Shown piece by piece: positions 1-64,000 of a stretch of DNA of 64,000 bases; positions within the stretch are counted from its first letter, which is position 1, and every line of letters starts with the position of its first letter. A model generated the notes under the pieces. That model was given only the letters and a program-made list of their open reading frames with translations. It was not told the DNA's origin and ran no database searches. Source of the DNA: an uncultured bacterium (GTDB lineage: Bacteria; Krumholzibacteriota; Krumholzibacteriia; LZORAL124-64-63); contig CAVSGO010000003.1 of NCBI GenBank assembly GCA_963727525.1, positions 352,001 through 416,000 of the forward strand. Direction: 5' to 3'. Both the position numbers and the translations under genes were made by a program.

Positions 1-904
1 GCGCGAAGGCTTCGAGAAAAACGATGCCGAACGCATCGCGCTTCGACGGCATGCAGAAGACCGTGGCATTGCGGTAGTGCTCCGCCAATGCCGCCAGGGG
101 CAGCCGACCATGAACGGTGACCCCGGCCTGTGCGATCGCGGGGGAAACTCCGATGATCGAGAGTTCGGCATCCGGTACAGCACGGCGTACGCGCGCGAAC
201 GCGGAGACGAGTTCGGGGCCGCCTTTGAGTTCCCAGAGCGTGCCGACGAAGAGGATGCGCTTCGCAGCATAGCTTTCCAGCGAGCGCGGCGGCAGGGCGG
301 CCTCCGCGGTGCCATCTATCGCATGACAGCCGACACCGACCTGCGCGATGCGGTCGCGTGCAACGGCGTAGTCGTCGACGAGCGAGCGTGTCACGTGGCT
401 GCTCATGGTGAAGATGGTGCTGGCGTGGTGGTAGATCTCCGGTTCGCGGCGCATCCATGCTTGCGAATAGAACTCGCGGGTGGCATCGGTGTCTGGATAC
501 TGCAGATTCGTCAGAAGCGCGTGGTCTGTATAGACGAAATGGGGGACACCCGGCATGCTCCCGTCGAAGAGCGACTGTGTCTGGAAGGTGCACGCGTAGC
601 GCGAGAGATCGCCGAGTTCCTGCCTGACGACACGCTGAACGAGGTCGATCATGTAGGACGTGCGCCAGCGAAACGTCCGCAGGGGCCGCGCGCCCGTGAG
701 CAGCCCCGGCCCGTATTCGCCGGCGGCGGCGGCGTGGGCCAGAAGATAGCTCCACCGGCGGGCCTTGACGATCTCAGCGACGTCGATGACATCGATCGCA
801 TATTCCGGAAACTGCGTCCGGATCTCCGCCAGCACGGCGGCGTTCGTATGGGAGAACGATCCGAACTTGATGAATGCGATCCTGTTGCGAACGCGACATT
901 GCAA
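1..904 (-). CDS. Glycosyltransferase family 4 (GT-B), 3' end runs off the window; start approximate (TTG)
   Basis: Not in the ORF track. Manual minus-strand translation: RILFVGTLWELKGGPELVSAF...HGRLPLAALAEHYRNATVFCMPSKRDAFGIVFLEAFA, the GT4 C-terminal motif. Confidence 0.85.
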   Translation of the reverse strand, partial: MQCRVRNRIAFIKFGSFSHTNAAVLAEIRTQFPEYAIDVIDVAEIVKARRWSYLLAHAAAAGEYGPGLLTGARPLRTFRWRTSYMIDLVQRVVRQELGDLSRYACTFQTQSLFDGSMPGVPHFVYTDHALLTNLQYPDTDATREFYSQAWMRREPEIYHHASTIFTMSSHVTRSLVDDYAVARDRIAQVGVGCHAIDGTAEAALPPRSLESYAAKRILFVGTLWELKGGPELVSAFARVRRAVPDAELSIIGVSPAIAQAGVTVHGRLPLAALAEHYRNATVFCMPSKRDAFGIVFLEAFA

Positions 905-1200
905 CCTGCACCACCCGTCTCGTGCCTCGAAGAATGTTGATCGTCGCGGGCCGCTTCGTGGGCGGGGCAACAGGCCACCCAGGCGAACCTACCGTGCCAA
1001 AATTAGGCATAAAAAGGTAAAATACTGTGAGTTTTTCCCCGGCATCCAGGGCGCACCGGGACAGAACTACCGCCGTCAACAATCTTCGAGGCACAACCGA
1101 ACCGACCGATCATGGTAAACGACGGCGGGGGCCAAGGAAAGCCAGAAATCCCTTAATTGACGCCAGGTCGTAAAAATATCACGATCAGCATGTCTGCGGG

Positions 1201-1229
1201 TTGACACCGGGTGGGGACAAGGGTACCAT
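1201..1229 (+). promoter_or_regulatory. Sigma70-type promoter for the EPS export operon
   Basis: TTGACA (1201-1206), 17-nt spacer, TACCAT (1224-1229). Confidence 0.55.
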
Positions 1230-1486
1230 GAATGGCCCCATCGCGACCATCGTGATGGCGCTAGGCTGCACCCCGGATCGGGGCCGGGACCGCACTTGCC
1301 TCTATTAGGAGCCTTGCCGCGACAAATTGCTAACGTGTATACGCTTTCAAGCGATACAGGGCGAGTACCGGCCGCGGAATGGAAACCACCGCATCCGTCA
1401 CGCGTCCTTGTGCTGGCGTAGCGCGACGTTGTCGTGACCACGGAGACAGGCTGGGTTTCCCGGGGCAGATGTGAGGCGACATCCAA

Positions 1487-2203
1487 ATGAGTGACATCCT
1501 GCAGGCGCTCAAACGTGGGGGTGGCTGGGGAACGGACCTTTCGGTTCGCTTCGGCACCCTGGGCGTGGTCGAGATCCGTCCGCTTCCTCCCCCGCCGATC
1601 CAGACCGAGTTTGCCAGGCTGGCCAACGCGCTCCTTTCCAGGGCTGACGAGAAGGGTGGGCTCGTTCTTGTGTTTGCAGGTACCGAGCCCGACGAGGGGG
1701 CGACGTACGTGTCGTTCAACGTCGCGCGTCATCTAGCCGCCATGCTCGATCGCAGGGTTGCTTGGGTCGACGGTGACTTCGACAAACCGGAGCCGTTGCT
1801 CCGGGAACATGGGCTTGGTCTGCGCGAGATGCTGATCGATCCGCTCGCTATCGAGACCGTGGCCAGCGATGCCGGCAATCTCGTCCTCGTGCCTAATGGT
1901 TCAGCGAACATCAAGACGGCCGATCTCCTGAAGAGTCCGGTGTACGACCAGGTCCTGGCCGAGTTCCGCAGGAACTTTTTCGTGACCATCATCGACGCTC
2001 CGGCGATTCTCGGCGGCGTCCATGCCGTCAACCTGGCGGAACCGACAGATGGCGTCGTCGTCGTCGTGCAGAGCGGCCGGCTGAAGCACGAGGTCGTCGG
2101 CCATGGGTTGAAGCTGCTCGCCGACCAGGGCGTCAAGGTCGTTGGCACCGTACTGAATCGCCGGACGTTCGCGATTCCGGACGCGGTCTACAAGAAGTTG
2201 TGA
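1487..2203 (+). CDS. CpsD/CapB-family (BY-kinase-like) protein with degenerate Walker A
   Basis: FAGTEPDEGATYVS (P-loop, K replaced by A), WVDGD (A'), IIDAP (B), DGVVVVV...VVGTVLN; next to a copolymerase gene. Confidence 0.85.
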   Translation: MSDILQALKRGGGWGTDLSVRFGTLGVVEIRPLPPPPIQTEFARLANALLSRADEKGGLVLVFAGTEPDEGATYVSFNVARHLAAMLDRRVAWVDGDFDKPEPLLREHGLGLREMLIDPLAIETVASDAGNLVLVPNGSANIKTADLLKSPVYDQVLAEFRRNFFVTIIDAPAILGGVHAVNLAEPTDGVVVVVQSGRLKHEVVGHGLKLLADQGVKVVGTVLNRRTFAIPDAVYKKL

Positions 2204-2204
2204 G

Positions 2205-3644
2205 GTGACCGGAATGATCGATCTTCACCCACAGAGTGCGCAGCCACCTGCGGTTCAGGCGAAGCCAGGCATCGACATGAAGGATTTGCTGGCCGTGGTC
2301 TTTCGCCGCCGCTGGGTAATTCTTGCCGTGGCGTTGCCGATCATGGTGATGGCCTTCATCGCGACGCTGCGTTCGGCCGACGTCGTCACCGCGGGGGCGC
2401 GGGTACTCATCGAGGCGTCGAACAGCGACCAGTTGCAGTATACCATCGCAAGAGACGACTTCAACGAGGTCCTGGCCACGGCTGCCCAGGTCTGCATGAG
2501 CCTTCCGGTCGCCGAGAAGGCGGCCACCGCGCTCCAGGATTCCATACCCCACCTGGCCGGCACGAATGCCGACTACGTGTCGAAACTCAGTCATGTAGAT
2601 CTGCGCGATCTCATCGTCAACAACCTGGACTGTGGGCAGGTCGGCGAATCCCGGATCCTACGGATCATGTTCTCGGACCCGAGTGCGCGCTTCGCGTTGA
2701 TGGCCGATCGGGCCGTGACCGATGCGTTCATCGAGTACAATATCGAGAGTCAGCGCAACATCCCGGCGATCAGCTACTTCGATGAGCAGATTGCCGCCGT
2801 CCAGTCCGAGGTCGATTCGCTGATGACCGAGCGCGCCGGCATACTGAACGCCTCGGGGTACTCGACCTATCGCACCTCGGCGCAGAGCGACCAGAGCAGC
2901 ACGGGGAACCTGGAGCTCGACTATCAGCGAGCAAGATCCAAGAGAATGGCGCTCGAGTCCACGGCGCAGCAGGTATCCGCGGCGATGGTCGCGAATCCGG
3001 AATTCATTCCGGTCTCCGATGGGCAGCGGAGCGCCGTCCTGATGGACCTCAAGTTGAAACTCGAGGATGCGCGCATGACCATGGCGACCCTGCGTACGAA
3101 GTATCAGGACGATGCGATGATCGTCGTGCGCCAGCGCCAGCTGATCAGTGATGCGCGGCAACAGCTTATCACCGAGGAAGCGAATTACCTGAAGGGCCTG
3201 CAGATCGATCTCGCCCAGGCGCGCGAAGCGGAGCGAACTTACGAGGAGATCGTGAGGAAGCGCCAGACGTCGCTCGAGAGTTTCCCCGATGTCGAGCGGC
3301 GTGTCGACTCCATCAACATCCAGATCGACACGAAACGCGACCTCCTCAAGAGCTTGCAGGTGCGACGGGGTGAGGTGCGCGTGCGGGCCGATACGGATAT
3401 CCGGATCAGCAACATCATTCCGCTGGATATGCCGACGATCGATACCGCAGTGGGCAGCGGCAGGAAGCTCCTCTATCTCGGACTGGCTTCGATATTCGCC
3501 ATCGTCCTGGGATTCATGACGGCGTACTTCGTCGAGTCGCAGGACCACCGCATCTACAGCGGCCGGCAGGTTGAGCAGTACCTCGAGGTCCCGGTCCTGG
3601 GAGCGATTTCGGATACCGTGGCCTACGACCGACGTGGGCGATGA
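2205..3644 (+). CDS. Polysaccharide copolymerase / chain-length determinant (Wzz/GumC/Wzc N-terminal type)
   Basis: IDMKDLLAVVFRRRWVI + TM, long coiled coil, second TM, C-terminal VEQYLEVPVLGAI. Confidence 0.85.
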   Translation: MTGMIDLHPQSAQPPAVQAKPGIDMKDLLAVVFRRRWVILAVALPIMVMAFIATLRSADVVTAGARVLIEASNSDQLQYTIARDDFNEVLATAAQVCMSLPVAEKAATALQDSIPHLAGTNADYVSKLSHVDLRDLIVNNLDCGQVGESRILRIMFSDPSARFALMADRAVTDAFIEYNIESQRNIPAISYFDEQIAAVQSEVDSLMTERAGILNASGYSTYRTSAQSDQSSTGNLELDYQRARSKRMALESTAQQVSAAMVANPEFIPVSDGQRSAVLMDLKLKLEDARMTMATLRTKYQDDAMIVVRQRQLISDARQQLITEEANYLKGLQIDLAQAREAERTYEEIVRKRQTSLESFPDVERRVDSINIQIDTKRDLLKSLQVRRGEVRVRADTDIRISNIIPLDMPTIDTAVGSGRKLLYLGLASIFAIVLGFMTAYFVESQDHRIYSGRQVEQYLEVPVLGAISDTVAYDRRGR

Positions 3645-5134
3645 ATCGCCTGGCCGAAACCGTACGCAACCTGGGAATCGAGCGGCTGTTCACCGGCGGT
3701 GTCGCTGCGCCGGCCATGATCTTCGTGTATCTCGCGGTGTCCACGGTTGGCGGCTATTTCCTGACCATGGTTCTCGGCATGAAGATCACGGTCGTGGCGC
3801 TCGTCGGTGCGGTGTTCGTGGGCCTGCTGGTTCTGCTCTCGATGCGCGATCTCTCCCTGGCTCTGGTCATCTGGCTCATTTCGATGGGCTCCTTTCGGAG
3901 TATCGGCATGGTGGCCATGCCCGGTCTGCCGGATTTTTCCATCGATCGCATCATGCTGGTCTGGATCGTCCTGGTCTTGCTGGCCCGGGTACTTTTCGGC
4001 CAGCTGGAGTTCCACAAGCCATACGGGGCCGACCTGCTTGTCATCGGCCATGTCGTTTACATCTGGGCGCAGATGCAGACCCACAGTGATTTCAGTCACT
4101 TTCACCAGTGGGTACTGAGTTCGCTTTCACCGGCCGCGGCGTTCTTCTATGGCAAGTACGTGGTCAGGGACGAGAGATACATCCGGAATATCCTGCTGTT
4201 CCTCTTTGCGACCACCGTGTACTACTACGTCACCGCCATTGCCGAGCACTTCAGTATCAACGCCCTCGTCTGGCCGAAGAATATCCTGGATCCCAACGTC
4301 GGCTTCTGGGCGAAAGGGCGGTCGCGCGGTCCGGTTCTGCACCCGCCGCTGTTCGGCCAGATCCTGTCGATGATGTTGCTGGTGCATTTCTACTTCCTGC
4401 TGAAGATCCGCCGGTGGCCGTTGAAGATCGCCATGGGTATCTCGCTGTTGCTTGCGCTGCTCGGCGTGTTCTTCGCCTACACCCGAGGGCCCTGGGTGGC
4501 CCTCGGAGTCGCGATCGTTGTCCTGGCCGTGGCGCGTCCGGGGTACCGGCGTATCGTCGGCGCCATCGGGGTGATCGTCGTCATCGCCGGCATCTTCGGA
4601 CTGCTGAAACTCGCCAACTCCGACTTCTTGCAGGAACGCCTCGGTTCGGAGAATACCGTCGAGAATCGCCTGGGGTTCATGGCTAACGCCTGGCGCATGG
4701 TGCGCGACCATCCCATCTTCGGTATCGGCTACTTCCGCTTCCTCAGAGAGGTCTCGCTGTACAACCAGTCGACGTATATCCCATTCTACGGTCTGGTCCG
4801 GAAGGGCCTTGGCGCGCATGTCGCGATTCACGATATCTTCCTCGGGCCGACGGCCGAGGTTGGCATCGTCGGAACGACGTTCATGTTCTGGTTCTACTAT
4901 CTCATTCTGCGTTCCTTTCGTTCTCTCTGGCGCCGCGCGCCGCAGGGCCGTTGGTTCAATCGAGATCTGCTGGCACTCTTCTTCGGGATCACGGTGTGCT
5001 ACTTCGTGGGCGGCATGGCCATCGACTACCGCTACTTCGACTTCATCAATGTCCTCTTCTATCTCATCGCCGGCATTGTCTATGGCGTGGACGGTCGTAT
5101 GAATCGCGTGGCGACCGTGCGCGCCGTGACTTGA
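3641..5134 (+). CDS. O-antigen ligase / Wzy polymerase family membrane protein
   Basis: Many TM segments; [36 protein letters not shown] (Wzy_C-like). Confidence 0.8.
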
Positions 5135-5167
5135 TCCCGTCTTGTCAGGGCGATCACGCTCTCCTGC

Positions 5168-5205
5168 TTGCCGCCAACGGGTGATAGTGTGTATAATACA
5201 CTATC
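5168..5205 (+). promoter_or_regulatory. pncB promoter overlapped by an NrtR-type operator GATAGTGT-N7-ACACTATC
   Basis: Perfect 8-bp inverted repeat at 5183-5205 with a GT-N7-AC core enclosing TATAAT (5192-5197); TTGCCG at 5168; nrtR lies in the same operon. Confidence 0.85.
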
Positions 5206-5219
5206 GTGGAGGAGTCCCC

Positions 5220-6707
5220 ATGTCCCTCGAACCAGCGTTCCACGATCACTCCCTCGGCCTGCTGACCGACCTGTACCAGCTCACCATGGCCCACGGGTAC
5301 TGGAAGCTCGGCAAGGCGCGGGACGAGGCCGTCTTCCACCTCTTCTTCCGCAAACCGCCATTCGGCGGCGGGTATACGGTGGCCGCGGGGCTCGAAGATG
5401 TCCTGGGTTACCTCGAGCATCTGCGATTCGACGCGGGAGACCTGGCGTACCTAGGCGGCCTCGAAGGCAACGACGGGAAGCCGCTCTTCGCCCCGGAGTT
5501 TCTCGATCACCTGCGCGAGCTGGCGTTCACGCTCGACGTGGATGCGGTGCCCGAGGGCACGGTCGTGTTCCCTCAGCAGCCCCTCGTGCGCGTGCAGGGC
5601 TCGGTCCTGCAGTGCCAGCTCGTGGAGACGGCGCTGCTGAACCTCGTCAACTTCCCGACACTCATCGCCACGAAGGCGGCGCGGATCTGCGCAGCAGCAC
5701 ACGGCGCGCCGGTCCTGGAGTTCGGCCTGCGCCGGGCCCAGGGCATCGACGGCGCGCTCACGGCGAGTCGTGCCGCATACATCGGCGGCTGCGCGGCCAC
5801 GTCAAACGTCCAGGCCGGCAAGCGCTTCGGCATCCCTGTCGCGGGCACCCATGCGCATAGCTGGGTGATGGCGTTCGACGACGAGGACCAGGCCTTCGCG
5901 GCCTACGCCGAGGCCATGCCCAACAACTGCGTATTCCTGGTCGACACCTACGACACCATCGAGGGCGTTCGCCGTGCCGTCGCTGCCGGCAAGCGGCTGC
6001 GCGAGCGTGGGCACGAGATGATCGGGATCCGTCTGGATTCGGGCGACCTGGCCTATCTGAGCCAGGAGGCGCGTCGCATCCTCGACGAGGAGGGCTTCCC
6101 CGACGCCCGGGTGCTCGCCAGCAACGACCTCGACGAATTCATCATCACCAGCCTGAGGGACCAGGGCGCGAAGATCGGATCGTGGGGCGTGGGCACGCGC
6201 CTGGTGACGGGCCATGGCGACCCGGCCCTGGGAGGCGTCTACAAGCTCGCGGCACTGCGCAAGCCCTGCGGCGAGTGGGAGCCGCGGATCAAGCTCTCGG
6301 AGCAGGCCATCAAGATCACCACGCCAGGCATTCTCCAGGTTCGCCGCTTTCGCGATGCGCGCGGATTCGTGGCCGACATGGTGTACGACACGCTGGACGG
6401 GGCGCACGGGGAGCGCGTCATCGTCGATCCTGCCGATCCCACGCGGATGAGGCGGGTCCCCGGGGACGCCGAGAGCGAGGAATTGCTGGTGCCGATGATG
6501 CGTGGCGGGCGCCTGGTGTACGAGCGGCCCGGGCTAGACGCCATCCGCGCTCGGGTGCAGGCGCAGCTCGCCTCGCTGTCGCCCGGGGTGCGTCGACTGC
6601 TGAATCCCCACCAGTATCCGGCCGGCATCGCCCGCCGTCTGCACGAGCGCAAGATGCAGCTCGTCGTGGCTGCGCGCGGACTGGACAACGGAAAAGCGGC
6701 CATCTGA
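5220..6707 (+). CDS. pncB: Nicotinate phosphoribosyltransferase
   Basis: [59 protein letters not shown] before ATG 5220. Confidence 0.97.
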
Positions 6708-6721
6708 GGCAGGGAGTCACG

Positions 6722-7411
6722 ATGCCGTATACCTACGAGTATCCCCGCCCGGCCCTGACCGTGGACTGCGCCGTGTTCGGCCTCGACGAGGACCACCTGA
6801 AGGTGCTGCTGATCCAGCGCGACCTCGCGCCGTTCGCCGGCCGGTGGGCGTTGCCCGGCGGCTTCGTGCGGATGGACGAGACCACCGATGAGGCCGCGCG
6901 CCGCGAGTTGTGCGAGGAGACGGCGCTCGCGGACATCTACCTCGAACAGCTCTACACCTTCGGCGACGTGGAGCGCGATCCGCGCGGCCGGGTGGTGAGC
7001 GTGTCCTACTATGCGCTCGTGAATCTGCACGACCACCCGGTCCACGCCGACACCGACGCGCGGCGGGCCGCCTGGTTCTCCGTGGGCGCCACGCCGCGGC
7101 TGGCGTTCGACCACGCGACGATCCTGGACGCGGCCATCGCGCGGTTGCGCGGCAAGGTGCGTTACCAGCCGATCGGCTTCGAACTGCTGCCCACCCGGTT
7201 TCCCCTGCGCCAGCTCCAGACCCTGTACGAGCGGATCCTGGGTCGTCCTCTCGACAAGCGCAACTTCCGCCGGAAGATCCTCGGCATGGGCATCCTCGTG
7301 GAGTCGAACGAGCGAGAAAAGAACGTGCGCCACCGAGCGGCGCGCCTCTACCGTTTCGATCGCCGGAAGTACGACCGGCTGATGCGGGAGGGATTCAACT
7401 TCGAGATCTGA
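6722..7411 (+). CDS. nrtR: NrtR, Nudix-related transcriptional regulator (Nudix + winged HTH)
   Basis: [57 protein letters not shown]. Confidence 0.92.
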
Positions 7412-7532
7412 GAGGAGGGCATGATCATGCGCGCCCTCGTGCCGGGCCGCGCATGAATCCCTGCTTGTGGCCAGGGTTCCATAGTGTAGGCTCTACCCGA
7501 TGCATAACTCCACTGGCGAGAGGACGACCGCG

Positions 7533-8105
7533 GTGCATCGTTCCGGTTACATACTTTGCCTCCTGCTCTTCCTCGGCCTGACGACCTCCGCCACCATGGC
7601 CGCCGAGGTCGGCGCCGACCTCGTACCCGCCCCGACGCCCGAGCCCGGCACGTTGAGATCCTCGGCCCGCATGGTCGCCTTCGGCATGCTCGGCGGCGGC
7701 CTGGGGTTCATGCTGGGTGCGGTCCTGGGTGCGAATTACGGCCAGGAAGAGGGGCGCGAGCTCTCCGGCCTCGACGACGCGTTCTACGTGGGTTCGACCC
7801 TCGGGGCCGTGGGCCTTGCCACCGGCGTCCACGCGGGTGACGATTCGCTGGGCGACTTCGGCTGGGTCGTCCTCACGACCGCAGGCATCGGCGCGGCCGG
7901 CATCGCCACGGCTTTCACCGCCGACGAGGTCGGCGTGCTCTGGCTCACGGTGGTGGCCCAGTGCGCCGGCGCCGTTATCGTGGAGCGCGCCACAGCGCAC
8001 GGAAACCTCCGCGTCCAGCAGGCCACCGTCGCGCCCACCTTCTCCGTGGCGCCGTTCGTTTCTCGCGAGCACAGGCCCGGTATGGTCGTGACGTGCCGCT
8101 TCTGA
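7533..8105 (+). CDS. Hypothetical exported/membrane protein, Gly-rich hydrophobic helices
   Basis: Signal peptide, GGGLGFMLGAVLG segments, C-terminal Phe; GAGAGGA before GTG 7533. Confidence 0.6.
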   Translation: MHRSGYILCLLLFLGLTTSATMAAEVGADLVPAPTPEPGTLRSSARMVAFGMLGGGLGFMLGAVLGANYGQEEGRELSGLDDAFYVGSTLGAVGLATGVHAGDDSLGDFGWVVLTTAGIGAAGIATAFTADEVGVLWLTVVAQCAGAVIVERATAHGNLRVQQATVAPTFSVAPFVSREHRPGMVVTCRF

Positions 8106-8719
8106 GTGAGACTCGCACCCGTATCGTCTCCTGGCGGATCGCGTTCGCGGTGCTGCTCGCCGGTGTGCTCGGCTACGCGTTCGTGGACCGTCCGCTCGCC
8201 GTCTGGTGCAGCGGTCTGCCCGCCACGAGCGACGACGTGCTCGAGGTGGTGACCTACCTGGGCAACTCCACCTGGTCGCTGATCGGCAGCGGCGTGGCGT
8301 TCATCGTGCTCGCGTGGATCGTGCGGCGGCCACGCTGGCGCAACGCGGCCGGTTTCGTGTTCGTGTCCGTGGCGGCGTCGGGCATCCTCGTGCTCGTGGT
8401 CAAGACGGTCTTCGCGCGGCTGCGGCCGGTGGCTTTCCTCGAGAAGGGGGACTACGGCTTCACGTTCTGGAAGTTCGGCTACCGCTGGGCGAGCTTCCCC
8501 TCGGGCCACGCCGATACGGCGTTCGCGCTGGCGCTGGCCCTGGCGCTCGTGTGGCCGCGGACGCGGCGCGTGGTGTTCGCGCTGGCGGTGCTCGTGGCGC
8601 TCACGCGGGTGGTCCTCGATCATCACTACCTGAGCGACGTGATCGTGGGCGGGTACCTCGGTCTGGTCACCACCGTGCTGCTTGCGCGGTGGTTCCATCG
8701 ACGCGGGTGGGACCATTGA
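8093..8719 (+). CDS. PAP2 family phosphatase
   Basis: KTVFARLRP, SFPSGH, TRVVLDHHYLSDV; start approximate. Confidence 0.9.
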   Translation: MPLLSETRTRIVSWRIAFAVLLAGVLGYAFVDRPLAVWCSGLPATSDDVLEVVTYLGNSTWSLIGSGVAFIVLAWIVRRPRWRNAAGFVFVSVAASGILVLVVKTVFARLRPVAFLEKGDYGFTFWKFGYRWASFPSGHADTAFALALALALVWPRTRRVVFALAVLVALTRVVLDHHYLSDVIVGGYLGLVTTVLLARWFHRRGWDH

Positions 8720-8753
8720 CCTGAGTCGCCCGAGCTTGCAGGGAGGACGCACG

Positions 8754-9521
8754 GTGCCGCCGCCGATCGTGATGATCCATGGCATGTGGTGCGGACCCTG
8801 GGTGTGGGATCGCTGGCGCGAGGACTTCGCGGCGCGAGGGTATACCGTCGAGGTGCCGGCGCTGCGCCATCATGACCACCCGGCCGCCGAGCCCGCCGAT
8901 CCGGGGCTCGGCACCACGAGCGTCCTCGACTACGCCGACGATCTCGCCAGCCTGATCACGGGATTGCCGGGGGCCCCGGTCGTGATTGCCCACTCGCTCG
9001 GCGGCCTGCTCGCGCAGATGCTGGCCGCACGCGGGCTCGTCCGGGCGGCGGTGCTCCTCATGCCGGCTGCGCCCGCGGGCATCTCGTCACTGCGGCCGTC
9101 AGTGCTCCGGGCTTTCGCCAGCGTGTACCGCACGCCCTTCTTCTGGCGCCGTGCGGTGCGGCCCACGCTCGCAGAGGCTGCCTACGCGATCCTGAACGCG
9201 CTGCCGCCGGCCGAGCAGCGCGCGACGTGGATGCGATTCGTCCCCGAGTCCGGCCGCGTGATCGCCGAGATCGGTCTATGGCCGCTGGACCGAGGGAGAG
9301 CGGCCGCCGTGGAGGCCATGGAAGTGCGCTGCCCCGTGCTCGTCGTCGCCGGCGGGCGGGACCGCATCACTCCGGCGGCGATCGTCCGACAAGTGGCGCG
9401 GCGCTACGGGACGGACGCGAGCTTTCACGAATTTCCGGAGCAGGCCCACTGGATCGCCGGCACCGTCGCCTGGCAGCCGATCGCCGACCTCGTGGCCCGC
9501 TGGGTCGACGATCTGGTCTGA
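8754..9521 (+). CDS. Alpha/beta hydrolase
   Basis: MIHGMW, AHSLGG nucleophile, GGRDRIT, C-terminal His (QAHW); GGGAGGA RBS before GTG. Confidence 0.88.
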   Translation: MPPPIVMIHGMWCGPWVWDRWREDFAARGYTVEVPALRHHDHPAAEPADPGLGTTSVLDYADDLASLITGLPGAPVVIAHSLGGLLAQMLAARGLVRAAVLLMPAAPAGISSLRPSVLRAFASVYRTPFFWRRAVRPTLAEAAYAILNALPPAEQRATWMRFVPESGRVIAEIGLWPLDRGRAAAVEAMEVRCPVLVVAGGRDRITPAAIVRQVARRYGTDASFHEFPEQAHWIAGTVAWQPIADLVARWVDDLV

Positions 9522-9525
9522 GCAC

Positions 9526-11100
9526 TCAGTCCGGCAATGTCACCAGCACGATGCCGCCGCGCTGGAACAGGACCCTGGCGCCGGGGAGCTTGGCCAGGTT
9601 GCCGGTCTTCGTGATACACGCCTCGCCGGGTTCCGGGCGCCGATCGGGCGTGGCCTGCCGGCGGTACACGGCAATGCTCGGATGATCGAGGCCCCACATC
9701 ACGACCGGCACGTCCAGGTCGCGCGAGAGCCTGGCGGCCGCTTTCACCGGGCCCTGCATGAGTGCGCCCGCCGCCGGCACCACCACCTCGGCGAGCAGGA
9801 TCGCGAGCGTGATGCCGGCCATCTGGATCGCGCGCCAGGGGCGCAGGCTACCGGTCCCGGCCAGGGCAACGAGCACGGTCAGTGCCATGGCGCAGGCCGC
9901 CACGTAGCCGGGGTCCAGCACCGCCGCCGCGCCGGCGAGCATGGCCGTGGCCTGTGGGTCGTGCAGGCGCGCGCGTACCATCGGTACGATCCACGGCAAT
10001 GCGCCCACCAGCAACAGGAGCGCGAACGCCGGCAGCAGCGCGAGGAATCGCGAGCGCAGATCATCGCGATACCGAGCCATGAGCACGAACAGGGGCGTGA
10101 TGCCCAGGTAGACATAGTGCGGCAGCTTGGTGCTGGCGACCGTGAAGAAGACGAGGACGAAGGCCATCCACAGCCAGCAGAAACGATCGAGCGGGTCGCG
10201 CCGCCAGGCGCGTGCGCGGGGGAGCATACGCAGCAGCAGCGCCGTGCCCGGGAGCACCGCCAGCGGGAAGACCACGAAGTAATACAGGAACGAGCCCCGG
10301 TGCCCTTCCATCGGAGCTGCGAAACGTTCGACGTTGTGTTTCAGGAAGAACCCCCGCAGGAAGGCGTCGCCCTCGGCCCGGTACTGGGCGATGTACCACG
10401 GCAACGCCACCGCGAGGAAGACGGCGATACCCAGGGGGAAGAACACCAGGCGCAACCAGTCGCGCCAGCGGCCGAGGCTGCCCAGGTAGAGCGTGCTCAC
10501 CGCACCCGGAATGAGGACCGCGACGGGGCCCTTCGTCAGCACGCCGAGGGCCATCCACAGGAAGAAGCGCACGTGCGTGGCGCGGGTCGGCGCCTCGCAC
10601 CAGCGGAAGAGGTCGAAGAGTGCCAGCGCGAGGAGGCAGTTGAGCAGGGCGTCGGCGATGGCAGCGCGGCCGATCATCATGATGCCCAGCGCCGTCGCCA
10701 TGAACGTGCCCGCGGCCAGCGCCGTATCGCGCCCGAGGCGCGGCGAGAGGAAGCGTACCAGCGCGATCACCCAGAGCGCCGCGAAGATCGCCGACGGCAG
10801 GCGGAAGGCAACCTCACGTGGGCCGAGCACGGCGACGAACGCGGCCTGGCACCAGTAGATCAGGATGGGCTTGTCGTAGCGGGGCTTGCCGTTGAGGTAC
10901 GTGGACACGAAATCGCCGCGGTCGAACATCTCCCGGGTGGCCTCGCTGAACGCGCCCTCATCGCGGTCGAAGAGGGGTGCGCCGCCGAGGTTGAGAAAGA
11001 ACCCGCAGGCGATCGCCAGGATCAGCAGCCAGAGGGGATCACGTAGTGCCGGTAGCCGGCGGCTGGTGCCAGGCAGCGTCCGGGTCGTCGAGTCGGCCAT
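9526..11100 (-). CDS. ArnT/PMT-like glycosyltransferase (GT-C, family 39/83)
   Basis: LFDRDEGAFSEATREM, YDKPILIYW, RLPSA, LTKGP, TKLPHY. Confidence 0.9.
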   Translation of the reverse strand: MADSTTRTLPGTSRRLPALRDPLWLLILAIACGFFLNLGGAPLFDRDEGAFSEATREMFDRGDFVSTYLNGKPRYDKPILIYWCQAAFVAVLGPREVAFRLPSAIFAALWVIALVRFLSPRLGRDTALAAGTFMATALGIMMIGRAAIADALLNCLLALALFDLFRWCEAPTRATHVRFFLWMALGVLTKGPVAVLIPGAVSTLYLGSLGRWRDWLRLVFFPLGIAVFLAVALPWYIAQYRAEGDAFLRGFFLKHNVERFAAPMEGHRGSFLYYFVVFPLAVLPGTALLLRMLPRARAWRRDPLDRFCWLWMAFVLVFFTVASTKLPHYVYLGITPLFVLMARYRDDLRSRFLALLPAFALLLLVGALPWIVPMVRARLHDPQATAMLAGAAAVLDPGYVAACAMALTVLVALAGTGSLRPWRAIQMAGITLAILLAEVVVPAAGALMQGPVKAAARLSRDLDVPVVMWGLDHPSIAVYRRQATPDRRPEPGEACITKTGNLAKLPGARVLFQRGGIVLVTLPD

Positions 11101-12076
11101 CGTTCTCCTCGCGCAGTACGTAGGGCCGCGCGTGCGTGGATTCGTAGTAGGTGCGCGCCATCATCTCGGCCACGACGCCGGTGGTCAAGAACTGCACGGC
11201 GGCGATGCCCAGCACCACGCCCACGAGCAACAGGGGCCGCTGCCCGATGTCCTGGCCGAGCGCGAACTTCACGATCCCCAGGTAACCCAGGATCGCCGAG
11301 GCGAGCATCCCGAAGACCAGTCCGATCAGCCCGAAGACGTGCCCTGGCTTGGCGCGGTGGTGCAGGAAGAACGACACGGTGAGCAGGTCGACCAGCACGC
11401 GGAAGCTGCGGCTCAGGCCGTACTTCGACTGTCCTTGAGTGCGCGCGTGGTGGCGCACCTCCATCTCGCCGATGCGCGCGGGCGCGGTGACGGTGGCGGC
11501 CCAGGCGGGAATGAAGCGATGCATCTCGCCGTACAGGCGCACCTGACGGATCATGCGGGTGCGGTAGACCTTGAGGCTGCAGCCGTAGTCGTGCACGTGC
11601 ACGCCCGTGACGCGCCGGATGAGGCGGTTCGCGATGCGCGACGGGATCTTGCGCAGGAAGATGCCGTCCTGACGGTGCCGGCGCCAGCCGGTGAGCAGAT
11701 CGAGGTCGCGCGCGTGGAGCTGTTGCACCAGGAGCGGGATGTCCGCGGGGTCGTTCTGGAGGTCGCCGTCGAGGGTGGCGATGATGGTGCCGCGTGCGGC
11801 GTCGATGCCGGCCTGCATGGCCGCCGTCTGGCCGAAGTTGCGCTGCAGCGTCAGGACGCGCATGTGCGGGCCGGCGGCCGCGGCCGCGGCTTGCAATCGA
11901 CCCGCAGTGCCGTCGCTGCTGCCGTCGTCCACGAGGATCGCTTCCCAGGGGTGCGGATATCCAGCCAGGGTCTCGGAGAGTCGCGCCACGAGCGGCTGCG
12001 CGTTGGCCTCCTCGTTGTACAGGGGCACCACCACGGAGAGACGGTGGGGAGGCAGCGTGGCTCGTTCCATCATCAC
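11039..12076 (-). CDS. GT2 polyprenyl-phosphate glycosyltransferase (ArnC/GtrB-like)
   Basis: SVVVPLYNE, VDDGSSD, RNFGQTAA, DGDLQNDP, HDYGCSLK, two C-terminal TMs. Confidence 0.92.
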   Translation of the reverse strand: MMMERATLPPHRLSVVVPLYNEEANAQPLVARLSETLAGYPHPWEAILVDDGSSDGTAGRLQAAAAAAGPHMRVLTLQRNFGQTAAMQAGIDAARGTIIATLDGDLQNDPADIPLLVQQLHARDLDLLTGWRRHRQDGIFLRKIPSRIANRLIRRVTGVHVHDYGCSLKVYRTRMIRQVRLYGEMHRFIPAWAATVTAPARIGEMEVRHHARTQGQSKYGLSRSFRVLVDLLTVSFFLHHRAKPGHVFGLIGLVFGMLASAILGYLGIVKFALGQDIGQRPLLLVGVVLGIAAVQFLTTGVVAEMMARTYYESTHARPYVLREENDGRLDDPDAAWHQPPATGTT

Positions 12077-13014
12077 GTCCCATCGCTCCGGCGCTCGTCC
12101 GCTTGCCGGCGTCCCCAGGGCAGCACGGCGGGAATCACTCCCAGGATGCTCGCACCCAGAATGAAGAGATGCAAGTTCACGGCGGCCGGCAACGCCTGCG
12201 CCAGCGCCACGCTCAACGGCGTGAGCACGGCCAGCACGCCGGCCTCATAGGTGCCCGCTCCGGCCACGCCGTGCAACGGTAGCACGCTGCTGAGCTCGCC
12301 GCCCACGGCGCCGAGCAAGGCCGTGCGCGGACCGAGGCCGGCCATGGCATGCAGGAGCCAGGCGAAGGAAGCCAGCTTCACGAGCCAGGTGATCGCGGTC
12401 CAGGCCATCGTGGTGCCCAGCATGCCCCGGGTCTCGGGGATGCCCTCGACCAGGCGGATGAGCACGCCCCGGACGCGGCCGCTGTCGCGGCGCCGCAGGA
12501 GAGCTGTCACCGGTCGGCGCGTCGCGTACGCCAGCGGGGGCACCAGCAGCCAGAGCGCGAGTACCGCGACGGCGGGAACCGGCGGCCACAGATGCAGTAA
12601 CAGGGCCGTGCCGGCGCTCAGGGCGAGCAGGTGCGCGTCGAGTACGCGGAACCAGAGCAGCCGCGGGACCGACGCGGAGGGCGGCACCGCGAAGTAGCGC
12701 CGCATGAGCACGGGAAACGCCAGCTCGCCGCTGCGCACGGGCAGGAAGTTGTTGGCGAAGGTGTGGATGAGGACCAGGCGCAGGCAATCCGACAATCGCC
12801 CCCGCGTTGCGGCGGGAAACGCGACCTCGATGCGCACGGCGCGGGCCACGTAGCTGACGAACAGCAAGAGGATCGCAGCGCCGAGGCCGGCGGGCGACAG
12901 CAGCGTCCAGGCCTGGACGATCCGGCTCCAGCCCACGGTGCGCTCGGTGAAGACGACGAAAACCGCCAGGATCACGAGCCCGATGAGCCAGCGCCAGGAC
13001 GAGGAACGGGGCAT
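12073..13014 (-). CDS. Lysylphosphatidylglycerol-synthase TM domain (UPF0104 flippase-like) protein
   Basis: FANNFLPVRSGE, RVLD, AGAGTYEAG; multi-TM. Confidence 0.8.
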   Translation of the reverse strand: MPRSSSWRWLIGLVILAVFVVFTERTVGWSRIVQAWTLLSPAGLGAAILLLFVSYVARAVRIEVAFPAATRGRLSDCLRLVLIHTFANNFLPVRSGELAFPVLMRRYFAVPPSASVPRLLWFRVLDAHLLALSAGTALLLHLWPPVPAVAVLALWLLVPPLAYATRRPVTALLRRRDSGRVRGVLIRLVEGIPETRGMLGTTMAWTAITWLVKLASFAWLLHAMAGLGPRTALLGAVGGELSSVLPLHGVAGAGTYEAGVLAVLTPLSVALAQALPAAVNLHLFILGASILGVIPAVLPWGRRQADERRSDGT

Positions 13015-13181
13015 GACGACCCTTCGTCGGGACGGAGACCGGCAGTGGCGCGCATCAATTTGCACCCGGCGGGTGCGACTATCCAGTGTAATCCCGTTCG
13101 ACGCCGGCAGGTAGGCGTGGTTCCCCCGTGGCGTCTTCTGCTAGGATGCAGCGATCGCGAGGGGGCGAGGTGAGATCCGGA

Positions 13182-14420
13182 ATGCGAGAGTACTTGCTGT
13201 CGTGCGTGCTGCTGGGTCTGGTGGCCGGGTGTGCGCGCGCCCCGGAGCTCCCGGTGGCCCGTGCCGGTCGGGCATCCCTGGCGCGGGTGCTCGTGGAGAG
13301 CGGCGAGGTCTCGGCCGTGCGGTCGCAGACCGTACGGGCGCCGATGGAGTGGAGCGGCGACCTCCAGGTCACGGCGATGGTGCCTGAAGGCACGCTGGTG
13401 GCCGCGGGGGATACCCTCGTCCAGCTCGATCCCAGCGCCCTCGACCGTGAGGCCGAGACGATAGCCGGTAAGCTTGCCGACCTCGCCGCCCAGCGGCGTG
13501 GCGTGCTGGCGAGCCAGGAATCGCAGCGCCTGCGCCTGCGTAACGCGGTGGCCACGGCCGAACTCTCGCGCGAGCAGGCGACGCTGCAGCTCGAGAAGTT
13601 GAAATTCGAGGCCCAGACGCGACGCGAGGAAGCGCGGCTGAGCCTGAGCAATGCCGGAGTTGCCCTGGAGGAGGCGCGCGCCAAGCTCCAGGCGCAGGCG
13701 GTGCTCGACAGCCTGGCGCTGGCCAAGACCGACCTCGCCCTGGCCAGCGCCCAGGCGAGCCAGGACGGGCTGCGCCAGCGCCGCGCTGCGATGATCGTTC
13801 GGGCGCCGTCGCCCGGGTTGGTGGTGTATGTCGAGAGCCGCGACCGCCAGGGCAATCGCTTCAAGCCGCGCGTGGGCGACACGGTCGATCCGTGGCGGCC
13901 GCTGGCCGAGATTCCCGACCTCACGCAGATGCAGGTGGAATTTCCTGTCCACGAAGTCGACCGCCATCGCGTCGACGTGGGGCTGTCGGTGCGGGTGAGG
14001 CTCGAAGCCGACCCCGATACCGTGTTCACCGGGCAGATCGAGACGATCGCGCGGCTAGCCACCGAGGTCGCGGACGACAGTTCGGTGCGCGCCTTCGCCG
14101 TGCGCGCTCTCCTGGATGGGCACGACCCGCGCCTGCGCCCCGGCATGACAGCGGTCGTGGAGGTGGCGCTGGGGGCCAGTGACACCCTCGTCACGATGCC
14201 GCGCACGGGCGTGTTCGAGCAGGATGGCGAACCCGTGGTGTTCCCGCGCGCCACCTGGCCGCAGCCGCGCCCCGTGCGCCTGGCGGTGCTGACGCCGCTC
14301 GTCGCCGGCATCGCCGAGGGCCTGGCTGCCGGCGAAGCCGTCGTGCTCCAGAAACCGGCCGCTGTCACCGATCTGCAGCCTCTCGGGGCTGCCGCCCACG
14401 CCAAGGACATCTTGCCATGA
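13182..14420 (+). CDS. Efflux periplasmic adaptor (MacA/HlyD-like) 1, lipoprotein
   Basis: LVAGC lipobox, PEGTLVAAGDTLVQLD, coiled coil, VRAPSPGLVVY, LRPGMTA. Confidence 0.9.
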   Translation: MREYLLSCVLLGLVAGCARAPELPVARAGRASLARVLVESGEVSAVRSQTVRAPMEWSGDLQVTAMVPEGTLVAAGDTLVQLDPSALDREAETIAGKLADLAAQRRGVLASQESQRLRLRNAVATAELSREQATLQLEKLKFEAQTRREEARLSLSNAGVALEEARAKLQAQAVLDSLALAKTDLALASAQASQDGLRQRRAAMIVRAPSPGLVVYVESRDRQGNRFKPRVGDTVDPWRPLAEIPDLTQMQVEFPVHEVDRHRVDVGLSVRVRLEADPDTVFTGQIETIARLATEVADDSSVRAFAVRALLDGHDPRLRPGMTAVVEVALGASDTLVTMPRTGVFEQDGEPVVFPRATWPQPRPVRLAVLTPLVAGIAEGLAAGEAVVLQKPAAVTDLQPLGAAAHAKDILP

Positions 14421-15667
14421 CCCGACCGTCGTCCCGCCGGCTCACTCTGCTCGCGCTCGCCATCCTGGCGGCCGTGGCCGTCGTCGTGGTCGCGCGCGCG
14501 CGACGGGAACGGGCCGAGCTGATCACCGCCACCGCCACGCGCGGCGAGTTCCAGGTCGCGATCACCACGACTGGCCAGGTGGACGCGGTCAAGAGTCGCA
14601 ATATCAGCCGCCCGCGCGTGGGTGGATCGTGGAGCGCCGCCCAGATCGTCGAACTGGCGCCCGAGGGCAGCCTCGTGACGCAGGGCGATTTCCTCGCCCA
14701 GTTCGACACCGGCGATGCGCAGCAGCAACTCGACCAGGCCACCAACGATCTGCAGAACGCGCGCGCCGAGCTGGCGCGGCAACAGGCGGAGAGCGCGTCC
14801 ACGCTCGCGGAGCAGAAGAGCGCGGTGCTCACCCAGCAATACAGCTACGACCAGGCGAAGCTGCGCTACGACCAGATGCAGTACGAGGCCGACGTGCGGC
14901 GACGCGAGCAGGAGCTGGAGCTGAAGAAGGCCGAACTATCGCTGCAGGAAGCGCGCGATCGCCTCGACTCCCAGCAGGTCATCGCCGAGGCCGAGCGCAG
15001 CAAGGCCGAATACGCCGTCAAGCGCGCGCAGCTACAGCGCGACCAGGCCGAGCAGGCGTTGCAGGCGCTCACCATCACGGCGCCGGAGCCGGGCCTGGTG
15101 GTCTACAAGACCTACCGGGGCGGCAAGGTGAAGGTGGGCGATCAGGCCTGGCCGGGCATGGACATCATCGAGTTGCCGGACCTGTCACAGATGCAGGTAC
15201 GCACGCGTGTGAACGAGATCGACGTGCGCCAGGTGGCGAAGGACCAGGACGTGATCGTCTCCGTCGACGCCCTGGCCGACCAGGTGTTCCACGGCAAGGT
15301 GTCGCGCATCGCCACGCTCGCCCGCGCCGAGGGCGACGCGAAAGTGAAGGTCTTCGACGTCGACGTGCTGCTCGACGACGACGACGGCGACCTGCGCCCG
15401 GGCATGACCGCGCAGTGCAAGATCGTCACGGCGCACGCCGAGGATGTGGTGTCCGTGCCGCTGGAAGCCGTCTTCCCGCGGGACGGCAAGAGCGTCGTCT
15501 ACGTGGTCGACGGCGGCACGCATGCGCAGCCGGTCACCCTCGGGCTGCGCAACGACGACTTCGTGGTGGTCGAGGGGGTGGAGGCCGGCGCGTCGGTCTC
15601 GCTGCGAGATCCCGGGCAACCGTACGTGCCGCCGGCCAGCGCGGACAAGCCGGAGGCGGCGTCCTGA
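14417..15667 (+). CDS. Efflux periplasmic adaptor (MacA/HlyD-like) 2
   Basis: N-terminal TM, PEGSLVTQGDFLAQFD, ITAPEPGLVVY, VNEIDV, LRPGMTA. Confidence 0.9.
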   Translation: MTRPSSRRLTLLALAILAAVAVVVVARARRERAELITATATRGEFQVAITTTGQVDAVKSRNISRPRVGGSWSAAQIVELAPEGSLVTQGDFLAQFDTGDAQQQLDQATNDLQNARAELARQQAESASTLAEQKSAVLTQQYSYDQAKLRYDQMQYEADVRRREQELELKKAELSLQEARDRLDSQQVIAEAERSKAEYAVKRAQLQRDQAEQALQALTITAPEPGLVVYKTYRGGKVKVGDQAWPGMDIIELPDLSQMQVRTRVNEIDVRQVAKDQDVIVSVDALADQVFHGKVSRIATLARAEGDAKVKVFDVDVLLDDDDGDLRPGMTAQCKIVTAHAEDVVSVPLEAVFPRDGKSVVYVVDGGTHAQPVTLGLRNDDFVVVEGVEAGASVSLRDPGQPYVPPASADKPEAAS

Positions 15668-15669
15668 GC

Positions 15670-16902
15670 ATGCCGATCCTGGAAACCCTTCGCGTCGGCC
15701 TGGCGGGACTCAGCGCCCACCGCCTGCGCTCTTTCCTGACGATGCTGGGCATCGTCTTCGGCGTGGCGGCCGTGATCTCCATGCTGTCGATCGGCGAGGG
15801 CGCGCGCCGGCGCGTGCTCGAGCAGTACGCGCTACTGGGCATCGACAATCTGCTCGTGATCGACCAGCCCGCCCCGGCGCCCACCGACGACGACGAGACG
15901 CACCCCTTCAGCGCGGGCCTCACGCTCGGCGACGCCGCTGCCGTGCGGACAGTATTGCCGCTGGCGCGCCGGGTGGTGCCGCTGCGCATCGTGGAGAGCA
16001 ACATCCAGGCGGGCCGGCGGCGGGTCACCGGCAACGTGGTGGGCACCACGCCCGACTATCTCGCCGTCATGCGCCGCCACCTGGCTCGAGGGCGCTTCCT
16101 CGACTATGCCGACCTCGACAGCGTCGCGCGCGTCTGTGTGCTCGGGCCAGGCCTGGCGCGGGAGCTGTTCCTGGTGGCCGACCCGGTGGGCCAGCGCGTC
16201 AAGCTGGGACGTGACTGGTACACCGTGGTCGGGGTGATGGCGGACGTCGGCGTCGCGGCCGGCAGCGATTTGCACGACGTTCGCGACACGGCGCGTGACG
16301 TCACCATTCCTGTTACCTGCGCTCTGCAGCGCGTGAACCTGCCGGCGTTCACCAGCCCCCTCGATCGCCTCGTGGTGCAGGTGAGCGACGCGGATCGCAT
16401 CGTCGAGGCGTCGGGCGTGCTGTCGCGGCTCCTGAAGCGCCGGCACCGCGGCGTGGACGACTACCGCGTCGTGGTGCCGCAGCTCCTGATTCGCCAGCAA
16501 CAGGCCACCCAGCGCATCTTCAACGTCGTGATGGGCGCCATCGCCGGCATCTCCCTGCTCGTGGGCGGCATCGGCATCATGAACATCATGCTGGCCAGCG
16601 TCCTCGAACGCACCCGCGAGATCGGCGTGCGCCGCGCCGTGGGCGCCACCGAGCGCGACGTGATGCTGCAGTTCCTCTTCGAAGCGGTGGGTGTGAGTTT
16701 CCTCGGCGGTCTGCTCGGCGTGGCTTTCGGATTCGCGCTCACTCAGGCCATTGCCAGCTATGCCGGCTGGCCGGTGGCGATCGCGCCGTGGTCGGTGCTT
16801 CTGGCGTTCGGCGTGTCCGCCGCCGTGGGCATCCTCTTCGGCTTCTACCCCGCGCGCCGCGCCGCGCGCATGCGCCCCATCGAATCGCTCAGGTACGAAT
16901 GA
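15670..16902 (+). CDS. MacB/FtsX-type ABC permease (no fused ATPase)
   Basis: RSFLTMLGIVFGVAAVI, ISLLVGGIGIMNIMLASVLERTREIG, FGFYPARRAA. Confidence 0.93.
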   Translation: MPILETLRVGLAGLSAHRLRSFLTMLGIVFGVAAVISMLSIGEGARRRVLEQYALLGIDNLLVIDQPAPAPTDDDETHPFSAGLTLGDAAAVRTVLPLARRVVPLRIVESNIQAGRRRVTGNVVGTTPDYLAVMRRHLARGRFLDYADLDSVARVCVLGPGLARELFLVADPVGQRVKLGRDWYTVVGVMADVGVAAGSDLHDVRDTARDVTIPVTCALQRVNLPAFTSPLDRLVVQVSDADRIVEASGVLSRLLKRRHRGVDDYRVVVPQLLIRQQQATQRIFNVVMGAIAGISLLVGGIGIMNIMLASVLERTREIGVRRAVGATERDVMLQFLFEAVGVSFLGGLLGVAFGFALTQAIASYAGWPVAIAPWSVLLAFGVSAAVGILFGFYPARRAARMRPIESLRYE

Positions 16903-18425
16903 TGCGAACCCTCGTCACCCTTCTCGCGCTACTCGTCGTGACACCGCTCCTTGCCCAGGAGGCGCCGGCCGATACGGCCACCGCGCTCACCCTCGACGAT
17001 GCCATCGACCTCGCGTTGCAGGAGAGCTACAACGCCCGCGTGCAGCGGCTCAACCTGCTGGAGGCTGAGCAGAACGTGCGCGCGGCGCGCGGCCGCTTCA
17101 AGACGCAGGTGGACCTGGAGCTGGACGCGCCCAACTACAACGAATCGGTGCAGGGCGTGAACTTGCCCGGCGAGCTGCCCCAGTACACCACCTACGGCAG
17201 CCGCGAGTGGCGCAGTCAGCTTTCGGTGACACAGCCGCTGCCCACCGACGGCAGCGTGGGCCTGTCGGCCGACGCCTACCACCGCACCGACACCGTCTAC
17301 GACGAGGTGACCGACCAGACACTCGAGAGCCGCACCTTCTTCAACAGCGCGCAGCTCAACCTCACGCAGCCGTTATTCGTGCCCAACTCGCTGAAGCTGT
17401 CCCTCGAGCGCGCCCGCCTGAACCTCGACGAGTCGCAGCGCGACTACACCGCGGCCCAGCTCAATATCGTCTACAACGTGACGAGTCAGTTCTACGACTA
17501 CCTTCGTGCGGAGCGCACGCTGCAGATCGCGCGCGACGAGGCGGCTCAGCAACAGGAGAGCTACCAGCTCGCGAAGACGAAGTATGAGGCCGGTTTGATC
17601 CCCGAGGTGGAGGCGCTGCAGATGGAGGTGGACCTGGCCCAGAGTCGCAACGAGTTGCTCGGCGCCGAGGGGCGCCTCTCGCGGTCGGCCGACAGTTTCA
17701 AGCTCGTGGTGGGTCTGCCGCTGGACGCCAGCGTGCGGGTGACGGCGCCCGACGAACCCGCGTTCTACGACGTGGACGAGCAGGTGGCCATCGACCAGGC
17801 CGTCGCCAACCGCGCCGAGATCCAGAACGCCGAGGCCGACCTGCGCCGCGCCGAGATCACCCTGGCCGAGACCGACGCCCGCTCCGCCATCCGCGGCGAG
17901 CTGCGCGCTTACTATGACCTCACCGGTATCGGGCGAAGCGCGGACGAACTGGGCGTGGCCGATCTCTGGGACCTGAGCTGGCGCGACCTGCGCCACCGTC
18001 CCGCGAACAAGGGCGTGGTCTTCACCCTCACGGTACCCATCTGGGACAGCGGCGTGAACGGCGCCGAGGTCGCCGCAGCGCACGCGGCCCTCGAACGCCG
18101 CGACATCAGCCGCGAGGAACAGAAGCGCCAGGTGATCCGGGCCGTGAAGGCGTCGCTCGCCGAGCTGAGGGAGGCCCGGGCCCGGCTCGAGGCCTTGCAG
18201 CGCAGTATCGATGTGGCCCGGCGCGGCCTCGACATCAGCCTGGCCCGCTTCGCCAACGGCGACATCACCACCCAAGAACTCGCCCTCGACCGCGACCGCC
18301 TCACCCAGGTTCGTCTGTCCTACCTCGACGCCACCATCTCTTACCAGCTCGCCAGCGCGGATCTGAAGCGGCAGACGCTCTACGATTTCGAGCACGGCCG
18401 CTCGCTCGTGCCCGGAGCGAAGTGA
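16899..18425 (+). CDS. TolC family outer membrane efflux protein
   Basis: Signal peptide, LTLDDAIDLAL, KTKYEAGLI, RFANGDIT; last gene of the efflux operon. Confidence 0.9.
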   Translation: MMRTLVTLLALLVVTPLLAQEAPADTATALTLDDAIDLALQESYNARVQRLNLLEAEQNVRAARGRFKTQVDLELDAPNYNESVQGVNLPGELPQYTTYGSREWRSQLSVTQPLPTDGSVGLSADAYHRTDTVYDEVTDQTLESRTFFNSAQLNLTQPLFVPNSLKLSLERARLNLDESQRDYTAAQLNIVYNVTSQFYDYLRAERTLQIARDEAAQQQESYQLAKTKYEAGLIPEVEALQMEVDLAQSRNELLGAEGRLSRSADSFKLVVGLPLDASVRVTAPDEPAFYDVDEQVAIDQAVANRAEIQNAEADLRRAEITLAETDARSAIRGELRAYYDLTGIGRSADELGVADLWDLSWRDLRHRPANKGVVFTLTVPIWDSGVNGAEVAAAHAALERRDISREEQKRQVIRAVKASLAELREARARLEALQRSIDVARRGLDISLARFANGDITTQELALDRDRLTQVRLSYLDATISYQLASADLKRQTLYDFEHGRSLVPGAK

Positions 18426-18437
18426 GACTCTGATAGG

Positions 18438-18463
18438 CAAGGGCGCCCCGGAGGGCGCCCTTG
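18438..18463. terminator. Hairpin between convergent genes (probable bidirectional terminator)
   Basis: CAAGGGCGCCC-CGGA-GGGCGCCCTTG, perfect 11-bp stem. Confidence 0.7.
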
Positions 18464-18489
18464 TCTCAGGCCAGGAACTCGGCGGATGA

Positions 18490-19008
18490 CTAGAAGTGAT
18501 ACACGCCGTGGAAGGAGATCTGGTTGGCGTCGCTGATGATACTCAGCCGGGCCTCGATACCCAGCTGGGGGCTCACCTCGTAGCCGCCGCCGAGGACCAG
18601 GTCGAGGTCGGTGCTGTTGCTGGAGGCCTTGAAGCCGTTGTACTCGGCCGACGCGTGTCCGAACGCCAGGCCGAGTCCGCCCAGCAGGTACGCGGGCGAG
18701 TCGGTCAGGTTGTACTGGGCCAGGGCGACCAGGGGGATCTCGCTGGCCGACGTACTCACACCTGCAACACTGTCGGTGCTGTAGAAGATGTAAGAGATCT
18801 CGCCGCGGAAGGACAGCTCGGGTGTATGGGGCACCAGCATGCCGACGCCGGGTCCGAAGCCGACATTGGCCACGTCACCGAAGTTGCCCATCGGCAGCGC
18901 GATCAGGCCCTGCGCGTAGAACGACTTCTGCTGGAAGTCGAGGGCCGAGGCCTGGGTAACGATCATCGTCATCATGACCAGAGCGAGCACGATACTCACA
19001 CGACGCAT
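18490..19008 (-). CDS. Small outer membrane beta-barrel protein
   Basis: Signal peptide, alternating beta strands, YLLGGLG, LGGGY, C-terminal GVYHF; AAGGAG RBS. Confidence 0.85.
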   Translation of the reverse strand: MRRVSIVLALVMMTMIVTQASALDFQQKSFYAQGLIALPMGNFGDVANVGFGPGVGMLVPHTPELSFRGEISYIFYSTDSVAGVSTSASEIPLVALAQYNLTDSPAYLLGGLGLAFGHASAEYNGFKASSNSTDLDLVLGGGYEVSPQLGIEARLSIISDANQISFHGVYHF

Positions 19009-19039
19009 GGTGTCTCCTTAAGTGTAGGCCGAGTGGAAA

Positions 19040-19067
19040 CGGGCGGACTGCAGGTGCGGTCCGCCCG
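19040..19067 (-). terminator. Stem-loop after the 1015-aa gene, ahead of the OMP gene
   Basis: CGGGCGGAC..GTCCGCCCG stem followed by TTT on the minus strand. Confidence 0.5.
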
Positions 19068-19138
19068 ACGAGGGCGAATCGTCCGGGATTCTGAAGCCCG
19101 AGACGAGAAACTACAAGTAAAATAACGGCACGATCCGT

Positions 19139-22100
19139 CTACCGCACCAGCGTCATCTTCCCCAGGCGTGCCTCCTTGTCGACGACCGCCTCGTAGAAAT
19201 ACACGCCCGACGCTGCATCGCGCGCGTCGCGGTCGCAGCCGTCCCAGACGACACGGTGCGGGCCGGCCAGGAGATCGTCGTTCACGAGTTCCCGCACGAG
19301 CGCGCCGCGCAGGTCATAGATGCGCAGGCGCACATGGCTGCGGTGGGGGAGATCCAGCTTGATCGTCGTCCGTGGGTTGAAAGGATTGGGCCCGCAGCTG
19401 ACCTGGAGACCGCGCTCGGCGCCGGGCACCCCGGGGATGACGATGTTGGGCAGGACGCCGATCGCCAGGAGGGCCTCGGTGAGCACAGCGCCGCGCAGGT
19501 CCTCGGGCGAGACTGTGCCCGAATCCTCCGTGATGACCTCGAAGCGATAGGGAAAGGTGAGCGCCGCACCGATGACAGGCCACGTCGCATCGGCGCGATA
19601 GGTGGCCGCGGCATACGGATACTGACCACCGTCGCCGGAGGGGCTGAGGAATTCCATCAGCCGCTCTGTCGACCCGCCGGGCTCGATCGCGTCGAAGTCC
19701 GCGATGCTCGGACAGCCGCCGTACACGACCCACTCGCCGGTATCGGAGAAGAATGGGCTACCGGCCAACGCGGCCACCCTGGGGGCGATCTGGTTGCCGA
19801 TGTACGGCATCACGTCGTCGGCGACGAAGTTGACGCCCAGGCGTTGCGTGGCGAAGTTCGCGCCGGCCGAGCCGCTCTCCAGGAGACTCTTGACGAGGTC
19901 GTCGCCCAGGAACCAGACATTGCCGCCGAACTGGTCCATGTACGCGTCCAGGACCGGGATATCCGGGGACCGATCGCCGCTGTAGCCGCCCGCCTCGCCA
20001 TCGCCGAGCGTTGCGGTGGTGAGCCGTCCGCAGGTGTAGATGACACCCTTGTAGCGGGCGAGTCCCTCGGCGGTGACATGGACGCCGAGTCCGCTGGCTG
20101 CCCTGTCGGCGCCCCGGGTGCGAAAGACGTCATAGTCGCGACCCGGTGCGAAGTCGGGACCGCGCTGGAACGCGTCGAGCCAGGTGGTCCAGTCGCTCCC
20201 GCCGTCGTCCAGCCAGAGGAGCGCCTGCGGCCTCGTCGTGAACCGACCTTGCCAGCTCGGCAGGGCCCGCACCGTCGCGCCGACGGCATACATGGTCGGG
20301 ACCTCGGAGACGGACTCCTCGAAGCGACCGAACCCCGTCGTGTCCGCTGGCCACAAGGACTTGCCGACGTCGCCGGCGAGGTTGTCCAGCGCCTCCACGT
20401 AATAGTGGATCACGTCGCCGGGGTAGAAGAACCCGGTGTCGGGCAGGTCGAAGGCGTATTTCCCGATGATGGGTGCGCCTTGCGGTGTCCGGCATGAATC
20501 GCCGATCACCCAGCCGTCGACGAACGCGTCGGACTGCGTGAACCCGGCCGGCAGCGTCCGCACCTCATCGAACCGGGGATTGGCCCGCATCCGCACGCGC
20601 AGGCGCGGGGGGGCGTCGAGCACGGCGCCGGCGCGCAGGACGGTCACGGCGAGAGTGATGGAATCGCCCGGGTCGATCCGGCCATCGTCGTTGCCGCTGA
20701 TGTCGCGTGCCATGTCGAAGCGGCAGGAGTTGCTCGCCAGGTTGTCGGGATCGAGGAAACCCTGCTCGGGGAACGTGTCCTGGGCCTGGTCGATGTCGTC
20801 GGCCGCGATGGCTGGCCCGTCGTAGTGGAAGGCCTTCACCGACACGTTGTCGAAGTACGGCGCCGGCGTGCCATCGTCACCCACGAGGCCCCAGATCCAG
20901 CCGATCTCGAGGACCTGGAACTGCACCTGCGCCCATTGCGCTCCGGGGACGATCAGGTCGCTCACGTCGAACAGGTAACGCCGATACGCCGGTCCTCCCT
21001 CGTAAAAGACATTCCTGTTGACCCACCCCGCGGTTTCGAGGCTCGCGGGGTCGGCGTCGGCCGACGAGCGGACGTTCCAGGTGTGGAACACGCCGGCCGC
21101 ATAGGTCTCGAATCCCGTGTGGACCCAGGCGTCGAAGGCGAACGACGCGCCCTCGTAGCCGGCCGGCCACGCGATGGGGGGCGACGAGACGACGTTGTCG
21201 AGATGGTAGTCCGGTCCGGCCAGGCCGCCCGAGTTGTTGACGATGTAGCCGCCGGGGCCGTAGCACCAGGTGATGCACTGTGTGCCGCCGGTGCCGGGGA
21301 CCACGACGCCATCGTCGATGAACGCCACCTGCACCGAGTAGTTCTCGTGGCAGGGGTCGATATCGCTCAGGTAGCGCCAGAGCGCCGCGAAGTCGCCCAC
21401 GCCCACGAAGGGCCGCGGCTGCCAGAGCCCGGGGTCGCCATCCTCGAAGTCCTCGAAATCGACGGCGACATCGTCGGCCCAGACCTGGAGGTCGTCGAGC
21501 CGAGCGGCGCCCTCGGTATCCCACAGACAATCCTCGTCCGACCAGCCGCCGTCGCTATCGAAATGGAAGCGCAGCTCCGCAAGGTCGCCGTCAGGTCCGA
21601 CGAGGTCGCCGGGCTGGAACGAGATGGTGACGTCGAAGGGCTCGGCAGCCACCGTACCGTTCCAGGGACCGCCGACATCGAACCAGGTCTCGCCACGGTG
21701 CGCCTGGAAAGAGAGGTTGTCGTAGTCTGGTTCGGTCTCGACGCTCAGCACGCCTTGCACGCGCAACGTGTGCGCCGTGCCGGGGTCTGCGAACGCGTGC
21801 GTGAAGACGACGTCCTCGACCCAGTCGTTGCCATAGCCGTATCCGCAGGCGTTGTCGAAGACGTCGCCGCACCACAACGACTGCGCGCCGTCGAGTGGCA
21901 GGCGGGTGTCGATCTGCCACTGCGAGGTGCCGTCAGTCGTCTGGTCGTCGTGCGTCCAGCCATGCCAGTCGGGCTCGCCCGAAGCGTTTTCGAATTTGCC
22001 GTCGAGGCGACCGGGGCCGCCCAGGACGTCGATCGTGTCGCGCGACGCTGACCGCGCGGAGACCGGTGCCCCGAATGATGTCGCGTCCACACTCACGGGC

Positions 22101-22186
22101 ACGACGACCGGTCCGGCGATGTGGTCCGAGGCCAGTGCGAGCGGTGCACCGAGGCACAGTACGAATGTCAAGCTCCACCGGAGCAT
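19139..22186 (-). CDS. Large secreted protein (1015 aa) with C-terminal FlgD-Ig/T9SS-like domain
   Basis: Signal peptide; GYGNDW...ETEPDYD...FDSDGGWSDED beta-sandwich motifs; tail PNPFNPRTTI...IYDLRGALVREL...WDG...ASGVYFY. Confidence 0.8.
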   Translation of the reverse strand: MLRWSLTFVLCLGAPLALASDHIAGPVVVPVSVDATSFGAPVSARSASRDTIDVLGGPGRLDGKFENASGEPDWHGWTHDDQTTDGTSQWQIDTRLPLDGAQSLWCGDVFDNACGYGYGNDWVEDVVFTHAFADPGTAHTLRVQGVLSVETEPDYDNLSFQAHRGETWFDVGGPWNGTVAAEPFDVTISFQPGDLVGPDGDLAELRFHFDSDGGWSDEDCLWDTEGAARLDDLQVWADDVAVDFEDFEDGDPGLWQPRPFVGVGDFAALWRYLSDIDPCHENYSVQVAFIDDGVVVPGTGGTQCITWCYGPGGYIVNNSGGLAGPDYHLDNVVSSPPIAWPAGYEGASFAFDAWVHTGFETYAAGVFHTWNVRSSADADPASLETAGWVNRNVFYEGGPAYRRYLFDVSDLIVPGAQWAQVQFQVLEIGWIWGLVGDDGTPAPYFDNVSVKAFHYDGPAIAADDIDQAQDTFPEQGFLDPDNLASNSCRFDMARDISGNDDGRIDPGDSITLAVTVLRAGAVLDAPPRLRVRMRANPRFDEVRTLPAGFTQSDAFVDGWVIGDSCRTPQGAPIIGKYAFDLPDTGFFYPGDVIHYYVEALDNLAGDVGKSLWPADTTGFGRFEESVSEVPTMYAVGATVRALPSWQGRFTTRPQALLWLDDGGSDWTTWLDAFQRGPDFAPGRDYDVFRTRGADRAASGLGVHVTAEGLARYKGVIYTCGRLTTATLGDGEAGGYSGDRSPDIPVLDAYMDQFGGNVWFLGDDLVKSLLESGSAGANFATQRLGVNFVADDVMPYIGNQIAPRVAALAGSPFFSDTGEWVVYGGCPSIADFDAIEPGGSTERLMEFLSPSGDGGQYPYAAATYRADATWPVIGAALTFPYRFEVITEDSGTVSPEDLRGAVLTEALLAIGVLPNIVIPGVPGAERGLQVSCGPNPFNPRTTIKLDLPHRSHVRLRIYDLRGALVRELVNDDLLAGPHRVVWDGCDRDARDAASGVYFYEAVVDKEARLGKMTLVR

Positions 22187-22586
22187 GGCTTACCCCCTTG
22201 GCGATACGAAGACCGACGGCCGTGTTCCTTTGGTCGGATGATACCCGGCCGATCTCTGATTATAAGGGATGGGAAGGGCTTTGATATCACGGAATCGTGA
22301 TAGTTCGCGACGGATTCCGGATCGCCATGGTGATAGGAACGGTCGTGACCCTCGCTATGTCGTATCGGCGAGGGAGATTGCAGCCGATTTGCGCCCGAAT
22401 GGGGCGATCGTGCCGAATGCGAATCGTTTTTCTCTCAGGAAAATGCAATCTCCAGGATTCCTGGCGAGGTTTTTTTATGTTAGAATCTCGGTGTTCGCAC
22501 CCCTGACGGAGGCGAGGGAGAGAGCGCCGGGACGACTCGACCTCTCGACCATTGCTTTGAGGCTGACCATAAGAAGGAGACTGATT

Positions 22587-23207
22587 ATGCTGAGGCGAAA
22601 TGCCCCTGTGATCTTGACCGTCGCCTTGCTTGCGATGACGGCATCCCTGGCTTACGCCGAGATTCCCGACCTGGACCTGAGCACGGCCAGCGTCGCCACG
22701 TCGGGCGCGGTGCTCTTCAGCCGGATCGACGGCAACGGCGATCCCTTCACCATGGCCCACATGGCCGGCGTCGAGGTCGACGCGACCATTACCCTGAACC
22801 TGCGCAACTACCTCGACGATCCGCTGGTGAACTACCCGGCCGAGGACCTGTGGCTGGAGACCAGCGCGGGCGGCCTGATGGGATGCACGCCGCTGATCGC
22901 CGACGCGCCGACGGACGCGGCTGGCCAGACGATGTGGCAGCAGCCGATTCCGGCCGGTGGCTGCAGCATCGGCGAGACCGTGAACGTGATGGTGGCGGGC
23001 AACCCGCTGAACCATGCGGGCATGGCTCTGGAGTTCGTGTCTGGCGACCTGAACAGCGACTTCGTGGTGAACCTGGCGGACCTTTCGGTGTTCGCGACCG
23101 CGTACCAGGGCACCTACAGCGCCTGCTCGGACCTGTTCGCCGACGGTATCATGAACCTGACGGACCTGTCGTACTTCGCGGCTTCGTACGGCAACGTCTG
23201 CCCGTAA
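22587..23207 (+). CDS. Secreted protein with C-terminal duplicated dockerin/EF-hand-like motif
   Basis: Signal peptide; GDLNSDFVVNLADL and SDLFADGIMNLTDL; AGAAGGAG RBS before ATG 22587. Confidence 0.75.
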   Translation: MLRRNAPVILTVALLAMTASLAYAEIPDLDLSTASVATSGAVLFSRIDGNGDPFTMAHMAGVEVDATITLNLRNYLDDPLVNYPAEDLWLETSAGGLMGCTPLIADAPTDAAGQTMWQQPIPAGGCSIGETVNVMVAGNPLNHAGMALEFVSGDLNSDFVVNLADLSVFATAYQGTYSACSDLFADGIMNLTDLSYFAASYGNVCP

Positions 23208-23236
23208 GGCGCCTTCTCGAGCGTCAGTCAAAGCAC

Positions 23237-23262
23237 GGAGGGAGGGCGCCGGCCCTCCCTCC
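23237..23262. terminator. Hairpin between convergent genes
   Basis: GGAGGGAGGGC-GCCG-GCCCTCCCTCC, 11-bp stem. Confidence 0.7.
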
Positions 23263-23288
23263 TGCACGTTAGCCTCGCCCTGTGGCCG

Positions 23289-24425
23289 TCAGCGCAGCCA
23301 GGTACCGAGTCCCACGCCGATGAACGTCGCGATCGCATATCCGAGCGTGCCGCATAGCACGGCCGGCAGCACGAGCGTCTGCCAGCGTCGGGCCACGGCC
23401 ATCGCGGCGGCGGTGGTGGGGCCGCCCATGTTCGCATTGGAAGCGATGACCAGCTCCGCCAGGTCGAGTTTCAGCAGGGCGCCCACTGCGAGCAGGATCA
23501 CCAGGTGGACCAGGAGGATCACCGCCGCGAACACGAAGAGCAAGGGACCGACCCGCATGACGACCGCGATGTTGGCGCTGGCACCGATCACTGCGAAGAA
23601 GATCTGCATCAGGAACGTGCCCAGGGTCTCGGCTCCGCGCAACCGGGCGAGCTGGCGCGGCATCGTCGAGGCGAGCACCACCGTCAACGCGGTCACCACG
23701 AGAATACCGGCGCTCTCGATCCCCCACCACCGCGCGAGCGCAAATCCCACGGCGCAGAGCCCCGTCCCCAGAGCCAGTGCGAGCGCCGTGCCGCCGAGGC
23801 CTGGCAACACGGCGCTCACATCGGCGCCGCCCGTGACGGGCGCGTCCGCGACGGCGTGGCGCTGGCGGTACCAGCGCTTCAGGAACACCAGCTCCGGCAG
23901 CGCGAAGAGCACGAGGAAGTAGAGCGCCATCACCAGGTTGTCTGCCGCCACGCCTGCCGAGAGCAGGTCGCCCGCGTGCAGCCCTACCGCCTGGGCGGCC
24001 GCGGCGTAGTTCATGGAGCCGCCGATGTACGTCGAGGAGAACACCGCCGCGAGTTGCCAGCCGGCCTCGCCCAGCGGTACCACGTGAAAGGCCACGATGG
24101 TGCCGACGATCGTGCCGACGGCGCCGATCGCGTAGGCCCCGAGCGTGGGGCCGGCTTCCCGCACGATGCGCCGGATATCGGCGCGCAGCAGGAGGAGCGG
24201 GATCGCCAGGGGCACGAGGTACGACCACGTGACGTCGTACGCGGCCACACCCTCGGCCGGGATCACGCGCAGGTTCGAGAGCGCGAACGTCACGCCCATC
24301 GTCATCACGGCGCCGGAGAGCTTGCGGCCGATCCGCGTGGTCTCGGCCCAGAATCCGAACGCGGCGGCGCCTAGCAGCACCGTCCAGATGGCCCAGGGTT
24401 GATCGGCGGTCAACAGGGTGGTCAC
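23289..24425 (-). CDS. DUF819 family membrane protein
   Basis: YLVPLAIPLLL, STYIGGSMNY, IASNANMGGPTTAAAMA, GTLGYAI; GTG start at 24425. Confidence 0.85.
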   Translation of the reverse strand: MTTLLTADQPWAIWTVLLGAAAFGFWAETTRIGRKLSGAVMTMGVTFALSNLRVIPAEGVAAYDVTWSYLVPLAIPLLLLRADIRRIVREAGPTLGAYAIGAVGTIVGTIVAFHVVPLGEAGWQLAAVFSSTYIGGSMNYAAAAQAVGLHAGDLLSAGVAADNLVMALYFLVLFALPELVFLKRWYRQRHAVADAPVTGGADVSAVLPGLGGTALALALGTGLCAVGFALARWWGIESAGILVVTALTVVLASTMPRQLARLRGAETLGTFLMQIFFAVIGASANIAVVMRVGPLLFVFAAVILLVHLVILLAVGALLKLDLAELVIASNANMGGPTTAAAMAVARRWQTLVLPAVLCGTLGYAIATFIGVGLGTWLR

Positions 24426-24478
24426 GGCAAGCCTTTCTCCGGGCAAGGGGCGGCCAGCAGGGTGCGGGGATGGCCGCG

Positions 24479-25690
24479 TCAGCGCACCACCGTGATCGTG
24501 CGCGTGCGCACGACGTTCCCCGCCTCGAGGCGGACGAGGTAGATCCCGCTCGGCACGCAGCGGCCGTGCGCGTCGGAGCCGTCCCAGCGTACGGCGTGCG
24601 GCCCGGCCTCCTGACGGCCGGACGCGAGGGTTGCGATGTGTCGCCCGGCGAGGTCGTGCACCGTCAGGTACGCCGTTCCCGCCGTCGCGAGGGTGAATGC
24701 GAGGATCGCGGCGGGATTGGCGGGATTGGGATGCGCCGGGGCGAGCGTGCAGACGGGCGGACGCGGCGGTGCAGCGGTTGTGCAGGCGCAGGTGTCCGTC
24801 ACCGCGCCCGCGGAGACGAATCCCTGCCAGGCCTCCGCCACGGCGCGCGTGACGCACCAGCTGGCCGAGTCGCCGGCCGCGTCGAAACAGGTGAAGGCGC
24901 CGATACGCGCAGTGGTGAGGTCGCCCAGCCAGCTCGCCGACTCCTCGATCACGGCCAGAGGCACCGGTGCATCGGGCGGGATGACGGCCGGCAGGCGCCG
25001 GAGGCTGACGTCGTGCACGAAGCCGTCGAGCAGCGTGCGGTCGGTGACCCGTTCGTGTGCCGCGCCGGGTTGCTTGGCCAGGATCCAGCGCGCGCCGAGG
25101 GGACGGTGGGCGAGGAAGATGCCCGTGAGATTCTCGAGCCGGTACGGCAGGTCGTTCTCCCCGATGACGAGAAAACCAGGCACGATGATCGCGTCTCCCG
25201 CCGGTTCGGTGCTGTGGTAGCCGCCCTTCTGGGTGATGAAGCCGATCACGCGGTCGGGACGCCAGAGGGTGAAGTGGTACGAGAATTGGCCACCCCACGA
25301 CCAGCCGTCGAGGAAAAGCGCCGCATGGGCCAGTTCCGGGTGGCCGGAGAGATCGGTGAAGATGGCGAGCGCGCGCAGCACGGCCGTGCCGATGCCCGTC
25401 TCCATGTGGCTGCTGTCGAGCTGTGCGCCGAGCAGGGCGAAGGATTCGCGCGCGGCGAGATCGCGCAGGGCCGGGTCGTCGACTGATGGGCGCGAGTCGG
25501 CGAGATAAGGGTCGACGAAGAAGTACACGCCGCGCACGGGAGCATCGTCGACGCGCAGCCGGAAGCGCGCGAGGGCATAGGTGTCCCCGGCCGAGGGCTC
25601 GATCTGCACGTCGTACACGGCGGCTTCGGCAACGCCGAGACCGGCGCCGGCCGCGAGCGCGATCAGCAAGGCGTGGATGCGTGGACTCAT
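24479..25690 (-). CDS. Secreted alpha/beta-hydrolase-like protein with C-terminal FlgD-Ig/T9SS-like domain
   Basis: Signal peptide, GWSWGG nucleophile elbow, GEND, His; tail HPNPANP...HDLAGR...WDG...PSGIYLVRL. Confidence 0.75.
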   Translation of the reverse strand: MSPRIHALLIALAAGAGLGVAEAAVYDVQIEPSAGDTYALARFRLRVDDAPVRGVYFFVDPYLADSRPSVDDPALRDLAARESFALLGAQLDSSHMETGIGTAVLRALAIFTDLSGHPELAHAALFLDGWSWGGQFSYHFTLWRPDRVIGFITQKGGYHSTEPAGDAIIVPGFLVIGENDLPYRLENLTGIFLAHRPLGARWILAKQPGAAHERVTDRTLLDGFVHDVSLRRLPAVIPPDAPVPLAVIEESASWLGDLTTARIGAFTCFDAAGDSASWCVTRAVAEAWQGFVSAGAVTDTCACTTAAPPRPPVCTLAPAHPNPANPAAILAFTLATAGTAYLTVHDLAGRHIATLASGRQEAGPHAVRWDGSDAHGRCVPSGIYLVRLEAGNVVRTRTITVVR

Positions 25691-25724
25691 GCCGGGATGA
25701 TACCACGGATCCGCCGGCTTCGGA

Positions 25725-27008
25725 TCACAAGCGCAGCCGAAGCGTGGCCGTGATGCGATCCAGGAGGGGCGTCGCCACCGCCGCGGCGGCTGCATGCTGT
25801 GGCCAGTGCGCCACGGCGTCGCGAACCTGATCGAGGATGGCGCGGGCGTCGCGGATGCCCGCCTGCGCCGCCACGTCGAACAGATCCGCTCGCGTGAACT
25901 CGCCGCGTTTGCCAGCGAGACTCATCTGGTGCTGCCCCGTCCAGCGGCCGGTGGGGTTGTAGGACCAGACCACGTCGAACGCAGGGGAGAGGTGCCAGCG
26001 TCCCCCGCGATCCATCAGGAAGGCGATGTTGCGGGTGTGGTCGTCCTGGTTGCGCGCCAGCACGTTGAACACCATGCGTCGGAACTGTTCCTGCAAGGTG
26101 TCGTGCCCGAGGTTGAGCCGGCGAATCACGCCGAATACGTCCTCGTAGCTCCACCGGCCCGGCGCCCGGAAATCGTGATGGGCCAGTGCGCAGAGCGACT
26201 GGACGTGGAGTTTTCCGCCGGCGGTGTCGCGATCGAAACGACGCGTCATGAAGTGCGCGCGTCCCCGTTCCTCGAGGAGGCGGCAGGGGCTCATGGTGAT
26301 CCCGGCGGCGACGGCCATGGTGGCATAGGCATACTCCACGCGACCGTAGCCATGGGGATCGCCGAGGGCGGGGTCGAGCACGCCGTCGAACTTCATGAGC
26401 CACGGCTCGAAACCGGGCAGGGGTACCGCCGGATCGGCGCGTACCTCGTACGTCGTGGGATTCCACGCGACCACCGCCTTCGCGCGCGCGCCGCCGGGCG
26501 CCGCGGCAGTGTGGAGCATGACGTCGCCCACACCCGGGGGAAACGCGCCTTCGCCGTCGCCGCGCAGGACGGCAGCGGCCATGGCCGTCAGCTCGGCAAC
26601 GTCGATCGCGAGCGACGCGGGTCGCGGAGGAAGCGCAGGATGGAACTCGAGCGCACCCAGCGCGCGCGCACCGAGGAGGCGGAGGCGATCCAGCGGCGTG
26701 AACACGTCCGGATCGCGTCCGTGACGGCGCAGCCAGTGGTCGATGACAGCGCTGCCGAAGCGGTCGGGCAGCGCATCGCTCAACAGACCCGGCAGGCCGC
26801 GAAAGGTCGCGGCATTCAGCTCGGGGAACGCGAACACCCCCGAACGCAGCGGCATGGTCAGGGGCGCCACGTCCAGCCCCGCCGGCAGGAATGCCGGTGC
26901 GTACTCGAAGCGTCCGCAGGCTTGATCTTCGTCCCAGGCAATGGCGCCCACCTCGTGATGCCAGAGCGTGACGGTGGCCACGGGCACGTACCGGGAGTGT
27001 CCGCTCAC
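25725..27008 (-). CDS. hipA: HipA family Ser/Thr kinase toxin
   Basis: Couple_hipA N-terminus (LLSDALPDRFG), GGARAKA, WLMKFDG, VEYAY, HFMTRRFDR, RNQDDHTRN, LSPAFD. Confidence 0.92.
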   Translation of the reverse strand: MSGHSRYVPVATVTLWHHEVGAIAWDEDQACGRFEYAPAFLPAGLDVAPLTMPLRSGVFAFPELNAATFRGLPGLLSDALPDRFGSAVIDHWLRRHGRDPDVFTPLDRLRLLGARALGALEFHPALPPRPASLAIDVAELTAMAAAVLRGDGEGAFPPGVGDVMLHTAAAPGGARAKAVVAWNPTTYEVRADPAVPLPGFEPWLMKFDGVLDPALGDPHGYGRVEYAYATMAVAAGITMSPCRLLEERGRAHFMTRRFDRDTAGGKLHVQSLCALAHHDFRAPGRWSYEDVFGVIRRLNLGHDTLQEQFRRMVFNVLARNQDDHTRNIAFLMDRGGRWHLSPAFDVVWSYNPTGRWTGQHQMSLAGKRGEFTRADLFDVAAQAGIRDARAILDQVRDAVAHWPQHAAAAAVATPLLDRITATLRLRL

Positions 27009-27334
27009 GACCGGTCCTCTTCGCGGCCCGTGCCGCGCGACCCGGTGGCACGCCGCCTTGGTTTCCCGGCCAGCCGCGCGAGCTGGACGGGACTCGGCCC
27101 CCGATCGGGAAGAAATGCGTCGAGTTGCGGGAGCAGGGTGAGAGCCCGCAACACGCGGACGACGCCGGTCAGGGTGGAGCCGTTTCCCTTCTCGAGATTT
27201 TGCAACAGGGTTCGCGAAACGCCGGCGTGCCGGGCCAGATCGGCCTGCGTGATGTTGCGATTCAACCGCTCGCGCTGGACTCGCGAACCCAGCTCAACGA
27301 GGATGGCGTGGTCGGTCATGGGAGAGAAATCCAT
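27005..27334 (-). CDS. hipB: XRE-family HTH antitoxin (HipB-like)
   Basis: RLNRNITQADLARHAGVSRTLLQNLEKG; 4-bp overlap with hipA. Confidence 0.85.
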   Translation of the reverse strand: MDFSPMTDHAILVELGSRVQRERLNRNITQADLARHAGVSRTLLQNLEKGNGSTLTGVVRVLRALTLLPQLDAFLPDRGPSPVQLARLAGKPRRRATGSRGTGREEDRS

Positions 27335-27495
27335 AATATTCTTTCTTTCAGGCGTAGATGTGATTCAAGGCGATTTTAGCATCAAATATAAATCATAACA
27401 ATATAAATTTATGAAATCTATTTAATGATTTATATTTAAGTCGTAAATATTAAATAACATTATAAAGCTTTATATATAGCTCATAACACTTGATT
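27335..27495. promoter_or_regulatory. AT-rich hipBA upstream region with inverted repeats
   Basis: AAATATAAATCAT (27384-27396) / ATGATTTATATTT (27425-27437); palindrome TATAAAGCTTTATA (27461-27474). Confidence 0.6.
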
Positions 27496-27588
27496 AACAG
27501 CGCGAGCCGCCCTCGGGCCGCCACACCGGGGCCGTCATGCCCTGGGCATTTCGTATGGTGTCAGGGCGCGAGTACGTCAAAGAAGTCG

Positions 27589-27624
27589 TTGACACGGATG
27601 GCGATTTATGAAACCGTTTACATA
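27589..27624 (+). promoter_or_regulatory. Promoter -35 and LacI-family operator for the glucan locus
   Basis: TTGACA at 27589; near-palindrome TATGAAACCGTTTACATA (27607-27624) fits TGWAANCGNTTWCA; upstream of a LacI gene. Confidence 0.75.
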
Positions 27625-27725
27625 GCTCGCAAGACTCGGCGGTGAATGGGACATTTGCCGCAGGCCTTCCTCGTGGTTCGGCGCCTCGGGACGCGGCGGC
27701 CGACCGCAGACGAAAGAGCTCCCAA

Positions 27726-28769
27726 GTGACCACCATCCGGGACGTGGCTCGAGCCGCCGGCGTCTCCATCGCGACCGTGTCGCGAGTGTTCAACAACACC
27801 GATCTGGTCAGCGACGCGACAGCGCGCAAGGTGATGCAGGCCGCGGCCGCATTCGACTACTGGCCCAACGAGACGGCCAAGAGCCTGACGACCAGCCGAA
27901 GCCATACCTTCGGCGTCCTCCTCCCCGACCTCTACGGCGAGTTCTATTCCGAGATCATTCGCGGTGTCGACAACCAGGCGCGACGCGCGAGCTACCAGGT
28001 GCTCCTCTCGAGCGCGCACGCCAGCGGAGACGATCTGCTCGCGGCCGCGCGCGCGATGCTCGGGCGTGTGGACGGACTCATCGTGATGGCGCCCGACAAC
28101 GCGGCCTTCGAGACGGTCGAACGGATTCGCCGGCGTCTGCCGGTCGTGTTGCTGAACGCGGTCGACGAGACGAGCGGCTGCCAGGCCATCGCCATCGACA
28201 ACGCTGCGGGAGCGCGCCGCGCCGTGGAGCACCTGCTACGCCTCGGGCATCGCGAGATCGCCATGATCGGCGGTCCGTACGGCAATATCGATGCTGACGA
28301 GCGCGCGCGCGGATTCCGGGAGGCGCTGTCCGACGCGGGGCTCGATCCGGATGCGGCCCGTATCGAATTCGGCGATTTTCGCGAGGCGAGCGGTCATGCG
28401 GCCGGCCACACGTTGCTCACTCGACATCCCTGCCCGACAGCAGTCTTCGCCGCCAACGACTCCATGGCGATCGGTCTGCTCGGTGCGGCCCGCGAACTCG
28501 GCTTCGAGATCCCTGATGATCTGGCGGTCGTCGGCTTCGACGACGTGACGATCGCACGCTACCTGAATCCGCCGCTGACCACCGTGGGCGTCGATGCTTA
28601 CGGGCTGGGCCAGCAGGCGGTGACCATGTTGTTGGCCGCTACCAGCGGCACACAAGCCGGCCCTCCGTCCCGCACGACCATGCCCACCGAACTTCAGGTG
28701 CGCGAATCATGCGGGGCGGCGCGGGGGCGAGTGAGCCGGGTGGCGGCCGAGCGAGGAGGTGTTCGATGA
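27726..28769 (+). CDS. LacI family transcriptional regulator
   Basis: TTIRDVARAAGVSIATVSRVFN, LGHREIAMI, AVFAANDSMAIG, VVGFDD, PPLTTV. Confidence 0.97.
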   Translation: MTTIRDVARAAGVSIATVSRVFNNTDLVSDATARKVMQAAAAFDYWPNETAKSLTTSRSHTFGVLLPDLYGEFYSEIIRGVDNQARRASYQVLLSSAHASGDDLLAAARAMLGRVDGLIVMAPDNAAFETVERIRRRLPVVLLNAVDETSGCQAIAIDNAAGARRAVEHLLRLGHREIAMIGGPYGNIDADERARGFREALSDAGLDPDAARIEFGDFREASGHAAGHTLLTRHPCPTAVFAANDSMAIGLLGAARELGFEIPDDLAVVGFDDVTIARYLNPPLTTVGVDAYGLGQQAVTMLLAATSGTQAGPPSRTTMPTELQVRESCGAARGRVSRVAAERGGVR

Positions 28770-30640
28770 AGATTGCGACCGGATCTCTCTTGCTGGTGAT
28801 CCTCTTGTCGGCGTTGCCGGCAGCGGCCCAGGCGCCGCGCGAAGACGTCATCTGGGCGCGGACGTCGCCCGATCCCATCACGCTCGACGGTGTGCTCGAC
28901 GAACCAGCGTGGGCCACGGCGGAAACCAAGGTCATCGATTACGGCCAGAATGCGGGCATACCCGGCAGTGGCTGGAAGCTCGAGTCGGGCTGGGAGCCCC
29001 AGGATCCGACGCACGCGACGTTCCGCTTCCTCGTGCACGGCAACGTGCTCTACATGGCGGCCGAGCTCCCGGACGTATCGATCGGCGGCAGCACCGAGTT
29101 CAATCGCTTCGACGGCCTGCTGATGGACATCAAGAACCACGCAGCCGACGGCTTTCCCAAGCCGCCCACCGAGTACCTCTACTCGTGGTGGTATCCCGAG
29201 CTCAGCGATCCCCAGGCCGCCGGCCAGGGGCCCAACTTCCGCGGCCAGTTCTCCACCAACGATTCCACCGTTCCCCGCACGCCCGAGCAGATCGCGGCCT
29301 GGGACGCCGTGACCGTGGTGAATGGCCTCACCAATGACGACAACACCCTCGACACCGGTTACACCGTCGAGATGAGGTTCGATCTCGGCGTGCTCGGCTA
29401 CGACGTCACGCAGGCCAACGGCGACATCGTGGAGTTCAACGTCTCGATCTATGACACCGACTAGTTCTGGCCCGCCACCGTGCTGCTCTTCACCACGAAT
29501 CGCGTGTGGTGGCAGGATCCGTGGGGCAACACCGGCTGGTACGGCGAGGTGCGCATCCACGCGCGGCCCGACGTGACCACCACGTCCGGCGCCGTGCCCG
29601 AGATCGGTCCGGAGGTCGTGATCCCGGCCATCGATGTCACGCCCACGATCGACGGCGTGCTCGACGAGCCCTACTGGAACGACGGGTCCGCATACACCTT
29701 CGACATCCGCTGGGACGACGACGCGCTCCGTGCGACGTACGACGGCGAGGGGCCGTACCGCGCTGGCCAGTTCCAGCCCACGGTGTACGGAGGCGAGGCG
29801 CTGGTGCTCGACCCGGCCGACGCCACGGTGCACGTGTTCCACGCCGGCAAGATGCTCTACTTCGGCTTCGACGTGCGCGATGGCGTGGTGCAGTACCACC
29901 CCAACTACGACCGCTGGGACGGCTTCACGCTATCGCTCGAGGACATCGCGGTGCTCAACACCGACAACAATCTGCTGAGTCGGCGCCTGTCGTTCCAGGT
30001 CGGGCCCGACGGTTCGGCCCTGCCGCAGGACTACCTCGTGACTCTCATGAATGAAGGCATGGCGGACGTGGCGCTGCACCTGATGGCCGGCACCACGGTG
30101 GACACGCTGGGGCAGCAGGTCGACAACGGTTACTCGGCCGAGCTGGCGATCGATCTCACGGCCTTCTCGTATCGACCCGACCTGGGCGACGGTACGCTCT
30201 TCTTCGGCGTGACGTTGCTCGACGGCGACTCGTTCATTCCCTTCAGCGACAGCTACGGCACCCGCACCTGGTGGCAGCGCGAGCGCGAGAACACGTGCTG
30301 CCCGCCGTGGGCGTACATGCAGCCGGGCGTGATCGGCGTACCGGACGATCCCGTCGTCAACGTGACGCGGCCGGTGTTCCACAGCGTCGACAATCCGTCG
30401 CGCGATCCGCTCGTGTCGTTCGCGCTGCCGCGCGCGAATCAGGTGATGCTCGAGGTGTACGACGTGCGCGGCCGTCTGGTGACCCGCCGCCCGCTGGGTG
30501 TGGTTCAGAACGGCGTATTCCCGCTGTTCCTCGACCGGCGTCCCGAGGCCGGCGTGTACCTGTACCGGTTGCAGCTCATCGATCCGCAGACTGGCGCACC
30601 GCGGTCGACCTTGCAGGGCAAGACGCTCCTGCTGAAGTAG
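28766..30640 (+). pseudogene. Secreted protein with two CBM9/DOMON-like domains and a C-terminal CTD, split by an in-frame TAG at 29462-29464
   Basis: ORFs 28709..29464 and 29480..30640 share a frame; repeats ITLDGVLDEPAW / PTIDGVLDEPYW; tail LEVYDVRGRLV...AGVYLYRL. Confidence 0.75.
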
Positions 30641-30659
30641 CCAGAAGGAAGGCGGGACA

Positions 30660-33322
30660 GTGAGGGGTCCGGCACTTGTCGTAACGATCGGCGCGGTCGC
30701 CTGGCTGATATGCCTGGCGATCGCGCCCCCCATGGCCCTGGCCGGCACCACGGGCACGGTGACCGGACGGGTCGTCGACCAGGACGGCAAGCCCGTGGTG
30801 GCCGCCACGATCCTGATCGTGGGTACGCGTCTGGGCGCCTATTCCGACACCGAGGGCCATTTCACGATCCTCAACGTGGCCCCGGGCACCTACGAGGTGA
30901 AGGCCAGCCGCATCGGCTTCAATGCCGATGACGATCGCGGGCGTGATCGTCTCGGCGGACCACGTCCAGCGCCTGGAATTCAAGATGGGCGACACCAACC
31001 CTGACGCCGAGGAAGTGGTGGTGGTCGCCGAGCGGCCGCCTGTGGACATGAAGCGACCAGCTCGCAGACCAAGCTCACCACCGAGGAGATCGAGGACCTG
31101 CCGGTGCAGTACCTCGATGACGTGGTCAACCTGCAGGCCGGCGTCGTGGACGGCCACTTCCGCGGCGGCCGCGAGGGCGAGGTGCAGTACCAGGTGGACG
31201 GCGTCAGCGTGAACAACGCCTTCGACAACTCGTCCACGCTGACGCTCGACCGCTCGCTGCTCCAGGAGGTGCAGGTGATCAGCGGCACCTTCGACGCCGA
31301 GTACGGCCAGGCCATGAGCGGCGTGGTCAATGCCGTGCTCAAGCAGGGCAGCGAGAACTTCGAGGTCGAGGCCGAGGGCTACGGCGGCGGCTTCTTCTTC
31401 CCGGGCGGGCCGACGCGCGCCGCGTGGACGACACGATCCATCTGCTCGGCACCCAGAGCTTGCAGGCCACGCTCAGCGGCCCGCTGCTGGGCAAGTCGAC
31501 GACCTTCCTGCTCAGCGGCCGCTACCATACGCACGACGATTTCGTCTACGGCCAGCGCCGGTGTTCCGGCCGACGGACCGCGGCCGACTTCGAGAACAAC
31601 GTCTACGAGGGCCACGGGCGATGGCGAGAAGGTGCCGCTGGGCTTCACGGAAGACTGGTCGTGGCGGCGCAGATCACGAACACGTCCCTCGCGAACGACA
31701 AGCTCAGCTACCAGATCATCTACAACAAGACCGCCGGCCGGGACACGAACTGGCTCTGGCGGCTGAATCCGGACGGGCTGTCGCAACACCATTCGATCGG
31801 CGTGGTACACGGCCTCGACTGGACCCACACTTTCAGCGCCACCACCTTCCTCGACGTCAGCCTGCGCCAGAACTACTACAGCTACAAGGACCACCTCTGG
31901 GGCGCCTACGGCCCCGCTACGACGAGGCTGGGCCGCCGGAAGGCAGTCAGAACTTCGAGAACGGCGCCATCGTGCCAGGGCGCGCAGTTCAACCAGTACC
32001 TGCAGCAGACCAACGCATTCGTGATCAAGATCTCGGTGGTCAGCCAGATCGACAACCAGAACCAGGGGAAGGCCGGCTTCGAGTTGAACCTCCCGCGCGT
32101 GCAATTCGGTTCGCCGGTGACGCTCTCGTTCGCCACGGTGAATGGTGTGCAGCAGATCGTGCGGCACGGGGTCGAACCGCCTGACTTTCCGGGCGTGCAG
32201 ACGAACAAGCCGGTGATCGGTGCGGCCTTCCTGCAGGACCAGATGCAGCGCGAGAATCTGGAGATCCGCGTCGGCCTGCGCCTCGACTACTTCGACGCAC
32301 GCGCCACGGTCCCCAGCGACCTCGCCAATCCGGCTAACGCCATCCCGGGAGCGCCGGAATCGCATCCGCAGGCGACCACGGTGAAGGCGGCCATCTCGCC
32401 GCGCCTGGGCGTGGCCTACCCGATCGAAGACAAGGCGGCCATCCACTTCGCGTACGGCCATTTCCGCCAGGTGCCGTCGATCGGCACGATGTTCGAGAAC
32501 TCGAACTACGACATCCTGCGCAACCTGCAGGCGGGCAGCGTGGACTACGGCGTGCTGGGTAATCCCGACGTGAAGCCCGAGACCACGGTGCAGTACGAGA
32601 TCGGCTACAAGCAGATCCTCACCGCCGATCTCGGCTTCGACTTCACGATCTTCTACAAGGACATCCGCGACCTGCTCGGTGTGGAGTTCATCGACACCTA
32701 CACCGGAGCGCAGTACGCCCGGCTGACCAACGTCGACTTCGGCAACGTCTTCGGCATCACGCTGGCGATCGACCATCGTCATCTCGGGCCCCTGGCCATC
32801 TCCATGGACTACACGCTCCTGCAGGCCCTCGGCAACTCCAGCGACCCGCACGAGACCGCCACGCGCGCCGCCGCCGGCGAGGATCCGCGGCCGCGACTGG
32901 TGCCCTTCAACTGGGATCAGCGCCACACCGTGAACCTCACGGCCACACTGGCGAACCCCGACGACTATTCCGTGAGCGCAGTGCTGAAGGTGGGCAGCGG
33001 CCAGCCGTACACGCCGCAGATCGAGTCGGGCTTCGGCTACGGGCTGGAGACGAATTCCGGGCGCAAGCCCACGAGCATCCTGCTCGATCTGCGCGCCGAG
33101 AAGACGCTGAAGTTCGCGTCGCACCCGTCGCTCGACACCAGCGTGTTCCTGCGCGTCTTCAACGCGTTCGACAGCCGCTACTTCAACGGTCCCGTGTTCG
33201 CGAGCACCGGGAGCCCCTACTATTCGCGTTTCCCGGAGACCGACCGTTACTCCCTGTCCGATCCCACGTGGTTCTACCCGCCGCGCCGGGTCGAGCTGGG
33301 CGTGCGCCTGGGCTGGAGGTGA
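30660..33322 (+). pseudogene. TonB-dependent receptor with N-terminal carboxypeptidase-regulatory-like domain; multiple frameshifts
   Basis: GTTGTVTGRVVD, plug motifs FRGGREGEVQYQVDG and SGTFDAEYGQAMSGVVN, ISPRLGVAYPI, GNPDVKPETTVQYEIG; spread over frames at 30660/30922/31104/31424. Confidence 0.88.
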
Positions 33323-33331
33323 GCTGAGAAG

Positions 33332-36300
33332 ATGTCACAGCGAGCGAGCGTTCACCGTCTGGGTTCCGTGGCGATCGTGCTGACGATCACGTCCCTGGCG
33401 GCGTTCGTACTGGCCGGCGTCCCCACGCCGGTGCCGCAGGACCAGCGCGGCAACCACCTGTACGAGCGCGCCGGGCAGCACGATGCCAACAACATGCGCA
33501 CGATCTTCTGGAACTACGGCATGGTGGGCGATTACCCGGCCGATCCCATCAACGTGGACCTCAGCGTGTTCCATTCCGTCGAGGTGCCCAAGGGCAGCGG
33601 CATGAATTACAGCGACGGCATCACGCCGTTCGTACTCGCCAAGATCCAGCAGGCCAGCGGCGACTCGTCGTTCATCATGGAGACGGGCTTCCGTGAGCGG
33701 CAGGGCACATCGCCTTTCCGCAATCGCGATATGCGCTTCGAACCGCGGCCGGGGTACTTCCAGGAGCAGGAGGCGCTGAATCCTGGCCGTTCGCCGGCCA
33801 TCAGCAACGATCCCCGCACGTGGCCCGACTTCTGGCCCGACCGTCTCGACGATGTCGACGACCCGGGCTGGAGCGAGTCGTGGAACGGCTACTTCGGCAA
33901 GCAGATCGTCGCCGACCAGGAAAGCTACACGGTCATGGACGACGACTACTACGACGCCTGGAACTTCTATCCCGACAGCCGTGATTCCACCCGGCACGGC
34001 CTCGGTCTGCGCGTCGAGGTGCGCGGCTTCCAGTGGGCCAACCCGCAGGCGCGCAACGTGATCTTCTGGCACTACGACATCACGAACGAGGGCACCACCG
34101 ACTACGACGACAATATCGTCTTCGGTCTTTACATGGATTCGGGCGTGGGCGGCTCCGCCATCTCCTGCGACGACATCGCCGAGAGCGACGACGACAACGC
34201 GTTCTACCAGGATGAGTTCAACGGCCAGCGTATCAACCTGGTCTACACCTGGGATCGCTACGGCCACGGCCGCGATCTCACCAGCTCCTGCGCGCGCACC
34301 GGCTACCTCGGCTACGCCTACATGGAGACGCCGGGCAACTCCACCGACGGCATCGACAACGACGAGGACGGCATCACCGACGAACGGCGCGACAACGGAC
34401 CCGGCACGCGGATCGACGGCGCCGACAACATCCTCGCCTACGCCGCGGCGCACTACGACACGGCGGCCTTCACCTCCCACTTCGGGGAGATCACACTGGC
34501 GCCGGCCGTGCGAGCGGGCGTGTGGTTCACGGGCGACGAGAACATGGACTGGGTGGCCGAGAACCACGACGTGGGCGCCGACGGCGTCGCGGACACTGGC
34601 GACACGGGCGAGGGCGATGGCATCCCCACCGAGGGCGAGCCCAACTTCGACCGCACCGACCTCAAGGAGTCTGACCAGATCGGCCTGACCGGCTTCAAGC
34701 TCAACCGCATCAAGCCGGGCCACGACAATCCCAATCAGGAGACGGACAACGTCCTCTTCTTCACCAATGCGCAGGAGTGGCCGCGCCGGCTGTACGATCA
34801 GTTCACGGCGCCGAACCCGGCCGACCGCTTCGATCCGCCGCTGGCCTCGAACTACAACATCGGCTTCCTCTTCGCGTCGGGTCCGTTCCGCCTGGCGGCC
34901 GGGCAGACCGAGCGGTTCAGCCTCGCCCTGGCCTACGGCGCCGACCTGCAGGAACTGGCCACCAACGTCCAGACGGTGCAGCAGATCTACAACGCCAACT
35001 ACCGCTTCGCCGTGCCCCCCAAGGCGCCGGTGGTGACGGCGGAGTCGGGCGACGGCTTCGTGCGTCTGTCGTGGAACGACCTCTCCGAGCGCGGCAGCGA
35101 CCCCGTGACGGGCGAGGAGGACTTCGAGGGGTATCGCATCTACCGGTCCACCGATCCGGAATTTCGCGACCCCAAGATCATCTCCAACGCCACCGGCACC
35201 GGCCCTCTCGGCAACGGTCAGCCGATCGCGCAGTTCGACCTGATCGACAACGTGAGCGGCTTCTCGGACCAGACGGTGGAGGGCGTCGCCTACTATCTCG
35301 GCGCGGAGTCGGGCATCACCCATACCTGGACCGATCATAGCGTCACCAACGGCCAGCAGTACTACTATGCGGTGACGGCCTACGACAAGGGATCGGAGAG
35401 CTATCGGCTTCTATCCGTCCGAGAACGCCATCGCGCCGTCGCGCACCCCGCGCGGGGGGCTGGTGCTTCCGCCCAACGTGGTGGCGGAGCGCCCGAATCC
35501 GCGCGCGCTCGGCTTCGTACCGGCCACGACCGACGCGATCGACCAGGTCAGCGGCGAGGGCGTGGGCGACGTACAGGTGGAGGTCGTGAACTCGGGCATC
35601 GTGCCGGCCGATCACGTATTCTCGCTCACCTTCACCACACCGCATCCTGATTCGCTGCGGGCAACGGCCTACACGCTCACCGACACCACGACCAGCGAGG
35701 TGCTCTTCGAAACGGGCATGGACCTCGCCGGCGACGGGATCGGTCCCGGTGGGCGCCGGCCTGTTGCCCATCGTCGATACACCGGCCCACGTGGTCATCG
35801 ATTCCACGTACTGGGAGCCGGGCAGCACCACGAATGCCCGGATCGACGTGCACTACCTCTACTCGCTGTCGCCGAATAGTCTGCGTCCGGGCTATCCCGA
35901 CGACATCTCGCTGGTGTTTCACGACGACGTGGTGGACACGTCCGTGGCGCTGGCCTTCATCCCCGCGCGACCGGCGAAGTTCGAATTGATCGACCATGCG
36001 CCCGACGGCGATCGGCGGCTCGACTTCGTCTTCGTCGATGCCGACGGTGACCATACGCTGAATCTGGCGAATGAGCGCATCGACGTGGTGACCTACGTCG
36101 ACAGCGATCCGGGTGTGGTCAAGACCACCTGGCGCTTCCAGCTGGCGACCGACGCACTGCCGACCGAGCCGCTGGGCACGGGCGACGCCTACGCGCTCGC
36201 GGTGAGCCGCCCCTTCGGTGCGCAGGACGTGCTCGTCTTCGCCACGCACGCCGAGTACGTCGATCCGAACGCGCCCGGCGCGCACCTGGATCCGTACGTG

Positions 36301-36594
36301 GTGCCGAACCCGTACGTGGCGTCGGCGAGTTTCGAGCCCGAGCGTTTCGCCGTGTCGGGCCGCGGCGAGCGCCGGATCGAGTTCCGGGGCCTGCCCGGTT
36401 CGTGCACGATCCGCATCTACAACATCCGGGGCGAGCTGGTGCAGACCCTGAAGCACGAGGGCTCGAGCGAGGGCTACGAACCCTGGGATCTGCGCACCAA
36501 GGACAGTCTGGACGTGGCGCCGGGCCTGTACATTTTCCACGTCGACGGCGGACCGCTGGGCAAGAGCATCGGCAAGTTCGCGATCATCAAGTAG
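33332..36594 (+). pseudogene. Large secreted protein (~1085 aa when repaired) with Ca-binding Asp repeats, Fn3-like domain and CTD-like tail; 2 frameshifts
   Basis: Frames join near 35405 and 35748; DGIDNDEDGITDE, FEGYRIYRS, YYYAVTAYD, tail YVVPNPY...IRIYNIRGELV...WDLRT...APGLYIFHV. Confidence 0.75.
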
Positions 36595-36619
36595 GGGCGT
36601 CAGGAACGTGAGGCGCGAC

Positions 36620-37630
36620 ATGAGAGAGAGATTGCTGAGCGCCATGTTGATCTCACTGCTGGTGGTGGGCACGGCCCACGCCCAGAGCAAGGTGGGGTCG
36701 ACTGTCGGTGCCTTCCTGCGCATCGAGCCCAGCGCACGCGCGGCGGCGCTCGGCAATGCCGGCGTGGCCTTGCCTGGCGGCATCGACGCCGTGTATTACA
36801 ACACGGGCGCCATAGGCAGGCTCGACCGTGCCACCGTGACCTACTCGCACAGCTTCTGGTTCGCCGACATCAGCTACGACTACGCGGCGTTCGCGTTGCC
36901 CATCAGCGGCACCAGCAGCATGTTCGCCAGCGTCACGGCGCTCAACTCCGGCGAGATCGACGTGCGCACGGTTGATCAGCCGCTCGGGACGGGTGAACGG
37001 TACACGGTGGGCAACGTGGCCCTGGCGCTCGGCTACGGTCGGCGCATCACCAGCCGCTTCGCCGTCGGGGTGCAGGCCAACGTACGCCACGGAGCGGATC
37101 TGGCACACGTCAAACCACATGGTGGCGTTCAATCTGGGCACCATCTACCAGCTCAACGACGGCGGAGCCATCCTGGGCTTCTGCCTCGCGAACATCGGCG
37201 CGCGCGCGCGGTACGCGGGCGGCGATCTGGCGATCCAGTACGATCCCGAACCCGACATCTACGGCAACAACGGCGCCTTGCCGGCCGAACAGTATACCGA
37301 CCAGTTCCCGTTGCCGGGCGTGTTCCGCCTGGGCCTGAGCGTGCCTTATGAGGTCTCGCCGGAGAGTCGGTTCCTGTTCCTGGCCGAGGCCCTGCATCCG
37401 AACGACAACACCGAGTCGGCGAACGTGGGCGCCGAGTGGCGTGGAATCGCGCGTTCGCGCTGCGACTCGGGTACCAGACCCTGTTCCAGACCGATCGCGA
37501 GCTCGGCCTGACGGCCGGTTTCGGCGTGAACACGAAGATCGGCAACAACGAGTACAAGCTCGCCTACGCGTGGGCGAATCACGCGTACCTGCAGGGCACG
37601 CACCGGTTCACGGTCGTGCTCGTGTTCTGA
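36620..37630 (+). pseudogene. PorV/PorQ-family outer membrane barrel; 2 frameshifts
   Basis: FLRIEPSARAAALGNA...AVYYN, LALGYGRRITSRFAVG, NVGAEW, ALRLGY; shifts near 37082 and 37438. Confidence 0.8.
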
Positions 37631-37658
37631 GGTGCGATCAGCGACGAAGGACGACCTC

Positions 37659-39286
37659 ATGCGCAAGACAGCCGACGATCGCGACGCCCATCCTCCTGCT
37701 CCTGGCCACGACGGTCTGGTTGAGTGGCGGTCCGGGCGCGTCCCGCACCGCGACGGCGGCGAACGCGCGGAGTCTCACCACGGAGGCGCTGCTCGACTCG
37801 CTGCAGCGCACCGCGTTCCTGTACTTCTGGGAGCAGGCGAATCCGGCCAACGGCCTGATCCGCGACCGCAGCCAGACCGGATCGCCCTGCAGCATCGCGG
37901 CGCAGGGCTTCGGCATCAGCGCCATCTGCATCGGCATCGATCACGGCTGGGTCTCGCGCAGCGAGGGGCGCGACCGCATCATGCTCGGCATGCAGACGCT
38001 CTGGGACGGTCCGCAGGGCGACGGCTCGTGCGAGCATCAACGGCTACAAGGGCCTGTTCTACCATTTCCTGGACATCAACACCGGATTCCGCACCTGGGA
38101 TTGCGAGCTGTCGACCATCGACACGGCCCTGCTCATGGCCGGCGTACTCGACGCCCGCGAGTATTTCGCCTCCGACGACCCGGGCGACGTGGCGTTGCGG
38201 GCACTGGCCGACTCGCTCTACCTGCGAGTCGACTGGGACTTCATGCGCAGCGGCGGCGCTGCCATTCGCATGGGCTGGAAGCCGGACACCGGCTTCAGCA
38301 GCTTCGGCTACTGGATCGGCTACAACGAGGCGATGGTCCTCTACGTGCTCGCGCTCGGCTCGCCCACACATCCGGTGCCGGAGACCACCTGGGGCTGGTG
38401 GGTCAGCGGCTATAGCTGGCAGACGCAGTACGGCTACAGCTACGTGATCTTCCCGCCGCTCTTCGGCCACCAGTACTCCCACTGCTGGATCGACTATCGC
38501 ACGATCTGGGATGACTACATGCAGTCGCGCGGGATCACGTACTTCGAGAACTCGCGACGGGCCACCCTCGCCCAGCGCGCCTACTGCATGGTCAATCCGC
38601 ACGGCTGGGCCGACTACGACTCGGTCACCTGGGGTCTCACCGCCTCGGACGATCCGGACGGGTACCTGGCCCACGGCGCGCCGCCTTCCCAGAACGATAA
38701 CGGCACCATCACGCCCACGGCGCCGGCCAGCGCGATCGCCTTCGCGCCGGAGGTCGTGATCCCGACGCTGCACAACCTCTACGACGCGTACGGCCTGGCG
38801 GTGTGGGGGCGTTACGGCTTCAAGGACGCGTTCAACATCCAGCGCTTCTGGTGGGACAACGATTACCTCGGCATCGACGAGGGACCGATCATCATCATGA
38901 TCGAGAACTACCTGAACGGGTCGGTGTGGGCGCGGGATCGCGAGAATTCCTATCTCACCGCGGGGCTGCAGCGCGCGGGCTTCGTCACGGCGACGCCGGT
39001 GCCCGACGGGACACGGCCCGAGAGCGCCCTCGTCGTGTCCCAGAATGCGCCCAATCCGTTTCAGGGCACGACGATTGTCGGTTTCCGGTTGGCCCAGTCG
39101 GGGCCCGTGACGTTGCATCTCTACGACCTGCGCGGTCACCGGGTGCGCACCGTAAGCCGGGAGTTCGCGAACAAGGGGCCGGGGCAGTTCGAGCTGGACG
39201 CGCGCGGCCTGGCCAGCGGCGTCTATTTCTACAGCGTCGAGTCGCACGGCCGCAAGGCCTGGAAACGCTGCACTGTGATACAATAG
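37659..39286 (+). pseudogene. GH144 / glucoamylase-family (endo-beta-1,2-glucanase-like) enzyme with T9SS/FlgD-like CTD; frameshifts near 37668 and 38030
   Basis: LDSLQRTAFLYFWE, ELSTIDTALL, GYNEAM, PLFGHQYSHCW, WGLTAS, YGFKDAFN, YLGIDEGP; tail QNAPNPF...LASGVYFY. Confidence 0.85.
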
Positions 39287-39389
39287 AGGCAGGCCGCAAG
39301 GAGCGGCCCATGTGGGAGGTGATCAAGCGCTCAAGGACGATGAGATTTCGGTACAATCACTTGTTATCACTTCAACAGGAGGCTCATCC

Positions 39390-40187
39390 ATGAGCAAGCT
39401 ACAGTTCATGCTCGTCACCGCGTTCGCGGTGGTTCTCGTCGCTGGCGCGGCCCAGGCGACGACCGTTCCGACCAGCGCAGCCGTGTTCCTGCGCGTGTTC
39501 AACGACTGCCCGTTCTCGACCCTGGTCGACGACAATAGCTATCCGACGTCGATCATGATCAGCGACACCAAGGCCAGCTGCGGCGCCGGTTTCGCCAATC
39601 GCCATTGCTGGCGCTTCTCTCAGGACGGCACGACTGCCCAGGAATTCAACAACTACAACGGTTTCGCCTTCGAGTGCGACATCACCGCCACCGGTACCGG
39701 TGAGGGCGAATGCGGCATTGGCATCTCCCCGTGGTGGTCGCAGCTGGTGGACGGAACGTTCAACCTGCGCACGACCGACGGTGAGGTGGCCTGCTTCGGC
39801 GGCCGTCTGCCCTTCTACTCGTTCACCGGCAGCGACGGTGTGACCTACACCAAGGGCACCACCGTGCACGTGAAGATCGAGTACATGCCCAACGGCCTGA
39901 GCGAGGCCGATCCGGCCACCATCGTCTACACCTACGACGACGGCACGATGTACACGAGCGGCCCGCTGGCCTTCGACATGGGCAACGAGTCCGAGGGCGA
40001 CGTGCACGGGCTGTGGGGCATCCTGTCCCCGGCCACCGCCGGCGGCAACTTCCAGTTCTTGCTCGGCGAGGGCGCGGACGACGCTAACCTGGATGTCATG
40101 TGGGAGAACATGCAGTTCACCGATCTCGGCGACGCCGTGGCCGCGGAAGCCACGACCTGGGGCAGCGTGAAGTCCCTGTTCCAGTAG
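39390..40187 (+). CDS. Secreted protein with C-terminal ATTWGSVKSLFQ motif
   Basis: AGGAGG RBS, signal peptide, beta-rich core, terminal TWGxVKxLF motif. Confidence 0.75.
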   Translation: MSKLQFMLVTAFAVVLVAGAAQATTVPTSAAVFLRVFNDCPFSTLVDDNSYPTSIMISDTKASCGAGFANRHCWRFSQDGTTAQEFNNYNGFAFECDITATGTGEGECGIGISPWWSQLVDGTFNLRTTDGEVACFGGRLPFYSFTGSDGVTYTKGTTVHVKIEYMPNGLSEADPATIVYTYDDGTMYTSGPLAFDMGNESEGDVHGLWGILSPATAGGNFQFLLGEGADDANLDVMWENMQFTDLGDAVAAEATTWGSVKSLFQ

Positions 40188-40209
40188 GCAGCACTCGCGA
40201 CACGTGAAA

Positions 40210-40238
40210 CAGGGGACCCGGGCGGCCCGGGTCCCCTG
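40210..40238 (+). terminator. Stem-loop after the TWG-motif gene
   Basis: CAGGGGACCCGGG-CGG-CCCGGGTCCCCTG, 13-bp stem. Confidence 0.7.
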
Positions 40239-40256
40239 GTCCTACCCGGAGCGCCT

Positions 40257-40285
40257 TTGACAAACACGGCAGTGTGTTCTAGACC
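40257..40285 (+). promoter_or_regulatory. Probable sigma70 promoter for GH94-GH1
   Basis: TTGACA, 17-nt spacer, TAGACC; AACAC/GTGTT inverted repeat in the spacer. Confidence 0.45.
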
Positions 40286-40333
40286 TTGTCACCGTCTCGC
40301 CCGACAGTTCGCAACTCGCCCAGGAGCACCGTG

Positions 40334-43300
40334 ATGCCCCCGTCCCGTCCCGTCGCCGGTTTCGAGGCCTCGGTCGGTGTGCTTGCCAACCGCGCCGGAA
40401 CATACACGGCGCTGGTGACCGCCGGGGGCACCGGATTCAGCACTTGCCGCGGCACGCTCCTGACCAGCGCCTCCCCCGCCGGCGCTGGCCTGGCTCTCTG
40501 GGTGCGCGATCGCGACGACGGCGGATTCTGGCGCGTGGGGGCCGACGCGACCTGCCTTCACTGGGAGCCCGGCGTCGCCACGCTGACTTTCGCGGTGGCG
40601 GGTTTCGAGGCGACCATGGCCGTGGCCGTGGATCCTGACGCCACGCGCGAGTGCCGGCGGCTGACGCTCACCAATCGCAGCGATCGGCCGCGCCGGATCG
40701 ATGTGACGTCCTGCGCCGAGGTCGTTCTGCACGCACCCGCCGCGCATGCCGCGCATCCGGTCTTCTCGAAACTCTTCCTGCAGACGGCATTCGCGGACGA
40801 TGTTCTCGTCGTACGCCGGCGCGCGCGCGATCCCCACGAATCGACACCCTGGTTGGCACACGCGTGCCACGGCCCCGGCGCCCTGTCCATCGAGACCGAT
40901 CGGACCCGCTTCATCGGGCGCGGTTTCACCCGCGAAGCCCCGCGCGCGCTCGTCGAATCGACGCCTCTCTCGGGTACAGTCGGCAACGTGCTCGACCCGG
41001 TCGTGAGCCTGCGCCGCATCCTGACGCTGGCGCCGAGCGAGGCGGCCACGTTCGACTTCGTGCTGAGCTGCGGGACCACGCGGGCGGAGGCGCTGCGCCT
41101 CGCCGGCACCGACCATACCGTCAACATGCTGGCCCGGGCGCGCGATGCCGCCGTAGCGGCCGTTTCGCGGCGCGGCGCGTCCGTCGCCGATGTGGCCACC
41201 GATCAAGCCCTGGCGGCTGCCATGCTGATGGGGCGCCGCGAGCTTCTCGCCGACGCCGACGTGCGGGCGCGAGTCACCGGCGAGCGCGGCGACCTGGCGT
41301 GCCTGGGCCTGGACCCCGCCCGGCCACACGCCGTCCTGCATGCCGACACGCCCCGGGGAGCGGCGCTCGTACCACGGCTGCTCGGCGCCCTCGCCACGTG
41401 GCGCGACCTCGGCCTGCCGATCCAGCTCGCGATCGTGGGCGAAGCCGACGTGGCGACGCCGGGAGTCGTCGTGCTCGCCCCGTCTTCGCTCGGGTCCGGC
41501 GACCGCGATCGACTCGAAGCCTTCGCCGATCTCATCGTGTGCGACGCCCTGCCCGCGGTGTCCCACGCGTCCGAGGCGCCGGTCGCCCGGTCCAGATGTT
41601 CGGAGGGTGTCCGGCCCGCCGGCCCGCGCCTGTTCGACAACGGTTTCGGCGGCTTCAGTTCCGACGGTCGCGAGTACGTCATCACCGTGGCCGCGGGCGA
41701 GGACGGGCGCCTGCGCCTGCCGCCGCAGCCCTGGGTGAACGTCATCGCCAACGACGGTTTCGGCTGCCTCGTGAGCGAGACCGGCGCCGGCACCACCTGG
41801 TGCGGTAACAGCCGGGAGAACCGGTTGACACCGTGGTCCAACGACCCGCTGCTGGATCCGCCCTCGGAGATCTTCATTCTCCACGATCCGCAGACCGATA
41901 CGGCCTTCTCGTGTTTCCCTGCTCCGCGGCCCGGCCCCGGCTCCTACGAGGTGCGCCATGGCTTCGGGTACACGCGCTGCGGCTTCGCAGGCGACGGTCT
42001 ACGCACGACCACGCTCGTCTTCATCCATCGCGAGCATCCGGTGCGCATCACGCGCGTGCGCGTGACCAACGACGGGCCCGAGCCGCGCCGGCTCACGCTG
42101 CGCGCCGCCTACCATCTCGACATGGGGGACGCCCGTTTCATCGTGACCGACACCGATGGCGTCTCCGGCGCGGCAGTCGCGCGCAATCCCCTGGCGGGCG
42201 ATTTCTCCGGCCAGGTCGCATTCGCCGCCGTGGTGGGCGACGAGCACGCGATCGCGATCCGCGAGGACATCCCGGCCGGGGCCGCACGGCTCGCTCATGC
42301 CGTCGACCTCGCCGTGCCACCGGGCGCCACCGCCGACGTCGCCTGCCTCTTCGGACAGGCCGCCGATGTCGCCGCGGTGCGCCGGCTCCTCGAAGATCTC
42401 GACAGTCTCGACGCATGCGACGTGGCGTGGCAGTGCGCGCGCGACTTCTGGCGCGACGGCCTCGGGGGCCTGCGTGTGGCCACACCGTCGCCCGCGCTCG
42501 ACATCATGGTGAACGGCTGGCTTGGCTATCAGACGCTGAGTTGCCGCATCCGCGGGCGCACCGCATTTTACCAGTCGGGCGGCGCCTTCGGCTTCCGCGA
42601 TCAGCTCCAGGATGCCGTGGCGCTGACGGCGCTATGGCCGGAGGTGGCGCGCGCGCAGATCCTGCGCAACGCGGCTCACCAGTTCGTGGAGGGCGACGTG
42701 ATGCACTGGTGGCATCCGCCGCGAAGCCGCGGCATCCGCACGCGTTTCGCCGACGATCTCGTGTGGCTACCCTTCCTGACGATGCAATACGTGCAGGCCA
42801 CCGGTGATGCGGCCTTGTTCGACGAGACCGCGCCGTATCTCACGGCGCGCGCCCTCGAGACGGGGGAGGACGAGGCCTTTCTCACACCCAGCGTGGCCGC
42901 AGAATCCGGCACCGTGTACGATCACTGCTGCCGCGCTCTCGACCGTGCGCTCACGCGCGGAGCCCACGGTCTGCCGCTCTTCGGCTCGGGCGACTGGAAC
43001 GACGGCATGAATCGCGTCGGACGCGAGGGCCGTGGCGAGAGCGTCTGGATGGGATTCTTCCTCGCCGCTGCGATCGACGGCTTCGTTTCCGAGTGCGAGC
43101 GTCGTGGCGACCGCGCGCGGGCGCAACACTACCATGCCTATCGCGAAGACGTGGCGCGCGCACTCGACACGAGCGGCTGGGATGGCGGCTGGTACCTGCG
43201 CGGCTATTACGACGACGGCTCGCCGCTGGGCACCCATCGCGACACGGAGTGCCGTATCGATGCGCTGGTGCAGGCATGGTCGGTACTCTCGGGCGTGGCC

Positions 43301-43996
43301 GCGCCGGAGCGCGCAGCGCAGGTGATGGACGCCGTGGAGGAACATCTGATCAGCGAGCCCGAGCGACTCATCCGCCTGCTCACGCCCCCGTTCGTCGACA
43401 CACCGCACGACCCCGGCTACATCAAGGGTTACGTGGCCGGCGTGCGGGAGAACGGCGGCCAGTACACACACGCCGCGCTCTGGGTGGTGCGCGCCATGGC
43501 GACGTTACGCCGGCGCGATCGGGCCGCGGCGCTGCTCGATCTGCTCAACCCGGTGCTCCATGCAACCACGCCGGCCGACGTCGCGCACTATCAGGTGGAG
43601 CCGTACGTCGTGGCGGCCGATGTCTACGGCGCCGCGCCTCACGTGGGCCGGGGCGGCTGGACGTGGTACACGGGCTCGTCGGGTTGGATGCTGCGGGTCG
43701 CGCTGGAATCGATCCTCGGGCTGCGGGTCGAGGGCGGCGACACGCTTGTGCTCGATCCCTGCGTTCCCGACGCCTGGCCGCAGTTCGCCATCGACTGGCG
43801 CGTTCCTGGCTCGGCGACACGGTATCGCATCCGGGTGACCAATCCCGACGCCTGCAGCGAGGCCGTGGTCGCGATCACGGTGGACGGCTCTCCGATCGAC
43901 CCCGTGACCGGATGTCTGCGCGTGCCGCTGCGGCGCGACGGACAGGCCCACGCGGTTGCCGTGACCCTCGGCGCCGCGGGAAGGAGCACGCCATGA
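40334..43996 (+). CDS. GH94 glycoside phosphorylase resembling the C-terminal domain of cyclic beta-1,2-glucan synthase (NdvB/Cgs)
   Basis: AHPVFSKLF, GNVLDP, PQPWVNVIAN, NSRENRLTPWSND, FYQSGGAFGFRDQLQD, GDWNDG, ENGGQYTHA, GRGGWTWYTGS. Confidence 0.9.
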   Translation: MPPSRPVAGFEASVGVLANRAGTYTALVTAGGTGFSTCRGTLLTSASPAGAGLALWVRDRDDGGFWRVGADATCLHWEPGVATLTFAVAGFEATMAVAVDPDATRECRRLTLTNRSDRPRRIDVTSCAEVVLHAPAAHAAHPVFSKLFLQTAFADDVLVVRRRARDPHESTPWLAHACHGPGALSIETDRTRFIGRGFTREAPRALVESTPLSGTVGNVLDPVVSLRRILTLAPSEAATFDFVLSCGTTRAEALRLAGTDHTVNMLARARDAAVAAVSRRGASVADVATDQALAAAMLMGRRELLADADVRARVTGERGDLACLGLDPARPHAVLHADTPRGAALVPRLLGALATWRDLGLPIQLAIVGEADVATPGVVVLAPSSLGSGDRDRLEAFADLIVCDALPAVSHASEAPVARSRCSEGVRPAGPRLFDNGFGGFSSDGREYVITVAAGEDGRLRLPPQPWVNVIANDGFGCLVSETGAGTTWCGNSRENRLTPWSNDPLLDPPSEIFILHDPQTDTAFSCFPAPRPGPGSYEVRHGFGYTRCGFAGDGLRTTTLVFIHREHPVRITRVRVTNDGPEPRRLTLRAAYHLDMGDARFIVTDTDGVSGAAVARNPLAGDFSGQVAFAAVVGDEHAIAIREDIPAGAARLAHAVDLAVPPGATADVACLFGQAADVAAVRRLLEDLDSLDACDVAWQCARDFWRDGLGGLRVATPSPALDIMVNGWLGYQTLSCRIRGRTAFYQSGGAFGFRDQLQDAVALTALWPEVARAQILRNAAHQFVEGDVMHWWHPPRSRGIRTRFADDLVWLPFLTMQYVQATGDAALFDETAPYLTARALETGEDEAFLTPSVAAESGTVYDHCCRALDRALTRGAHGLPLFGSGDWNDGMNRVGREGRGESVWMGFFLAAAIDGFVSECERRGDRARAQHYHAYREDVARALDTSGWDGGWYLRGYYDDGSPLGTHRDTECRIDALVQAWSVLSGVAAPERAAQVMDAVEEHLISEPERLIRLLTPPFVDTPHDPGYIKGYVAGVRENGGQYTHAALWVVRAMATLRRRDRAAALLDLLNPVLHATTPADVAHYQVEPYVVAADVYGAAPHVGRGGWTWYTGSSGWMLRVALESILGLRVEGGDTLVLDPCVPDAWPQFAIDWRVPGSATRYRIRVTNPDACSEAVVAITVDGSPIDPVTGCLRVPLRRDGQAHAVAVTLGAAGRSTP

Positions 43997-45342
43997 CGCG
44001 CTTCCCCGACGGGTTCCTCTGGGGCGCCGCCACCTCCGCCTACCAGATCGAGGGCTCGCCCCTCGCCGACGGCGCGGGGCCGAGCAACTGGCACGTCTTT
44101 GCCCACACGCAGGGGCGTATCGCCAGCGGCGATACCGGCGACGTGGCCTGCGACCACTACCGCCGCTGGCACGACGACATCGCCCTGATGCGCGAGCTGG
44201 GGCTGAACACATACCGCTTCAGCCTGAGCTGGAGCCGGATCCTTCCTGCCGGCACGGGCTCGGTGAATGCGCGTGGGCTCGATTTCTACGAGCGCCTCGT
44301 CGATGGTCTGCTGGCGGCGGGGCTCGCACCGCTGCCGACGTTGTTCCACTGGGACTTGCCCGCGGCTCTCGATGAGCGGGGCGGCTGGGTCAACCGCGAC
44401 AGCGCCGCCTGGTTCGCCGACTACGCGCATCTCGTGGCCGGGCGGCTTGCCGACCGTGTTCCCCGCTGGGTGACGTTGAACGAGCCGTGGGTGGTCGTCG
44501 ACGGCGGCTACGTGCACGGTGCGCACGCGCCCGGGCACGCCAGCCTCCTTGAAGCGCCCCAGGCCACGCACAACCTGCTGCGGGCGCACGGCGAGGCCGT
44601 GCCGGCCCTGCGCGCCGCCGGGGCGCGCGAGGTGGGCATCGTCGTCAACATCGAACCCAAGGATCCGGCGAGCGGCCGGCCCGACGATCTCGCGGCGACC
44701 CAGCGTGCCGACGCCTACATGAATCGCCAGTACCTCGACCCGCTCTTCTTCGGCCAGTACCCCGAGGAGATGGTCGAGATCTTCGGGCGTTACTGGCCAC
44801 GCCACGATCCGGCCGACTTCGCGGTCATCGGTACTCCCATCGACTTCCTCGGCCTGAACTATTACACGCGTGCCGTCACCCGCTACGATCGCGCCGCGCC
44901 CCCGGTGCACGCTGCCAAGATCAATCCGCCGGGTGCGCCCCTGACGAAGCTGGACTGGGAAGTCCATCCCGAGAGCCTGCGGCGCGCGTTGCACTGGCTG
45001 AAGGACCGCTACGGAGACCGGCCCCTCTACATCACCGAGAACGGTGCCGCGTACGATGATCCCGAACCCGACGCGCAGGGCCGCGTGCGCGATCCACTGC
45101 GCACGGCGTACTACTGCGAACATCTGCGCGCCGTCCACGCCGCCATCGTCGAGGGCGTGGACGTTCGCGGCTACTACGCCTGGTCCCTGCTCGACAATTT
45201 CGAGTGGGCCTGCGGGTACGCCATGCGCCTGGGCCTCGTGCATGTGGATTTCGCGACCCAGGCGCGCACGATCAAGGACAGCGGCCAGTACTATCGTGAC
45301 GTCATCGCCAGCCAGGGCGCGTTGCTCGACGAGGAGCGCTGA
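43993..45342 (+). CDS. GH1 beta-glucosidase
   Basis: FPDGFLWGAATSAYQIEG, TLNEP (acid/base), YITENG (nucleophile), WSLLDNFEW. Confidence 0.96.
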   Translation: MTRFPDGFLWGAATSAYQIEGSPLADGAGPSNWHVFAHTQGRIASGDTGDVACDHYRRWHDDIALMRELGLNTYRFSLSWSRILPAGTGSVNARGLDFYERLVDGLLAAGLAPLPTLFHWDLPAALDERGGWVNRDSAAWFADYAHLVAGRLADRVPRWVTLNEPWVVVDGGYVHGAHAPGHASLLEAPQATHNLLRAHGEAVPALRAAGAREVGIVVNIEPKDPASGRPDDLAATQRADAYMNRQYLDPLFFGQYPEEMVEIFGRYWPRHDPADFAVIGTPIDFLGLNYYTRAVTRYDRAAPPVHAAKINPPGAPLTKLDWEVHPESLRRALHWLKDRYGDRPLYITENGAAYDDPEPDAQGRVRDPLRTAYYCEHLRAVHAAIVEGVDVRGYYAWSLLDNFEWACGYAMRLGLVHVDFATQARTIKDSGQYYRDVIASQGALLDEER

Positions 45343-45365
45343 CCACCGTCTGGTCCGGACAGAGA

Positions 45366-45395
45366 AAGGCCGGTCGGGATCTCCCGGCCGGCCTT
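45366..45395. terminator. Hairpin between convergent genes
   Basis: AAGGCCGGTCGGGA..TCCCGGCCGGCCTT. Confidence 0.65.
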
Positions 45396-45416
45396 CGTAT
45401 GTGCGGGCGAGGGATG

Positions 45417-46280
45417 TCAGTCCAGGAGCACACCGTCGCTGAGGCGGCAGTGGTACAGATTGCCGTCCATCGTCAGCGTACCCTCGCCGTCGCCGAAGAC
45501 GATCGAGAAGGTGCGCTCGATGTGCTGCTCGAGGTAGTCGTCGCCCCGCTCGATGGTGATGTCGGCCACGTAGGTGCCGTTCACGGTGCCGGAGATGGCC
45601 TGGCTGTAGTCGCGGCCGGCGCCCCGGGGCACGACCACGTCCATCAGTTCGAGGCCGAGCTGGCCGGCGTGGGTGCGGGAGAAGCGCGGCGTCTCGAGGT
45701 GGTTGGTGGCGGCCCGGGCGTAGGTGCCGTTCACCGTCAACCAGTCGGTGTTCACGCCGGTGACCACGAAGGAACCCTCGAGGGAATCGAGCGACTGCTC
45801 CACGCGGCGGGTGCGGTGCACGCCCGAACCGGAGAGGATGTCGAAATCCACCGTTGTGGCGGTGTCGCCGTCGACGATACGGAACTGCTGCGGATCGCCG
45901 GCCGCATCGAGGAAGCGCAACGTGTACAGGCGCGAGATGGACGCATAGGGTACGCCATCCGGATTGCCGCGCTCACGCTCGACGGTGATCGTCCACGTGC
46001 CGGTCGTCTCGTCGTAGTTCGCTTCACGGAAGCGGTCGTTCACGAAGTCCTTCGCCGCATTCAGGCCACCCACCGCGGTGGCGAGGTCGGCCATCTGGTC
46101 GGTGAGGCCGCCGTCGTCGGCGCCCAGGTCGCTGGCGACGACCTCGGCCGTGTCGGTGTCGGGGGTGATGGAGGTGGATCCGGTGGGCGACATCGGATCG
46201 TCGTCCTTGCTGCAGCCCGCCATGACGAGGGCGAAGGCCAGGAGGGCGAGTACGGTTGCGAGCCTGGGGTTCTTCAACAT
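45417..46280 (-). CDS. Hypothetical lipoprotein, beta-strand rich
   Basis: LVMAGC-SKDDD lipobox; Thr/Gly-rich strands. Confidence 0.75.
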   Translation of the reverse strand: MLKNPRLATVLALLAFALVMAGCSKDDDPMSPTGSTSITPDTDTAEVVASDLGADDGGLTDQMADLATAVGGLNAAKDFVNDRFREANYDETTGTWTITVERERGNPDGVPYASISRLYTLRFLDAAGDPQQFRIVDGDTATTVDFDILSGSGVHRTRRVEQSLDSLEGSFVVTGVNTDWLTVNGTYARAATNHLETPRFSRTHAGQLGLELMDVVVPRGAGRDYSQAISGTVNGTYVADITIERGDDYLEQHIERTFSIVFGDGEGTLTMDGNLYHCRLSDGVLLD

Positions 46281-46886
46281 GATCGTCCATCCCTTTTCTG
46301 GAGGTCCCATTTTCGCGCACGGCATCTCCTCTGCAAGGATCCGACCACGCGCGCGGCAGTGCGCCGGGATAGCTTGCAATTCGTTTTGACGAAATAGTTT
46401 GTAAATGTAGAGCGGCGACGGTGGAGCTTCGGTGACCGTCCGGCATGCCCGCAATCCGTACGTGCAGGTACGGCTCCGCACCCCGGCGACCATGCCGCCA
46501 GACGCCGGCATTTCGTATGAGGGAAGTCCTCGTCCAACAAGCCCGGCTCCTTCCCATACCCGGAAATGTCGCACGCCTCTATCGTGTGCATCGACGGCGC
46601 CCGGCATGGAGATCTCCGCCGGCGCAGGGCGTCAACGCCATCCGCGACACGCTGGACCCGCGCGACATGTCCATCAAGTTCGTAGTGTTCCGGCAACGTG
46701 TCCTCTTCCCCACCGACGTCGTCGTGTCAATGAGATGATCGTCCGATGGACCGGTGCTTGAATCCCGAGGTGCGTCGAGAGTAGAATCGCCGCCGCACGG
46801 CGCCCCGGGAACCGGGAACACCTGGTTCCCGCTTCCTCGCGGCGCCGCCACGGCATCGTGCACAATTCGAACGGGAGCGACGCGAC

Positions 46887-48182
46887 GTGTTTTCCTCGGT
46901 GCAACGACTCGGGACGGCCATCACCGAGCGCTCGCGGCTTGCGCTGGCCGGGCTGTTCGTCTCCGGCCTGGTGCTCCGGGTCGCCGTGGTCCTGCTGCGC
47001 AAGACGTATTTGCTGGATTTTCGCGGCACGGATCACGGATCCATCGCCTACAGCGTGGCCGATGGTGCCGGCTACGTGTACCACGGGTTTCCCACCAGCT
47101 ACTTCGGCCCGCTATTCACTTACCTCTGGGCAGGTTTGCTACACTGGCTCGGACCTGACCATGGCGAACTCGCGCTCGAGCTCGTGAACGCCGTCTGCCT
47201 GGCCACCGCGCCGTTGCTGCTGTACGTGTTCGGACGGCTCACGTTCACGCGCGGAGTGGCGCTGCTTGCGGCCGCCTGGCTCGCGTTCTATCCGGAATTC
47301 CTGATCCTTCCCAGCACCATGTTCGCGGCGAGCGTCCTGGTGTTCCTCTGGTGCGCCGTGCTGGCTCTCTATGCGTGGAGCCAGCGAAACGAGGGCCCGC
47401 ACCTCGCCATCGCGCTGGCGCTCGGCGTCGTCGTGGGAGCCATGATCCTCACGAAGGGACGCATGGCGGAGTTCGCGTGCCTGCTCGTAGGCGGGCTGGC
47501 CTGGCGTGGGTGGCACTCCGTCGCGCGCCGTGGACGCTGGCTGCTCGCCGCCGCGGTGGTCGTGCTCGGCGCCGGAGTCGTGGTCGCTCCCTGGACGATC
47601 CGCAATCTGCGCGTCCACGACCGTCTGGTGCTCTTCGAGTCCTCCTTCGGCTACAATCTCTGGCTGGGTCACAACGGCGATGCGACGGGCACCGGCAAGG
47701 CGCAACTCGGTGCATCGAACTTCAGCGATCGGGACGGGTCCGCGGTCGGCTTCACGCCCCCGCCCGCCATGGAGGCAGAGCTTGCGGGAGCCGGCAGCGA
47801 GATGGCGCGGGACGATATCTATCGCCGGCACGCGATGGCCGACATCCGTGCCCGCGGGCTCGGCGAGATTGGCCTGTCGCTGCGCAAGGTCGCCTATGCC
47901 TGGCTACTCGATCCCACCAACAGCCTGGTTCGCAGCCCCGTCTACTGGTTGCCCTGGTTCGTCACGCTGGCGTGCTTCCTCGGCGGACTCGTGTATCGTG
48001 TCGTGAGCGAGGGGCGACGGGATGTGCTGCTCTGGCTCATGTTCCTGGTCTGGACGGCGACCCAGGTGGTGTTCTTCGTGATCCCACGTCTGCGGTATCC
48101 CATCTATCCCCTCGTGTTCCTTCTCGCCGCGTACGGCGTGGTCGCGCTCTTCACGCGCCGATTCCGCGGCGCGCCAGCATAG
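46887..48182 (+). CDS. GT-C (GT39/ArnT-like) membrane glycosyltransferase
   Basis: Multi-TM; LAFYP, ILTKG, PWTIRN...GYNLWLGHN, RLRYPIYP. Confidence 0.7.
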   Translation: MFSSVQRLGTAITERSRLALAGLFVSGLVLRVAVVLLRKTYLLDFRGTDHGSIAYSVADGAGYVYHGFPTSYFGPLFTYLWAGLLHWLGPDHGELALELVNAVCLATAPLLLYVFGRLTFTRGVALLAAAWLAFYPEFLILPSTMFAASVLVFLWCAVLALYAWSQRNEGPHLAIALALGVVVGAMILTKGRMAEFACLLVGGLAWRGWHSVARRGRWLLAAAVVVLGAGVVVAPWTIRNLRVHDRLVLFESSFGYNLWLGHNGDATGTGKAQLGASNFSDRDGSAVGFTPPPAMEAELAGAGSEMARDDIYRRHAMADIRARGLGEIGLSLRKVAYAWLLDPTNSLVRSPVYWLPWFVTLACFLGGLVYRVVSEGRRDVLLWLMFLVWTATQVVFFVIPRLRYPIYPLVFLLAAYGVVALFTRRFRGAPA

Positions 48183-48193
48183 AGGAGGCAGCC

Positions 48194-49102
48194 ATGTCCA
48201 TCCGCCCAGTGAAGCGCATCATCCAGGCGCGACCCACGCTCGAAGGCGCTGGTGTGCATCTGCGACGCGCGTTCGGTTTCGGCGAGACCTCCGACTTCGA
48301 CCCGTTCCTGCTGCTCGACGACTTCCGCAACGAGGTGCCGGCCGACTACCTCGCGGGATTTCCGTGGCATCCGCACCGCGGCATCGAGACGATCACCTAC
48401 GTCCTCGCCGGCGAGGTGGAGCACGGCGACAGCATGGGCAATCGCGGCGTGATCGGCGCCGGCGACGTGCAGTGGATGACGGCCGGCCGCGGCATCATCC
48501 ACCAGGAGATGCCCAAGGGCGATTCGAACGGCCGCATGCACGGTTTCCAGCTCTGGGCGAACCTTCCGGCCTCGCTCAAGATGACCGAGCCGCGCTACCA
48601 GGAGATCAAGGCCGACGACGTTCCCGAGATCGTGGACGACGACGGCACGCGCGCGCGCCTGGTCTGCGGCCGATTATGGGGCATACGCGGCCCTGTGGAG
48701 GGTATCGCCACCGATCCGGTGTACGTGGACGTTTCGGTGCCTCCGGGCAAGCGCAAGACCCTGCCCGTGGAGACCACGAGCCACGCCTTCGCGTACGTTT
48801 TCGGCGGTACGGGCAAGTTTTGCAACGCGTCGGGTCCGCTGGCCGTGCCCACCGAGAGCGTCGGCCGGCACGACACCCATCCCCCCACCCAGGCCGACAA
48901 TCGCTCGCTCATCCTCTTCGATCGCGGCGACGAGGTCACCGTGCAGGCCGGCGATGACGGCATCCGCTTCCTGCTCGTGTCGGGCCGCCCGCTGCGCGAG
49001 CCGGTGGCCTGGCGCGGCCCCATTGTCATGAACTCCCAGGACGAGTTGCGGCAGGCGTTCAGCGAGCTGGAGCAAGGGACGTTTCTGAAGAACGAAGGGT
49101 GA
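48194..49102 (+). CDS. Pirin family protein
   Basis: DPFLLLD, GFPWHPHRGIETITY, QWMTAGRGIIHQE, GFQLWANLP, GPIVMN. Confidence 0.96.
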   Translation: MSIRPVKRIIQARPTLEGAGVHLRRAFGFGETSDFDPFLLLDDFRNEVPADYLAGFPWHPHRGIETITYVLAGEVEHGDSMGNRGVIGAGDVQWMTAGRGIIHQEMPKGDSNGRMHGFQLWANLPASLKMTEPRYQEIKADDVPEIVDDDGTRARLVCGRLWGIRGPVEGIATDPVYVDVSVPPGKRKTLPVETTSHAFAYVFGGTGKFCNASGPLAVPTESVGRHDTHPPTQADNRSLILFDRGDEVTVQAGDDGIRFLLVSGRPLREPVAWRGPIVMNSQDELRQAFSELEQGTFLKNEG

Positions 49103-49112
49103 CCTGGACCCG

Positions 49113-50537
49113 TCACTCCCCGAACGTGATCGGCGTCAACACCGTCACCGGCCCCCGGCCGAGCGCCTCCAGATCGGCCATGCCTCCGGCTGGGCGCCCC
49201 ACGACGAGGACCACCGGCGCCGGGCCGAAATCCGTCCACTCCCGCACGTGGGCCGCGACGTCGGCGGCGTCGACGGCGAGGTAACGCTCGACCAGATCCT
49301 GACTGTAGTGTGGCGGCAGGCCCGAGGCGATGTCCCGCAGGATCATCTCGACCACGGCCCCGGCCGTCTCCATGTGATTGATCAAGCCGCCGGCGAAGAA
49401 GGTGCGGCAGCCGCTCACCTCGTCGACGCCCAGCGGTCGTACGCGCACGCTGGCGAGGGCATCTTCGACGGTGCGGAAGAGGGCCGGCACGTTCTCGGCA
49501 GCGGTGCTGCCGAACATCACGAGTTCCGTACGCTCGCGGCCGATATCGAGACGGACGGCCGTGCCGTACGACAGGCCCGCCTGACGCGTCGCGAAGTACA
49601 CCCGCAGGAACCCGACGCCGTAGCTGTGGACCTGGGCGATGGGGAACTCGGGCGAGGTGCGTTTGAGGTCGTCGAGGAGGCGCCCCATGCGCACGTGGCA
49701 CTGCTCGAAGTCGCCAGGCAACCAGTACACGCCTGGCGCGGTGACCGGTTGCCATGGCCACAAGGTGAGTGGCGCCGGCGCCCGATCCCCGTGCCAGTCG
49801 CCGCAGAGTTGTTCGAGGCGCGCCAGCGCGTCGGCCAGCGTGACGTCGCCCGCGATGCCGATCACGGTGTGCACCGGCACCACGAACCTTGCATGCAGAG
49901 CGACGAGATCGTCGCGCGTGACGGCGTCGATCTCGCTGCGACCTGGCGTGTGGCCGCCGGGAGTGTCGGGCCCGTAGAGCAGGCGCGCGAACCACGTGGT
50001 GGCCAGGCGGTCCGGATCGTCGTTGATGGCGCGGTAGTCCTTGATGAGCTGGGCCTTCGCGCGCTCGAGGCGTTCGGCATCCCAGCGCGGCGCGCGCAGC
50101 AGGTCGTACCACAGCGCGAGGCCAGCATCGAGATCGGCGCTCGTGAGATAGGCCGTCACCGCGCCCACGCTCTCCCCGGCGTAGGCCGAGAGCGTGACGC
50201 CGTTCGCCGCCGTCGCCGAGTCCACCGCTGCCGGCGACAGCGCACCGGCACCGCCCTCGTCCCAGACGCGGGAGAGGAGCCGGTAGGCGGCGCGGTCGGC
50301 AGGGGCCAGGTAGCGCGAGCCCATGGACACGTGCGCGGAGAGCGTGACGATGGGCACGTCGTGGTTCTCGAAGACGAGCACGCGGATACCGTTGCTCAGC
50401 GTGGTGTCCACGGGCGTGGGAGCGTGCAGCGTGAGCGGTGGCAACGCGAGCTCGCGCGGGTCGCGCGGCGTGTCCGAAGCTGCCAGCAAGGGCGACGCCG
50501 CGACGAGGACGGTCAGGACCAGTAGCCGGCGGCTCAT
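49113..50537 (-). CDS. M16 peptidase, non-catalytic subunit
   Basis: Signal peptide, TLSNGIRVLV, VTRDDLVALH, GIAGD, GLSYG; no HxxEH. Confidence 0.85.
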   Translation of the reverse strand: MSRRLLVLTVLVAASPLLAASDTPRDPRELALPPLTLHAPTPVDTTLSNGIRVLVFENHDVPIVTLSAHVSMGSRYLAPADRAAYRLLSRVWDEGGAGALSPAAVDSATAANGVTLSAYAGESVGAVTAYLTSADLDAGLALWYDLLRAPRWDAERLERAKAQLIKDYRAINDDPDRLATTWFARLLYGPDTPGGHTPGRSEIDAVTRDDLVALHARFVVPVHTVIGIAGDVTLADALARLEQLCGDWHGDRAPAPLTLWPWQPVTAPGVYWLPGDFEQCHVRMGRLLDDLKRTSPEFPIAQVHSYGVGFLRVYFATRQAGLSYGTAVRLDIGRERTELVMFGSTAAENVPALFRTVEDALASVRVRPLGVDEVSGCRTFFAGGLINHMETAGAVVEMILRDIASGLPPHYSQDLVERYLAVDAADVAAHVREWTDFGPAPVVLVVGRPAGGMADLEALGRGPVTVLTPITFGE

Positions 50538-52078
50538 GATCCACCTCCCGTATCCGCGGCGGGTTCGAGCGTGACGACCGTTGCCCGCTCCGGACGCAGC
50601 ATTTCCCGGGCGAGCTGCGTGACCTCGGCGGCCGTGACCGCGTTCACGCGGTCTCTCATCGCCCACGCCGCCTGCCATGAGCCGTACAGGCCTTGCCATT
50701 TCGCGAGCAGCTCGGCGAGGTCGGCATTCTTCTGCAGGCCGAACGCGAAATCGCGCCGGTACACGCGACGCAGCTCGTCGAGGCGCGCGTCGGTGACCGG
50801 ATCCTTCTGCAAGCGCGCCAGCTCCTCCCAGATCATGGCCTCGACGGCCTCGTTCGTGGCGTCGGGCATGAGTGTCGCCTCGATGACGAACAGGCCGGGG
50901 TAGCGCTCGAATCCCCCCGTGGCCCAGGCATGGACGGTGCGTGCCACGCCTTCGTTCAGGTCGAGTCGGTGATCCAGTCGGCTCGTGTTGCCGCGCGCGA
51001 GCACGCCGGACAGAAGTGTGGCTGCCGGCATGCGCGGATCGTCGATGGCCACGCTCGGAAACGCGATGAGCACCTCGCGCTCGGTGCCCTGGTGATGCAC
51101 GGCGCGCCGCTGTGCCGTGGGCTCCGGTTCCACGGTGGAGGGACCCGTCGGCGCCGGACCGGCCGGGATATCGCCGAAATACCGCTCGAGCATCTCGCGC
51201 GCCCGCGCCGGATCGAAATCGCCCACGAGCGCGCCCACCATGTTCGACGGGGTGTAGTAGCGCTCGTAGAAGGCGTGGATCATGCGCGGATTGAGCGCGT
51301 CGAGATCGCGCATGGTCCCGATCGTGGGATTGCCGTAAGGGTGCTGCGTGAAGGCCGTCTGCATGAGCATCTCCCACGCGGCGCCGTCGGGGTCGTCTTC
51401 CGTGCGCTGCCGCCGCTCTTCCTTGACCACGTCCAGCTCGCTGTAGAATTCGCGGAACACCGGATGCTGGAGGCGCTCGCTCTCCATCAGCATCCACACC
51501 TCGAGGTTGTTGCTTGGCAGGTCGGTCTCGTACATCGTCACATCGACGTTCGTGTACGCATTGTAGTTCGTCGTGTACTGGTCATAGAGACGGGCCCAGG
51601 CATTGGGCTCCACATTCTCGTCCGCCCGCTCTTCCAGCGCGGACACGCGGGTGCGAAGCGCGGCGATCCGGGTGGAGTCGGAGTCGGCGCGGACCGCGGC
51701 CGTGAGGTCGTCGCCCACCAGCATCACCGAATCCAGGACCGCGGCCTCGAGCGCGGGATCGACCACCCCGATGGCATCCGTACCCTTGAACGCCATGTGC
51801 TCGAACATGTGTGCGAGCCCCGTCGCGCCCTCGGGATTGTCGACGTTGCCCACCCGCACCAGGATACGCCCCGAGATCAGCGGCACCTCATGACGAGGCA
51901 GCAGCACGAACTGCATCCCGTTTTTCAGGGTGACCAGCTCGATGTGCCGGAATACGGGGGGGTAGTCGGTGGCAGGCGCGGGTGGCGCCGTGTTCGCGGC
52001 GGGATGACGGGAGCAGCTCGCGATGAAGACCAGTGTGGTGCCGAGCAAGGCGATGCGCACGATCGCACGTGACGACAT
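50534..52078 (-). CDS. M16 (pitrilysin family) peptidase, catalytic subunit, probable lipoprotein
   Basis: GLAHMFEHMAFKGT (HxxEH), NAYT, VVKEERR, HPYG, YYTPSN; FIASC lipobox. Confidence 0.93.
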   Translation of the reverse strand: MSSRAIVRIALLGTTLVFIASCSRHPAANTAPPAPATDYPPVFRHIELVTLKNGMQFVLLPRHEVPLISGRILVRVGNVDNPEGATGLAHMFEHMAFKGTDAIGVVDPALEAAVLDSVMLVGDDLTAAVRADSDSTRIAALRTRVSALEERADENVEPNAWARLYDQYTTNYNAYTNVDVTMYETDLPSNNLEVWMLMESERLQHPVFREFYSELDVVKEERRQRTEDDPDGAAWEMLMQTAFTQHPYGNPTIGTMRDLDALNPRMIHAFYERYYTPSNMVGALVGDFDPARAREMLERYFGDIPAGPAPTGPSTVEPEPTAQRRAVHHQGTEREVLIAFPSVAIDDPRMPAATLLSGVLARGNTSRLDHRLDLNEGVARTVHAWATGGFERYPGLFVIEATLMPDATNEAVEAMIWEELARLQKDPVTDARLDELRRVYRRDFAFGLQKNADLAELLAKWQGLYGSWQAAWAMRDRVNAVTAAEVTQLAREMLRPERATVVTLEPAADTGGGS

Positions 52079-52438
52079 GAATACCTCCTGGCCCCCCGGA
52101 AGCGGTGGGGCGAGTGTGCCACAGCTAGCGACGTGGTCAAGGCGAGAGACGTGCCAAGAAGAATGTTGATGGCCCAGTCTGTGATACGATATAAAATATA
52201 TGCACACATAATATCAACGTAATCGGCCCAATGGCACCTTGATTCGACTGATGCTCGCCGTTCGCGGCCCCATCAACATTCTTCAAGGCACATCGGAACT
52301 GGCGCATCGGCGCTGTCCTGGCTATGTTAGCGCCGCGGGCAGCCCGGAATCATCTTCCGCGCCGACCCTAACGGACCTACCCGTCGGATCTGTCGAGCTG
52401 AGAGTGACTTGGCTCAATGGAGCCAAGGAGCACGAAGT

Positions 52439-53647
52439 TTGACATTTGACGCTTTCGGTTTCGATTCCCGCCTCGCTAAAGGTATCGCTGCCTCCCGTTA
52501 CATCGAACCCACGCCGATCCAGCGGGCCGCCATCCCGGAGATTCTCGCCGGACGCGATGTCGTGGGCGTGGCTCACACGGGTACCGGCAAGACCGCGGCC
52601 TTCATGCTGCCGAGCATGCAACGCCTGCTGGGCGGCAAGGTCGGCTCCCCGCGCGTCCTGGTGCTGGCCCCCACACGGGAGCTGGCCGAGCAGACGGCTC
52701 GCGTCGGCCAGGACCTGGGACGCCACTCCGGGCTGAAGACACTCGCCGTGTATGGTGGCGTGAACAAGCGGCCCCAGGCCGAGCGGATCGCCCGGGGCGT
52801 GGACATTCTGGTGGCCTGCCCCGGCAGACTGCTCGACCTGTATGACGACGGTGACCTGGATTTCTCGCGCGTCGAGGTGCTCGTGCTGGACGAGGCGGAC
52901 CGCCTGTTCGACCTGGGCTTTTGGCCTGACGTGCGGGCGATCCTGGCGCTGCTGCCGGACCGCCGCCAGAACCTGTTCTTCTCGGCCACGATGCCGCGCT
53001 CGGTGCGTAGCCTCGTCGATGGTGTGCTGCACGAGCCGGTGACGATCGCCATAGGCGAGTCGGCGCCGGCACCCACGGTGAGCCAGGTGCTCTACCCGGT
53101 GCCGGAAATGCTCAAGGGATCGTTGCTCGCGGCCCTGCTCGACCAGGCGCGCCACGCGCGCACCCTGGTGTTCGCGCGGACCAAGCACCGCGCCCGCGGC
53201 CTCGCAAATGCCCTTGCGCGGCAGGGGCACCGCGTGGCCGCGCTCGAGGGCAACATGGCGCAGAGTAAGCGTCAAGCCGCCGTCGATGGATTTCGCGACG
53301 GCGTCTACGACGTGCTCGTGGCCACCGACGTCGCCGCGCGCGGGATCGATGTGAAGGGGATCGCCCGGGTCGTCAACTACGACATGCCGGACAGCTTCGA
53401 CGCCTACACCCACCGCGTCGGTCGCACGGGTCGTGCACACGCCACGGGCGAGGCCGTCAATCTCGTCTCGGTCATGGACACGCCGCTGGTGCGCGAGATC
53501 CAGCAGAACCTCGGCGCACCGCTCGAGCAACGCGCCGTGGCCGGATTCGACTACGGCGACTACCGGCCGCACCTCTACATCTTGCCGCCCCGGACCCAGT
53601 CCGCCACGCCCCACGGGCTGGGCCGCCGCCGTCCTCTATTCAGCTAG
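52439..53647 (+). CDS. DEAD-box RNA helicase (RhlE-like)
   Basis: PTPIQ, AHTGTGKT, PTRELA, DEAD, SAT, ARGID, HRVGRTGR; AAGGAG before TTG. Confidence 0.96.
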   Translation: MTFDAFGFDSRLAKGIAASRYIEPTPIQRAAIPEILAGRDVVGVAHTGTGKTAAFMLPSMQRLLGGKVGSPRVLVLAPTRELAEQTARVGQDLGRHSGLKTLAVYGGVNKRPQAERIARGVDILVACPGRLLDLYDDGDLDFSRVEVLVLDEADRLFDLGFWPDVRAILALLPDRRQNLFFSATMPRSVRSLVDGVLHEPVTIAIGESAPAPTVSQVLYPVPEMLKGSLLAALLDQARHARTLVFARTKHRARGLANALARQGHRVAALEGNMAQSKRQAAVDGFRDGVYDVLVATDVAARGIDVKGIARVVNYDMPDSFDAYTHRVGRTGRAHATGEAVNLVSVMDTPLVREIQQNLGAPLEQRAVAGFDYGDYRPHLYILPPRTQSATPHGLGRRRPLFS

Positions 53648-53693
53648 ACGTGGGCCGGATCCCGGATCCCGGGACCCAGCCGAGGAGAGAACC

Positions 53694-53891
53694 ATGGCTC
53701 GTAACACGTTCAATTACGAGAAGCGACAGAAGGAACTCGCCAAGAAGAAGAAGCAGGAGGCGAAGCGCGCCCGTCGCGTCGAGCGCACCGAGAGTGGTGC
53801 CGAGGGCGGACCACCGATCGCCTCCTCCGTCAATGAGTTCGGCGAGGTGCTGGACGATGGGAGCAAGAACGCAAGCGCTTCCGACGACTAG
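53694..53891 (+). CDS. Small basic protein (65 aa)
   Basis: GAGGAG RBS; MARNTFNYEKRQKELAKKKKQEAKRARR. Confidence 0.75.
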   Translation: MARNTFNYEKRQKELAKKKKQEAKRARRVERTESGAEGGPPIASSVNEFGEVLDDGSKNASASDD

Positions 53892-54031
53892 CCGATCCGC
53901 GCGAGAAAGCCGACGATTCCTCTCCTGGTGGTCGGCCGGTCGCTCTTCAATGGCCGCCTTGTCCCGCCCCGATCGTCCTGATAAGTTTGGTGTGATCGGT
54001 CACGTTCGATGCACCAGCAAGGCAGGTCGGC

Positions 54032-55258
54032 ATGGCTCCCTTCGATCCCGAGCGCGCTCTCGTCGATATCCGTCGTGAATTCGGTGAGCATGGCGGTGTG
54101 ACGCCGTCGGTGGAGCGGTCGTCCACGTTCACCGTGATGGAGTCGGGCACCATGCCCGAGATCTTCGGCGGTCTGCGCGGTCCCGAGGACGGCAGTGGCT
54201 GCTACCTGTACAGCCGCCACTTCAATCCCACCGTGGACGTGCTGGCGCGCTCGCTGGCGGCCATGGAGGGCACGGAGTGGGCCATCGGCACGGCGAGCGG
54301 CATCGCCGCCATCGCCTGCACGCTGCTGCAGATCTGCCACCAGGGCTCGCACATCGTCGCCAGTCATACCGTGTACGGCGGCACGCATGCCCTGCTGGAG
54401 CAAACGCTGCCGCAGATGGGGATCACCACCACCTTCGTCGACCCGGCCGACACCGCGGCGTTCGCGGCGGCGATCCGGCCCGAGACCCGGTTGTTCTACA
54501 CCGAGGTGATGGGCAATCCGACATTGAACGTGGCCGACATCCCGGCGCTCGCGAAGCTCGCGCACGCGCATGATATCAAGCTGGTCGTGGACAACACGTT
54601 CACGCCGCTGATCGTCAGCCCCGCGCAGCTCGGCGCCGACGTCGTGGTACACTCCATGACCAAGTTCATCAACGGCGCCAGCGACTGCATCGCCGGGGCC
54701 ATCTGCTCCACGCACGATTTCATCTACGAGCTGATGGACCTGCACACCGGCCGCGTCATGCTGCTCGGGCCCACCATGGACGCGCGCACCGCCTTCGACA
54801 TCTTTCAGCGACTGCCCCACCTGCCCTTGCGCATCCGGGAGCACGGCCATCGCGCGCTCGCCCTCGCCGAGCATCTCGAGGCCATTGGCGCCCCTGTCAG
54901 CTATCCCGGCCTACACAGCCACCCCGGCCATGAGCGTCTGCGCGCGATGATGAACGCCGGCTTCGGCTTCGGCGGCTTGCTCACCCTCGACGCCGGCACG
55001 AGCGAACGCGCCGACCAGCTCATGAACACGCTCCAGAACGACGAGCACTTCGGCCTCATCGCCGTCTCTCTGGGCTACTTCGACACGCTGATGTCGTGTT
55101 CGGGCTCGTCCACGAGTTCAGAGATCGACGAGAACGAGCAGAAGCTGATGGGTCTCAGCCCCGGCCTCCTGCGCGTCTCGGTGGGTCTGACCGGCCGCCT
55201 GGAGGACCGCCTCGACCAGGTGGAACGCGCGGTGCGCAAGGTGGGGCTGCTGGGCTGA
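54032..55258 (+). CDS. Cys/Met metabolism PLP enzyme, methionine gamma-lyase-like
   Basis: YLYSRHFNPT, ASGIAAI, VYGGT, VVDNTF, HSMTKFING (PLP Lys), AVSLG. Confidence 0.88.
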   Translation: MAPFDPERALVDIRREFGEHGGVTPSVERSSTFTVMESGTMPEIFGGLRGPEDGSGCYLYSRHFNPTVDVLARSLAAMEGTEWAIGTASGIAAIACTLLQICHQGSHIVASHTVYGGTHALLEQTLPQMGITTTFVDPADTAAFAAAIRPETRLFYTEVMGNPTLNVADIPALAKLAHAHDIKLVVDNTFTPLIVSPAQLGADVVVHSMTKFINGASDCIAGAICSTHDFIYELMDLHTGRVMLLGPTMDARTAFDIFQRLPHLPLRIREHGHRALALAEHLEAIGAPVSYPGLHSHPGHERLRAMMNAGFGFGGLLTLDAGTSERADQLMNTLQNDEHFGLIAVSLGYFDTLMSCSGSSTSSEIDENEQKLMGLSPGLLRVSVGLTGRLEDRLDQVERAVRKVGLLG

Positions 55259-55293
55259 GCGAGACACGCCGCAAGCGGGCCATCGCGTCAGCA

Positions 55294-58089
55294 CTAACGT
55301 GCCGTATCACCCATCAGTACGAGCATGCTGCGGATGTAGTCGCTGCCCACCCAGGTGTGCGGCATGTCGCCGATGAAGTGGGCCGTCTTCGGGTTGTGCC
55401 AGACGACCTCGGGCCACTGGCGCCAGCCGGCGGGTGTGCGATGGGCGAGGAAGAACGTGAGCAGCTCGCGGGCGCGCGCGTCCCAGCCGAGTTCTTCGAA
55501 AGCGCCGATGGTGCGGATCTCGTAAGGGGTGAACGCGTCCCAGGGGGCGCCGTCGCGGCGGGCGGTGAAGAAGTCCCAGTATTTCTCGAACGTGGCGTCG
55601 AGGGCGCCGGGGGGCAGGATGGTGCGGGCGTCGACGGGGTCGAGGGCGATGGTCGTGGAGGTGGCGTCGAAGTCGCCGAGGTCGGCGCAGCCGGGGATGT
55701 AGGTGATGGCGTGCGCCTTCATGGCGGCGGCGATCGAGGCGCCGAGGTCGGCGGCGAAGCGGTCGCGTAGGCCGCAGAGGCGCGTCTGCTGCGCGGTGTC
55801 GCCCATGGCCGCGGCCAGGTCCACCGCGTCCTTGTAGCCGCGCAGGGTCCAGAAGTCGTCCCAGTAGGAGTGCATGGGTTTGGCCGAGTAGCCCTCGTGA
55901 CTGATGCTCGGCGGCAAGATGCCGAAGTACTCGGTGCCGGAGAACTCGGTGGTGCGGCGCTCGGCGAGCAAGCTCTCGAGGTAGGTGATCCCGTTCAGGA
56001 CGCGCGGCCACATCGCCGCGAGCGCCTCGCGGTCGCCAGTCTGACGGTAATACTCGGCCACGAGGAAGATGAACTCGCCGGTGGAATCGTGCTCGGGTAC
56101 GGGGTCGGCGCCGCGCTGGTCGACCACGCAGGGGATCTTGCCGCTCTCGTACTGGTGGGGTGCGAACCAGAGCAGGAAGTCGCGCACGGCGTCGGCGTGA
56201 CCAAGGCGCAGGAGGGCCTCGCTGGTGAGGGCGCCGTCGCGGATCCAGCTCCGCGCGTAGGCACGTGCGCCGGGCTGGATGGCGGGGCCGGCGCGGTTCA
56301 CGAGGATGAAGCCAAGCTGGGCCTTGAGCGTGAGGAGTGCGTCCCGCATGTCGTCGGGAACCTCGAGGGTGACGCGGTTGAGCTTGGCGGTCCAGGCGGC
56401 GATGGCGTTCTGCGTCGCGGCCTCGGGATCGATCGTCGCGCGGGGGGATGCTTCGTGCAGGGGGATCGTAAGTGCCACCTCGACCGGGGCGCCGGGGGCG
56501 ACCGTGCGGTCGAAGCGCAGGGCGGCGGAGGCTGCGGACTCGGGATCGACTACCTGCGAGGCCGTGGGCAATGTCCCGCCATTCAGGTAATCGGCCACAA
56601 CGTCGCCGCCGGCGAACGTCGTGGCCCCGAACGCATCGGGCGCGGTGAGGCAGACGACCTTCGGCTGCTCGTTCACGACGATGGTGGTGCCCTCGCGCGC
56701 GATCGACGTCACCGGCGCCGTGCCGCCCTTGATGTTCAGGAACTGCGATGGCGGGTTCACCTGGAAGGGGCGCAGTGCCAGCAGGAGCGACGCCGTCGCC
56801 GTCGCGCCACCGGTGTTTTCCAGCCGATAGCGGGCGAGGATCGACGACTTCTCCGATTCGCCGATACCCAGGGCCGTGATCGTGAGGCGCCAGCCGTCGC
56901 AATCCCAGGCGACACTGGGGATCGGCAGGTAGCTCTCGGCGAGCGACGGCGTGGCGGTGACGTCGTTCCAGGTGACGAGGTGGTCGTCGGTCCACAGGAA
57001 GGGTTCGATGCTGAAGCCGCCGGGGCCCGATTCGATGGCTCCGTCGGTGTCGATCAAGCCCTCGCGGGTGTCGAAGTCGGCGCCGACGACGGTCCAGGCG
57101 ATGGGTTCGTCGAGGAAGGCGCGCGGATAGAGGCCGCGCGGTGCGTCGTGGGCGATGGCGCCGACGAAGGCCTCGCGCGTGGCCGACCAGTCCACGGGTT
57201 TGATGGCGATCTCGGCGATGGCGCAGGTCTGGCCGCCGGCGCAGCCGAGCATGCGCAGGCGCAGGCGACGCGACTGCGACTCCGGAAGTGCCAGGTAGTC
57301 GCGCCCGCCGTTGCTCGCGTGTACCGTCTTCAGCTCGCGCCAGGGCTCGTCGGCGTCCTGCGCTTCGATCGCGTAATCCACGGCGTACCGGGCCGGCACC
57401 CAGTCGAGCACCAGACCGCCGTACTCGCGTAGTCCCTGGAAGTCGAGCGTGAGTGTGGGGGGGGCATCGCCGGGGTTGGCCGCCCAGAACGTGGCGGCGT
57501 CGTTGTCGAGCACGAGCGACGCGCCATGCCCCGGCGCGGCGGACGTGGCGCTGGCCTTCGGCTCGGGTGGCGGACCCGGGTGAGGCTCCAGCGGTACTAT
57601 TTGAAGGTCGTCGATCCACACCGTGCCCTCGCCGCCGCTGCCGGCGGTGATGGCGAACTCGATGGCGGCCACGTGGTGCAACTCGCCGCCGCCGCGGGGG
57701 CCCCAGGCGAACGCGATCTGGCGCTTCTTCGCGCGGAAGGTGCGCCAGTCGTGCGGCCACACCACGTCGTGCCACACGTGCCACCACACGTTCTCGCCGG
57801 TGTCGTCGATGAGCTTGAACTCGAGGTGCTCGGTGGGAGCTGCGCCGCGCACACGGAAGGTGAATGTGTAGTCGTCGGGCAGGTCGAGGTCGACCTCGCG
57901 CCGCGCGATGGCGTAGCCGCCGCCGGTGAAGCGGAAGTCCAGGCGCAGGGCGCCGGCATCGTCGGCGAGCTGCAGGGCCACGCCGTCGGCAGGGTGCGGC
58001 GCCCAGGCAGCGGGGTCGTCGATCGCGATCGGGCGCGTGCGGGCACATCCGGTCAGCAAGACCAGGATGGCGCACAGGAGACGTGTCAT
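55294..58089 (-). CDS. Discoidin (F5/8C, CBM32-like) domain protein with C-terminal six-hairpin glycosidase-like domain, probable lipoprotein
   Basis: LLTGC lipobox; VLDNDAATFW..LTLDF; YARSWIRDGA, PEHDSTGE, SISHEGY..HSYWDDFW, GDMPHTW. Confidence 0.8.
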   Translation of the reverse strand: MTRLLCAILVLLTGCARTRPIAIDDPAAWAPHPADGVALQLADDAGALRLDFRFTGGGYAIARREVDLDLPDDYTFTFRVRGAAPTEHLEFKLIDDTGENVWWHVWHDVVWPHDWRTFRAKKRQIAFAWGPRGGGELHHVAAIEFAITAGSGGEGTVWIDDLQIVPLEPHPGPPPEPKASATSAAPGHGASLVLDNDAATFWAANPGDAPPTLTLDFQGLREYGGLVLDWVPARYAVDYAIEAQDADEPWRELKTVHASNGGRDYLALPESQSRRLRLRMLGCAGGQTCAIAEIAIKPVDWSATREAFVGAIAHDAPRGLYPRAFLDEPIAWTVVGADFDTREGLIDTDGAIESGPGGFSIEPFLWTDDHLVTWNDVTATPSLAESYLPIPSVAWDCDGWRLTITALGIGESEKSSILARYRLENTGGATATASLLLALRPFQVNPPSQFLNIKGGTAPVTSIAREGTTIVVNEQPKVVCLTAPDAFGATTFAGGDVVADYLNGGTLPTASQVVDPESAASAALRFDRTVAPGAPVEVALTIPLHEASPRATIDPEAATQNAIAAWTAKLNRVTLEVPDDMRDALLTLKAQLGFILVNRAGPAIQPGARAYARSWIRDGALTSEALLRLGHADAVRDFLLWFAPHQYESGKIPCVVDQRGADPVPEHDSTGEFIFLVAEYYRQTGDREALAAMWPRVLNGITYLESLLAERRTTEFSGTEYFGILPPSISHEGYSAKPMHSYWDDFWTLRGYKDAVDLAAAMGDTAQQTRLCGLRDRFAADLGASIAAAMKAHAITYIPGCADLGDFDATSTTIALDPVDARTILPPGALDATFEKYWDFFTARRDGAPWDAFTPYEIRTIGAFEELGWDARARELLTFFLAHRTPAGWRQWPEVVWHNPKTAHFIGDMPHTWVGSDYIRSMLVLMGDTAR

Positions 58090-58916
58090 CCCTTCACTCC
58101 TCCCGCCATGATGCCCTTCACGTATGTGCGCTGGAATATCAGGAACACCACCAGCGCCGGCAGCATGGTCACGAGCGAACCGGCCATCATCAGCTCCGTG
58201 TCCTGCACGTGCTCGCCCGAGAGGTTGGCCAGGGCCACGGGCAGGGTGTACAGGCTGCTGTCGGAAAGCACGATAAGGGGCCACATGAAGTCGTTCCACG
58301 CGCTCAGGAAGGTGAACGCGGCCAGCGTCACCAGGATCGGCTTGATGATGGGCAGCGCCACGAGACGGAACACCATGAACTCGCCGGCGCCGTCGATGCG
58401 CGCGGCGTCGAGCAGCTCGTCGGGCAGGCTGAGCGCGTACTGCCGGATCAGGAAGATGCCGAAGATGCTCGCGATGTACGGGATGAGCACGCCGGCGTAC
58501 GTGTTCACGAGATGCAGCTCGCGCAGCAACAGGAACAGGGGCAGCATGGCCACCTGCGCCGGCACCACGAGCATGGCTGCCAGGCTACGGAAGAGGTGCT
58601 CGCGCCCCGCGAACGGCAGCTTGGCGAAGGCGTAGCCGGCCAGCGACGTCACCAGCACCGACAGCACCGTGGCCAGGACCGTGATGATGGCGCTGTTGAG
58701 CACGTTGCGCCACATGTTCAGGTTGGTGAACAGCGCCGCGTAGTTGGCCAGCGTGGGATGCGCGGGCAGCAGCGGCGGCGGTAGCGAGTTGGCTTCGCCT
58801 GGTACCATGAACGACGCCGCGGCCATCCATACGAGCGGCATCAGCGTGGCGAGGGCGCCCACCATCAGCGCGACGTGCAGCAGCACCACGCGAGGTTTCA
58901 TGATTCCCGGCTTCAT
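58086..58916 (-). CDS. Carbohydrate ABC transporter permease
   Basis: LAGYAFAK, ELLDAARIDGA (EAA motif), WNDFMWPL. Confidence 0.95.
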   Translation of the reverse strand: MKPGIMKPRVVLLHVALMVGALATLMPLVWMAAASFMVPGEANSLPPPLLPAHPTLANYAALFTNLNMWRNVLNSAIITVLATVLSVLVTSLAGYAFAKLPFAGREHLFRSLAAMLVVPAQVAMLPLFLLLRELHLVNTYAGVLIPYIASIFGIFLIRQYALSLPDELLDAARIDGAGEFMVFRLVALPIIKPILVTLAAFTFLSAWNDFMWPLIVLSDSSLYTLPVALANLSGEHVQDTELMMAGSLVTMLPALVVFLIFQRTYVKGIMAGGVKG

Positions 58917-59818
58917 GTCTCCCTCCGCGTGAACCGGAGCTGCACGAGCGTGCCGACCAGCGTGATCAGCAACAGCAGCACGGCGATGGTGGAGGCCAGG
59001 CCCATGCGCCACCAGCGGAAGCCCTCCTCGTACATGTAGAGTACCACGCTGCGCGTGGCACCGAGGGGGCCGCCCTGCGTCATCACGTAGGGCTCGGCGA
59101 AGAGCTGGAAGAACCCGATCATCGTGGTCACGCCCACGAAGAGAAAGGTGGGGGCCAGGCCCGGCAGCGTGATGTGCCGGAAACGACGCACGGCACCGGC
59201 ACCGTCGATGGCGGCGGCTTCGTACAGCTCCTCGGGGATCACCGCCAGGCCGGCGATGAAGATGAGCATGTTGTATCCGAAGTTCTTCCACACGGCGAGC
59301 AGGATGATCGCCGGCATCGCCCAGTGTGGATCGCCGAGCCAGTCGATGGGCCCGATGCCCACGTGGGCGAGCACGAAGTTCAACAGGCCGTAACGTGGGT
59401 GGTAGAGATAGCGCCACACCAGAGCCACCGACACGAGGGTGGTGACCACCGGCGCGAAGTATATGGTGCGAAACACGCCGCGTAGCCGCACGCCCTTCTG
59501 GGTGAGCAGCAGCGCGGCGCTCAGTGACACGGAGACCGACAGCGGCCCGCCCACCAGCACGAAGAACAGGGTGTTGCGCACGGCCTGCCAGAAGGTGGCG
59601 TCGTGCAGGATGGCGGCGAAGTTCCGCAGGCCTACGAAGCGCGCCGTCGAGAGATCGGCGATGGCGTACAGGTCGAAGTCGGTGAGGCTGAGCAGCAGGC
59701 CGGCGATCACCGGCAAGACGAAGAACAGGGTGATGAGCACGAGCGCCGGGCTCAGGAAGATCCAAGCGGCGCGGGCCTTGGCGCGCTCCATGCCCGTGCC
59801 GCGGCCGGTGGCGCTCAT
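58913..59818 (-). CDS. Carbohydrate ABC transporter permease
   Basis: FVGLRNF, WKNFGYNM, ELYEAAAIDGA, HITLP, MTQGGP. Confidence 0.95.
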   Translation of the reverse strand: MSATGRGTGMERAKARAAWIFLSPALVLITLFFVLPVIAGLLLSLTDFDLYAIADLSTARFVGLRNFAAILHDATFWQAVRNTLFFVLVGGPLSVSVSLSAALLLTQKGVRLRGVFRTIYFAPVVTTLVSVALVWRYLYHPRYGLLNFVLAHVGIGPIDWLGDPHWAMPAIILLAVWKNFGYNMLIFIAGLAVIPEELYEAAAIDGAGAVRRFRHITLPGLAPTFLFVGVTTMIGFFQLFAEPYVMTQGGPLGATRSVVLYMYEEGFRWWRMGLASTIAVLLLLITLVGTLVQLRFTRRET

Positions 59819-61116
59819 GGCGTTGCCTCCGGGCCGGTGCGATGGGTGAGCATCCAGCGGCGCTTGGCCAGCACGCGGTCGACGTCGGCGTCGAGCCGGG
59901 CGAGGGCGTCGTCGACGGTGGCGGCGCCACGCACCGCCTCCTCCGCGCGCTGCCAGACCAGGGCGGCGATCTGTTCCCACTCGGGCACCTTCGGCGTGGG
60001 CACCACGTGATGGAGCTGCGTGAAGAAGGTCTGCGCGTTGGGGTCGCCGACGAGCGCGGAGTCCTGCCATGCAGCCTGGTGCGCGGGCAGGTCGCCCGTC
60101 AGCCGGAAGAAGCGGATCTGCTGCTCGGGGCGCGACAGGAATTCCACGAGCTGCCAGGCGGCGTCCTGGTGCTCCGAGCCGCGAAACACCACGAGGCTCG
60201 AGCCGCCTGCGAGCGACACGCCCGGCGCGTGCTGCGCGTCTGGGCCGGGCAGCGGCGCGGTGGCCCAGGCGTCTTGCAGCTCGGGTGGCAGCCGGTGCGC
60301 GAACTCGCCGATATTCCACGGCCCGGTGATGTACATGGCGAAGGTGCCGCGCGCGAACTCCTGGTAGACGTTGGCCACCTCGTTGTTGCTCACCGGCGGC
60401 GCCAGGCCATCGCGGAACACGTTGACGTACCAGGTGAAAGCGCGGGCGAAATCGGGCTGCGTGAAGACGCTGCGCGTGTCGTGGTCGGCGAGCAACGGCG
60501 ACCCGGCCTGAAGACCCAGGATCACCGGCTGCGACCACTCGTTGATGGGCATGAGGATGCCGTACTTGCCGGTGCCACCCTGCTGCGTCACGGCGCTCAT
60601 CGCCGCGCGCCATTGTGCCCAGGTCGTGGGCGGCGTCGTGAAGCCGGCGTGCGCGAGGAGGTCGGTGCGGTAGAAGAGCACGCGGGTGTCGACGTACCAG
60701 GGGATGCCATAGAGCGTGCCGTCGATGACATTGGTGTCCCAGATGCCCGGAAAGTTGTCGGCCTCGCGCACCACCGTCGACGCCGCCACGCGCGCATCCA
60801 GCGGCGCCAGTGCGTCAAGAGCCACGAACTCGCACACCCAGGTGTTGCCGAGCTGGGCGACGTCGGGGATCGCGCGGCCCACGTACGCCGTGAGCAGCTT
60901 CTCGTGCGCGGCCGTCCAGGGGATCTGCTGCACGTCGACGCGGATGTCCGGGTGCGCCGCCTCGAAGTCGCGTACCAGTTCCTGCACCACCTCGCCCTCT
61001 CGGCCCATGGCCCAGAAGCGCAGGGTCGTCACGCGGGACGAGTCGTGACAGGCTGAAACCAGTGTACCGACCAACACAGCGCAGACGACCGCGGCGGCGC
61101 GGACGGCGGGCCTCAC
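59815..61116 (-). CDS. Sugar ABC transporter substrate-binding lipoprotein
   Basis: LVSAC lipobox, FEAAHPDIRV, YGIPWYVDTRVLFYR, AMYITGPW, AGGSSL. Confidence 0.93.
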   Translation of the reverse strand: MRPAVRAAAVVCAVLVGTLVSACHDSSRVTTLRFWAMGREGEVVQELVRDFEAAHPDIRVDVQQIPWTAAHEKLLTAYVGRAIPDVAQLGNTWVCEFVALDALAPLDARVAASTVVREADNFPGIWDTNVIDGTLYGIPWYVDTRVLFYRTDLLAHAGFTTPPTTWAQWRAAMSAVTQQGGTGKYGILMPINEWSQPVILGLQAGSPLLADHDTRSVFTQPDFARAFTWYVNVFRDGLAPPVSNNEVANVYQEFARGTFAMYITGPWNIGEFAHRLPPELQDAWATAPLPGPDAQHAPGVSLAGGSSLVVFRGSEHQDAAWQLVEFLSRPEQQIRFFRLTGDLPAHQAAWQDSALVGDPNAQTFFTQLHHVVPTPKVPEWEQIAALVWQRAEEAVRGAATVDDALARLDADVDRVLAKRRWMLTHRTGPEATP

Positions 61117-62588
61117 GGCGACTCCGGGGCCTGGTCGAGCCAGCCGCCGGTGAAGCCGGCCCGCCGCAGACCACGCACCACGGCGGCATCGCGTCGCATG
61201 ACGCGCCACACCAGTCCGCTGCGCGCGTTCTCGATCATGGCAACGATGGGGCCCTGGTCGATGCCGAGGTAGTCGGTGTCATACCAGCCGTGGCCGGGAA
61301 ACACGTGGCCGTGCTGCACGGGCTCGGCGAGGTCGAAGGTGGGGTTGAGGGCGTCGCGGAAGCCGTACTCACCGAAGAGACGGTTGCCGTGGTCCTCGCG
61401 CATGGCCATCAGGGTGGGCGCCACGAGATCCGGCGCGAAGGGCAGCGAGGCCACGGCCGCTGACGGGCACACGGTGCCATCGTCGTTGATTCCCGTGAAC
61501 GACGCGCCGCGCGCCCAGTAGGTCTGGAACTCGCGCTCCTTGCCGTCGATGGTGAAGGTGCCGCTCACCGGACCATCGCACGCCGTCAGGCCCCAGAGCC
61601 GCGGTCCGTATCCGCGCCAGAGCGAAGGGTTGTGCTGGGCGTAGGCATACTGCGAGAGCACGGCGCGCCGCGAGTTCTCGAAGTAGTCGAGGCCGTGGGC
61701 GCGCATGGGCGCATCCTGGATCCCGCGCAGGTCCACCCATACGTGGGTGTACTGATGTCCGAAGAGGGGCGCGAAGCCGAGCTGTTCCTGCCCCTCGAAG
61801 GAGCCCCACTTGTAGGTGCGGGTCCACGCGTCCCAGGCGCTGGATTCCACGGGGTGGGTGGGCGAGCCCAGAGCGAGGATGTACAGCAGCATGGCCTCGT
61901 TGTAGCCGCCCCAATCGTAGGGCAGAGGGCCATGCTGCGGATCCCAGCCGTGGCCGATGAGCGGCGGGCGCACCGACGCCCACTCCCAGTCGACGCGGAA
62001 ATAGAGCGAGTCGGCCAGGGCGCCGATGCTGTCCTCCGTCGCGCCGCCCTGGTCGAAGTACCCCTTGCAGAAGAGCGCCCCGGCCAGCAGCAGGGCGGTG
62101 TCGACCGTGGACAGTTCCACTGTCTCGAAGCGCGCGCCCGTGGCCGGTTCGAGGAAGTGGTAGAAGAACCCGTGGGCGCCGATCATGCCCGCCGGATCGG
62201 GACCCTGAGGGGCGGTCCAGAGGAAATGCAGGGTTTGCAGGGAGCGCCGGGCGGCCGCCTCGCGGGTGACCCAGCCGTGCTCGCATCCGATCGGATAACT
62301 CGTCAAGGCAAAGCCGGTTGCCGCCACGCTGGCGAAAGAGTGGGTGGGGGCGCGATCGGGCGCCAGGCCCGTTTGGGGGTTGCAGAGGTCCCAGAAATAG
62401 CGGAAAGTCCGGAGTTGCAGGGTATCGATGAAAGCGGTTTCATTGGTTGAAAAAGAAAATCCGGATGCGGCTTCCCTGGCCCGGTCCCGGCAGCCGGACA
62501 CGCCGACCAGCGCGACCGCGCAGAGCGCGATCGACCAGGCCGTGATCACCCGGGTAAGAAGCCGACGATAGCCGATTCGGGGAGCCAT
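61113..62588 (-). CDS. GH144 / glucoamylase-family (beta-1,2-glucanase-like) lipoprotein
   Basis: VSGC lipobox; RTFRYFWD, SVAATGF, ELSTVDTALL, GYNEAM, PLFGHQY, WGLTAC, YGFRDA, YLGIDQGP. Confidence 0.88.
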   Translation of the reverse strand: MAPRIGYRRLLTRVITAWSIALCAVALVGVSGCRDRAREAASGFSFSTNETAFIDTLQLRTFRYFWDLCNPQTGLAPDRAPTHSFASVAATGFALTSYPIGCEHGWVTREAAARRSLQTLHFLWTAPQGPDPAGMIGAHGFFYHFLEPATGARFETVELSTVDTALLLAGALFCKGYFDQGGATEDSIGALADSLYFRVDWEWASVRPPLIGHGWDPQHGPLPYDWGGYNEAMLLYILALGSPTHPVESSAWDAWTRTYKWGSFEGQEQLGFAPLFGHQYTHVWVDLRGIQDAPMRAHGLDYFENSRRAVLSQYAYAQHNPSLWRGYGPRLWGLTACDGPVSGTFTIDGKEREFQTYWARGASFTGINDDGTVCPSAAVASLPFAPDLVAPTLMAMREDHGNRLFGEYGFRDALNPTFDLAEPVQHGHVFPGHGWYDTDYLGIDQGPIVAMIENARSGLVWRVMRRDAAVVRGLRRAGFTGGWLDQAPESP

Positions 62589-62638
62589 GCGCTGATTATA
62601 GGGAGGCCCCCCGCCGACGCAACCGAAAACGAGGGTTC

Positions 62639-63574
62639 ATGCCCAAGGGGTTCCCACCCAGGCAATCCGCACCTTCCCGACGCCGGACCTGGCTCCTCGT
62701 CCGTATCGCCATCTATCTCGTGGTCGTGGCCGTCCTCTTCTCCGTGAGAGGTCACGTGTCGTGGCGGCGCTTCCTTCACCTGGTGCAGACGCCGTCGACG
62801 AACAGCCTCACGGTGATCGGCCGTTCCCTCGCTCCGGATCTCGTCGACCGCCTCGTGCTCTCGTACCGCAGCAGCTATCCCGGGGTCACCATCCGGATCC
62901 AGACCGGCGGCTCGAACCGGGCACTCGAGGCCGTGGCCAACGGCGAGGCCGACGTGGCCTTCCTGTCGCGGCCCGTCACGGCCGACGAGCAGACATACCT
63001 GCGCAGCGTGAAGAACGACACCGTGGTGGCGGTGCCCATAGCCGTCGAGGCGATCGAGCTGCTCGTCGGTGCAGCCTGTGACACGGCGCCGGTCACGGTG
63101 GACGCGGTGCGCGCGATCGTCGTTGCGGGTTCCCGCACCGTGTACCTGCCTGATCCCAACGAGGGGCTCTGGGACGCACTGCGCGCGCGGCTCGACCTTG
63201 CCGAACCCGACCCGCCGGCGGGATCGCCGGTGGTGTTCCTGGCCGATGAGGCCGCGGTCGTGGGCGCCGTGGTCGCCGATTCCACGGCCTGGGGCTTCGT
63301 CAGTGCGCTCGCCAGCGATCCGGGGGACCTCACGCGCCTGCGCGTGGGACCCGCCGCGGCCGCGCCGACCTATACGGCCGTGGCCACCGGCGACTACCCG
63401 CTGTACCAGCGGCTCTACGCCGTATGCCTCGCTGACGGCAGCATCGAGGCGCGCAAGTTCGTCACCCACCTGGCCAGCCCGCGCGGCCTGCGCCAGGTGG
63501 AGCGCGCCGGCGTCGTGCCGGCGGCCCAGACTGCGCGCACGATCATCCTGACCCGCGAACCGGTGGGGCACTGA
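62639..63574 (+). CDS. PstS-like (PBP domain) substrate-binding protein, membrane anchored
   Basis: N-terminal TM; YPGVTIRIQTGGSNRAL..GEADVAFLSR; GDYPLYQRLY. Confidence 0.75.
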   Translation: MPKGFPPRQSAPSRRRTWLLVRIAIYLVVVAVLFSVRGHVSWRRFLHLVQTPSTNSLTVIGRSLAPDLVDRLVLSYRSSYPGVTIRIQTGGSNRALEAVANGEADVAFLSRPVTADEQTYLRSVKNDTVVAVPIAVEAIELLVGAACDTAPVTVDAVRAIVVAGSRTVYLPDPNEGLWDALRARLDLAEPDPPAGSPVVFLADEAAVVGAVVADSTAWGFVSALASDPGDLTRLRVGPAAAAPTYTAVATGDYPLYQRLYAVCLADGSIEARKFVTHLASPRGLRQVERAGVVPAAQTARTIILTREPVGH

Positions 63575-63575
63575 T

Positions 63576-64000
63576 ATGACCATGTTCCGCAGCATCGTTC
63601 TCATTGCCGTGTTCATCGTGGTGTTCGGCGTCGGCCTCGCCAGGGCGGCCGACCACCCCGCCTACACCATGGATACGGATCCCATCCGCCTGGGCAACCA
63701 GGCCTTCGCGGCCGGCCAGCTCGATGAGGCGCGTGCCCGCTACCAGGAAGCCATCGCCGCCGACTACCACCTCGACGCGGCCCACCTCGGCCTGGCCTGG
63801 GTGCAGGCGCGACTCGGAAAGTATCAGGCCGCTCTGGCGGACTACCAGCAGGCGCTGGCGGCTGGCGGTGCGCAGCCCGAAGCCCACGCGGGAATGGGAC
63901 TCATCCTGCTGCGCCTGGGCGACAGCGCCCGCGCGCGCGAACAGTTCGAAAAGGCGCTCGCCGTCGACAAGAAGCTGTTCGCCGCCCACTACGGTCTGGC
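63576..64000 (+). CDS. Exported TPR-repeat protein, 3' end runs off the window
   Basis: Not in the ORF track. Manual translation: signal peptide then LGNQAFAAGQLDEARARYQEAI / AHLGLAWVQARLGKYQAALADYQQAL / AHAGMGLILLRLG. Confidence 0.85.
   Translation, partial: MTMFRSIVLIAVFIVVFGVGLARAADHPAYTMDTDPIRLGNQAFAAGQLDEARARYQEAIAADYHLDAAHLGLAWVQARLGKYQAALADYQQALAAGGAQPEAHAGMGLILLRLGDSARAREQFEKALAVDKKLFAAHYGL

Follow-up and report, generated by a model that had tools for sequence, protein, structure and literature searches.

Gene layout and candidate promoters

The window (the whole 64,000-nucleotide stretch analysed here, from an uncultured member of the Krumholzibacteriota) carries, between positions 27589 and 45342, nine genes on the + strand, all of which were found by open reading frame (ORF) and profile scans in the order and orientation given in a preliminary description of this DNA. 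These genes, the sequence elements between them and a further gene group downstream are as follows.

27589..27594, +, TTGACA, putative −35 hexamer of the lacI/operon promoter (TTGAC unchanged in all 10 aligned upstream regions)
27609..27622, +, LacI-type operator-like near-palindrome TGAAACCGTTTACA (TG-AACCGTTTACA invariant in 10 of 10 upstream regions)
27726..28769, +, LacI-family repressor (PF00356 and PF13377; start codon read from the sequence)
28766..30640, +, secreted protein with two CBM9-like domains (PF06452, E 7.5e-6; ortholog, 1.5e-8) and a weak type-A-like C-terminal tail
30660..33322, +, TonB-dependent receptor with CarboxypepD_reg, plug and barrel (PF13620, PF07715, PF00593; at least five frame changes)
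33332..36594, +, large secreted protein of about 1,086 aa (frame changes at ~35400 and ~35750)
~36620..37630, +, PorV/PorQ-family outer-membrane barrel (two frame changes)
37659..39286 (approximate), +, GH144 endo-β-1,2-glucanase homolog with a type-A CTD (PF10091, 250.9 bits; start codon uncertain; frame change at ~38030)
39390..40187, +, secreted ConA/lectin-like jelly-roll protein with a short TWGxVKxLF tail at its end
40210..40238, +, 13-bp GC-rich hairpin without a U run, possible terminator (z −2.76)
40257..40262, +, TTGACA 5′ of GH94, putative promoter element (all 9 aligned regions have CTTTGA)
40334..43996, +, GH94 phosphorylase of the Cgs/NdvB C-terminal type (PF17167 and two PF06165; no signal peptide seen)
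43993..45342, +, GH1 β-glucosidase (TIGR03356, 578.5 bits versus a cut-off of 478.5; no signal peptide seen)
58086..62588, −, second GH144 with a lipoprotein-type leader (PF10091, 266.5 bits), sugar ABC binding protein and two permeases (PF00528)

The LacI gene is present in 36 of 46 genome loci, and the operator-like pattern TG(A/T)AACCGTTTACA was found in 9 of 39 loci. The genes had been described as one co-oriented block, which is true of their strand in this copy only: in all 20 loci with a close ortholog, GH94 lies upstream of lacI and on the opposite strand, and the co-orientation of GH94-GH1 with the remaining genes is peculiar to this assembly. The TTGACA at 40257 sits behind the hairpin (for which 4 of 200 shuffles folded equally well, and at which the terminator scan made no call) and matches the divergent GH94 promoter region of the relatives. 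GH94 and GH1 probably constitute a second transcription unit; thus, "one block" is an overstatement.

Five genes are broken in this copy, by at least 10 frame changes (at least five in the receptor gene, two each in those for the large protein and the barrel, and one in GH144) and by one stop, a TAG at 29462-29464 that interrupts the CBM9-like gene. Throughout 15 related loci, each gene lying inside a contig is a single ORF. The breaks are fairly likely to be assembly errors rather than signs of recent decay.

Enzymes and the predicted substrate

That the locus is directed at β-1,2-glucan, as had been proposed, is very likely, judging from the nearest matches of its enzymes and from their catalytic residues. 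The best solved match of the GH144 ortholog is XCC2207 (8xul, E 3.6e-119). Aligned to it, the ortholog keeps the equivalents of E239, F286 and Y367, the residues by which clan GH-S has been defined from XcSGL (PMC12102758), and the ORF in the window has identical motifs. For GH94 the best solved match is Cgs (8rf9/8rf0, E 4e-220; next family, 1e-70), and the catalytic aspartate is kept, the aspartate of WNDG aligning with D2528. GH1 matched solved β-glucosidases in the structure search. Of the genes at 58086..62588, the second GH144 is 44% identical to the first and the ABC binding protein matches Lin1841 (5ysb, E 4e-70); this gene group probably covers what the same pathway needs in the periplasm and at the inner membrane. 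A regulator and predicted CAZymes for one glycan are clustered here, namely LacI with its conserved operator-like site, GH144, GH94 and GH1.

The tail of GH144 scored above the cut-offs for a type-A CTD (TIGR04183, 29.7 versus 23 bits; PF18962, 29.8 versus 27 bits), and that of the CBM9-like protein scored 17.1 and 14.2 bits against the TIGR04183 cut-off of 23 and is motif-like by eye. The CBM9-like protein, in which an internal duplication was seen, is encoded in 40 of 46 loci. The jelly-roll protein with the TWG tail matched mostly unnamed clusters in the ESM Atlas.

Receptor, large protein and barrel

The receptor falls outside the SusC family (intact ortholog, 59.3 bits on TIGR04056 versus a cut-off of 368.25). 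In keeping with the earlier statement that a SusD is not recognizable at the locus, SusD models had zero matches in the scanned ORF pieces of the window or in intact orthologs (Pfam, E ≤1), and PF07980 was found in 0 of 40 relatives; the special tail of the large protein (see below) is present in 41 of 41 genomes. Two of five distant genomes bearing the trio of receptor, large protein and barrel do have a SusD match, so the mutual exclusion of SusD and trio is not strict. The lone SusD match of this assembly (C5:772967) was discarded: it is located in a terminal 60-kb block with 33-43% G+C versus 67% for the genome, and this block is probably foreign DNA.

The large protein itself was ruled out as a SusD, having neither a SusD Pfam match (E ≤1) nor a lipobox cysteine, and its confident model is mostly β strand. 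According to this model, it comprises a β-supersandwich with acidic, DxDxDG-type inserts, an FN3 domain, further β domains and a PorZ/PorU-like CTD. The family is large (3,487 representatives at 50% identity); searches of Pfam and of solved structures yielded neither a Pfam model nor a solved full-length relative, a sequence search of solved structures with a single ortholog gave zero matches at E ≤1, and the N-domain matched only unnamed clusters in the ESM Atlas. One could suppose that the protein is a surface enzyme, a hydrolase, lyase or epimerase that acts via the supersandwich and that the barrel fastens beside the receptor. This is improbable: the best matches of the supersandwich are the noncatalytic N-domains of GH15/GH94/GH116 enzymes (10-13% identity), a helical catalytic barrel was not found in the model, many of the conserved acidic residues sit in DxDxDG-type calcium motifs, and one scaffold serves loci for unrelated glycans.

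By its sequence, the tail of the large protein forms a PorZ/PorU-like subtype of its own, which is strongly conserved. It had zero matches to TIGR04183/PF18962 at E ≤1, and CHU_C reached only 16.6-16.7 bits versus a cut-off of 27, in 2 of 30 homologs. The closest solved tails are, weakly, those of PorZ and PorU (E 0.014 and 0.04). PorU or PorZ proper were ruled out as identities of the large protein, as PorU is encoded elsewhere in the genome and the resemblance to PorZ is confined to the tail. Mean tail identity among close and distant loci, respectively, was 77 and 65% for the large protein, 53 and 34% for GH144, and 50 and 26% for the CBM9-like protein. When this genome was searched with the tail, four full-length matches above 67 bits were separated by a gap from the remainder (≤41 bits) among 172, and three of these four accompany a receptor and a barrel.

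The intact ortholog of the barrel passed the PorV/PorQ family model NF033709 (159.9 versus 90 bits; pieces in the window, 87.6 and 24.1 bits) but failed the equivalogs for PorV/PorQ, NF033710 and NF033711 (61.1 versus 250 and 76.1 versus 220 bits); its profile matches solved PorV (6h3i) at E 1e-19. PorZ and PorU are secreted proteins whose longer tails are retained on cognate barrels (PMC10202324), and a retained-tail protein and its barrel are often encoded side by side (PMC10202324, PMC11285876). When the barrel was modelled with the tail of the large protein and that of GH144 as competitor, the complex scored 0.88 (best of three controls, 0.00), above a threshold that 116 of 157 solved pairs and 2 of 215 mismatched pairs reach, in a job that used three chains, unlike the calibration, and custom alignments, and in which only the large-protein tail was scored. 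The runs shared at least 87% of contacts, with a partner pLDDT of at least 71, and among the modelled contacts are those of the C-terminal strand and of the loop that corresponds to PorZ motif Lb3b4. The pass may stem from likeness to solved PorV-cargo complexes. Taken together with synteny, the model makes it likely that the barrel holds the large protein.

The preliminary description had assigned the barrel another task, namely, displaying GH144 and the CBM9-like binder on the cell surface. The presence of a PorV-family barrel was borne out, its proposed cargo was not. The genes for GH144, the CBM9-like protein and the barrel share an operon, GH144 directly follows the barrel gene in close loci, and it has a valid type-A CTD, which served as an unscored competitor in the complex model; however, in three of three runs the tail of the large protein occupied the barrel site despite the presence of the GH144 tail, the trio persists at loci without GH144 and GH94, and the tails of GH144 and the CBM9-like protein drift as ordinary tails do. 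Moreover, a canonical PorU-PorV pair, which could handle ordinary tails, is encoded elsewhere in the genome (the second-best match of the barrel family follows PorU at C7:793584). Display of GH144 and the binder by the locus barrel is, thus, highly improbable. Type IX secretion is represented in this genome by SprA (TIGR04189, 480 bits with neighbours, cut-off 200) and PorU (NF033707, 436.5 versus 420 bits); models for the GldL/GldM motor had zero matches, but positive controls were equally silent.

The order receptor, large protein, barrel was conserved in 45 of the 46 genome loci surveyed for synteny; a contig end cuts the remaining one. Among 80 metagenome loci, 64 of the 69 that could be tested have the receptor directly upstream, and 59 of 62 have the barrel downstream. 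Of the distant paralogs selected by their tail alone (20 genomes), 16 have a receptor within 8 kb and 14 have a barrel at that distance; these trio loci are related and do not count as independent. The trio recurs beside GH16/GH3, GH9, GH2/GH130, GH13 with amylo-1,6-glucosidase, and sugar transporters, which indicates a reusable core. A paralogous trio of this genome, L086, adjoins a peptide-type ABC system instead of CAZymes.

This distribution bears on two further explanations. The large protein could be held by the barrel but be a free-standing glycan binder or scaffold, co-regulated with the receptor without capping it, and, thus, be nearer to accessory surface glycan-binding proteins than to SusD. 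Such a role would fit the N-domain proteins that stand alone with ordinary tails, without receptor or barrel (L037, L143 and L155), and the 4 of 20 tail-selected paralogs with neither neighbour within 8 kb, to which L088 (in this genome; none called) and L162 (by profiles) can be added. It would also fit the variable gene order (in L087 and loci like it, one gene separates the large protein from the receptor) and, as weak evidence, the lack of a fusion between receptor and large protein among proteins of 1,870-5,000 aa. On the other hand, the receptor lies directly upstream in those 64 of 69 loci across various phyla and substrates, and conservation of N-domain and FN3 (80 and 79%) is close to that of the receptor plug (81%), which in our judgement exceeds what is expected of an accessory binder. 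A free-standing binder is, therefore, considered rather unlikely.

Alternatively, large protein and barrel might help receptors of this class to assemble or stay stable, acting as a chaperone-like canopy that does not handle the glycan. The scaffold does accompany receptors of any substrate, including L086, and the BAM complex of Flavobacterium has a FadL-family barrel of 14 strands that is packed onto BamA and carries a surface protein (PMC12611786). Yet, each locus has its own divergent copy of the large protein (32-40% identity between substrate classes versus 51-81% within), and the N-domain fold is of a carbohydrate-enzyme type, which leaves this explanation very improbable.

A putative capture unit and its relation to known systems

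On balance, it is somewhat probable that the locus is a LacI-repressed β-1,2-glucan harvesting locus with an undescribed outer-membrane unit of three parts at its core. In the manner of ordinary CTD cargo, GH144 and the CBM9-like protein would exit via SprA/PorV/PorU; outside the cell, they would cut or bind the glucan. The large protein would be secreted, keep its special tail and dock on the barrel encoded next to it, comparable to PorZ-PorQ and PorU-PorV. Positioned next to or above the receptor, its supersandwich and FN3 domains might pass sophoro-oligosaccharides to that receptor, the job of SusD in Bacteroidota; gene linkage gives such direct cooperation of large protein and receptor at least an even chance. 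Oligomers imported by the receptor would be shortened by the second GH144 and taken in by the ABC importer, both encoded 13-17 kb downstream, and be finished by GH94 and GH1 to glucose-1-phosphate and glucose, as homology suggests.

More tentatively, with a chance slightly short of even, receptor, large protein and barrel may form one machine, in which a tethered derivative of a glycosidase N-domain acts as the lid of the receptor. It would be a second, independently built equivalent of SusC/SusD, linking TonB-dependent uptake with type IX secretion, and the standard unit for capture of glycans, and perhaps peptides, in Krumholzibacteria, Eisenbacteria, Ignavibacteria, Kryptonia and KSB1-like lineages. 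If so, it would explain how polysaccharides are captured by Bacteroidota-related lineages that have TonB receptors and little or no SusD, and a rule of type IX secretion, "retained tail plus cognate barrel", would reach beyond cargo processing and gliding to nutrient uptake. The trio would then mark glycan loci in these phyla that searches keyed on susC-susD pairs would miss. Because the predicted substrate is a known glucan that can be produced enzymatically (PMC11842490), binding and uptake are directly testable.

No description of the trio was found in the searchable literature, including passages of PMC11495043 and PMC5317091 (subscription papers and bioRxiv supplements were outside the scope). 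A cluster of Ignavibacterium album proposed for β-1,2-glucan use contains two GH144, a Cgs-type GH94, a TonB-dependent transporter and an ABC binding protein; in passages of that report, a large protein or barrel is given no role, and genes of difficult prediction are drawn grey (PMC8861115). A possible counterpart among the Ignavibacteria-labelled loci is L062, which has the trio followed by GH94-GH144-GH144. Unlike in the N-domains of GH15/GH94/GH116 enzymes, the supersandwich here precedes no helical catalytic barrel, and the protein instead has acidic calcium-type inserts, FN3 and a secretion tail.

With the SusC/SusD loci of Bacteroidota, this locus shares a regulator, a TonB-dependent receptor whose gene is immediately followed by that of a dedicated partner, CAZymes for a single glycan both at the surface and in the cytoplasm, and a core reused across glycans. 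In contrast, its receptor is far below the SusC cut-off and its third core gene encodes a PorV-family barrel. SusD is a helical lipoprotein, whereas the partner here is mostly β, ~1,086 aa long, equipped with a secretion tail and devoid of a lipobox. Pairs of the PorZ-PorQ type, a retained CTD and its cognate barrel, are resembled in tail similarity, barrel family and the modelled docking on the neighbouring barrel. They differ in that the barrel of this locus is below both the PorV and PorQ equivalog cut-offs, its predicted cargo has no propeller or protease domain, and the company that the pair keeps is a nutrient receptor and CAZymes, not the machinery of cargo processing or gliding.

Genes of the locus and their predicted substrate

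The window (C3:352001-416000; C3, contig) belongs to a 4.66-Mb assembly of 8 contigs (96.7% complete), and the closest homologs of the locus carry the label Candidatus Krumholzibacteriia. All nine genes named in the preliminary description (LacI, CBM9-like protein, TonB-dependent receptor, large protein, PorV-family barrel, GH144, TWG protein, GH94, and GH1) were found on the + strand in the order stated there. Family scans confirmed LacI, the CBM9-like domain, GH144 (PF10091) with a type-A secretion tail, GH94, and GH1, and matched all three parts of the receptor; the intact barrel ortholog reached 159.9 bits (PorV/PorQ family cut-off, 90). For the large protein and the TWG protein, the Pfam scan found no family. 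Upstream, TTGACA (27589) and the operator-like element (27609) were kept in 10 of 10 aligned regions.

The proposal of β-1,2-glucan as the substrate is borne out as far as homology can tell. The best match of the GH144 ortholog is XCC2207 (8xul, E 3.6e-119), and all three residues that define the clan in PMC12102758 are retained. GH94 resembles the Cgs domain most (E 4e-220, against 1e-70 for the next match) and has the aspartate equivalent to D2528 (PMC11842490). Another cluster lies outside the finding:

55294-62588, − strand: second predicted β-1,2-glucan cluster, in which a sugar ABC system and a further GH144 (58086-62588) lie with a 1,001-aa protein that contains an F5/8 domain and is assigned to no family

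This second GH144 has a lipoprotein-type leader, and the ABC system comprises two permeases and a binding protein matching Lin1841 (E 4e-70), which we take to be the sophoro-oligosaccharide binder of Listeria. A sophoro-oligosaccharide-binding protein is mentioned, without the name Lin1841, in excerpts of PMC8861115.

Five genes are interrupted in the window, all between 29,460 and 38,030: the CBM9-like gene by a single TAG, and receptor, large protein, barrel, and GH144 by at least 5, 2, 2, and 1 frame changes, respectively. The large protein was strongly matched in 16 of 40 related genomes; 15 of the 16 loci retrieved hold the operon, and every gene inside the contig is one ORF. At invariant columns, the in-frame stretches of the window deviated about as little as the orthologs (0.010 versus 0.010, 0.000 versus 0.020, 0.028 versus 0.051, and 0.015 versus 0.013, the mean of 0.051 being inflated by one outlier), and the genes have therefore stayed under selection up to the present or the very recent past. 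The interruptions are local, as GH94, GH1, and, elsewhere in the genome, the 2,270-aa SprA are intact. They probably reflect a poorly polished stretch of the assembly rather than decay. All modelling employed intact orthologs (L023 and L040, 100% identical).

The claim of one co-oriented block holds for the strand of the nine genes in this copy but probably not for their organization, GH94-GH1 probably being a separate unit. In all 20 loci having it, the close GH94 ortholog (44–68% identity) is found 5′ of lacI and in the opposite orientation; the GH94 that follows the barrel in 11 more distantly related loci is a different one, and shorter. In the window, GH94 is preceded by a 13-bp hairpin and carries the CTTTGACA element found before GH94 in relatives, a remnant of which is still upstream of lacI. 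The sequence would fit an inversion of the lacI-TWG segment, whether real or an assembly event. Immediately 5′ of lacI, where relatives have GH94, the − strand of the window (25725-27500) encodes a HipA-like kinase and its HTH partner, followed by an AT-rich stretch.

Conservation of receptor, large protein, and barrel

The synteny survey bore out a conserved trio: receptor, large protein, and barrel follow one another in 45 of 46 genome loci (labelled Krumholzibacteriia, Eisenbacteria, Ignavibacteria, Kryptonia, KSB1, Bacteroidota, and Acidobacteriota; some overlap the genomes of the 40 relatives), and the 46th stops within the large protein. The other genes were less constant (CBM9-like and GH144, 40 each; LacI, 36; GH94, 31; TWG, 26). 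Among metagenome loci (best 80 of 569 matches), the receptor directly preceded the large protein in 64 of 69 testable cases, and the barrel followed it in 59 of 62; the misses include two split-gene artefacts, one broken gene, and two stand-alone N-domains. In one locus, L162, profiles matched neither receptor nor barrel. In a less biased test, the best tail match was taken in 20 of the 25 relatives without a full-score tail ortholog, the five weakest being excluded; 16 had a receptor within 8 kb and 14 a barrel within the same distance, two loci were cut by contig ends, and four have neither gene. All these loci are related rather than independent, and the counts are descriptions, not statistics.

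In a distant class (32–40% identity; 72 of 138 neighbouring ORFs scanned), the neighbours were GH16 with malectin and GH3, GH9, GH2 with GH130, GH13 with amylo-1,6-glucosidase, an MGH1-like hydrolase, GxGYxYP, symporters, MFS, and ABC binding proteins. The assembly itself holds two further receptor/large-protein/barrel sets. In one of these, locus L086 (6976-18506; contig C7:660000-679999), a paralogous trio and an unknown gene are followed by ExbB, ExbD, ExbD, and TonB, with a peptide-type ABC transporter adjoining and no CAZyme among the ORFs scanned. A widespread variant order (L087:6435-14003, L179-L186, L189-L192) consists of a ∼700-aa paralog of the large protein, a ∼1.4-kb gap containing an intervening gene, receptor, and barrel.

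Several homologs depart from this architecture. The N-domain stands alone in loci L037 (6717-8972, − strand), L143, and L155, that of L037 carrying an ordinary FlgD/type-A-like tail and having neither receptor nor barrel. Longer homologs (P0172, P0191, P0194, P0219, P0220, P0225) have Reg_prop propeller repeats before the tail, and in one related genome (G005:C41:27097-36788) the FN3-plus-tail region occurs as four tandem paralogs on a single contig.

The tail of the large protein and the locus barrel

The large-protein tail received no type-A score in family scans, and is far more conserved than the tails of GH144 and CBM9. Among solved structures, it is matched best by the tails of PorZ (E 0.014) and PorU (E 0.04). 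Both are described as uncleaved and retained, on PorQ and PorV, respectively, and type-B cargo as using barrels of neighbouring genes (PMC10202324, PMC11285876). Tails like that of the large protein form a small class in the assembly (4 matches above 67 bits among 172 tail-like matches), 3 of the 4 with receptor and barrel. Locus L088 (5736-9646; contig C6) encodes a 913-aa paralog with this tail, no receptor or barrel being called nearby; it adjoins a 375-aa ORF that recurs in L092 and may be mobile, with a cytochrome c assembly gene downstream. Most of the approximately nine PorV-family genes of the assembly sit directly after a large tailed protein. A canonical PorU-PorV pair and SprA are encoded elsewhere; GldL/GldM profiles matched nothing in the assembly, and likewise nothing in the positive controls.

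Complexes were modelled from the barrel, the GH144 tail, and the large-protein tail, the last alone being scored. It passed with 0.88 (best of three controls, 0.00); 116 of 157 solved complexes reach the pass mark, as do 2 of 215 mismatched pairs. This calibration set is unlike the present job, and the pass may reflect likeness because PorV-cargo structures are already solved. Runs agreed in at least 87% of contacts, with partner pLDDT of at least 71. The confident interface contains residues of barrel and large protein only, including 1011-1018 (aligned to PorZ motif Lb3b4) and the last strand. The model favours, without establishing, the barrel as the anchor of the large protein. That the latter is a free-standing surface binder seems rather unlikely, and that it is a surface enzyme is improbable. 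Display of GH144 and the CBM9-like protein by the local barrel, as originally suggested, has become a slim prospect: the GH144 tail was present, albeit unscored, and the modelled interface holds the large-protein tail only. An assembly-factor role for large protein and barrel has a precedent in BamG (PMC12611786) and appears slimmer yet.

Another kind of tail, short and of the [TS]W[GS]xVKxL[FY] type, ends 64 ORFs of the assembly, including one in the window (40170-40187). In three loci (L031, L033, L035) the domain of the TWG protein carries a CTD-like tail in its place, which suggests that both are interchangeable sorting tags.

Proposed mechanism and comparison with known systems

Genes, gene order, conservation, folds, and catalytic motifs are established, and docking of the tail on the barrel is modelled. 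The reading we lean towards is a capture system in which secreted GH144 would cut the glucan, and the large protein, tethered via its retained tail to the locus barrel, would work with the receptor in place of SusD, receptor contact and glycan binding being presumed. The ABC system, GH94, and GH1 would complete breakdown. A comparable cluster of Ignavibacterium album is described in PMC8861115, excerpts of which mention, of the trio, the receptor alone; no description of the trio was found in the open literature searched (subscription papers were outside its scope).

The absence of SusD, noted at the outset, was upheld: PF07980 matched in 0 of 40 relatives, and the sole match of the assembly falls in a low-GC terminal block. 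This 60-kb block (C5:760000-820261; locus L095) has 33–43% G+C versus 67% for the genome, contains a fragmented SusC/SusD-like pair, and probably stems from a chimeric join or from foreign DNA. Two of five distant trio carriers have one SusD match each.

The window system would work like a SusC/SusD locus, but its receptor is not of the SusC family and a SusD-type lipoprotein is lacking, and the locus is therefore not a member of that class. With PorZ-PorQ it shares the anchoring logic, which the window system would put to another use.
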